From assembly GCA_934613415.1 (NCBI GenBank), contig CAKTSY010000001.1, positions 1-32,000 of the forward strand: 32,000 bases of DNA, read 5' to 3'. Both the position numbers and the translations under genes were made by a program. The notes below the pieces were generated by a model. It was not told where the DNA came from. It saw only the letters and a list, made by a program, of their open reading frames with translations, and did not search any database. How positions within the stretch are numbered: position 1 is the first letter of the stretch; the number at the start of each line of letters is the position of its first letter. This document shows, piece after piece, positions 1 to 32,000 of this stretch. Source of the DNA: an uncultured Opitutales bacterium (lineage in GTDB: Bacteria; Verrucomicrobiota; Verrucomicrobiia; Opitutales; Intestinicryptomonadaceae).

Positions 1-84
1 CAAAAAAACGAACAATTTTTTGCGCCGTACGCTTGTTTGTCGTTTTGAGCGTTTGCTTTCGTCACCTGCTAACGGAGGCGCAAA

Positions 85-3000
85 ATGAAGATGTTTGACA
101 ACATAAACACCTTTGTTAAGGACGACCTTAAAGCCGAAATCCACGAAAACAGTAAGTTGTCTATCGCTGCCGCCTGCTTTTCGATATACGCCTATCAGGA
201 ACTAAAAGCGCAGCTCGACGGTATTTCCGAATTGCGATTTATCTTCACATCGCCCACATTTACCACCGAAAAGGCGTCGAAAGCCAAACGCGAATTCTTC
301 ATTCCGCGCGCCGACCGCGAAAAATCGCTCTACGGAACGGAATTCGAGTTAAAGCTGCGCAACGAGCTAACCCAAAAGGCAATCGCGCAAGAGTGCGCCG
401 AATGGATTCGCCAAAAAGTGAAGTTTCGCTCGAATATCACAAACGAGCAAATCGGCGGCTTCTTGAATATCGAGTCGCCGCAGCCGTTCACCTACCTGCC
501 GCTAAACGGTTTTACCACGGTTGATATCGGTTGCGAACGCGGCAACAACGCTTTCAATTTCGTCCACAGGTTTGAAGCCCCGCTTACCCAAACCTACATT
601 CAAACATTCAATTCCATTTGGAACGACAAAACAAAGCTCCAAGACGTAACCGACATCGTCATAGAAAACATTTCGGCGGTCTATCGTGAAAACCCGCCCG
701 AATTCATCTACTTTATAACGCTTTACAACATTTTCAGCGAATTTTTGGAGGACATCTCCGAAGACGAACTGCCCAACGAGGCGCTCGGCTTTAAGGAAAG
801 CGTTATCTGGAAAAAGCTTTACGACTTCCAAAAAGACGCTGCCCTTGCCATTATCAACAAGCTTGAACGCTACAACGGCTGCATTCTTGCTGACAGCGTG
901 GGGCTCGGCAAAACGTTTACGGCGTTGGCGGTTGTAAAATACTACGAAAACCGCAACAAAAGCGTGCTTGTGCTTTGCCCCAAAAAGCTCGAAAGCAACT
1001 GGCACACCTTTAAGGAAAACTACAAAAACAACCCCCTGCGCGAAGACAGGCTTCGCTACGATGTGCTCTTCCACACCGACCTTTCGCGAACAAGCGGAAA
1101 GTCGAACGGGCTTGACTTGGCGCGGCTCAACTGGGGCGCATACGACCTTGTCGTTATAGACGAATCGCACAATTTCCGCAGCGGCGGGCAAATTTACGGC
1201 GACGACGAAAAGCGCGAAAACCGCTACCTGCAACTTTTGAACAAAGTTATCCGCGACGGCGTAAAGACGAAAGTTCTTATGCTTTCGGCAACGCCCGTAA
1301 ACAACCGCTTTGGCGATTTGCGCAACCAGCTTGCCCTTGCCTACGAGGGCGATTCTTCCAATATCGACGGCAAGCTTAACACAAAGCGCGGCATAGACGA
1401 AATCTTCCGCCGAGCCCAAGGCGCATTCAACGCGTGGAGCAAACAGCCGCTCGAAAAACGCACAACCGCCGACCTTCTCGAACGCTTGGATTTCGACTTC
1501 TTCGAGCTTCTCGACAGCGTTACCATAGCGCGCTCGCGCAAGCATATCGAAAAGAATTACAACACCGCCGCAATAGGCAAGTTCCCCACGCGCCTGAAGC
1601 CGATATCGCTTCGCCCCTGCATTACAACGCTAAAACGCGCAATCAACTACACGGAAATCTTCGAGCAACTGCAATGTCTTACGCTCAGCGTGTATTTGCC
1701 GTCCAACTTCGTTTTCCCGAGCGCGCTGGCAAAATACGACGACCAATATTCAAGCGACGTCAGCACAAACGTGCGCTTCACCCAGCGCGACCGCGAAAAA
1801 GGAATCCACCGCCTTACGGGAATCGGGCTTTTGAAGCGTCTTGAAAGCTCGGTTTATTCGTTTAGACTTACGCTTGAGCGCATAAAAGCATTCAACGAAA
1901 AGACAATTCGCATAATCGACCGCTTTGAAAAATCTGCGTCGGCTGACTTGTTCGAAATGGAAGACCTTAAAACTCAGGCGGAACTCGACGCAGACGACGG
2001 CGACAGCGACCTTTTCAGCGTAGGGCGCAAAGTGAAATACGAGCTTGCCGACATCGACTGCACCTCTTGGCGCAAAGAACTTGAAAGCGACGTCGAGAAC
2101 ATCGACCTGCTCCTTGCGATGATAAACGACATCACGCCCGAGCACGACAACAAGCTGAATACGCTTCTTGCTCAGATTGACGAAAAAATTGCCCACCCAA
2201 TAAATGCCGGCAACCGCAAAATCATAATCTTCACCGCCTTTGCCGATACCGCAAACTACCTTTACGACCACGTTTCAAAATACGCCCTCGAAAAATATGG
2301 AATGCACACCGCCATCATTACGGGCGAAGTTGCGGGGCGTTCGAACGTGCCGAAAATGAAGACCGATTTGAACACGGTTCTCACCTGTTTTTCGCCCATA
2401 TCGAAAGAAAAGTCGCTGCTTTCGCCCGACGACAATTTCAATATCGACATTTTAATTGCAACCGACTGCATCTCGGAAGGGCAAAATTTGCAGGATTGCG
2501 ATTATCTTGTAAATTACGACATTCATTGGAATCCCGTCCGAATCATTCAGCGTTTCGGACGCATAGACCGTATCGGCAGCCATAACGACAAAATCCAGCT
2601 CGTGAATTTCTGGCCCGATATGGAGCTTGACGATTACATAAACCTTAAAAACCGCGTCGAGACCCGTATGCGCATTACCGTTATGACCGCAACGGGCGTC
2701 GGCTCCGACAACATAATTGACGGCGGCGACGAAGACCTTGAATACCGCAAAAAGCAGCTCGAACGCCTGCGCGATGAAGTCATAGATATCGAGGAAATGA
2801 ATTCGGGCGTGTCCATTATGGACTTGGGGCTTAACGAATTTCGTCTCGACCTGCTCGACTACATCAAAAAACACGGCGACCCGAACAATATTCCGTCGGG
2901 GCTTTGCGCCGTTGTGCCCGCATCTACCGACAACCCCGCGGGCGTTGTTTTTGTTCTGCGCAATGTAAACGAAAGCGTCAATATAGACAGGCAAAACCGC

Positions 3001-3345
3001 CTGCATCCGTTTTATATGGTTTACATCACAAGCGGCGGCGATGTTCACCTAAACCACCTGCAGCCAAAAGAATTGCTCGACGCCATGCGCGTGCTCTGCA
3101 AGGGCAAAACAGAACCCATTCAAACCCTCTGCAAAGCCTTCAATCGCGAAACTGCCGACGGCAGGAAAATGGGCAAATACTCAAAACTTTTGGGCGACGC
3201 CATAAAATCCATCATATCCGTAAAGGAGGAAAGCGATTTCGACAGCCTTTTCTCTGCGGGCGGCACATCCGCGCTTGAAAACGACATCAAGGGCTTGGAC
3301 GACTTCGAGCTTGTGTGCTTCCTTGTTGTAAAGGAGGCGAAATGA
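85..3345 (+). CDS. SNF2/Swi2-family helicase of the defence-island type (1086 aa), with an N-terminal domain of about 240 aa of unknown function
   Basis: Helicase motif I DSVGLGKT and motif II DESH are present, as is the C-terminal lobe ATDCISEGQNLQD...HWNPVRIIQRFGRIDRIGS. The ATG at 85 follows a GGAGG. The stop overlaps the next start (ATGA at 3342-3345). Confidence 0.85.
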   Translation: MKMFDNINTFVKDDLKAEIHENSKLSIAAACFSIYAYQELKAQLDGISELRFIFTSPTFTTEKASKAKREFFIPRADREKSLYGTEFELKLRNELTQKAIAQECAEWIRQKVKFRSNITNEQIGGFLNIESPQPFTYLPLNGFTTVDIGCERGNNAFNFVHRFEAPLTQTYIQTFNSIWNDKTKLQDVTDIVIENISAVYRENPPEFIYFITLYNIFSEFLEDISEDELPNEALGFKESVIWKKLYDFQKDAALAIINKLERYNGCILADSVGLGKTFTALAVVKYYENRNKSVLVLCPKKLESNWHTFKENYKNNPLREDRLRYDVLFHTDLSRTSGKSNGLDLARLNWGAYDLVVIDESHNFRSGGQIYGDDEKRENRYLQLLNKVIRDGVKTKVLMLSATPVNNRFGDLRNQLALAYEGDSSNIDGKLNTKRGIDEIFRRAQGAFNAWSKQPLEKRTTADLLERLDFDFFELLDSVTIARSRKHIEKNYNTAAIGKFPTRLKPISLRPCITTLKRAINYTEIFEQLQCLTLSVYLPSNFVFPSALAKYDDQYSSDVSTNVRFTQRDREKGIHRLTGIGLLKRLESSVYSFRLTLERIKAFNEKTIRIIDRFEKSASADLFEMEDLKTQAELDADDGDSDLFSVGRKVKYELADIDCTSWRKELESDVENIDLLLAMINDITPEHDNKLNTLLAQIDEKIAHPINAGNRKIIIFTAFADTANYLYDHVSKYALEKYGMHTAIITGEVAGRSNVPKMKTDLNTVLTCFSPISKEKSLLSPDDNFNIDILIATDCISEGQNLQDCDYLVNYDIHWNPVRIIQRFGRIDRIGSHNDKIQLVNFWPDMELDDYINLKNRVETRMRITVMTATGVGSDNIIDGGDEDLEYRKKQLERLRDEVIDIEEMNSGVSIMDLGLNEFRLDLLDYIKKHGDPNNIPSGLCAVVPASTDNPAGVVFVLRNVNESVNIDRQNRLHPFYMVYITSGGDVHLNHLQPKELLDAMRVLCKGKTEPIQTLCKAFNRETADGRKMGKYSKLLGDAIKSIISVKEESDFDSLFSAGGTSALENDIKGLDDFELVCFLVVKEAK

Positions 3346-3989
3346 CGGATTTCCCCCAGTCAACATTCGTCGGCAAAACTTTTTCCGAATCGAAGTTTTT
3401 CAGAAAGCTTGCGCTTTCCAAAAAGACACTGCCCTTCGGCAATATCGAAAAAATCGTCTGGCGCAACAAGCTTTCCGCCAAAACGCTCAACGTTCAGGAC
3501 GGCGCGCGCGTTAGGGAAATTCAAGTTTTCCACGTCATTTTGCGGGAGGATAACCCCGTAGACGGAATCTTGCGGGCAATAGACAACGCCGTTGCCTACC
3601 AAATTTTGTTTCTCGTTCAGCTTGGCGAAAAATTCCAAGCGTGGATTGGCTATAAAGAAGCCGACTTAAACGGTGTTAGCCTTACCGTAAAAACCTACTA
3701 TAAGACCGATTGGACGGACCTTGAAAGCCTGCCCATTGCCGTTTGCGGGCTTACGCTCGACGACGTTTACGCAAATTTTATCTCGCAAATAAACGAAAAC
3801 GTCAAAGCCGCGCCCGAAACCGACTTGCGCACGCGCGTAAACACCGCCGACGATATCGACAAACTCGAACGCGAAATAGAGAAACTAAAATCGCGCCTGC
3901 GCAAAGAACCGCAGTTCAACAAGCAAATTAAGCTGAATGCGGAAATCAAAACTTTAAAAACAAAAATAGAAGAAATTAAAAATGGATAA
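3342..3989 (+). CDS. DUF4391-like protein (215 aa) with a C-terminal coiled-coil tail
   Basis: I chose the start at ATG 3342 because it follows AAGGAGG at 3331-3337 and overlaps the SNF2 stop. IVWRNKLSAKTLNV...EIQVFHVIL...AIDNAVAYQILFLV matches my memory of the DUF4391 signature (IxWxNKLSxxTLN, EIxVF). This family is typically found between a helicase and a methyltransferase. Confidence 0.65.
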   Translation: MTDFPQSTFVGKTFSESKFFRKLALSKKTLPFGNIEKIVWRNKLSAKTLNVQDGARVREIQVFHVILREDNPVDGILRAIDNAVAYQILFLVQLGEKFQAWIGYKEADLNGVSLTVKTYYKTDWTDLESLPIAVCGLTLDDVYANFISQINENVKAAPETDLRTRVNTADDIDKLEREIEKLKSRLRKEPQFNKQIKLNAEIKTLKTKIEEIKNG

Positions 3990-3990
3990 A
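3981..3990. repeat. Left copy of the 10-bp direct repeat AATGGATAAA, bounding the AT-rich one-gene cassette
   Basis: It is an exact match to 4681-4690. It contains the ATG of the cassette ORF and the TAA of the DUF4391-like gene (ATGGATAA). Confidence 0.8.
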
Positions 3991-4689
3991 AAAGGACATA
4001 TACCGTTTTTAATAAAGCTTGGTAATAAACAAAATATGTCTGCGTTATATGAGCGCGGAGAAATTTATATGCAAACTTTTGCATATTTTAAGAAAATAGA
4101 AATTGGACAAGATGGACGAGGAGACCCTAACGAAAACTTGCTAAAATACTTCAATGGTGAAGCATTAAAGCGTAATAAATTTAAAATTATAGCAAATATT
4201 AATCAGGAAAATTTTGAGCGTACATTTTCCCCTAATAATGGCACGGTTTCTGTTTCGATTGGAAGTTTAGAAATTGATAAGAATACAAACGTGTTCTCAA
4301 CGAGTATTGTTTATCCCGAGATTGGCAAACAAACACAAATAGATTTCGAAGAACAAAATTTTGCGGAAGACAAAGATTTTGCAGTAGTAATATTCGACAT
4401 AGAAACTTTCAAAAAACGAATCATTGATGCACTAAAAAGACTTTCACCTCTAAGAATATACGGAGGAAAAGTTTCATATTTTGATCCAGCAAATTTTGGA
4501 GGGAACGTAGGCCCACTTATGAAAACAAAAGAATATTCATACCAACGTGAATTTAGGATATGCGCGTATTTCCCAAATAGCGAAGTTCGTAAGTTTGAAA
4601 TTGGTAGCCTTAGTGGGGTGGCATTCCCTCCAATGGATAAGAATGAACTTCATAATCACAAATTTTTATTAACAAAAAATAATGGATAA
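3982..4689 (+). CDS. Hypothetical protein (235 aa) encoded by an AT-rich cassette inside the RM operon; faint DUF2971-like resemblance
   Basis: It is a complete ORF coupled to both neighbours through ATGGATAA overlaps. Composition is K/N/I/E-rich and GC is visibly much lower than in the flanks. The N-terminal ALYERGEIYMQTFAYFKKIE..GRGDPNEN and the C-terminal KEYSYQREFRI loosely recall DUF2971. That recollection is unverified. Confidence 0.6.
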   Translation: MDKKGHIPFLIKLGNKQNMSALYERGEIYMQTFAYFKKIEIGQDGRGDPNENLLKYFNGEALKRNKFKIIANINQENFERTFSPNNGTVSVSIGSLEIDKNTNVFSTSIVYPEIGKQTQIDFEEQNFAEDKDFAVVIFDIETFKKRIIDALKRLSPLRIYGGKVSYFDPANFGGNVGPLMKTKEYSYQREFRICAYFPNSEVRKFEIGSLSGVAFPPMDKNELHNHKFLLTKNNG

Positions 4690-4690
4690 A
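4681..4690. repeat. Right copy of the 10-bp direct repeat AATGGATAAA
   Basis: It is an exact match to 3981-3990. It contains the ATG of mod and the TAA of the cassette ORF. Confidence 0.8.
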
Positions 4691-6676
4691 TTTACTTTCA
4701 AAACTGCCGACGGCATAAATGTTAACATTGAAAAGCTTTCGCAGGCTTTCCCTGAAGTTATTACAGAAACTGTGGGTGGAGACGGCAAAATCAAGCGCGT
4801 TGCCGACTTTGAGAAGCTTAAAATGCTTTTGGGCGATTCCACTGCCGAACGCCCGCAAGAGTTCTACGAATTTACTTGGCCCGGCAAGAACGAAGCCATT
4901 TTTGAAGCCGCCAAGGCTACTACAAAAACCCTGCGCCCTTGCCCCGAAGAAAGCAAAAATTGGGACACCACCCAAAACCTTTATATTGAGGGCGACAACC
5001 TTGAAGCCTTAAAGATTTTGCAGGAGGCATATCTTGGCAAAGTCAAAATGATTTACATAGACCCGCCCTACAACACGGGCAAAGAGTTTGTTTACCGCGA
5101 TAACTTCCACAAATCCGCCGAAGAAGGCAAAGAAGACGAAACCGTTCGCGACGAAGAGACCGACAACAACCTTTTCCAAAACACCGAATCTAACGGACGC
5201 TTTCATTCCGACTGGTGTTCAATGATATACCCGCGCCTAAAACTCGCCCGCGACCTCCTGCGCGACGACGGCGTTATTTTCATTTCCATAGACGACAACG
5301 AAGTCCACAACCTTAGAAAGATTTGCGATGAGATTTTTGGAGAGAGTAATTTTATTGCAACTTTAATATGGGATAAAAATCATAGTGCACAAGCAGGAAT
5401 ATTTAAGGTTTATCATGAATATATTGTTGTCTTCGCAAAAAATAAATTTTTGCAAGAAACACCAAATTCTCTAAATAGTGAATTATTTGAAGCTGGTGCT
5501 ATGAAAAAACCATCTGGTCGCCACTCGCTACAAGAATTTACATTCCCTGCGGGTACAAGATTTGATGCTCCTGATAATACCGAATACTTTGGGACTTGGG
5601 GAGGGCTAGAATCTTTGAGATTAGTAAAAGGAAGAATGCGAGCATTAAACGGGAAACTTGTAGAAGATGCAACAATTGAAGCTGCATATACTCAAATCGC
5701 TCAAATGAAGGAATTTTTCTATGGTAATAATAGCATGTTATTAGATTCAAGAGGACAAAAAATTGTAGAATTTTATTTAACTTCGACTGGTAAGGTAAAA
5801 ATTGTAAAACAAAGAAGCGTAGAAACTCCCCAAACAACATGTCATTTTGGAGCTCAAGGTCCTATATCTAAGGATTTAGCAAATTTATTTAAGATACCCG
5901 AATCTCCTTTTGATTCACCCAAACCAATTAAAATGATAGAAAATTTCATTCTGAGATTTTCCGGAGAAGATGATATTGTAATGGATTTTTTTGGAGGATC
6001 TTCAACTACTGCACATGCAGTATTCTTGGCAAATTTAAAAAATCAATCCACTAGAAAATTTATTATAGTTCAATTCCCTGAATCTCTAGAAATCGCGTTA
6101 AAAAAAGCGTCAAAAGATAACAAGAGAACACTAGAAGCAGCTATTGAATATTTAAAAAAGAGAAATAACCCGCTTTTAATTTCAGAAATCGGGAAAGAAC
6201 GTATTCGATTAGCGGGCGATAAAATAAAAGCCGAGAACGCAACAACCGCACCGAATTTAGACATTGGCTTCCGAGTTCTAAAACTTGCCGAAAGCAACAT
6301 GAAAGACGTCTATTATTCGCCCAACGAAACATCTCAAGACTTGCTAAGCGAACTTGAAAGCAATATCAAAGAAGACCGCACCGCGCTTGATCTACTCTTC
6401 GCCTGCCTTATTGATTGGGGCGTGGAACTTTCGCTCCCGCTAAAAACCGAAACCATAGACGGTGTCGAAGTCCACACGGTAAACTACGGCGAAACTCCAG
6501 ACTTAATCGCCTGCTTCGCGCAAAATATCCCCGAGGCGGTAATCCGCAAAATAGCCGCCCGCCACCCCCTACGTGCCATCTTCCGCGATTCCTCTTTCGC
6601 CGACAGCCCCGCCAAAATCAACCTAACCGAAATCTTCAAAACATACTCGCCTGGAACGGATGTTAAGGTGTTATAA
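4682..6676 (+). CDS. mod: Type III restriction-modification Mod subunit, an N6-adenine (beta-class) DNA methyltransferase (664 aa)
   Basis: Catalytic motif IV IYIDPPYNTG precedes a variable central region, which is followed by AdoMet motif I MDFFGGSSTTAHA. This is the beta-class order IV-TRD-I. The size and the position upstream of res fit a Mod subunit. Confidence 0.85.
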   Translation: MDKFTFKTADGINVNIEKLSQAFPEVITETVGGDGKIKRVADFEKLKMLLGDSTAERPQEFYEFTWPGKNEAIFEAAKATTKTLRPCPEESKNWDTTQNLYIEGDNLEALKILQEAYLGKVKMIYIDPPYNTGKEFVYRDNFHKSAEEGKEDETVRDEETDNNLFQNTESNGRFHSDWCSMIYPRLKLARDLLRDDGVIFISIDDNEVHNLRKICDEIFGESNFIATLIWDKNHSAQAGIFKVYHEYIVVFAKNKFLQETPNSLNSELFEAGAMKKPSGRHSLQEFTFPAGTRFDAPDNTEYFGTWGGLESLRLVKGRMRALNGKLVEDATIEAAYTQIAQMKEFFYGNNSMLLDSRGQKIVEFYLTSTGKVKIVKQRSVETPQTTCHFGAQGPISKDLANLFKIPESPFDSPKPIKMIENFILRFSGEDDIVMDFFGGSSTTAHAVFLANLKNQSTRKFIIVQFPESLEIALKKASKDNKRTLEAAIEYLKKRNNPLLISEIGKERIRLAGDKIKAENATTAPNLDIGFRVLKLAESNMKDVYYSPNETSQDLLSELESNIKEDRTALDLLFACLIDWGVELSLPLKTETIDGVEVHTVNYGETPDLIACFAQNIPEAVIRKIAARHPLRAIFRDSSFADSPAKINLTEIFKTYSPGTDVKVL

Positions 6677-6677
6677 G

Positions 6678-7208
6678 ATGGAAAACAGTTTATACATTTG
6701 CATAGGAACTATAATTGGCACAATGATTGGATCTATAATATCATTTTTAACTACATTATTTATTAATCATTCAAAAAACAGAAGAGAAGATAATCTCTAT
6801 CTTAGGGAAAAACGTGAACACTTGTATTTAGAGGCAATAGATTGCCTCTATCTTATGTGTAAAAAGATAAAACCACATGTCTCAAAATCAGAAGCTGAAC
6901 ACATAGCGAAAGAAATAAAAGAAATAACTTCAAGGCTTAGTAGCAGATTTGTTTTATACGCTTCTACAGAAGTACGAACGAAATTTGCAGCATTCGTACC
7001 TATTGCGGATATAATTTACAATCTTGCAGATATTCCAGAAGCAGCGAACTTACGACAGGAACAATTTGATAAAATCGCGGCATCAAACAAGGTTACTGAA
7101 TTGATAGAAGCGATGAAAAAAGAACTCGGGACATTAGAAAAGCAAAAAACAAAAGGGTTCCAATGCAATCTTTGCTCGTGGATACAAAGTAAATTCTCTG
7201 CAAAATGA
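6678..7208 (+). CDS. Hypothetical small membrane protein (176 aa) inserted between mod and res
   Basis: ATG 6678 lies one nucleotide after the mod stop (TAA 6674-6676). The stop overlaps the res start (ATGA 7205-7208). There is one N-terminal TM helix (LYICIGTIIGTMIGSIISFLTTLFI), and the rest looks helical. The gene is strongly AT-rich. Confidence 0.6.
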   Translation: MENSLYICIGTIIGTMIGSIISFLTTLFINHSKNRREDNLYLREKREHLYLEAIDCLYLMCKKIKPHVSKSEAEHIAKEIKEITSRLSSRFVLYASTEVRTKFAAFVPIADIIYNLADIPEAANLRQEQFDKIAASNKVTELIEAMKKELGTLEKQKTKGFQCNLCSWIQSKFSAK

Positions 7209-10200
7209 AATTAAAATTTAAACATCAAAAATTTCAGGCGGACGCGGCAAAAGCGGTTTGTGATGTTTTTGCGGGGCAGCCGCGCGTGGTTTCCACTTAT
7301 CAAATAGACCCTGGGCGCGACAGTCGGCAGGGAAAAATCCGCAATGTGTTATTCACGGGTTTTGCAAACAACAGGTTAATTCCCGCGCTTACGGATGCGG
7401 TTTTGCTAAAAAACATCAACCGCATTCAGCACGAGCAGATGATAAAGCCTTCCGACAAAATCGAGGGCGTCGGGATAAATCTTACCGTTGAAATGGAAAC
7501 GGGCGTGGGGAAAACCTACACCTACATAAAAACTATTTACGAGCTAAACAAGCTTTACGGCTGGAGCAAATTCATAATAGTAGTGCCGTCGGTTGCAATC
7601 CGCGAGGGTGTGTATAAGTCGTTCTCGGTAACGGCGGAGCATTTCAAGGAAGAATACGGCAAGCAAATTCGCTTTTTCATCTACAATTCGGGCAACCTGC
7701 AAAACATTTCGCAATTTGCAAGCGACAGCTCCATAAACGCAATGATAATAAATTCGCAGGCGTTCAACGCAAAAGGCAAAGACGCCCGCCGCATCAGAAT
7801 GGAGCTTGACGAATTCAACAGCCGCCGCCCGATAGACGTTATAGCCAAAACAAATCCCATTTTGATAATAGACGAGCCGCAATCGGTTGAGGGAAAGACA
7901 ACAAAGGAATCGCTAAAAGACTTCAATCCGCTCTTCACGTTGCGCTACTCGGCAACGCATAAAAAGGACAGCATCTACAATATGGTTTACAGGCTCGACG
8001 CAATCGACGCCTACAATCAAAAGCTTGTAAAGAAAATCGCGGTAAAGGGAATTTCGCAAAGCACAACAACAGGCACTTCGGGCTACTTGTATTTGCAGGG
8101 GATAATTCTTTCGCCCAGCAAACCGCCGCGCGCAAAGCTTGAATTCGACATAAAGGGCGCGGACAAAATCCGCAGAACCACAAAGATTTTCGACCAAGGC
8201 AACGACATCTACGCATCTTCGAGAGAGCTTGATGAATACAAAGACCGCTACGTTATAAAAACTATCGACGGCAGGGACAATTCTGTGGAGCTTTTAAACG
8301 GCACAAAGCTTTTTGTAGGCGACGTTATAGGCGCGGTAGACGAAGACCAGCTGCGCCGCATTCAAATTCGCGAGACGATAATTTCGCACCTCGAACGCGA
8401 GCGCGAGCTTTTCAAAAAGGGCATAAAAGTGTTGTCGCTTTTCTTTATCGACCAAGTTGCCCACTACAAGATTTACAACGACAAAAACGAAGCCTGCAAC
8501 GGCGAGTTTGCCGACATTTTCGAGGAGGAATACGCAAGCGTAGTTCAAGACTTTCTCGACGATTTGGCGGTTGACCAAGATTACAAAAACTACCTAAAAG
8601 CCCACACTGCCGCGCAAATCCACGTTGGCTATTTTTCGATAGACAAAAAAAGCAAGCACTTTGTAGACAGCGATGTTAAGGAAGACAGAAAAGCCAAAAT
8701 TTCAAACGACGTTGACGCCTACGACCTTATCATGAAAAACAAGGAAAGGCTGCTCGATTTAAACGAACCCGTGCGCTTTATATTCTCGCACTCGGCGTTG
8801 CGCGAGGGCTGGGACAACCCCAATGTTTTTCAAATCTGCACGCTAAAACAAAGTTCGGCGGAAATCCGCAAAAGGCAGGAAGTCGGCCGCGGATTGCGCT
8901 TGTGTGTGAACCAAAACGGCGAGCGTATGGACGCAAACGCCATCGGCGCGGACGTCCACAACGTCAACGTGCTTACAGTTATAGCGAGCGAGTCATACGA
9001 AAAATTTGCAAGCTCGCTTCAAACCGAATACGCCGAAGCCGTTTCCGACCGTCCCTGCAAGGTTGAGGCAAAAATTTTCGTCGGCAAAATTGCCCGTCTT
9101 TCAGACGGCACGGAATGCGCAATTACGGAAGAACAGGCAAGCGCAATCTGCCACAGCCTGATAAAGAACGACTACATAGACGACAAAAACACTCTTACCG
9201 CCAAATATTACGACGACAAAGCAGCCCAGCGTTTTACACTGCCCGAGCAGTTAAAACCGCTTACCGAAACAGTCGTAAAAGTTTTGGACAACATTTACGA
9301 CCCAGGCAAAATCAGGGCGGAAAACGCCGCGGCGAACAACGTTGTTGCCCGAGTAAACGAAAACAAAATCGCCAGCAAAGAGTTCAAGGCGTTGTGGGCA
9401 AAAATTTCGGCAAAAAGTGCCTACTGTGTTGATTTCGACACGTCAGAGCTTGTCGCAAAATCAATCGAGCACCTAAACAAAGAGTTGTTTGTAGGGCAGC
9501 GGTATTTCACGATAACCGAAGGTTCGATGGCAAAGATTGATTCGCGCGAAGCTCTCGAAAACAACGAGGCTTTCACGGCGACAAAGTCCGAAACAAAATT
9601 CGCTTCAAGTGATAACGAATTCGCAAATGTCCGCTACGACCTTATCGGGAGAATCGTCGCCGAAACGGGGCTTACGCGCAAAACCATTGTCGAAATTCTG
9701 CGGGGCATTCTGCCCGAAAAGTTCGATATGTTCAAAATTAACCCCGAAGACTTCATAATGCGCGCTTCGCGGATAATAAACGAGCAAAAAGCAACGGTTA
9801 TTGTTCAGCATATTGTTTACAACAAAATCGACGCAAAATACGATACGAGCATTTTTACAGAACCCACGCTAAAAGGCAGGCTGAACGTGAACGCGATGGA
9901 AACGCCGCACCACCTTTACGACTACCTTATTTACGACTCTTCTATCGAAAAGAATTTTGCGCAGGAATTTGAAATTAAGGGCGATGTTGTTCTCTATGCA
10001 AAGCTGCCCAAAAGCTTTTATATAAACACGCCCGTCGGCAATTACAGCCCCGACTGGGCAATAGTTTTCAAGGAAGACAAAGCAAAGCATATCTACTTTG
10101 TGGCAGAAACAAAAGGCGATATATCGAGCATGTCCTTTCGTGGCGTTGAAAACGCAAAAATTGACTGTGCAAAAAAACACTTCGCCGCAATCAGCCCAAG

Positions 10201-10261
10201 CGATATCACCTACGACTTCGTGAATAATTACAAAGAGCTAATCGACAAAGTGATGGCGTAG
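7205..10261 (+). CDS. res: Type III restriction enzyme Res subunit: SF2 helicase plus C-terminal PD-(D/E)xK nuclease (1018 aa)
   Basis: Motif I METGVGKTYT, motif II IIDEPQ and motif VI RKRQEVGRGLRL are present. The C-terminal YSPDWAIVF...YFVAETKG is nuclease-like. Confidence 0.85.
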   Translation: MKLKFKHQKFQADAAKAVCDVFAGQPRVVSTYQIDPGRDSRQGKIRNVLFTGFANNRLIPALTDAVLLKNINRIQHEQMIKPSDKIEGVGINLTVEMETGVGKTYTYIKTIYELNKLYGWSKFIIVVPSVAIREGVYKSFSVTAEHFKEEYGKQIRFFIYNSGNLQNISQFASDSSINAMIINSQAFNAKGKDARRIRMELDEFNSRRPIDVIAKTNPILIIDEPQSVEGKTTKESLKDFNPLFTLRYSATHKKDSIYNMVYRLDAIDAYNQKLVKKIAVKGISQSTTTGTSGYLYLQGIILSPSKPPRAKLEFDIKGADKIRRTTKIFDQGNDIYASSRELDEYKDRYVIKTIDGRDNSVELLNGTKLFVGDVIGAVDEDQLRRIQIRETIISHLERERELFKKGIKVLSLFFIDQVAHYKIYNDKNEACNGEFADIFEEEYASVVQDFLDDLAVDQDYKNYLKAHTAAQIHVGYFSIDKKSKHFVDSDVKEDRKAKISNDVDAYDLIMKNKERLLDLNEPVRFIFSHSALREGWDNPNVFQICTLKQSSAEIRKRQEVGRGLRLCVNQNGERMDANAIGADVHNVNVLTVIASESYEKFASSLQTEYAEAVSDRPCKVEAKIFVGKIARLSDGTECAITEEQASAICHSLIKNDYIDDKNTLTAKYYDDKAAQRFTLPEQLKPLTETVVKVLDNIYDPGKIRAENAAANNVVARVNENKIASKEFKALWAKISAKSAYCVDFDTSELVAKSIEHLNKELFVGQRYFTITEGSMAKIDSREALENNEAFTATKSETKFASSDNEFANVRYDLIGRIVAETGLTRKTIVEILRGILPEKFDMFKINPEDFIMRASRIINEQKATVIVQHIVYNKIDAKYDTSIFTEPTLKGRLNVNAMETPHHLYDYLIYDSSIEKNFAQEFEIKGDVVLYAKLPKSFYINTPVGNYSPDWAIVFKEDKAKHIYFVAETKGDISSMSFRGVENAKIDCAKKHFAAISPSDITYDFVNNYKELIDKVMA

Positions 10262-10272
10262 TAGCCCTACTA

Positions 10273-10304
10273 CCAACCGGCGGGGTGTGTTGCCTGCCGG
10301 TTGG
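10273..10304 (+). terminator. Stem-loop just after the res stop (9-bp stem CCAACCGGC/GCCGGTTGG, 14-nt loop); possible terminator
   Basis: A perfect GC-rich inverted repeat lies 12 nt after the stop. It has no clear T-tract, so it is weak as an intrinsic terminator. Confidence 0.35.
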
Positions 10305-10740
10305 TGTATGCGCCGCATTTCCTACGGTGTGTAAAATCTAAAAACCTTCTTCGCCCATACAACCAATCTAATTATACACTGGGTGAGAAAGGATTCTATG
10401 CGTTGCAAATAGAGTTGGGCGATAGGTTTTTGGGTTGCAATGTATAACGTATTTATAAAATTTTTAACATATTGTTTTGCAAAACGATAAAGTTTTTATG
10501 TTGTTTTAATTTTATATTTTGGTTGATTTTTTGAAAGTTTAGTGTGATGGTGCTTGTGTCAGGTAAATTGAGTGCGGTGCGGTCGTTATACTCTTTTACC
10601 CAGTACGGTACGATACCGCGAGCGTCACCGTACACCTCTTTTTTGTAAAAAAGTTTTTTCTGAATTACTTCTATTTTTTGAGTTTTATTTGTAATGCGTA
10701 TATAAGCTTTGCAAGCATCGCTGATGGGGTAAATTAGGGT

Positions 10741-11373
10741 TTAAAGCGTTGTAAACGGCTTCGACGAAATAACTTTGTAATCGTCGTTATGAGTGTAGAA
10801 TTGCTCCATCAGCCAGTATATGCCGTTTGTTTTGCGCCTTAGTTTCGCCGAAAGCAATTCGCGAGTTATAGGCATAACCTGAAAAATAGATATGAATTTG
10901 TGTTTTGAAATGTAGCACTTTACTACGTTTGGAGATTTGAAAACCTCTGGCAGCAAGAGAACCGTTCCGCAATACTTTCCTTTTAGTTTCATATCTATCG
11001 TGTCTGAAACGGTGAGGTTTTCTTTCGAGTTGAATGCGTATTGCGCCGTTGCCCAAAGCAGACTATTTAAGCTAAGCCAATCTTTTGAAGATTCCTTGAT
11101 TTCAACTTCGGGCGAAACGAGCATCATGTATTCGTTGCGCCTGTTTGCCTTTCGTCCCCAACCGATGTCGCGTTCGGGCATAAGGTAGTCGCTCGCGCCT
11201 ATAGTGCACAACTTCCAAAACGGCATTTTCTTTGTCGGGCGGAAGACATAAGTGGTTATTGGCTTCAACCCTTCGGGCAATAGAGATTTCTTTAATTGCA
11301 GGCTAAATGCAGGCGTTTGTTGAAAAATACCCGTGTAATGATCGTATAGCTTTTGATGTCTTAAACTCTTCAT
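10741..11373 (-). CDS. SUFU (suppressor-of-fused)-like domain protein (210 aa), the type that acts as immunity protein in polymorphic-toxin systems
   Basis: PFWKLCTIGASDYLMPE...EYMMLVSPE...WLSLNSLLWATAQYAF...ISIFQVMPITRELLSAKL matches the bacterial SUFU pattern as I remember it (xWTLxTxGMSDxxM ... ELxMxLP ... W..L..lA.y ... lxPIxxxEl). Confidence 0.55.
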   Translation of the reverse strand: MKSLRHQKLYDHYTGIFQQTPAFSLQLKKSLLPEGLKPITTYVFRPTKKMPFWKLCTIGASDYLMPERDIGWGRKANRRNEYMMLVSPEVEIKESSKDWLSLNSLLWATAQYAFNSKENLTVSDTIDMKLKGKYCGTVLLLPEVFKSPNVVKCYISKHKFISIFQVMPITRELLSAKLRRKTNGIYWLMEQFYTHNDDYKVISSKPFTTL

Positions 11374-11705
11374 TTGAACTTATAAAAATATACCTATCAT
11401 TTCCCGATTTTTTGACAAGCCGAATTCTTTACATATAAGTAAGGCAGAATGCGGAGTAGGGTAAGCGGTGCGTTATTTATGATTGATATGTAATTAGTAA
11501 ATTATTCGGATATTGAGATTTGTTTTTTTATTGATTTGTTAAGCGTTTTAGATTCTTTTATGCACAAAGAGGTTGAAAGCGTTTATGGATGTGTAACAAT
11601 AGGGCGTTTACATTGCTACTCGGCTTCTTCCATAAAACAAATAGATTTTATTTAACCTGCAGATAAAATGGTATAAGATAAGGGCAATCTTGCATAAGCG
11701 AACCC

Positions 11706-11862
11706 TAAGTGCGCAAAAAAAGCCAGGACTTTCGCACATGTTGATATTAAGCAAGTTGCGAAAAATAACGATGCGAAAATGAATATAAAAATAAAAGAAC
11801 AAAAAAGTTTCGCAAAAAAATCGTTGCAAACAAATAAAAATAGGCAGATAAAACCCCATACT
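11706..11862 (+). promoter_or_regulatory. CRISPR leader 1, AT-rich and homologous to leader 2
   Basis: It aligns by eye over about 157 bp with 19836-19993. Shared blocks include TAAGTGYGCAAAAAAAGCCAG, ATATTAAGCAAGTTGCGAA and TTTCGCAAAAAAATCGTTGCAAAC. A conserved TTGCAA-N17-GATAAA lies about 10 nt before repeat 1 and is a weak promoter candidate. Confidence 0.7.
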
Positions 11863-12358
11863 GTCGCGCCCCTCGCGGGCGCGTGAATTGAAACAAGGCG
11901 CTCTTAACATCAACCTCATCGCTTGCGTGTCGCGCCCCTCGCGGGCGCGTGAATTGAAACAAAAAAGGCGATTACATTCAGCGCGTCGACAGTGGTCGCG
12001 CCCCTCGCGGGCGCGTGAATTGAAACGATTTCCGTTTATAAACTCGCCAACTTGGTTGAGTCGCGCCCCTCGCGGGCGCGTGAATTGAAACTGCAAACAT
12101 ACGAGTGTCTTCAAACACAATTCGCCCGTCGCGCCCCTCGCGGGCGCGTGAATTGAAACTTTGGGGTTGTCGTTGAGCTTATCAAGTTCAATACGGTCGC
12201 GCCCCTCGCGGGCGCGTGAATTGAAACACGCGTGGGCAGTCGATTTTTGCGCAAATGTAAAGTCGCGCCCCTCGTGGGCGCGTGAATTGAAACTTTTAGG
12301 TCCAAATCGTTCTTTTCAATTTCCTGGTCGCGCCCCTTGTGGGCGCGGCTGTATATTA
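11863..12358 (+). CRISPR. CRISPR array 1: 8 repeats of 32 bp (GTCGCGCCCCTCGCGGGCGCGTGAATTGAAAC) and 7 spacers of 33-36 bp; type I-C-like repeat
   Basis: Repeats start at 11863, 11929, 11995, 12060, 12128, 12196, 12262 (one substitution) and 12327 (degenerate terminal repeat). The repeat has a GCGCCC/GGGCGC stem and ends in ATTGAAAC. The leader at the 5' end and the decayed repeat at the 3' end set the polarity as +. Confidence 0.95.
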
Positions 12359-12384
12359 GTGAGTTTGCATTTGGCATTAAAAAA

Positions 12385-12414
12385 GGCGGCATCGAATTGA
12401 TGCCACCTTTTGTT
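12385..12414. terminator. Bidirectional rho-independent terminator
   Basis: The stem GGCGGCATC/GATGCCACC has one mismatch and a 5-nt loop. It is flanked by an A-run upstream and TTTTGTT downstream. It sits between the end of the array (+) and the end of the pseudopilin-like gene (-). Confidence 0.6.
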
Positions 12415-12469
12415 AAAGTCTTTTAATAAAGCTTTGTGTTTATCCGAAATTCGGGGAATTTATGCGAAA

Positions 12470-13153
12470 CTACGGATTTAAGATATTTTGCGAGCCGCCT
12501 TTAATGGCTTGCGAAATATTGTAGGTACGCTGTGTTTGCTTGTAAACGTGCAAGATACCTTGCTTTGTGTTTTCGTCTCTAAGCGATGTATACCATTCAA
12601 CGTGGCCGTCGGCAAATGCAATGTGGCCGCCGTCTGTGCCGAATACGCCGTTTTCTTCGTCCCACATACCGCTGGGTTTAAGACCTCTTGTCCAGAGCAG
12701 GGGAACTGTGGCTTCGGCATTTGCCAAAACTGCGTTTGCAACCGACCAGCTTACGGGGAATTTGTTGAATTCGGGATCCAAAGACCAGTTGTTGCCAACT
12801 TTTTTTGCTACGTTAACGGGCATTGCCGCGTTTTCGCCGTCGAGCTTGGCAAGAACTTTCGGGTCGTTCGAAAGAATCCACATTTCGGGGAGGTTTAAGT
12901 CGGCCTTTTCGGCGAGAACTGCCGCCCATTGCCATACGTCGGGTTTGGAAACTATGTGTTGTCTTTGACCCATTTTAACATAGTTCATCCAAGCCTGCGC
13001 AATCTGACGCGCGTTGTTCATCGACTTTACCTTGGGGCCTGTGCTTGTAAATTTACTCATTGCAGGGTAAAGCAAGCCTGCCAATACGCCGATAATACCG
13101 ACGACGATAAGAAGTTCGATTAGGGTAAACGCTCGTTTGTTTGATTTTTTCAT
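12470..13153 (-). CDS. Prepilin-type N-terminal cleavage/methylation domain protein (pseudopilin-like, 227 aa)
   Basis: The N-terminus KRAFTLIELLIVVGIIGVLAGLL is a class III signal. The C-terminal GGHIAFADGHVEWY resembles the DUF1559/H-X9-DG tail common in PVC-group bacteria. Confidence 0.8.
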   Translation of the reverse strand: MKKSNKRAFTLIELLIVVGIIGVLAGLLYPAMSKFTSTGPKVKSMNNARQIAQAWMNYVKMGQRQHIVSKPDVWQWAAVLAEKADLNLPEMWILSNDPKVLAKLDGENAAMPVNVAKKVGNNWSLDPEFNKFPVSWSVANAVLANAEATVPLLWTRGLKPSGMWDEENGVFGTDGGHIAFADGHVEWYTSLRDENTKQGILHVYKQTQRTYNISQAIKGGSQNILNP

Positions 13154-13248
13154 TTCAGTAGATTTAATTATTATTTTTGTTGGTAAAAGGTTTGTTAGAG
13201 TAATTCAGAATATAACACGAACTACTCTTAACAATCAAGCTTTTTTTA

Positions 13249-14508
13249 TTAGTAGGGAAGAGGGAACTTTTTGCAGAGGTCTAAAACAATGTTTTTAGCC
13301 TTTTCAATACCTTCTTCGCTTTCGGGGTTTGCCAAAACAATGCTTATTGCCTGAGCAATCTGCTTCATTTCTTCAACGCCCATACCGCGCGATGTTACCG
13401 CCGCAGTTCCCAACCTTACACCGCTTGCCTTAAACGGCGAGCGTGTTTCGAAAGGCACTGTGTTTTTGTTTGTTGTAATGTTCGCCTTTTCGAGAGCAGC
13501 TTGGGCATCTTTACCTGTCAAGTCGGGGTGGCTTGTTCTAAAGTCTAGCAACATAAGGTGGTTGTCGGTTCCGCCCGAAACAAGCTTAAAGCCCTTTTCC
13601 TTTAAAGCTTCTGCCAAAGCTGCGCAGTTGGCAACAACCTGTTTTGCATATTCTTTAAAGTCGTCGGTGGCAGCCTGTTTAAAGCAAACAGCTTTTGCCG
13701 CAATAATGTGCATTAAAGGCCCGCCCTGGTTGCCGGGGAATACCGCAGAATCTATCGCCTTTGCGTATTTTTCTTTGCACATAATTATGCCGCCGCGGGG
13801 CCCGCGCAAAGTTTTGTGCGTTGTTGTAGTTACAAAGTCGCAATAGGGAACGGGAGTGGGGTGAACGCCCGTTGCAACCAAAGCCGCAATGTGGGCAATG
13901 TCGGCCATAAGCATTGCGCCGCATTTTTGCGCAATTTCGCCCATCCTTTTAAAGTCTATAATTCTGGGATATGCCGAAGCACCAACAACAATCAGCTTGG
14001 GCTTTTCAGCCATAGCTTGTTCTTCAATCTTGTCGTAGTTTAGCATTTCGGTTTCTTTGTCTACGCCGTAGCTTACAATGTTGTAGAGCTTGCCCGACAT
14101 ATTCATTGGGTGGCCGTGGCTTAGGTGGCCGCCGTGGTCTAGCGAAAGCGACAAAATTTTGTCTCCGGGGGTAAGAACCGCCGAATATACGGCCAAGTTT
14201 GCCTGCGAGCCAGAGTGGGGCTGAACATTAACGTGTTCTGCGCCAAAAAGAGCCTTGGCTCTGTCTATTGCCAACTGTTCAATAACGTCTACAAACTGGC
14301 AGCCGCCGTAGTATCTCTTTTTGGGATAACCTTCGGCATATTTATTTGTTAGTGTAGAGCCTGCCGCTTCCATTACGGCCGGGTATGTGAAGTTTTCCGA
14401 CGCAATCAATTCGATATGCGTTTGTTGGCGGTTTGTTTCCGAGCGTATTGCGTTGAATACTTCAGGGTCGAGTTGTTTAAGGGGAATTGCGCTTATTGCT
14501 TTATTCAT
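13249..14508 (-). CDS. glyA: Serine hydroxymethyltransferase (419 aa)
   Basis: The protein looks like full-length SHMT. It has the PLP-lysine motif [14 protein letters not shown], plus ELIASENF and [13 protein letters not shown]. Confidence 0.95.
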
Positions 14509-14549
14509 AATTTAAGTATATTAGCTGTTTTAGTTGTGAAATGTCAAGT

Positions 14550-14981
14550 TTAGCAGGCCGAGATTTTTTCGACTCTGCGAAGGTGCCTGCCTCCTTCGAA
14601 TTGTGTGGACAAAAATATATCCACCAATTTTTTTGCCTCTTCGAACGAAGTGTAGTGCGCGCCAAGGCAAAGAACGTTTGCGTTGTTGTGGCGGCGTGTC
14701 ATTTCGGCCATATTTTCGTTCACGCAAAGGGCGGCCCTAATTTTTGGGAACTTGTTTGCGGTAATGCTCATACCTATGCCCGTTGTGCAAATTAAAATGC
14801 CGTAGTCGCTTTCACCGTCGGAGACTTTTTTTGATACCGCCTTTGCATAGTCGGGGTAGTCTACGCTTTCTTTGCCAAAGCAGCCGCAGTCGTCTACGGT
14901 TATTTGTTTAGATTTAAGATATTGGCAAACTTCTTCTTTTAAGTCGAAGCCGCCGTGGTCGCTACCAATGCTTATTTTCAT
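14550..14981 (-). CDS. rpiB: Ribose-5-phosphate isomerase B (RpiB/LacA/LacB family, 143 aa)
   Basis: MKISIGSDHGGFDLKEE and ILICTTGIGMSITANK are present. The start overlaps the upstream stop (ATGA). Confidence 0.9.
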   Translation of the reverse strand: MKISIGSDHGGFDLKEEVCQYLKSKQITVDDCGCFGKESVDYPDYAKAVSKKVSDGESDYGILICTTGIGMSITANKFPKIRAALCVNENMAEMTRRHNNANVLCLGAHYTSFEEAKKLVDIFLSTQFEGGRHLRRVEKISAC

Positions 14982-15469
14982 AGTTTTTCCTGCAAGAATT
15001 TAATTAGGGCGGGAATGCCCGACACAATTTCGTCGCGAACGCTGTCGTATACTTTTTGAGACATTCCGAATGGGTCTGCAATGTCGGCGTCGCAGCCGCT
15101 TTTGCCCGAAAGCGAAAGCAGCGTAAACGAGTTTTCGGGAAGATAGTCGCCAAAATAGGCCTTTGCTATTTGCAAGTGCATATCTTCCATTGCAACAAGC
15201 GCAAAGCATGTGCTTAAAAGCTCTTTTGTAAGCTGCTGGGGCTTGTGGTTGTTAAGCGAAATGCCGACTTTTGCAAGTGCCTTTACCGAGTTTGGCGAGG
15301 CATAGCCGCCAACGGCCGCGCTTGTGCCGGCCGACATAACGCGCAATTTTTTTAGCGGGCTGCTTTCGGGCAGCGCCGCAATTGCGTGTTTAAGCAATGC
15401 CTCGCCCATTGGCGAGCGGCAAACATTGCCCGTGCAAAGGAATATTACACTGTCGCGTTTGTTAGGCAT
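14978..15469 (-). CDS. Low-molecular-weight protein tyrosine/arginine phosphatase (163 aa)
   Basis: The CX5R(S/T) P-loop is present as VIFLCTGNVCRSPMGEAL. A downstream D in DPFG is present. Confidence 0.85.
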   Translation of the reverse strand: MPNKRDSVIFLCTGNVCRSPMGEALLKHAIAALPESSPLKKLRVMSAGTSAAVGGYASPNSVKALAKVGISLNNHKPQQLTKELLSTCFALVAMEDMHLQIAKAYFGDYLPENSFTLLSLSGKSGCDADIADPFGMSQKVYDSVRDEIVSGIPALIKFLQEKL

Positions 15470-15472
15470 TTT

Positions 15473-16762
15473 TTATTTCTTGTTCCTTGCCAACTGGCGG
15501 TGTGCAATGTCTTTGCGGTAATATGCGCCATCGAACGAGATTTGCGATACCAAAGAATATGCCTTTTTAAGGGCGTTTTCTAGTGTGTTGCCCGTTGCCG
15601 TAACGCTTAAAACCCTGCCGCCCGAAGTTATTATTTTACCTTCGGCATTCTTTTTTGTGCCGCTATGTATAATGTAAGCATCTTCGGGGCACTTGTCGGG
15701 AAAGCTTATAACTTTCCCCTTTTCGTAGGCGTTTGGATACCCCTTCGAAGTCATTACAATGGTGGCGGCAAATTCGTCTTTAATTTCGCATTTATTTGGG
15801 TCTAAATTGCCGCAGGCTGCATCGAACAAAATTTCGAGCGCATCGGATTTTATAAGCGGCATTAAAACCTGACACTCAGGGTCGCCAAAACGCACGTTAT
15901 ATTCTACAACTTTTGCGCCTTGTTTTGTAATCATTATGCCGACATATAAAGTTCCGCGGTAGTCTATGCCCTCGGCTACCAAGGCGTTTAGGGTTGGCTG
16001 TATTATGTTTTGCCTTACGTCGGCTTCAACTTCTTTTGTAACAACCGCAGCGGGGGCATAGGCACCCATACCGCCCGTATTAAGGCCTTTGTCGCCTTCG
16101 CCAATGCGCTTGTGGTCTTGGCTGGGCGGAAGCATAATATAGTTTTTGCCCGAAACAATAAGCATTATGCTGGCTTCTTCGCCCTCCATTTTTTCCTCTA
16201 CAACAATTTCGGCCGAGCTTTCGCCAAAAGACTTGTTTAAAAGCATATCTTTTGCCGCTAAAATTGCCTCTTCTTTGCTTTCGGGAATTATAACGCCTTT
16301 GCCCGCCGCCAAGCCGCTGGCTTTTACAACAACGTTAAAAGGCACGCTTTCTATATAGCTTTTTGCGCTTTCAAAATCGGTAAAATTTTTGCCTATTGCG
16401 GTGGGAATGTTGTTCCTTTGCATAAAGGCCTTGCTGAATGCTTTGCTGGCTTCTAGCTGTGCGCCGTCTTTATTGGGTCCGTAAACTGCAATGTTGTTTT
16501 TCCTTAAAAGGTCTGCCAAGCCAAGCGAAAGGGGCACTTCGGGCCCGCAAATAACAAAGTCTATTTTTTCGGCTTTGCAAAATTCAAGAATCTTGTTTAG
16601 GTCGGTTACTGGAATGTCTACACTTTGGCAGTCTTGCGAAATGCCGCCGTTTGCGGGCGCACAGAATATTTTTGCCGCCAAAGGCGAATTTATAACGGCT
16701 TTAACTATGGCGTGCTCGCGGCCGCCCGAACCGATAATCAATACATTTAATTTGTCTTTCAT
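15473..16762 (-). CDS. purD: Phosphoribosylamine-glycine ligase (429 aa)
   Basis: VLIIGSGGREHAI, an ATP-grasp core (EEKMEGEEASIM) and GDKGLNTGGMGAY are present. Confidence 0.93.
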   Translation of the reverse strand: MKDKLNVLIIGSGGREHAIVKAVINSPLAAKIFCAPANGGISQDCQSVDIPVTDLNKILEFCKAEKIDFVICGPEVPLSLGLADLLRKNNIAVYGPNKDGAQLEASKAFSKAFMQRNNIPTAIGKNFTDFESAKSYIESVPFNVVVKASGLAAGKGVIIPESKEEAILAAKDMLLNKSFGESSAEIVVEEKMEGEEASIMLIVSGKNYIMLPPSQDHKRIGEGDKGLNTGGMGAYAPAAVVTKEVEADVRQNIIQPTLNALVAEGIDYRGTLYVGIMITKQGAKVVEYNVRFGDPECQVLMPLIKSDALEILFDAACGNLDPNKCEIKDEFAATIVMTSKGYPNAYEKGKVISFPDKCPEDAYIIHSGTKKNAEGKIITSGGRVLSVTATGNTLENALKKAYSLVSQISFDGAYYRKDIAHRQLARNKK

Positions 16763-16769
16763 AAAAAAT

Positions 16770-17876
16770 TTAAACTACCTTTCTGTATAGAGACAAAGCC
16801 CATACCATCATTATAATATTGGGTATCCACGCCGCCATTGCAGGCGTTAAAAGGTCTTTAGAGCCAACGGCTGTAAATATGTTTGTAAGCAAATAATACG
16901 CAAAAAACAGTCCAACTGTTTTCGAAACGCCAACCATTGGGTTTGTTCTAACGCCCGCAACCGAAAACGGAATTGCAATGGCTACAACTATAAGGCACAC
17001 AAAGGGGCTTGTTAGCATACTTTGCAGCTGAACACTGTAGGGCAACATTTCCTTTTCTTCGCCCAAAACGTCTATTAGGTGCCTAAGCTCGAGCACCGAC
17101 AGGTCTTTGGGGCGTTTTATTGTAAGCTCCATAATGTCGGGGTCTTCGCCAAAATCCTTAAAAGTTTTTTCCTTAAACTTAAGCGTTCTTATTGCATTAG
17201 ACGTTTGCGCATCAAAAAACACTTCAAAGCCGTCTTTAAATGTCCAACAGCGGCTTTTTTCGTTATAAAAGCCGTATTTTGCCCTTACAGCGTGCGTTTC
17301 GCGGCTTTGATTGTCTAGCACATGAACTTCTACGCCTTTTGCCTCGTTTGTAGACTTTACAAATTCGCGCACAAACCAAATTCTTGAATTTTTGCGGTTG
17401 TTAAACGACAAGTGGTTTATTATGTCGTTATTGGAGGTTTTGTGAGCCTTTCTTTCGCCCGCTAAGCGCAGGGCTTCTATGTCGGCACGGCCGGCCTGTA
17501 CGGCTTTGGGAACAATGTCGGCATTCAAATAAAATAGCATAATAGAAAGGCAAATGCCAGCCGCCCACAATGGCCTTGAAATGCGCCAAATTGTTAGGCC
17601 GGCCGCCCTCATTGCAATGATTTCGGAATTTCTGTGCAATGTGCCCAACGAAAAAATTATAGACAAAAGCAGGCTTATGGGCAAAACAACGGGGATATAG
17701 GAGGGCAGTTTTAACGCATAATATTTTGTTATTGTTGCCGCATTTGCGCCGTACGAAATAAGGTCGGGCAGGTCGCTATAGGCATCGTGCAAAATCAATA
17801 TTCCCAAAGTAACAAACATTGCTCCGAAAAATATCTTGAACCATTGCGAAAAAATGTACCTGTCGAGTATAAACAT
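16770..17876 (-). CDS. LptF/LptG-family (YjgP/YjgQ) LPS export permease (368 aa)
   Basis: The N-terminus is ILDRYIFSQWFKIFFGAMFVTLGIL. There are six predicted TM segments with a large periplasmic insert between TM3 and TM4. Confidence 0.8.
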   Translation of the reverse strand: MFILDRYIFSQWFKIFFGAMFVTLGILILHDAYSDLPDLISYGANAATITKYYALKLPSYIPVVLPISLLLSIIFSLGTLHRNSEIIAMRAAGLTIWRISRPLWAAGICLSIMLFYLNADIVPKAVQAGRADIEALRLAGERKAHKTSNNDIINHLSFNNRKNSRIWFVREFVKSTNEAKGVEVHVLDNQSRETHAVRAKYGFYNEKSRCWTFKDGFEVFFDAQTSNAIRTLKFKEKTFKDFGEDPDIMELTIKRPKDLSVLELRHLIDVLGEEKEMLPYSVQLQSMLTSPFVCLIVVAIAIPFSVAGVRTNPMVGVSKTVGLFFAYYLLTNIFTAVGSKDLLTPAMAAWIPNIIMMVWALSLYRKVV

Positions 17877-17999
17877 AAACCGATTTTGCCTTAAAAATTT
17901 CCGACTTATTCTATTGTTTTGTTTTGATATGTAAATATTTTTTATAAAATAGATTGCAAAAAGAAATAATTTGTTTAGAAATTCTTAAAAAATAAAAAT

Positions 18000-18842
18000 A
18001 TGAAAAATATCGGTGAAAGACTCGAACAGGCTCGCGTTGCGCGCAATATTTCGCTAAAAGAAGTTGCCGCAAGGCTGAAAATTAGAGAAGAATATTTGTT
18101 CTCGATGGAAAAGAACGACTTTTCCTATAATATGCCCGACGTTTATCGTAGGGGATTTTTGCGCTTATATGCCGAATTTTTAAAGCTTAACCCCGACGAA
18201 ATTATGCAGGAATACAAGGCTATGTCGATGGTGCAAGACGCCCATAGCAAGCACTTGGGCGCGCAAATTTTGGGCAGAATAACGGCATCTGAAATGTCGC
18301 AAGACGACGCTCCGGCAACCGACGGCGACAATTTGGACGTTTCGGGCAGGTTTGAATCGGGCAAAGACTATTTTGGAACTTCGCCAAACCCGTTGGATAG
18401 CGACGGCGACGGCAAAAAGTATGTTAAAATTGCCGCGGTTTTTGTGGCTACAATAGCGGTCTGCGCCTTGCTGTTTTGGGGGCTAAGCGCATTGCTTTCG
18501 AAATCGCGTAAGGCGAGCACGGAGATTTCAGAAACTGCAATGCCCGAAACAACAGTTTCGCAAACTGCACCTTTAAACGACTATACTTTGGGCATTTTGT
18601 GCACCGGCGATAGCGACACTTACATAAACTTGCATTACCCAGACACAGCAAACAGCCCCATATATGCAGGAGCTATAAAAAGCGGCGAAAAGAAAGAGTT
18701 TAAAGTGTCTGGCAAAGTGGTAATGCGCGTAACCGACATAGAAAAGATTAAAATAGAGAAAAACGGCGAAGTGCTTGATTTGCAAAAGAAAAAGGCTATG
18801 CGCGGAATAAAAACATTAAGTATAAATCCGCCGACAAAATAA
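18000..18842 (+). CDS. RodZ-like protein: helix-turn-helix, TM helix and a C-terminal beta domain (280 aa)
   Basis: The N-terminal HTH is IGERLEQARVARNISLKEVAARLKIREEYLFSME. A central TM helix (IAAVFVATIAVCALLFWGLSALL) is followed by a DUF4115-like tail. Confidence 0.7.
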   Translation: MKNIGERLEQARVARNISLKEVAARLKIREEYLFSMEKNDFSYNMPDVYRRGFLRLYAEFLKLNPDEIMQEYKAMSMVQDAHSKHLGAQILGRITASEMSQDDAPATDGDNLDVSGRFESGKDYFGTSPNPLDSDGDGKKYVKIAAVFVATIAVCALLFWGLSALLSKSRKASTEISETAMPETTVSQTAPLNDYTLGILCTGDSDTYINLHYPDTANSPIYAGAIKSGEKKEFKVSGKVVMRVTDIEKIKIEKNGEVLDLQKKKAMRGIKTLSINPPTK

Positions 18843-18996
18843 AAAAATATTATTTTTTCGCAAAAATATACTTGACTTTCGCAAAAATATACATTTTATT
18901 CCGCTATAGTTTTACAACTTATGCATTAAGTGTGTGCAGAAATTTTAACATCTATTCTGAACATTAACCAAACAAACAAAACGAGGCAAAAAAATT

Positions 18997-19197
18997 ATGG
19001 CGAGACCCAAAGGAAGTCTAACAAGAGCACCTGGAATGACACAAATCTCGATTAGTCTCCCCAAGAAATTGGTGGAACAAATCGACAAAATGGCGGACGC
19101 AGAAAACAGGAACCGTTCGAACTTTATTGCCAACACATTATTTAATTTGGCACAACGTTCGTTGGCTGTTGCAGAACCCAAAAAGATTTTGAAATAA
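18997..19197 (+). CDS. Ribbon-helix-helix (CopG-like) DNA-binding protein (66 aa)
   Basis: ISISLPKKLVEQIDKMADAENRNRSNFIANTLFNL fits the beta-alpha-alpha RHH pattern. A strong terminator follows. Confidence 0.65.
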   Translation: MARPKGSLTRAPGMTQISISLPKKLVEQIDKMADAENRNRSNFIANTLFNLAQRSLAVAEPKKILK

Positions 19198-19217
19198 GTC
19201 TTTTTTCTCATATGACT

Positions 19218-19532
19218 TTATAGAATGCAAAACGTTAAGTTTTGCATTCTTTTTTTGTTTTTGTTATTCCATAGGTCGATATTTATCCCTGGCAGTTTGT
19301 ATTCGCACTTTGCTCCAGTAGATATTTTGATGGCTACTGGAATATTAGGTGGCGTTATAACAATCGTTATTTGCGTTGGAATGTTCAGAGGTTTTGTATT
19401 TTTCCTAAAAGAAAAGCAGACATCATGGATATGCACACTTTCAATCGCATTCTTTATTAATTGTCTTACATCGGGTTGTTCTTTCTCGATAATATCGTAT
19501 ATTCCTGCATTGCTTTTAATTGCCGATGCCAT
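19218..19532 (-). CDS. Hypothetical protein (104 aa); strand and reality uncertain
   Basis: In this AT-rich locus the minus-strand ORF is K/N/I-rich, like real AT-rich genes. The overlapping + ORF at 19225-19590 is F/L-rich, which is typical of an antisense shadow but is also compatible with a small 3-TM protein. The + ORF start lies inside the terminator hairpin. Confidence 0.3.
   Translation of the reverse strand: MASAIKSNAGIYDIIEKEQPDVRQLIKNAIESVHIHDVCFSFRKNTKPLNIPTQITIVITPPNIPVAIKISTGAKCEYKLPGINIDLWNNKNKKRMQNLTFCIL
19223..19257 (+). terminator. Rho-independent terminator after the RHH gene
   Basis: A perfect 11-bp stem GAATGCAAAAC/GTTTTGCATTC with a 5-nt loop is followed by a T8 run. 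Confidence 0.8.
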
Positions 19533-19835
19533 TCGAATGGAAACACCTTTGCCATTGTATAACGACCCTAGGATTAACTCGATGCGCTAAAAACAGAAAT
19601 TTATAAACTGAGTATACTCTAATGGTTTGTTATTTTTTCTATTTTGGGTGCAAAATTTGGTGTTCAAGTGTGTTATATGCAACACGAAATATACCAAACT
19701 AAAGAATGCTATGAGCCAAAACGCGACAGAGTAGGGTTATATTTAATTGGCAATAATACATAAAGTAGCGTTGATGCCAGATGTAAAAACGAAACCTATA
19801 GCTTTGAATGCGACTTTATAATATAAAGCGAATCA

Positions 19836-19993
19836 TAAGTGTGCAAAAAAAGCCAGACTTTTCGCGCATATTAATATTAAGCAAGTTGCGAAGAAAAAAG
19901 TATAAAATACGCAATATAGGAAATAAAAATTTTTTGTATTTCGCAAAAAAATCGTTGCAAACACAGAAAAATAGATAGATAAAACCATATACT
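19836..19993 (+). promoter_or_regulatory. CRISPR leader 2, homologous to leader 1
   Basis: See leader 1. It has the same conserved blocks and the same TTGCAA-N17-GATAAA just upstream of the first repeat. Confidence 0.7.
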
Positions 19994-20222
19994 GTCGCGC
20001 CCCTTGCGGGCGCGTGAATTGAAACTTTGTCTTTTGCTCAATATATACGCTTGCAAAGGGTCGCGCCCCTTGCGGGCGCGTGAATTGAAACAACAGCCTG
20101 CGTTTGCCGCCAGAATATGTAAATAGTCGCGCCCCTTGCGGGCGCGTGAATTGAAACTCGATAATTCCCAAAGGAGAAAAACCCACGGCGGTCGCGCCCC
20201 ACGCGGCGCATTGGGATAAATC
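19994..20222 (+). CRISPR. CRISPR array 2: 4 repeats (GTCGCGCCCCTTGCGGGCGCGTGAATTGAAAC) and 3 spacers of 33-34 bp; type I-C-like
   Basis: Repeats start at 19994, 20060, 20126 and 20191 (degenerate terminal repeat). The consensus differs from array 1 only at loop position 12 (T instead of C). Confidence 0.9.
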
Positions 20223-20321
20223 AACTATAAACACAACAAAGCAAGGAATTTTCGCAAATTTTTAGATGTATGGTTTTTTGTATTTTGGCAAAAAGATTTG
20301 TTTTCTTTAGCTTATGGGCAC

Positions 20322-20351
20322 AAAAAAAGCCGCATATTTGCGGCTTTTTTT
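20322..20351. terminator. Bidirectional rho-independent terminator
   Basis: The stem GCCGCA/TGCGGC has a 4-nt loop, with A7 upstream and T7 downstream. It serves the OMP gene (-) and could stop array-2 transcription (+). Confidence 0.75.
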
Positions 20352-20369
20352 GTTGATGAATTCTTGTAA

Positions 20370-21125
20370 TTAGAATTCGTAGCGGATTTTGAGCATGCCC
20401 CAGTCGGCATCGTCTATGCCAATGAAGTGGGTGGGGTAGAAGTCGTGGCCGTATTCGATGGAAGCTACCATATGGAACGAGAATTTCCACGAAAGTTCGC
20501 CGCCTACTGTTGTGTAGTGCGAGATGAAGTAGTTGCCGCCGATTGCGTTGTAGGAATATTTTGCCGCAAACGAGAAGTTCTTTGCAAACGAAAATTCTAC
20601 ACCGCCGCCCAATTTCCAAGTAAGGTTGATACCATCGGGTTCAACGTCTGCCGAATTGATGTGCGAGTACATACCGCCAAAGCCGCAGTCAGCATAGGGA
20701 GTAATTACAAAGTTTTCGGCTGCTACAAATCTGTAGAAAGGACGGAAATTCAACGGGAAGTTGAATGTTTGGTAGTTGTCGCCTTCGTTTACGCCGAGGA
20801 AGTTGTATTTTAGGGGAACGTTAATGTCCAAACCGAAAGTTTCGTCGTCGGAAAGGAATACATTGATGTTGCCTTCTAAAACTGCGCCCAACGAAGCGCA
20901 ATTGCCTGCTATGCCAGCGTCGAGATTGCCGCCGCCAAGGCCAAAGCCTACATAGTTTTTGCCCAAAGCCGATGTAAATTCGGGCTTTGCTTTTTGTACA
21001 ATCTGCTGTTGTGCAGGTTGTGCGGGTTGTACAGCCTGAGCAGGTTGCGCATTAACTTGTTGCTGGGCGTTCGCAAAAGAGAACGCAGCAAACAACGATA
21101 CTAACGATATTATAGCTTTTTTCAT
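20370..21125 (-). CDS. Outer-membrane beta-barrel protein (251 aa)
   Basis: The signal peptide ends in ANA|QQQ and is followed by a Q/P/A-rich linker. Alternating aromatic/glycine beta-strand patterns are present. The C-terminus ends in the aromatic YEF. Confidence 0.7.
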   Translation of the reverse strand: MKKAIISLVSLFAAFSFANAQQQVNAQPAQAVQPAQPAQQQIVQKAKPEFTSALGKNYVGFGLGGGNLDAGIAGNCASLGAVLEGNINVFLSDDETFGLDINVPLKYNFLGVNEGDNYQTFNFPLNFRPFYRFVAAENFVITPYADCGFGGMYSHINSADVEPDGINLTWKLGGGVEFSFAKNFSFAAKYSYNAIGGNYFISHYTTVGGELSWKFSFHMVASIEYGHDFYPTHFIGIDDADWGMLKIRYEF

Positions 21126-21248
21126 AGTCTGTGTTATAGTTTAAATATATCGAAAAATGAAAGGTTTTCTAAGCCGATTTGTCAACATTATTTTTTGTCT
21201 ACAAAACGGTCTAAAAAATCTTTTTTATGTGTAAGTTGTATGTTTAAT

Positions 21249-22844
21249 TTATTTGCCTTCTACAAAAAGCACAAAAGCGGGATATTTCTTTGCAAGTTTT
21301 TCGAAGCCCAAGTCGCCAAAGCTTATTGTAAGCTTATTGTTGCTTATCGAAAAGTTTTTAAGCTCTTTTGGCGTTTTTTCGGTTAAATCCTGCACAAAAA
21401 CTTTTATGTCTTTTGCATTGTTAGGCAGCGCGAAAGTAAGCGTATTGAATTGCCCGAACACACCTATTTTGCGGTTTAGGCAGTTTTCGTTTACAAATGT
21501 GTTTGTGTTGTAGTTGCGGTTTTCGTCGCGTTCTACAAACGACACGCACAAAGTTCCGTTGGTGTGTTTGGTTGCTAAAACGTAGGGTTGCAAGGCGTCT
21601 TTTTGCGCAAGGTCAACTTCGGGCAAATCCATATTGCCCCTTACAATAATTGCGGGTGCGCTTTGCTCTATGGGCGGCAAGCTTTGGTCGGTGCGTTTTT
21701 TGAAAGCATCGGGCAAATTCCTTACCTTTTTAAATTCGCTAAGCCTTTCGCTAGAAACTTTAATGGGCAATTCTTTTGCGGCCAAAGCGGGGGCAATTCT
21801 TTGCCAGTGAATAAAAGACGTAAATTCGCGTGCGCGCCTGTGGTCTATGGCCCTCATTTCGCCGCAAAAACTTGCAAGGCCGGCTCCTATTTTAGGGTTA
21901 TCTTCGCAGGTTAAAAACAAATTAAGCTGTTCTTCGTAGCCGAAATTAAGTTCGTATACGCAACGGTCTAGCGTAACAGAATTGCCGTAGGTGTCGTAGG
22001 TTCTAAACAGGGTGGAAAACTCCAAAATTTCGTCGAGCTTGTCTAGCTCTTTGCGCGGGGTGTTGGCAAATTTGCCGTCGCCGAAATATTTGCCGTCTTT
22101 GAATTGTATGTTGTTTATAAAGTTTGCGGGAAGTGCCGGATACGCGTTTTCTATAATCAATTCGGGGAACTCTTTTGCGGCAAGCTTTGTAAGCATTTTT
22201 CTAAAGCCAACATCTAGGCAATGTATTCCCCAGTCTACTTTCCAATACCTTATATTTGCGTATTTGCTCCAGGCAATGCGTTCTTTCCAAAATTCTATTT
22301 GATTTTCGGCACTAATTTTGTTGCGGCCGTAGTTTTCGCCGAATTTTTGCGCGCTAATCCACAAAGCACCGCCAAGCCAACCATTGGCAACAAGCTTGTC
22401 GTTTAGCCATTTTAGCCTTTCCTGCGGGCTCATTCCCTTAACCGAGGGAAACCTTGTTTCGTTTAATATATGCGAGCCGAAAACCGAAATATTTACGGCA
22501 GGTCTTTCGTAATAACCAACGTCCCAGCCATCGTCCAAAATAAAATAGCAGTCTTTCCTAATATCGCCCCAATTTTTTGCCCAGCCTTTTTCGCCGAAAA
22601 CGGTTTCCTCGTTAATGCCGTCGCGCTGCGAAATTTTTGTAATGTCTTTCGCATAGTCGGGCACGGGCTTGCCTCTTTTTATGCGGTCTTTATATCGGCC
22701 TATTACATTGCTTTGCGAACCCCATGTGCACCAGGTGTTCATTGAATTTTTTTGCGGAGTTTCGGGGATAAGGTTTTCTAGCGCAAGTGCCGACAAAGCT
22801 ACGCAAAACGCCGCGGTATATATACAGAATTTTTTAAGTTTCAT
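21249..22844 (-). CDS. Secreted glycoside hydrolase, alpha-galactosidase-like (clan GH-D; 531 aa)
   Basis: There is a signal peptide. NTWCTWGS resembles GWNSW, FILDDGWD is a DDGW box, and RYWKVDWG resembles the KxD nucleophile box. The specific family and substrate are not determinable by eye. Confidence 0.5.
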   Translation of the reverse strand: MKLKKFCIYTAAFCVALSALALENLIPETPQKNSMNTWCTWGSQSNVIGRYKDRIKRGKPVPDYAKDITKISQRDGINEETVFGEKGWAKNWGDIRKDCYFILDDGWDVGYYERPAVNISVFGSHILNETRFPSVKGMSPQERLKWLNDKLVANGWLGGALWISAQKFGENYGRNKISAENQIEFWKERIAWSKYANIRYWKVDWGIHCLDVGFRKMLTKLAAKEFPELIIENAYPALPANFINNIQFKDGKYFGDGKFANTPRKELDKLDEILEFSTLFRTYDTYGNSVTLDRCVYELNFGYEEQLNLFLTCEDNPKIGAGLASFCGEMRAIDHRRAREFTSFIHWQRIAPALAAKELPIKVSSERLSEFKKVRNLPDAFKKRTDQSLPPIEQSAPAIIVRGNMDLPEVDLAQKDALQPYVLATKHTNGTLCVSFVERDENRNYNTNTFVNENCLNRKIGVFGQFNTLTFALPNNAKDIKVFVQDLTEKTPKELKNFSISNNKLTISFGDLGFEKLAKKYPAFVLFVEGK

Positions 22845-22943
22845 ATAGTTAATACGATTGATACAATTCGAAAATTCAAGCTATTAAAGTTCTAAAGCTT
22901 AGTAAAGTAAATTCTATGCTTTAAGTAAATTTTTTACAGACAT

Positions 22944-22975
22944 AAAAAAACCGCACCAAATGGCGCGGTTTTCTT
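22944..22975. terminator. Rho-independent terminator downstream of the pal-like gene
   Basis: The stem CCGCACC/GGCGCGG has one mismatch. A7 lies on the + side, which is a T7 run on the minus strand, immediately after the gene end. Confidence 0.65.
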
Positions 22976-22991
22976 ATAAATTTACTTTTAG

Positions 22992-23555
22992 TTATTTTGT
23001 AAGCTTTACAATTTCAACCCTGCGGTCTTGCTTTGCCTGAGGCGAATTTTTGTCTACATCGGGGGTTGCGTTCGCTTCGCCAACGGGAAGTCTTTCCATA
23101 TTGGCGGCATTTACGCCGTTTGTTTCCAAATATTCGCTAACAGCCGAAGCCCTTTTGTCGGAAAGCAAAAGGTTGTATTCTTCGGTGCCGTACCAGTCGG
23201 TGCGGCCAACCAAAACCGTCTTAACACTGGGGTTTGCCGAATAGAACTGGGCGGCTTCCTTCAATTTGCCTCTTTCAGAAGATGGAATTGCATATTGGTC
23301 GAAACCAAAGTAAACTGTGCAAACAATATCTTCGGGATTGATGTTGTTGGGGTCAAAACCGTCTAGCGAGTTAATGCCGCGACCTTTAAGGCCTTCGGCG
23401 TCGGCACCGTACGAGCCGTCGGGCAAGTTGCCGTTTTTGTCGGCCGAGCCCATTGCTGCATTGGTATCGGAAGGCGAGGGGTTATCCCACGATTCGCAAG
23501 CCGAAAGCATAAACATTGCCGCCAACATTAAGGAAACTGCGTATAGTTTTTTCAT
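22992..23555 (-). CDS. OmpA-family peptidoglycan-associated lipoprotein (Pal-like, 187 aa)
   Basis: The lipobox is LSAC. The OmpA-C domain shows VYFGFDQYAI...LVGRTDWYGTEEYNLLLSDKRASAVSEYL...DRRVEI. Confidence 0.85.
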   Translation of the reverse strand: MKKLYAVSLMLAAMFMLSACESWDNPSPSDTNAAMGSADKNGNLPDGSYGADAEGLKGRGINSLDGFDPNNINPEDIVCTVYFGFDQYAIPSSERGKLKEAAQFYSANPSVKTVLVGRTDWYGTEEYNLLLSDKRASAVSEYLETNGVNAANMERLPVGEANATPDVDKNSPQAKQDRRVEIVKLTK

Positions 23556-23659
23556 AATCTTTTTAAAATTGTTTAGTAAGTTATATTTGATATGTGATAG
23601 AAGATTTTTTATAAAACGGTTGCCTTTGCAAGCATAATATGAGTTTAAACGGAATTTTT

Positions 23660-24046
23660 TTAGCCGAGTTTACCCATTATATAAAAGAAAAGCGTGCCCA
23701 ACAGCAAAAACGCCAAAGCCAAAACTAGTGTATAGGCAGCCGCCTTTTTTTGCCCTTTGCGGAATATCCAATAACAATAGGGAGCAAAAACCGCCAAAAA
23801 GGGCCAACCCAAAAAGCACAAGCCGCTAAGGAAATAGGCAACCAAAATTGCGGCGGCTGGCGTTTGCGGATTTTGGGCTTTAACCTCCTGCAATTCAACA
23901 AAGCTTTGCATTGGCACAAGCTCGCCACGGCCCAAATCTACAAAGTGCAGCATACCAAGTTTGCCGTAGTTTAGCTGCATTAAGATTTCGTCGCGGCTAT
24001 ATTCGCCTATAGCGCGGCCTTTCCAATACACCTTGTATTTTTTCAT
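23660..24046 (-). CDS. GYF_2 (DUF4339)-like domain protein with 2-3 C-terminal TM helices (128 aa)
   Basis: The N-terminus WKGRAIGEYSRDEILMQLNYGKLGMLHFVDLGRGELVPMQSF is like the bacterial GYF_2 fold pattern. Hydrophobic helices follow. The start overlaps the upstream stop (ATGA at 24043-24046). Confidence 0.55.
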   Translation of the reverse strand: MKKYKVYWKGRAIGEYSRDEILMQLNYGKLGMLHFVDLGRGELVPMQSFVELQEVKAQNPQTPAAAILVAYFLSGLCFLGWPFLAVFAPYCYWIFRKGQKKAAAYTLVLALAFLLLGTLFFYIMGKLG

Positions 24047-26790
24047 TTATGCGCCTTTAGCAGTGGCGAAAAAATTGCGGGTTTTTCAAGCAACTTGCCG
24101 TTTTCGTATACTACAACAACTTTGCTAGTTGCAGCCGATATCCCGAAAATTTTGCCGCTGTTTTCGCCAAAGAAATGTGCCGTCGAAAGTTCGTCGACAT
24201 AGCCTACAAAAACCTTCGGGTTTTCTAGCATAGACTTTGCCAGATTTTTAGTTTCGGTTGCTTCTTTTATATAATTTGGCTGTTTTTCGGAATATAGTGC
24301 GGCTTTAATGTCGTCTACTTTTGCTGAATTTGCATATATCCACGAAAACGGGGAAAATTCTGCCGCCTTTTCCAAAATAAGTTGTTTGCGGTTTAATGCG
24401 CTTTTTGAATATGCAATGCCGCTTGATATTTCGTCTGTATTTTGGGCTGTAAAAAGAGAATATTCAAGATAGGCTTTAAAAACGCAGTTTACATCAGCTT
24501 TGGCAACTTCGGCTAAAGCTTCGGGCAAAGTGGGGCGTTTGCGCGCCAATTCCGTTAAAAATTGCGATTCCTTTGCAGGGGTTTTACCTGTAAGAAGCTC
24601 GTTTACCTTAACATATGCGCCCGAAACCAACTTGCGGCGCATTATGTGCCTTAAAGTGCCGTCTTGCGAAAACTGACGCCCAGTTTGTATTACTTCGTAG
24701 CCACCGGGCCATTCGTTGGTTCTTTCTTTAAGCACTTTGCTTGTATATATTTTTTTGCCGTCTTTGTCGGTATATTCGTATACGTCGTAAAGTTGTTCCC
24801 ATTCGTTTAATGGGGCAATTTTAGCGAACGAAAATTCCTTGCTTGCACTTTTAAAGGCGCGTTTGCCTATAAGTTCGGTTAAATCGCCGTAAATTAGACT
24901 TTCTTTTTGCGCTTGGGCATTTTTTATGCTTTTTGCAAAACGCTCGGGCAACGGATTTATTGCCGACAACTGCGTTAATGCCGAATAGAATTCGTCTAGC
25001 GAGCGTGCGTTGTTTATAGCGTTTTGGGCGTTTTTTATGTCCTGCAATCGCATTGTATAAGCGGTATATTTTGAAATATAGTCGTTATACTTTGTTTGAT
25101 TTAACGGGTGAAGCGGAACAATTCTCGAATATTTTTCGACAAGGTTTTTTAGAATTTGTACTTTTTTGCCAAGTTCGTTTACGGAATTTTCGAAGCTTTG
25201 TCCGTAGTCGCTTGAAAATGCCGAAATGCAGTTTTCTATTTCGTTGGACGCAAGCGAAAACTCCTTTTCAAAAGAGCTTTTTACAGTGTCTATTAAAATA
25301 TAAAAACGGCGTTTGCCTGCCTGAATTTTTTCGGAAATTTCGCTTTCGTCTTCTTTTGGCAGCTTTTGCGCGCTTTCTTCCAATGCCGCAAATTCGGCGT
25401 TTGCCGCCTTGAATGTGTTAGAATCTATGGCGTCGGGCTTAATGCTGCCCAAAGTTTCAAGAGAATTTTCTATTTTCGCCTTTCGGTTTTCAAGCATTTG
25501 CAAAGTATTTTTTGCGTTTGCAATTTCCCTTTCAAATTTCGGGGCAAATTCGGAATATTGCTTGTCGAAATACGCAAGCGAGTTTTTCATTTCGCTTATG
25601 CTCGGCAATGTTTCGAACTTTGCCACTTCCGACATAGCGGCGTTTGCACGCTCGCTTTTTCGGCTTAAATTAAAACATAGCATAGCGCAGGCTGCAATTG
25701 CGGCCACAGCGCAGATTGCAAAGCCAAGTTTCGCAAGTTTTTTAACCTTTAACGCATGTTTGATTGACGCAATTTTTTGCGATACTTTTTTTGCGGAGTT
25801 TTCGTCGAAATACTTGCCGTATTTATTTTGCAGTTCGGTAAAATCGGCCAGGCTTTGGGCAAGGTTTTTGCCTTTTTTAGAGTCGCTTTCGAATGCCAAA
25901 AGGGCCGCCGTTTTAGCCTTTGCCGAAAGCTCGGTTTTTGCGTGTTCGTCGCGCAAGGCAAAGGCTTTGTCTTTCAAAACTTCGGCGTTGCCAAAGTCGC
26001 TTTGCGAAACAATGTCGGGGTATTCAAACGCAATAAGTTTTAATTCGTTGTAAAGCGAAATTGCGGCGCGCCAGTCTTTTGATATGTCTATAGACTTTAT
26101 TTGGCTTAAAATCTCCCGGGCATTTTCCTTTGCGTTTTGCAGCTTTATAGCGTCTATTTTTTTGCAGATTTCGCGCCAGCTGGCGCTGTCGGTGTCAAAT
26201 TCCGAGCTGTTTGCCTCTAAAAAGGCAAAAAGTTTTAGGGCTTGTTCGGTGTCGTTGTTTTGCAGTGCCGTTTTAATTTTGGCAAGCTTTTCGCTTACTC
26301 GGCTTTTTAGCAGGCGCACATATTCCGCCTTTATGTCGCTATTGTTAGAATTTATGCGCGAAATTGTTTTTATAATTTTTAGGGCGTCGTCGTAGTTGCG
26401 ACTGCGCATAGCCCTGCGGTAGTCTCTGTAAAGAGGGTGGTTTTGCCCGATGTCTTTTGTGTATAGCGACTGCAAAAGTTCCACATAATAGCCGTCAAAA
26501 TCTGGGGCGCATTCGGCGTTAAATTCGCCGCACAATGCGCGCCATTCGGGCAGTCCTTTAAATTCAAGCAAATTTATTGTATCTAAAACTGGCGGCTCGC
26601 TTTCGGCAATTTGCAACGCCAAATAGTCTCTGTTCGAACGTATGAGAGCTACGCACCGTTCAAGCCTGTCGGCGCAGGCGTTGCGTATGGCGTTGTATTC
26701 GTCGCACAGGCTTTTTATTTCGCTTTCGGTTGGAACTGTTTTGCCGTTTAAAAGCGATTGTATTTTTACTATTAAAAGTTGGCTGTTCAT
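24043..26790 (-). CDS. Large bitopic, mostly helical protein with no recognisable domain (915 aa)
   Basis: I chose the start at ATG 26790, 5 nt after the upstream stop, rather than the ORF-track start at 26868, which would overlap the previous gene by 73 nt. A single TM helix (LGFAICAVAAIAACAMLCF) is encoded around 25669-25734. It separates an N-terminal part of about 350 aa from a C-terminal part of about 540 aa. Confidence 0.7.
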   Translation of the reverse strand: MNSQLLIVKIQSLLNGKTVPTESEIKSLCDEYNAIRNACADRLERCVALIRSNRDYLALQIAESEPPVLDTINLLEFKGLPEWRALCGEFNAECAPDFDGYYVELLQSLYTKDIGQNHPLYRDYRRAMRSRNYDDALKIIKTISRINSNNSDIKAEYVRLLKSRVSEKLAKIKTALQNNDTEQALKLFAFLEANSSEFDTDSASWREICKKIDAIKLQNAKENAREILSQIKSIDISKDWRAAISLYNELKLIAFEYPDIVSQSDFGNAEVLKDKAFALRDEHAKTELSAKAKTAALLAFESDSKKGKNLAQSLADFTELQNKYGKYFDENSAKKVSQKIASIKHALKVKKLAKLGFAICAVAAIAACAMLCFNLSRKSERANAAMSEVAKFETLPSISEMKNSLAYFDKQYSEFAPKFEREIANAKNTLQMLENRKAKIENSLETLGSIKPDAIDSNTFKAANAEFAALEESAQKLPKEDESEISEKIQAGKRRFYILIDTVKSSFEKEFSLASNEIENCISAFSSDYGQSFENSVNELGKKVQILKNLVEKYSRIVPLHPLNQTKYNDYISKYTAYTMRLQDIKNAQNAINNARSLDEFYSALTQLSAINPLPERFAKSIKNAQAQKESLIYGDLTELIGKRAFKSASKEFSFAKIAPLNEWEQLYDVYEYTDKDGKKIYTSKVLKERTNEWPGGYEVIQTGRQFSQDGTLRHIMRRKLVSGAYVKVNELLTGKTPAKESQFLTELARKRPTLPEALAEVAKADVNCVFKAYLEYSLFTAQNTDEISSGIAYSKSALNRKQLILEKAAEFSPFSWIYANSAKVDDIKAALYSEKQPNYIKEATETKNLAKSMLENPKVFVGYVDELSTAHFFGENSGKIFGISAATSKVVVVYENGKLLEKPAIFSPLLKAHK

Positions 26791-26795
26791 AAAAA

Positions 26796-28097
26796 TTATT
26801 CTTTCGAAAGTTGCTCTAATAGGCGTTTTGTGCGTTTTAAAAGCGATTTTTTGTCGGCAAAGTCGCATTTTTCAAGGAACTTTTCGGCATTGGCGCAAGC
26901 TTTTGCCATTTCGTCTTTTTTGGATTGGCTTGGCTGAGCTGTGCTGTTTAAAACGTCTTCAAAATCGCGCAAATTTTTTACTATGGAATTTCGTATTTTA
27001 GAATTTATAAATGAAATATAGTCTTTTTTTATTTCCCTATTTTCGTAGCCGAACCAAATTGAGGTTGCCAAAGAGTATTCTGTGCGGGCAATGGCGTTGT
27101 CTATTCTTTTGGCTATTTGCGCAAAAGATTCGCCGCCGTATTCTACGCTGTATTCCTCTTCGGGCTCGTTGCCGCCGAACAGCGAAAACGCCAAAACAAC
27201 TACAAGCGAACACAAAACGGCAATTACAACCGAATATATGTATATTGGCTGGAATGTGCGTTCGGGCTTTGTGTTTACAACCGTAAATTTGGTGTTTGCC
27301 TTTTTTGGCTTTGCGGCGGTAAGCGATAGGGCTTCGGCTTTTGTTAAAACGCCGTTTCTTGCATATTCGCTTAGCCTGCATTCGGCAAGGGGCGGGAATG
27401 TAGCAGAATCCAAATCTATGGCGTTTGAAGGTTGCAAATCTTTTGAGCGGTTAATGCAAACTTTCCATTTATAAGCCAAAGCTACTTCGCTTGCGCCCAA
27501 AGCCGTTGTAAATGTATAACTCCACGCCGACTTGCCGTTTACCGTTAATGCCAAAGATTCCGCAAAAAGTTTTAGAATTGTTTTTTGCGGGAATTGCTTT
27601 GAAGCAAATAGCTCGCAGTCGTCTTTAATTCGCGGCAAAGCGGCTAAGCCTTGGTCTTTAAAAATTTCGCCCCAAGTTTTGCAGGGAACATGCTTTTCGA
27701 ACGCAATTTTAGACAAGTTAGGCGGCTCTTTGATTTTTTGCGGAGCTTTTGTGTAGGAATTTAGCCAGTTATACTGCAAAAGAATGTCGACAGGATTCGG
27801 GTATTTTGCGGTTTCTGCTGCAGACAAAACAAGATGGTGCGAAATAAAGTTTGTGCGCCCCGTATAGTCTTTGCCGCAGTCTGCCGAGCGCGTCAGCACA
27901 AAATAGTCGCAACCCGAGTAGGTTAGTTTATTTAATGAATATTTTTCCGAAACCGAGGCGTGGTCGAAATTGCTGAATTTTTCGACCATCAAAACAAGCC
28001 TTTCGGGCATATTTTCAGTATAGGCTGCAACGCAAAAGCCCGAGCGGCCAGCCATAATGCCCGAGGGCAAACTTGTATAAATCAATTCAAACGCCAT
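26796..28097 (-). CDS. GAP1-N2-like (GTPase-associated protein 1-like) protein with TM helix and C-terminal helical tail (433 aa)
   Basis: The N-terminus MAFELIYTSLPSGIMAGRSGFCVAAYTENMP and the later DYTGRTNFISHHLVL resemble the QLxYTS..G..G.GFQ / GRxGNxxAHxLV signatures I recall for the GAP1-N2 domain. The TM helix covers about aa 284-307. The gene starts 9 nt after the GTPase gene stops. Confidence 0.5.
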   Translation of the reverse strand: MAFELIYTSLPSGIMAGRSGFCVAAYTENMPERLVLMVEKFSNFDHASVSEKYSLNKLTYSGCDYFVLTRSADCGKDYTGRTNFISHHLVLSAAETAKYPNPVDILLQYNWLNSYTKAPQKIKEPPNLSKIAFEKHVPCKTWGEIFKDQGLAALPRIKDDCELFASKQFPQKTILKLFAESLALTVNGKSAWSYTFTTALGASEVALAYKWKVCINRSKDLQPSNAIDLDSATFPPLAECRLSEYARNGVLTKAEALSLTAAKPKKANTKFTVVNTKPERTFQPIYIYSVVIAVLCSLVVVLAFSLFGGNEPEEEYSVEYGGESFAQIAKRIDNAIARTEYSLATSIWFGYENREIKKDYISFINSKIRNSIVKNLRDFEDVLNSTAQPSQSKKDEMAKACANAEKFLEKCDFADKKSLLKRTKRLLEQLSKE

Positions 28098-28106
28098 TGT
28101 TTTGCC

Positions 28107-29846
28107 CTATACGGTTTCTATTAGCCCGTCTATTGTTTGGCTTATAGCCCAAATTGTGGGAACTTCCACATACATCGGGTTTAGCTTTTCTATATCGGGG
28201 GCAATCATACCCGCGCATTCGCCGCTTTCTATCTTTATGGGTGTATGCCCTAAGGGGCTAACGGCAAAAAACATAGTGTTTTCCGAAAGCGATTCGGCGG
28301 TGGAAACTATTGAAGGCTCGGTTGCCATCATAAACTTTCTAATCTTTTCGCTATTGCTTTTTACCGCCGACAAATCCAGGGCATTTGCCTTGTAATAGTC
28401 TTGCAGGGGTTCGTCTAAAAGGTCTTTCCATATGTCGAATTTGTTTATTATTATGGCAAGCGGCTTTTTAATTTTTGCGGCCGATTCCATTCCCGAAATT
28501 CGCTTAATGCGCACTTCCATTTCCGACATAATCGTGTCTTGCTGGTCTACGCGGCCCGTTATCTTAAGCTGAGGGTCGGGGTGGTCGCGTAGCTTTTCCT
28601 TAAAGCCCCTGTTAGAAGCAGGGTCGAAAATAAAGAATATTGCCGCGCTGCTTGCAACGTGCATTGCCCCCGGCGAATCTTCCAAATCTATTCCCGGCTC
28701 GAAATGTTCGCCTGCGTTGTCGTAAAACACCAAGGCTTTGTCGGAAATCTTGTCGTTCGAAATAGAGTAGGTTAACGGTTTTGGCAAAGCCACCATTTTG
28801 CCGAAGCGGGGGTACTTTTCGTACATCGCGCCTTCGAATGCCGTTTTTGCCAATATGGCGTCTTGGCTTGTTGTCGCCGAAAACAGCTTGTTTTTCATTA
28901 AAGTTAGCATCATATTGCCGCTTGGGTCTAAGTCTTTAAAACTTACGCCGAATCGCTGCGCTAAAACGTCTTTAAGCTCTTTAATTAACACGCTTAGATA
29001 ATACGACTTGCCCGAGCTTGGCGCGCCTACAATGGAAAATATTTTTGCGTCTAAATCTAAAAAGCCCGATGGCAATTTTTTGCGGCAGTGCGGGCACGCA
29101 ATGTCGGGGGCTGGCAAGCCCATAGGGTCTAGCGCAATGCCGCGTTCGTTAAACGAAACGGGCAAAAACCTAAGCATTTCGTCGGGGCCTAAAACCGTGT
29201 CGCCCCTAAGGCTTTCGTGCGAGGCTATGCTTAGCGCGTCGCCAATATCGAAGCTTAAGTAGCACATAGGGCAGGTTATTGCGTGCGAGTTGTACGAAAC
29301 AGGGGCAATGTCTAAAACTGCATCTAAATTGCCTTCGTTAAATACCTGCGAATAGAAAAAACCCAAGTTTGAACCCTTTGGAGCTATCGCCAAGCCAGCC
29401 CCTGTAAGCCCGCGCTTTACAACCGAGTTTTTTAGCGAGACAAACGGCACTTCATCTTCTATTCTGCCGTTGATTGCGTCGAACAAAAACCAGCGCGACA
29501 AGTCTATGCTTTGGGCTTTTTTAAGGGCATTTTCGCCGCAAAACAAAATATATAGGCCGTTCGAAAATTGTATTGTGCATTCGCCGTTTTCTACAAGTGT
29601 TTCGGCTTCGGGCACTTTAGAATTTATAAGCACGCTGTCGTCGGAACATCTCCTAAGAATAAAGCCGCCCGATTGGCCGAATAAAAGCTCTAAAGCCTCG
29701 AATACTTCGTTTGCCTTTAGCGCGCAGTTATCCGATTCGCCTATTTTGGCGGGGAATTCTTCTGTCTGCGAAATTTGCCCATTAACGCAGTTTAACAAAA
29801 CGGCTTTTCTTCCGATAAATCTTTTCGAGTTTCCAAAAAATTTCAT
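28107..29846 (-). CDS. TRAFAC-class GTPase with an N-terminal FHA-like domain and a split CxxC...CxxC zinc ribbon (579 aa)
   Basis: G1/Walker A GAPSSGKS is encoded at 29004-29027 and G3 YDNAGE near 28710-28721. G4 NKFD is encoded at 28434-28445. CPMC (aa 192-195) and CPHC (aa 251-254) lie just before the P-loop. The N-terminal 100 aa have an FHA-like beta pattern (weak call). Confidence 0.75.
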   Translation of the reverse strand: MKFFGNSKRFIGRKAVLLNCVNGQISQTEEFPAKIGESDNCALKANEVFEALELLFGQSGGFILRRCSDDSVLINSKVPEAETLVENGECTIQFSNGLYILFCGENALKKAQSIDLSRWFLFDAINGRIEDEVPFVSLKNSVVKRGLTGAGLAIAPKGSNLGFFYSQVFNEGNLDAVLDIAPVSYNSHAITCPMCYLSFDIGDALSIASHESLRGDTVLGPDEMLRFLPVSFNERGIALDPMGLPAPDIACPHCRKKLPSGFLDLDAKIFSIVGAPSSGKSYYLSVLIKELKDVLAQRFGVSFKDLDPSGNMMLTLMKNKLFSATTSQDAILAKTAFEGAMYEKYPRFGKMVALPKPLTYSISNDKISDKALVFYDNAGEHFEPGIDLEDSPGAMHVASSAAIFFIFDPASNRGFKEKLRDHPDPQLKITGRVDQQDTIMSEMEVRIKRISGMESAAKIKKPLAIIINKFDIWKDLLDEPLQDYYKANALDLSAVKSNSEKIRKFMMATEPSIVSTAESLSENTMFFAVSPLGHTPIKIESGECAGMIAPDIEKLNPMYVEVPTIWAISQTIDGLIETV

Positions 29847-29953
29847 ACTATATACGATATATTTCGAAACTATTTAAACTATTCTTGCAATTAATTACAA
29901 CAGAAAATGCAATTTATTTCGAACAAATATATAAATAAATTGTCTAAAAACTA

Positions 29954-29983
29954 TTGACTAGGCTATGGGGCAAATGCTACGAT
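29954..29983 (+). promoter_or_regulatory. Candidate sigma-70-type promoter for the ECF sigma gene, overlapped by a 7-bp inverted repeat
   Basis: TTGACT (29954-29959), an 18-nt spacer, then TACGAT (29978-29983). AGGCTAT (29960-29966) and ATAGCCT (29982-29988) form an inverted repeat. The ATG is at 30003. Confidence 0.3.
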
Positions 29984-30002
29984 AGCCTCACAACAAAGAT
30001 AT

Positions 30003-30581
30003 ATGGAAGATACAGTACTTACTAAATTGCGTTGCGGAGACGAAAAGGCTTTTGGAAAGCTTGTTTCGGACAACTACGCTATGGTGTTAAATCAGGCAAA
30101 CAAGATATTAAACAACAGGCAAGACGCCGAAGAAGTTGCCCAAGACACCTTCATTAAAGCCCGAAATTCCATCTCGAATTTCAGGGGCGACTGCGCTTTG
30201 TCTACTTGGTTGTATCGCATTGCCACAAATTTGGCTAAAAACAAAAGCTGGTATTGGTGGCGCAGAAAAAGGCATGCAAGTGTTTCTTTTGAAGAGCCCG
30301 TTGCTAGCGACGACGGCACAAGCATAACCTTTGGCGATGTTATTAAATGCGAAATGCAAACGCCCAGCGAGGCGAACATTACAAACGAGCTTGAAGAGTT
30401 TTTGCCCAAGGCAATGGCGCAAATGCCCGAAATCTATGCCCAAGTTTTAAGGCTTAGGAACGAAAACGACCTTTCGTACGAAGAAATTGCCGAAAAGCTG
30501 AACATAGGGGTGGGCACTGTAAAAAGCAGATTGTCGCGTGCAAGAGACTTTTTAAGGGAAAAGCTTAATGCCGAAAAATAG
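30003..30581 (+). CDS. ECF-type RNA polymerase sigma-70 family factor (192 aa)
   Basis: Region 2 is DAEEVAQDTFIKA...WLYRIATNL. Region 4 HTH is LSYEEIAEKLNIGVGTVKSRLSRARDFLREKL. Confidence 0.9.
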   Translation: MEDTVLTKLRCGDEKAFGKLVSDNYAMVLNQANKILNNRQDAEEVAQDTFIKARNSISNFRGDCALSTWLYRIATNLAKNKSWYWWRRKRHASVSFEEPVASDDGTSITFGDVIKCEMQTPSEANITNELEEFLPKAMAQMPEIYAQVLRLRNENDLSYEEIAEKLNIGVGTVKSRLSRARDFLREKLNAEK

Positions 30582-30583
30582 GA

Positions 30584-31069
30584 ATGGCACTTTCTAAAGA
30601 CAGGTTTCAAGAGATTGTAAGCTCTTACCTAGACGGCGAAGCTACCAATGAGGAGCTTCGCCTTTTGGTGTCGGCAATAAGGGAGAACCCCGAATTTGCA
30701 AACATATTCTACGAAAATTGCCGAATCTATATGGCATCGTGCAAAATATACGGCAAAAAACCCAAATTTGCGCCGCTGCCCGTGGTTGAAGTTTTGCCCG
30801 AAAAGGAAAAAGAAAGCCCCAAACAGGTTGCGCTAGAGTGGATTGCCGTGTTTTCGCTCATGCTTACAAGCATTGCAATGTTTTATGCAAGTTCGCTATG
30901 CGCAAGCGAAAATGTCGAAAACGCAACACAAAACACGCAATACTACAGCAATTTATACGACACAAATACAACTAGCGAAATTTCGGGCAATTCGCACGTT
31001 TGCGGTTATGTAAAATTTTCCACAAAAGCAAAAGTTATCTTGCCCGAAAAAGCTCCGACAAAAGAATAG
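30584..31069 (+). CDS. Anti-sigma factor, single-pass membrane protein (161 aa)
   Basis: It lies immediately downstream of the ECF sigma gene (2-nt gap). It has an anti-sigma N-terminal helix pattern (FQEIVSSYLDGEATNEE) and a TM helix (WIAVFSLMLTSIAMFYASSL). Confidence 0.7.
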   Translation: MALSKDRFQEIVSSYLDGEATNEELRLLVSAIRENPEFANIFYENCRIYMASCKIYGKKPKFAPLPVVEVLPEKEKESPKQVALEWIAVFSLMLTSIAMFYASSLCASENVENATQNTQYYSNLYDTNTTSEISGNSHVCGYVKFSTKAKVILPEKAPTKE

Positions 31070-31086
31070 GCGTGTATTTTTATCTC

Positions 31087-31125
31087 ATGCAAATAAATGC
31101 AATAGAGGTTGAATTTGCATTTTTT
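31087..31125. terminator. AT-rich stem-loop between convergent genes; possible bidirectional terminator
   Basis: ATGCAAAT (31087-31094) pairs with ATTTGCAT (31113-31120) and is followed by T5. An alternative AAATGCA/TGCATTT pairing exists. Confidence 0.4.
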
Positions 31126-31924
31126 ACCTAAAGTTTTTGTAGAAATATGCGTCTTTAAAAGAGGGTATTTTTTTGCGCACCTCGGTTGCAGTTTCGGGAG
31201 AAACCTCGGCGCAAACATTGTCGGGGGTGTCTTGTTTTGCCAAGGCGCAAACTTCTCCCCAAGGGTCTATAATTTGGCTTAGGCCGAAATATTTTGCGCT
31301 TTTTGCGCCGAAATTTTCGGTGCCCGACTGGTTTACCGCAACCATATATGCCTGATTTTCTATTGCGCGCGCTTTGCACAATGTTGTAAAATGTTCCAGC
31401 CTTGGGTGCGGCCAGGCAGCTACAACAATAAACATATTGGCTCCAGCAAACGCCATTTGTCTAAAAAGCTCCGGAAAGCGCAAATCGTAGCAAACTGCAA
31501 AGCCTATGTTAAATCCGCAAAAGTCGTTTAAAATAACGGGTGCAGTACCCCGGCTTATGTATTTGTCTTCGTGGAAGGGGCTAAACAGGTGCATTTTGTC
31601 GTAAGTGCAAAGTTTGTCGCCTTTTTTGTCGAAAAAATATAGCCTGTTTTTAACGCAATCGCCGTTTACAATGGCTGGCATAGAACCGCAAACTGCAACC
31701 GAATTGTTCTTCGCAATTTTGCTTAGCGAAGCTTCAAAATAGCTTTTATTTTCAAGCAAAAACGCCTTGTTTTTTGCGTAGTTAAAGCCGCCCGTAAACA
31801 TTTCGGGCAAAACAACCAAGTCGCAATTGTCTTTGCGTGCGTTTGCGCAACAACTGTTTGCAGTTTGCAGGTTTTCGGCAAAGGCTGCTTGTTTTACGTT
31901 AATTTGTGCGCACATTATTTTCAT
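31124..31924 (-). CDS. Carbon-nitrogen hydrolase (nitrilase superfamily) protein (266 aa)
   Basis: The E-K-C triad context is present: DLVVLPEMF, YDKMHLF, GFAVCYDLRFPELFR. I prefer the ATG at 31924 over the upstream TTG at 31933. Confidence 0.85.
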   Translation of the reverse strand: MKIMCAQINVKQAAFAENLQTANSCCANARKDNCDLVVLPEMFTGGFNYAKNKAFLLENKSYFEASLSKIAKNNSVAVCGSMPAIVNGDCVKNRLYFFDKKGDKLCTYDKMHLFSPFHEDKYISRGTAPVILNDFCGFNIGFAVCYDLRFPELFRQMAFAGANMFIVVAAWPHPRLEHFTTLCKARAIENQAYMVAVNQSGTENFGAKSAKYFGLSQIIDPWGEVCALAKQDTPDNVCAEVSPETATEVRKKIPSFKDAYFYKNFR

Positions 31925-31943
31925 AGTTGGCAATGCTTACAAA

Positions 31944-31970
31944 AAAAGAGCCTTTTTAAAAGCTCTTTTT
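31944..31970. terminator. Hairpin with flanking A/T runs upstream of the hydrolase gene; possible terminator of a gene beyond the window
   Basis: AAAAGAGC ... GCTCTTTT is a palindrome with a T-run on both strands. Confidence 0.35.
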
Positions 31971-32000
31971 TGCGGTTTAAGATTTATGTTTTTATGCCAA

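Follow-up and report, generated by a model that had tools for sequence, protein, structure and literature searches.

How can an accessory gene enter an operon whose genes are translationally coupled and leave the coupling intact? The question is raised by a 700-bp AT-rich segment within a restriction-modification operon near the start of the window, that is, the whole 32,000-nucleotide (32-kb) stretch of DNA that was analysed. The segment carries a single gene, here called X, and is bounded by two copies of a short sequence in which one gene stops and the next one starts. A preliminary description of the locus had read this arrangement as a precise insertion or exchange of a gene module at an ancestral gene junction.

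The operon and its translation signals

The operon consists of six genes on the plus strand, in the order SNF2-family helicase (85-3345), DUF4391 gene (3342-3989, 215 aa from the ATG at 3342), X (3982-4689, 235 aa), type III methyltransferase Mod (4682-6676), Y (6660-7208) and type III restriction subunit Res (7205-10261). The helicase, Mod and Res were assigned by family scans. Mod matched the PADLOC model MTase_III (3.3e-199) and Res the model REase_III (2.4e-288). A Mod (N6_N4_Mtase) adjoins a Res with helicase and endonuclease domains (ResIII and RE_endonuc), and the host operon is accordingly a type III restriction-modification system. Y, a 182-aa ORF with a GC3 of 0.27, is predicted to encode a membrane protein, and its true start is likely the ATG at 6678, 1 nt past the Mod stop. 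Downstream of the operon, housekeeping genes for SHMT, PurD and LptF/G were found, which points to a Gram-negative chromosome of about 43% GC as the host.

A GGAGG Shine-Dalgarno sequence was observed upstream of the SNF2 and DUF4391 genes only. No similar signal lies ahead of X, Mod, Y or Res, whose starts lie within or adjoin the preceding stop, and translation of these four genes therefore appears to be chained. With no Shine-Dalgarno sequence at X or at Mod, the Mod start presumably relies on re-initiation at the overlap.

The duplicated junction

The perfect 10-bp repeat AATGGATAAA was located at 3981-3990 and 4681-4690 on the plus strand, at a spacing of exactly 700 bp. According to the ORF listing and the translations, the left copy holds the X start (ATG at 3982) and the DUF4391 stop (TAA at 3987-3989), and the right copy the Mod start (ATG at 4682) and the X stop (TAA at 4687-4689), with an overlap of 8 nt in each case. 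Coordinates, ORFs and translations thus bear out the earlier claim that the start/stop overlap is recreated at both ends, and X and Mod do share the N-terminus MDK as had been stated. The cassette is also as AT-rich as described: GC and GC3 were 0.325 and 0.237 for X, compared to 0.461 and 0.565 for DUF4391, 0.468 and 0.542 for the N-terminal part of Mod and 0.500 and 0.641 for SNF2, i.e. a flank GC3 of 0.54-0.64. AT-richness was also seen in the presumed target-recognition region of Mod and in the Mod/Res insert. Together with X, the variable centre of Mod and the gene Y thus make up three AT-rich modules in the operon, with a GC3 of about 0.25.

The core 8-mer ATGGATAA occurs three times in the window, all inside the X cassette, against 0.69 expected, and three occurrences were reached in three of 100 shuffles. 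When one mismatch was allowed in the 10-mer, six occurrences were seen against 4.4 expected, which is no enrichment. ATGGATAA was found at no other gene junction in the 32-kb window, and the preliminary description's reservation, that the motif might be common at unrelated junctions, thus did not apply within the window. The third copy that had been noted inside the X reading frame is real. It lies in frame at 4632-4641 on the plus strand, reads AATGGATAAG, is imperfect and encodes P-M-D-K. PPMDK or near variants recur at this position throughout the X protein family, so the third copy is explained by protein conservation, and its interpretation as a fossil junction was ruled out. The perfect 10-mer is a property of this allele only. 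Other X alleles read AATGGATAGG at the left copy, with a TAG stop, and the repeat common to X alleles is therefore 8 nt long.

The exact repeats were tested for further similarity in the adjoining 60 nt on both sides, and none was significant in the window or in loci L020, L016, L043, L046 and L059 (all p ≥ 0.10). An apparent likeness between the C-termini of the DUF4391 and X proteins was dropped on this account. X is the sole ORF of the cassette, in which no transposase was found. The best terminal inverted repeat at the cassette ends was 76% over 21 nt in AT-rich DNA and was unconvincing. Promoters and terminators in the cassette did not exceed shuffled expectation, and X is thus not a self-contained 'moron'.

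Operons with and without X

Metagenomes were scanned with DUF4391, and not X, as the seed, so that the comparison was unbiased for X. The scan returned 30 operons, nine of which belonged to the lineage of the window (SNF2 97-99% and DUF4391 90-98% identical). X was absent in eight of these nine (L029-L034, L036 and L037, from human-gut metagenomes), whose SNF2 and DUF4391 proteins are given as 97-99% identical to those of the window. All eight empty operons read ...attaaaaATGGATAAatttactttc..., which is the left flank of the window, one junction copy and the right flank, and their single ATGGATAA is common to the DUF4391 stop and the Mod start. The DNA missing from the empty alleles is precisely that between the two copies. 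X is thus shown to be an optional gene placed exactly in the overlap, with two junction copies where X is present and one where it is absent. Filled and empty states are likewise shown to coexist among 97-99% identical, heavily recombining human-gut operons.

A direct overlap with a single ATGGATAA was also observed in L008, L038, L040-L042, L044, L048, L049, L053 and L055. As the overlap is kept in these operons down to 28% DUF4391 identity (range 28-40%), the single-copy junction is a widespread, conserved state of the family. Empty junctions with one copy of the motif, which the preliminary description had proposed to look for, were thus present in eight near-identical operons and in many distant ones. 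Its counter-case, in which every related operon carries the gene, does not hold, as eight close operons lack X. The operons obtained from a scan of genome contigs were all distant, and viral contigs scanned for DUF4391 gave no match.

Divergence and recombination of X

Close relatives of X were few, and each was located between DUF4391 and Mod. X homologues were found in the same slot of three more lineages, L015 (36% identity), L059-L061 (41%) and L062 (38%). The junctions around these homologues are only partly alike (ATGAATAA, ATGGATGA), and from these unclean repeats the duplication of the junction is not universal. L062 carries X and L041, its nearest relative by Mod, is empty; the Mod N-termini of the two share 83% identity, and presence and absence of X therefore recur outside the lineage of the window. 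Between lineages, the X identities of 35-41% form a star-like pattern that departs from the Mod tree.

Within the lineage of the window, X alleles differ by 12-17% at the protein level. Their dN/dS values of 0.20-0.38 indicate purifying selection and hence a functional gene. The dS of X (0.18-0.30) is about that of the adjacent 5' region of Mod and higher than that of DUF4391. Values for SNF2 were left aside, as they had been calculated out of frame. With the slot filled by the X family in at least four lineages, and with alleles that have diverged like the 5' region of Mod, X is not a one-off insertion. The earlier proposal of an insertion or exchange at an ancestral junction was supported, both of its comparative tests having turned out as it expected; that X is no one-off refines it.

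Compared to L014, a mismatch-free tract of 847 bp was observed at 3932-4778 on the plus strand, with about 3% divergence on either side. The tract holds X and both repeats and marks a recent homologous recombination. Flank haplotypes are mosaic and are common to X-bearing and empty operons. X is thus shown to be an old, segregating accessory gene that passes between operon variants as their flanks undergo homologous recombination.

Other occupants of the slot and variable regions nearby

The preliminary description had also suggested a search for different cassettes at the same site. Such cassettes were found in other lineages, some with a junction duplication of their own. The slot between DUF4391 and Mod holds a Trypsin_2-like peptidase of 280-285 aa in L002, L043, L046 and L047, an AAA_13 ATPase of 730 aa in L003, L005 and L052, membrane proteins of 188-210 aa in L001, L002 and L006, a 233-aa protein of no known function in L050 and a Schlafen/AlbA_2 fragment in L039. 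In L004 and L051, a 98-bp remnant of a membrane-protein cassette was left by a deletion.

The peptidase cassette of L043 has ATGGATAAGATGA at each end, and those of L046 and L047 have ACAATGGATAAGATGA at each end; L044 is an empty relative of the peptidase-bearing operons and has one junction copy. These repeats are 13 and 16 nt long and include Mod codons 3-5, which brings the duplication lengths of three events to 10, 13 and 16 nt. The peptidase of L002 keeps its own start, MTELGLSEQ. Its L043 homologue starts with MDKMSLSEQ and the L046 protein with MDKMSLSE, i.e. the first four Mod codons (MDKM) have overwritten the N-terminus of the peptidase. This takeover of MDKM is hard to square with convergent selection and points to an insertion just inside Mod with duplication of the target.

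Two further parts of the operon are variable. The central region of Mod (5252-6301, plus strand; GC3 0.25), the presumed target-recognition domain, is allelic between otherwise near-identical operons. The second slot, between Mod and Res and occupied by Y in the window, is also hypervariable, and in a sister operon it encodes an Abi_C protein. No homology of the 182-aa Y to the membrane-protein cassettes in the first slot of other lineages was detected.

Two types of recombinase gene occur just upstream of the operon in the lineage of the window, one resolvase/invertase-like (199 aa) and the other, in some loci, of the phage-integrase family; L015 has a resolvase at this place. The first 17 nucleotides of the window (1-17, plus strand), CAAAAAAACGAACAATT, are the right arm of a 17-bp inverted repeat. 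Between the arms of this repeat, immediately outside the window on its upstream side, lies an invertible segment of 163 bp. The orientation of this segment in L009 is opposite to that in L010 and L011, the loci being otherwise identical.

The X protein

X had no match above threshold among the Pfam, NCBIfam and PADLOC models, and the X family none in PADLOC and NCBIfam. When 1.84 billion representative proteins were searched with a profile, 1,791 relatives passed E ≤ 0.001 and 671 passed E ≤ 1e-10; among the top matches listed, most are stand-alone proteins of 200-240 aa. PHROG 26561, of no known function, was matched by all 60 of 60 sampled family members.

A faint resemblance of the 235-aa protein to DUF2971 had been noticed from the sequence. 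It was recovered below threshold: X matched DUF2971 (PF11185) with 14.9 bits (gathering cutoff 22; E = 0.073), and the best family member with E = 0.0065. Weak DUF2971 matches recurred in 17 of 60 family members, any other Pfam family being matched by one member each. This recurrence argues for a real but remote homology. A 147-sequence X profile, used as a bridge to bona fide DUF2971 proteins, gave no Pfam-annotated matches, and a PDB profile search with X gave no match.

Across 147 sequences, E190 and R192 of X are invariant and Y166 and Q188 nearly so, with Q188, E190 and R192 forming a Q-x-E-x-R motif; D48, E51 and K181 are nearly invariant as well. DUF2971 proteins are described as ADP-ribosyltransferase-like, close to DarT and AbiGi, and as having a conserved tyrosine and an ExE motif (PMC12522546). 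Aristaios, a lactococcal single-gene abortive-infection system, is of the DUF2971 type (PMC11381338). X resembles this group in being a stand-alone protein of about 230 aa, in its recurrent weak DUF2971 matches and in its defence context, and its conserved tyrosine and Q-x-E-x-R may be set beside the tyrosine and ExE of DUF2971 (PMC12522546, PMC11381338). The equation of Y166 and Q-x-E-x-R with the ADP-ribosyltransferase motifs was drawn from the published description rather than from an alignment. X differs from the group in falling below the Pfam threshold and in having neither a Foldseek match to an ADP-ribosyltransferase nor a PDB profile match.

AlphaFold modelling of X with six close sequences was unusable (pLDDT 34), and an alignment of 60 sequences was used instead, which gave a model with a pLDDT of 94.6. 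With this model, Foldseek matched no ADP-ribosyltransferase or other fold in the PDB and in BFVD (viral models). Together with the sub-threshold DUF2971 matches, this makes an ADP-ribosyltransferase-like activity of X a lead and not a result.

[quoted passage not shown] These neighbourhoods are consistent with a possible role in defence. Searches of plasmids and phages with X by tblastn gave four weak matches in plasmids, all to hypothetical proteins, and none in phages. By analogy with known effectors, X may be an accessory defence effector, possibly ADP-ribosyltransferase-like, that would provide the restriction system with a second line of defence or a guard.

Comparison with known systems

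That restriction-modification loci can house accessory effectors is already established for a handful of classic examples, PrrC among them. This anticodon nuclease, encoded within the type Ic EcoprrI locus, is the precedent for an effector at such a place (PMC12707154). Its proposed part is that of a second line of defence, which fires once restriction is inhibited (PMC12707154, PMC1484252). Like PrrC in EcoprrI, and like RloC and the HEPN accessory toxins, X is an optional single accessory gene inside a restriction-modification operon; its presence or absence among close relatives gives it both the location and the dispensability of an embedded accessory gene. Sister operons extend the likeness, with Abi_C and an AAA_13 ATPase in the same or the neighbouring slot, AAA_13 being the Pfam family that covers the ATPase domain of PrrC and RloC. 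The host system of X differs in being type III with SNF2 and DUF4391 and not type I, and X is unrelated to PrrC. In the PrrC literature searched, a duplicated start/stop overlap bounding a locus is not described.

In mosaic phage genomes, modular exchange has been proposed to occur at short conserved boundary or 'linker' sequences, and in polymorphic toxins cassettes are swapped at conserved motifs. As with phage linkers, unrelated genes swap here at a short conserved gene boundary and spread by recombination of the backbone. The present slot differs in being an 8-nt coupling overlap in a chromosomal defence operon, in being duplicated and in that the insert takes the resident start codon. Integron cassettes are similar to X in that they are promoterless single genes at a defined site, depend on upstream expression signals and vary among close relatives. 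Unlike in integrons, no integron integrase, attC-like structured site or array was found at X; its ends are 8-16-nt direct repeats of the coding junction with no structured repeat, and the recombinase genes nearby encode a small serine invertase and a member of the phage-integrase family. X is thus not an integron cassette.

Origin of the cassette

The junction is probably a reusable cassette slot for accessory, likely anti-phage, genes, with X as an optional occupant bounded by the repeats. An incoming gene would land a few bases after the Mod ATG, and a short target of 10, 13 or 16 nt would be duplicated, as may happen in microhomology-mediated or staggered-break repair. The incoming ORF borrows the start of Mod (MDK or MDKM), and with the junction duplicated DUF4391 would still terminate while both the insert and Mod would still initiate. 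Selection would retain such an arrangement; Mod would be needed for the cell to survive Res. The same repeats would permit precise loss of the cassette. By analogy with PrrC, X and the other occupants (Abi_C, the AAA_13 ATPase and the peptidase) could be linked to the restriction complex as back-up effectors. The direction of the change (gain or loss), its molecular basis and a part in defence are what we infer here. The empty operons of the window lineage could be deletions between the repeats, since X alleles are as old as their Mod neighbours and the recombinant flanks are shared.

That X is old and vertically inherited, the junctions having become alike through independent selection for coupling and the empty operons being precise secondary deletions, is an alternative that we consider unlikely. 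It would account for the X homologues in the slot of the three most closely related lineages (window, L015 and L059) and for a dS of X like that of the adjacent Mod region, and deletion of a slot-1 cassette, if an imprecise one, is documented in L004 and L051. The single-copy ATGGATAA junction is nevertheless present in many lineages outside that clade, and the 13- and 16-nt repeats of the unrelated peptidase cassettes overwrite the peptidase's own N-terminus, which selection for coupling does not predict. The filled L062 beside the empty L041, and X identities that depart from the Mod tree, speak against it as well. A more ambitious version of the slot is also doubtful, in which ATGGATAA would be a dedicated, enzyme-independent docking site where promoterless effectors are captured and swapped and their translation chained to the methyltransferase, and X would found a new family that monitors the restriction complex.

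Much less probable is the making of a target-site duplication by a dedicated enzyme, a transposase-like enzyme or a site-specific recombinase such as the upstream serine recombinase or integrase. The direct repeats at the cassette ends look like such a duplication, and recombinase genes do lie upstream in the lineage of the window and, as a resolvase, in L015. Against this, the cassette encodes X alone and has no convincing terminal inverted repeats, and the length of the repeat varies (10, 13 and 16 nt). With no transposase, poor inverted repeats and an unfixed duplication length, the cassette does not qualify as a transposable element with a target-site duplication. The invertase is accounted for by the 163-bp inverton, whose 17-bp repeats are unrelated to the junction, and L059-L061 carry the X homologue with no resolvase nearby. 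No enzyme able to make the junction duplication was identified. Chance is the least credible explanation of the 10-bp repeat. The flanks are A-rich and the 10-mer with one mismatch is not enriched, but the exact 8-mer is confined to the cassette, both copies fall exactly on stop/start overlaps, and the empty-site alleles already refute a coincidence.

Implications

In the literature searched, no description of the SNF2-DUF4391-type III operon family was found; one paper names DUF4391 in a comparative table only. Cassettes bounded by a duplicated start/stop overlap were likewise not described in the literature searched. X flags a large unannotated family of about 1,800 representatives, whose structure is predicted with confidence and for which Foldseek gave no match among solved and viral predicted structures. 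If the docking-site reading were true, X would found an effector family structurally unlike any solved protein. With two cassette slots, the widespread SNF2-DUF4391-type III operon family may serve as a mining ground for new anti-phage effectors. The reusable slot at the DUF4391/Mod junction, with natural filled and empty alleles that can be compared, offers a testable answer to how accessory genes can enter coupled operons and leave them unbroken.

Cassette slots of the operon

A second cassette slot lies at the Mod/Res junction (window 6677-7204; equivalents in the related operons L014-L021, L030-L036 and L059-L061). In distant operons the spacer between Mod and Res was 2-20 bp, mostly 10-12 bp, the exception being L001 with an insert of 672 bp. 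In the window lineage and in the further lineages L015 and L059-61, the slot was always occupied by low-GC inserts of 305-863 bp. At least seven kinds of insert were found in these lineages: the 182-aa predicted membrane protein of the window (Y182), a variant 57% identical to it, a 214-aa protein, an Abi_C protein of 256 aa, a 305-bp insert, proteins of 202 aa and 287 aa, and an antisense 23S_rRNA_IVP gene.

The DUF4391/Mod slot was found to hold a 730-aa ATPase of the AAA_13 family in three related loci, L003, L005 and L052 (e.g. L005:6638-8830), starting at a ATGGATAA or ATGGTTAA junction. In Pfam, AAA_13 is the family to which the ATPase domain of the anticodon nucleases PrrC and RloC belongs.

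Variation within Mod and Res

The centre of Mod (window 5252-6301) had a GC3 of 0.25, compared to 0.54-0.58 in the Mod ends. It varied among operons that are 97-99% identical elsewhere, with an identity of just 59-65% over the whole of Mod. This pattern resembles an exchange of alleles in the target-recognition region. In the related locus L016, Res was broken into two ORFs of 486 aa and 509 aa (L016:9395-12450), which may represent a pseudogene or a phase-off allele.

Genomic surroundings and the invertible segment

On the minus strand of the window, three consecutive large ORFs of 941, 433 and 579 aa were observed (24043-29846). A GAP1-N2 domain (GTPase-associated protein 1) was recognised in one of them, and no Pfam match was obtained for the other two. 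The run may constitute a separate conflict or defence system.

What lies upstream of the invertase depends on the locus: either a gene of the phage-integrase family or a Fic gene (L009:2303-2965, L016:905-1456). A scan of genome contigs gave only distant operons, with DUF4391 identities of 34-37%. The locus-dependent upstream genes and the outcome of this search suggest a variable or mobile island as the setting of the operon.

A 163-bp segment, bordered on both sides by 17-bp inverted repeats, is located between the SNF2 start and a divergent serine invertase-like gene of 199 aa (L009:3840-4036; equivalents in L010 and L011). The window starts exactly at the right arm of this repeat (window 1-17). 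The segment in L009 was oriented opposite to that in L010 and L011, the contigs being otherwise 100% identical. Because of this inversion, the whole operon appears to be controlled by an invertible, phase-variable switch.

Follow-up and report, generated by a model that had tools for sequence, protein, structure and literature searches.

The closest described relatives of the locus studied here are the GAP1-N2 systems, which were reported in verrucomicrobiae and planctomycetes and were defined, by computational prediction, as a class of conflict systems (Kaur, Burroughs, Iyer, Aravind 2020, PMC7159879). Their components are Zn-ribbon GTPases, GAP1 proteins that often carry C-terminal transmembrane (TM) helices, and GYF proteins joined to regions rich in TM segments (PMC7159879). 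Paired paralogous GTPases occur in 38% of the systems and are thus not obligatory (PMC7159879). In Firmicutes and Actinobacteria, tubulin-domain genes are at the centre of about half of the GAP1-N2 neighbourhoods, and the authors suggested a regulated assembly of cytoskeleton-like complexes (PMC7159879). DO-GTPase genes are also present in some gammaproteobacterial psp operons (mSystems 2024, PMC11237479). No experiments on members of the GAP1/DO-GTPase family were found in the literature searched.

The window analysed here (the whole stretch of 32,000 nucleotides from an uncultured Opitutales bacterium) contains a four-gene cassette encoding a GTPase, a GAP1-type protein, a 915-aa bitopic protein and a 128-aa GYF_2-like protein. 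The first-pass annotation, made from the sequence alone, could not map this combination to any named system; GAP1-N2 systems of such a make-up are described in PMC7159879, and the cassette is a Verrucomicrobiota version of the DO-GTPase/GAP1-N2 "GTPase-centric system", a variant of the class predicted in 2020. It shares with these systems a TRAFAC GTPase that carries an N-terminal Zn ribbon and has a glutamate in Walker B. Further common traits are a GAP1 gene directly downstream of the GTPase gene (with an N2-type N-terminus and an M domain), a C-terminal TM helix in GAP1, a GYF_2-like partner with TM segments, and an origin in verrucomicrobiae, which are among the main phyla of the class. 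It differs from them in having one GTPase instead of a pair, a single GYF_2-like domain instead of a pair, and a degenerate FHA-like domain on the GTPase that is unmentioned in the main text of PMC7159879. GAP1-C and the FNIII-repeat protein are missing and the 915-aa bitopic protein is present instead; No FNIII match came up in any protein of the cassette, nor in distant third-gene orthologues. The cassette also lacks a variable effector, has a conserved linkage to an ECF sigma/anti-sigma pair, and shows an apparently vertical, core-like inheritance in contrast to the diversifying pattern stressed in PMC7159879.

Gene layout and domain make-up

The four genes lie on the minus strand within 23660-29846, and their calls were confirmed by the ORF list and the junction sequences (Table 1). 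A gap of 9 nt (GGCAAAACA) separates the GTPase gene from the GAP1-N2 gene, a gap of 5 nt (TTTTT) follows before the 915-aa gene, and the 915-aa and 128-aa genes overlap at ATGA. The start codon of the 915-aa protein is the ATG at 26790; in the mechanical ORF list this third gene has 941 aa, being extended upstream to another in-frame ATG with an overlap into the GAP1-N2 gene. A scan of 22800-30100 for sigma-70 promoters and terminators stayed at shuffle level and defined neither end of the operon, which could be co-transcribed with a pal-like gene in the source species. The earlier gene calls, tight junctions and G-motifs all stood when compared with the ORFs, the junction sequences and an alignment of 12 homologues.

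Table 1. Features of the cassette and its divergent neighbours in the window.
Feature	Coordinates	Strand	Basis
FHA-like / split Zn-ribbon / TRAFAC-type P-loop GTPase, DO-GTPase2 lineage, 579 aa	28107..29846	-	ORF, motifs, AlphaFold2, Foldseek
FHA-like beta-sandwich domain of GTPase, aa 12-170, degenerate	29337..29813	-	pLDDT, Foldseek, alignment with FHA-positive relatives
Split Zn ribbon of GTPase (CPxC ... CPHC, aa 192-254)	29073..29279	-	invariant alignment columns; module also in distant relatives
GAP1-type protein, 433 aa	26796..28097	-	PF20013, orthologue scan, hhalign, TM prediction
915-aa bitopic protein, unnamed family	24043..26790	-	homologues, conservation profile, AlphaFold2
128-aa GYF_2-like protein, two TM	23660..24046	-	ATGA overlap, orthologue Pfam matches, TM segments
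ECF sigma factor, divergent from GTPase operon	30003..30581	+	Pfam Sigma70_r2, Sigma70_r4_2, Sigma70_ECF
Single-pass membrane protein, putative anti-sigma factor, 3' of ECF sigma gene	30584..31069	+	TM aa 82-105; position and architecture
ECF-type promoter-like element TTTCGAAC-N17-GTCTAA, facing ECF sigma gene	29917..29947	+	sequence reading and motif search

Across the 12 homologues, the GTPase motifs show little or no variation. G1 is GAPSSGKS (with K280), G3 is D376-N-A-G-E380, in which the Walker B bears the glutamate of the family (DNAGE; cf. PMC7159879), and G4 is NKFD (468-471), its K and D being invariant and its N replaced by G in most orthologues. The source protein scored 21 bits against PF19993 DO-GTPase2 (E 2.8e-4), below the Pfam cutoff of 27; many homologues at 53-65% identity bear precomputed PF19993 matches, more distant relatives reach 27.8-37.7 bits, at or above the cutoff, and one relative is a direct fusion to GAP1-N2+M. 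No PDB sequence matched the GTPase in a profile search. The AlphaFold2 model (mean pLDDT 70.7) matched EF-Tu, eEF1A and G-alpha in Foldseek at E about 1e-5.

A split Zn ribbon had been proposed for the GTPase, and its four cysteines (C192/C195 and C251/C254) proved invariant in the same alignment. The ribbon, modelled by AlphaFold2 at low confidence, encloses a highly conserved insert, FDxGDAxSIAxHESLRGDxxLGxDEMLRFLP, with invariant columns at positions 199-232. The FHA-like call survived in part. The fold is supported: residues 12-170 have pLDDT values of 80-90, and Foldseek matched them, at E about 2e-4 in each case, to 6c4u (target TM-score 0.55) and to 2ff4 EmbR (rmsd 2.2 over 95 columns). 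Pfam FHA (PF00498), however, gave no match in the GTPase, and in the alignment with FHA-positive relatives the phosphothreonine-binding GR / SxxH / NGT residues are lost: GE stands in place of GR (GG in an orthologue), SRxH is missing through deletion, and the structural Asn (N75) is the only residue that remains. These FHA-Zn-ribbon-GTPase relatives are metagenome-derived (for example P0289, P0206 and P0239), match the GTPase profile with E 1e-68 to 1e-90, and share the split Zn ribbon with its insert and the GTPase core, the FHA domain coming first in the domain order there too. They differ from the source GTPase in having canonical GR / SRxH / NGT residues and long Pro/Ala-rich linkers.

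The GAP1-N2 signature noticed at first reading is a significant Pfam match in the 433-aa protein (PF20013, residues 1-129, 67.7 bits with a cutoff of 24, E 1.4e-18), and all 23 of the 23 orthologues scanned carry it. A GAP1-M-like region follows at about aa 135-250. Pfam GAP1-M itself matched one of the 23 orthologues and not the 433-aa protein; columns 3-246 of the orthologue profile align to residues 598-851 of another protein, P0253 (hhalign 99.8%, E 2.2e-27), a stretch in which P0253 has its Pfam matches to GAP1-N2 and to GAP1-M (the latter at E 8.8e-11). By this profile homology, the 433-aa protein has an M domain. The M-like region is followed by a TM helix (290-308) and then by an unrelated helical domain of about 110 aa at the C-terminus, with a predicted periplasmic location. 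Pfam GAP1-C gave no match in this protein, the 23 orthologues or 7 longer relatives.

The 915-aa protein defines an unnamed family with an invariant cytoplasmic motif. Its cytoplasmic N-terminal helical domain (the head, aa 1-165) is strongly conserved and contains the invariant HPLYRDYRRA; it is followed by a variable helical region, a single TM helix (355-373), helical bundles (about 380-650) and, at the C-terminus, a domain of mixed helix/beta structure (660-915), so that about 540 residues lie past the TM helix. The homologues (n = 22) have matching length at 27-31% identity. Neither this protein nor 8 distant orthologues matched Pfam, NCBIfam or PADLOC significantly. The AlphaFold2 model (pLDDT 85.8, pTM 0.40) consists largely of long helices with two small beta regions, and Foldseek against PDB returned only generic TPR-like matches with a TM-score below 0.1; the profile matched only coiled-coil or designed helical proteins among PDB sequences. 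In architecture only, the cassette may be likened to T3SS YscD/PrgH-type proteins, with a cytoplasmic FHA-like module that lacks phosphopeptide binding, as in YscD, and to TolA-type proteins, which would share a single-pass plan in which a long helical segment in the periplasm leads to a small domain at the C-terminus. The 915-aa protein has no sequence match or significant fold match to either type, however, and the conserved neighbourhood of the cassette holds no secretion or Tol genes.

The 128-aa protein has a divergent GYF_2-like domain at about aa 1-55 and TM helices at 66-84 and 107-125. PF14237 GYF_2 gave no match in the source copy at E<=1, whereas 13 of the 20 aligned orthologues match (best E 8.9e-8). 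The assignment proposed earlier is thus retained for the source copy by orthology only. The 915-aa orthologues contain an LPxPPPFDD stretch, and the idea that the GYF_2 domain binds it was set aside: the source copy of the 915-aa protein is without those prolines. TM segments are predicted in each of the three partners of the GTPase, as had been claimed; the additional remark that classical GAP1 proteins are not membrane-anchored is contradicted by the frequent C-terminal TM fusions reported in PMC7159879. The positive-inside rule and the absence of signal peptides place the C-terminal parts of the GAP1 and 915-aa proteins probably on the periplasmic side. The absence of a recognisable enzymatic effector was also borne out.

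Distribution, synteny and evolution

The four genes keep an unchanged order across gut Opitutales, with GTPases 53-98% identical to the source copy; the cultured gut isolates Intestinicryptomonas porci (L031) and Puniceicoccaceae Marseille-Q1082 (L008) carry the cassette. Relatives occur in 399 species genomes of the genome collection, and the best 80 of the 399 are nearly all labelled Verrucomicrobiota. A three-gene core, consisting of the GTPase, a GAP1-like protein and a third protein that shares the C-terminal domain of the 915-aa protein (hhalign 95.6%), lies amid housekeeping genes in Akkermansiaceae-labelled MAGs and is also found in Chthoniobacteraceae-labelled genomes. A search for a close Akkermansia muciniphila orthologue matched only MAGs labelled "Akkermansia sp." or Akkermansiaceae. 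The source locus and related loci have a single GTPase gene. Housekeeping flanks are held in common among loci, including nadK (22 loci), brkB (21 loci) and rplU/rpmA/purL.

In pairwise comparisons of 19 species, the median identity of the GTPase was 65.5%, against 58.8% for NadK and 54.8% for BrkB, and 35-37% for the three partner proteins. The Spearman correlations of divergence with the NadK and BrkB flanks were 0.54 and 0.66. The dN/dS values were 0.07-0.18 for the cassette and 0.02-0.15 for the flanks, with no gene-wide positive selection. Synteny and co-divergence suggest that the cassette has the status of core genes in these bacteria. What is new here is this fixed gene order in gut Opitutales, together with the ECF pair linkage, the housekeeping setting, the co-divergence, the conservation of the GTPase above NAD kinase, the low dN/dS, the lack of a variable effector and the near absence from plasmid and phage collections.

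In line with the definition of the class as conflict systems (PMC7159879), the cassette may be read as an anti-phage or conflict device: an invader would be sensed by periplasmic or variable parts of the GAP1 and 915-aa proteins, a threshold would be set by the GTPase, and the membrane proteins themselves would act as effector (e.g. through membrane perturbation or abortive infection). Relatives with FGE-sulfatase or kinase fusions, partners that evolve much faster than the GTPase, and further defence loci within the same 32 kb are consistent with it. However, the cassette has no variable effector of the kind described for GAP1-N2 systems; its four components persist across gut Opitutales, over order-level divergence, in a fixed place amid housekeeping genes and co-diverge with them under the purifying dN/dS values given above. 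The system is also essentially absent from mobile elements: one weak match, on a 1.39-Mb Rhodococcus replicon, was found in the plasmid collection and none in the phage collection. PADLOC-DB 2.0 gave no significant match (best E 0.023 for mad8 and 0.24 for AbiTi). The type III R-M cluster and two CRISPR arrays in the window are 4-13 kb or more from the operon, are separated from it by housekeeping genes and lie outside the conserved neighbourhood. We consider a conflict role unlikely. The first-pass annotation had used such a framing and named uniform housekeeping-type synteny as the finding that would speak against it; at the order level, this is largely the synteny observed. The synteny differs from the one anticipated in its constant neighbour, which is the ECF sigma/anti-sigma pair and not pal. 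The adjacency of pal was rejected as meaningful, for a pal-like gene adjoins the operon only in the closest relatives (L004-L006).

A second alternative is a cytoskeleton-like or morphogenetic machine for division, envelope growth or surface-structure assembly, in which the GTPase would spatially regulate the 915-aa protein as a helical scaffold. The tubulin-centred GAP1-N2 neighbourhoods and the cytoskeleton-like complexes suggested by the authors (PMC7159879), the long helices that make up most of the 915-aa protein and the inheritance of the cassette like a core gene all point in this direction. However, the conserved neighbourhood has no genes for tubulin, actin or division, and within the 915-aa protein it is the helical region that is least conserved, which makes such a machine very unlikely.

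A putative GTPase switch at the envelope

The four proteins are translationally packed, co-diverge, are under purifying selection and occupy a fixed chromosomal place beside the ECF pair. The explanation that we prefer, at about even odds (probability roughly 0.5), is that the cassette is passed on vertically and is not a mobile defence element, and that its products form a GTPase switch complex across the inner membrane which senses the cell envelope or acts on it. In such a complex, the cytoplasmic GTPase would dock, at the inner face of the membrane, both with the conserved head of the 915-aa protein and with the cytoplasmic N2 and M domains of GAP1, which in this family are the cognate partner of the GTPase. 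Through GTP binding and hydrolysis, the two bitopic proteins would be switched between states of assembly or conformation. The periplasmic parts of the GAP1 and 915-aa proteins may contact envelope components, and the degenerate FHA-like and GYF_2-like domains may serve as phospho-independent protein-protein adaptors.

Several observations weigh against an envelope switch. The family was proposed as a conflict system, and its relatives include fusions to FGE-sulfatase, a predicted effector-type domain. The fast evolution of the partners could be accounted for by an arms race. The type III R-M cluster and the CRISPR arrays share the window with the cassette.

A bolder and rather doubtful extension is that in Verrucomicrobiota the cassette, with its 915-aa family, serves no immune function but forms a trans-envelope machine driven by GTP, present throughout the lineage and possibly essential. 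If this were true, the whole GAP1-N2 class, including the tubulin-linked versions of Firmicutes and Actinobacteria, would be a cell-biological, envelope-organising machinery that has been mislabelled as conflict systems. The conflict role of GAP1/DO-GTPase systems is a prediction, and a syntenic, vertically inherited and effector-free version provides a natural test between immunity and envelope or cell biology. The conservation of the GTPase above that of a neighbouring essential-type gene (NAD kinase) adds to its value as a test case, and the adjoining ECF sigma factor offers a simple transcriptional read-out.

The divergent ECF sigma factor

The ECF sigma gene lies divergently upstream of the GTPase gene in 62 of the 83 loci, in Opitutae-type lineages, and the membrane-protein gene beside it is kept in at least 40 loci. 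From its position and architecture, the single-pass product of the latter is a putative anti-sigma factor. In 13 loci, the motif TTTGAAAC-N17-(C)GTCTAA precedes the sigma gene by 45-90 nt, and the ECF-type motif had 15 matches in 1.23 Mb against 3-9 in shuffles. This suggests that the sigma factor has its own autoregulatory-type promoter, conserved upstream of its gene. A further match, inside the 915-aa gene (24258, minus strand), was rejected as chance level, the loose pattern having 4 matches in the window with about 4 expected. In the 62 intergenic regions, no ECF-type promoter faces the GTPase operon, the sole motif facing the sigma gene, and the operon and the sigma factor are therefore linked by position only.

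The divergent pair, the conserved promoter upstream of the sigma gene and the divergence of the ECF sigma factor, which tracks that of the GTPase (rho 0.68), could also mean that the GTPase complex controls the anti-sigma factor as a sensory input module and that the six genes are a single signalling device. The three-gene core, however, is without the ECF pair in the Akkermansiaceae-labelled, Chthoniobacteraceae-labelled and other loci, and the wider family is not ECF-linked ("sigma" being absent from PMC7159879). A dedicated input module therefore seems improbable to us. For the envelope switch that we prefer, the cassette and the neighbouring sigma factor would work in one circuit of envelope homeostasis or stress. 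We count the DO-GTPase genes of psp operons (PMC11237479) as an envelope-stress precedent in its favour. There too a DO-GTPase-family gene adjoins an envelope-stress regulator, although the regulator is of the PspF/NtrC type and not an ECF sigma factor, the other partner genes differ and the DO-GTPase subtype is not stated.

Gene organization and class assignment of the operon

ORF calling bore out the four minus-strand ORFs reported in the first-pass annotation. The third and fourth genes meet at an ATGA junction, in which the TGA of the third overlaps the ATG of the fourth. In the mechanical ORF list the third gene is 941 aa long, via an in-frame upstream ATG that overlaps the preceding gene.

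Coordinates of the features discussed
Feature	Position in window	Strand	Remarks
Defence-type cluster	85-10261		~13 kb from GTPase operon
CRISPR array, 8 repeats	11862-12360		spacing 65-68 nt
CRISPR array, 4 repeats	~19995-20210		spacing 65-68 nt
531-aa protein	21249-22844	-	
pal-like gene	22992-23555	-	104 nt downstream of operon
Third gene (915-aa reading)	ATG at 26790	-	second gene stops 5 nt ahead
GTPase gene	28107-29846	-	9 nt (GGCAAAACA) before second-gene ATG at 28097
G4 motif NKFD, aa 468-471	28436-28447		
ECF-type promoter motif TTTCGAAC-N17-GTCTAA	29917-29947	+	faces ECF sigma gene

Eleven homologues, 53-65% identical to the GTPase, were aligned with it. Walker A (GAPSSGKS, including K280), Walker B (DNAGE, 376-380), K469 and D471 of G4, and the cysteines C192/C195 and C251/C254 proved invariant or nearly so. 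Most orthologues read GKxD at G4, with Gly for Asn. Since the K and D are invariant and the N is not, guanine specificity should not be taken for granted across the family. Pfam matched the window GTPase to DO-GTPase2 alone, below threshold (21 bits; cutoff 27); the DO-GTPase assignment is rescued by its relatives, because PF19993 matches are precomputed for many close homologues and more distant representatives score 27.8-37.7 bits on this family. In the AlphaFold2 model (mean pLDDT 70.7), the C-terminal domain matched the structures of EF-Tu, eEF1A and G-alpha (E ~1e-5), and the confident N-terminal beta domain (residues 12-170) matched the FHA structures 6c4u and EmbR 2ff4 (E ~2e-4). The Zn-ribbon region (171-267) is the most conserved sequence of the protein, yet was modelled with low confidence. 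Judged by its residues, the FHA-like domain is degenerate: FHA-positive relatives (Pfam FHA 1e-15 to 1e-20) retain the GR, SRxH and NGT residues, and the window domain has GE in place of GR and one deletion, the structural Asn75 being the sole survivor.

A profile search of 1.84 billion cluster representatives retrieved 1985 GTPase relatives (420 at E<=1e-30), many of which align over the Zn ribbon and GTPase core only and carry other N-termini. Alternative N-termini or fusions include bona fide FHA, Ser/Thr kinase and FGE-sulfatase domains, and one relative joins the split-Zn-ribbon GTPase core to GAP1-N2+M in a single polypeptide (fusion relatives: P0267, P0228, P0253, P0289, P0206 and P0239). 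On predicted domain architecture, these recurrent fusions tie the split-Zn-ribbon GTPase lineage repeatedly to phospho-signalling modules.

The second protein carries a GAP1-N2 domain at residues 1-129 (Pfam, 67.7 bits, E 1.4e-18). The profile of its orthologues aligns with P0253 over both the N2 and the M domain that Pfam defines there (hhalign, 99.8% probability), and its region ~135-250 is, at the sequence level, homologous to GAP1-M. Pfam did not find GAP1-C in the window copy or in the 23 orthologues scanned; that part of the protein consists instead of one TM helix, at 290-308, and ~110 residues of helical tail. At L006, the locus of a 65%-identical relative, the GAP1-N2 protein (9754-10677) has 307 aa and ends right behind the TM helix, so that at least one lineage can dispense with the C-terminal helical domain.

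For the third and fourth window proteins Pfam returned nothing credible, and NCBIfam and PADLOC made no significant addition for any of the four operon proteins. The 128-aa protein has two TM helices; GYF_2 was matched by 13 of 20 orthologues (best E 8.9e-8) and not by the window copy. With a single TM helix (355-373) and without a signal peptide, the 915-aa protein most likely has its N-terminus in the cytoplasm and its C-terminal 540 residues in the periplasm. Its conservation is highest in residues 1-165, which contain the invariant HPLYRDYRRA, falls to a moderate level in the last 250 residues and reaches its minimum in the helical middle. Local confidence of its model was high (pLDDT 85.8) and global confidence low (pTM 0.40). 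Fold and sequence comparisons with the PDB gave nothing more specific than generic helical repeats and coiled coils.

According to Kaur et al. (PMC7159879), the GTPases of GAP1-N2-type systems have two N-terminal Zn ribbons as a rule, C-terminal TM helices are frequently fused to GAP1, and a GYF-domain protein is fused to a TM-rich region in some planctomycete systems. The operon very probably belongs to this DO-GTPase/GAP1-N2 class, an assignment that is well supported. These systems contradict the earlier impressions that the operon maps to no named system and that membrane anchoring of GAP1 is unusual; rather than unprecedented, it is a new variant of a class known from computation alone. 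FNIII repeats, GAP1-C and variable effectors are class traits that it lacks. The main text of PMC7159879 expects an FNIII-repeat protein in the position of the 915-aa protein, which has no counterpart there, and reports neither an FHA domain on GAP1-N2-type GTPases, nor a stably inherited, effector-less version as in the window, nor an ECF sigma linkage (the word 'sigma' was not found in it). Beyond a remark that DO-GTPase genes are present in some psp envelope-stress operons (PMC11237479), our literature search found no paper besides Kaur et al. that treats these families. The operon is a good entry point for experiments on the class.

Distribution and mode of evolution

The closest named GTPase relatives belong to Opitutales MAGs, and the window GTPase is ~98% identical to that of JAXFOH010000132.1. 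Among genomes scanned at one per GTDB species, 399 contain a relative. The best 80 of these are nearly all labelled Verrucomicrobiota (Opitutales, Puniceicoccales, 'Verrucomicrobiae', Spartobacteria, Chthoniobacteraceae), with two loci (L045 and L049) labelled 'uncultured Enterobacteriaceae bacterium' instead. In a survey of 83 loci by tblastn and ORF mapping, the order GTPase, GAP1-N2 protein, 915-aa homologue, 128-aa homologue was kept across gut Opitutales; in deeper lineages, lengths are 700-1260 aa for the GAP1 protein and 970-1150 aa for the third protein. In Akkermansia/Akkermansiaceae-labelled MAGs, the GTPase is followed by a 513-aa GAP1-like protein (hhalign 97.6%) and a 713-aa protein that has its C-terminal domain in common with the 915-aa protein (hhalign 95.6%). 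Both of these loci sit among housekeeping genes, with dnaA ~7 kb downstream in one (L084), and lack the ECF pair and the GYF gene.

The pal-like gene, which encodes an OmpA-family lipoprotein, adjoins the operon only in the three closest loci (L004-L006), beyond which housekeeping genes flank the operon (upstream rplU, rpmA and purL; downstream nadK and brkB). No terminator-like site was found between the operon and the pal-like gene, and the two may be co-transcribed in the window species. The 531-aa protein, conserved only in L004 and L005, has a hydrophobic signal-like N-terminal segment, no Pfam match at E<=1e-3, and a DDGW motif presumably reminiscent of alpha-galactosidase-type glycosidases.

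Among 19 species with the nadK flank in common, median pairwise identity was 65.5% for the GTPase, 63.6% for the ECF sigma factor, 58.8% for NadK, 54.8% for BrkB, 37% for the 915-aa protein, and 35% for both the 128-aa protein and the putative anti-sigma factor. Correlation (rho) with GTPase divergence was 0.54 for NadK and 0.66 for BrkB, compared with just 0.38 between these two flanks; the 915-aa (0.80) and 128-aa (0.71) proteins tracked the GTPase. In a comparison of the window with L005, dN/dS was 0.07 (GTPase), 0.16 (GAP1), 0.14 (915-aa gene) and 0.18 (128-aa gene), with 0.02-0.15 for flanking genes. Among 72,556 plasmid records the GTPase had a single weak match, to a Rhodococcus replicon of 1.39 Mb, and among 50,697 phage records it had none. 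Judged on the loci that carry it, the cassette is inherited like a core chromosomal module. On account of this inheritance, the favoured reading of the operon (probability about 0.5) is a GTPase switch that spans the inner membrane, either senses the envelope or acts on it, and probably shares a physiological circuit with the ECF pair; the switch would work through docking and toggling steps. A membrane-effector conflict system, as entertained in the first-pass annotation, is unlikely, and a cytoskeleton-like scaffold improbable. The observation made in that annotation was confirmed, and its interpretation was supported only in part.

The ECF-type promoter motif

A divergent ECF sigma gene was present at 62 of the 83 loci and the putative anti-sigma gene at 40. 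In 13 loci besides the window (L012, L014-L016, L018, L021, L022, L027, L029, L033, L037, L038 and L075), the ECF sigma gene is preceded at 45-90 nt by the motif TTTGAAAC-N17-(C)GTCTAA, which always faces it. The motif had 15 matches in total in 1.23 Mb, compared with 3-9, randomly scattered, in shuffled sequence. No copy among the matches faces the GTPase operon, so that the tie of the sigma factor to the operon is positional only, and the conserved motif suggests that the factor is autoregulated. The operon is a doubtful candidate for a dedicated input device of the sigma factor. The motif can serve as a query for the regulon of this factor.

Other defence-type elements in the window

The defence-type cluster comprises the type III enzymes Mod, a methyltransferase (E 3e-199), and Res, whose C-terminal domain is an endonuclease (E 2e-288), along with an SNF2 helicase (PADLOC 'HKD+Snf2', E 8e-123), DUF4391 and two small ORFs without assignment. 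Housekeeping genes intervene between the operon and both this R-M cluster and the CRISPR arrays, which lie outside its conserved neighbourhood. No cas genes were recognisable in the whole 32-kb window. The two arrays share their orientation and lie ~8 kb apart, with glyA, rpiB, an LMW phosphatase gene, purD and lptF/G between them. Their 32-nt repeat, GTCGCGCCCCT[CT]GCGGGCGCGTGAATTGAAAC, is one that we take to resemble type I-C repeats.
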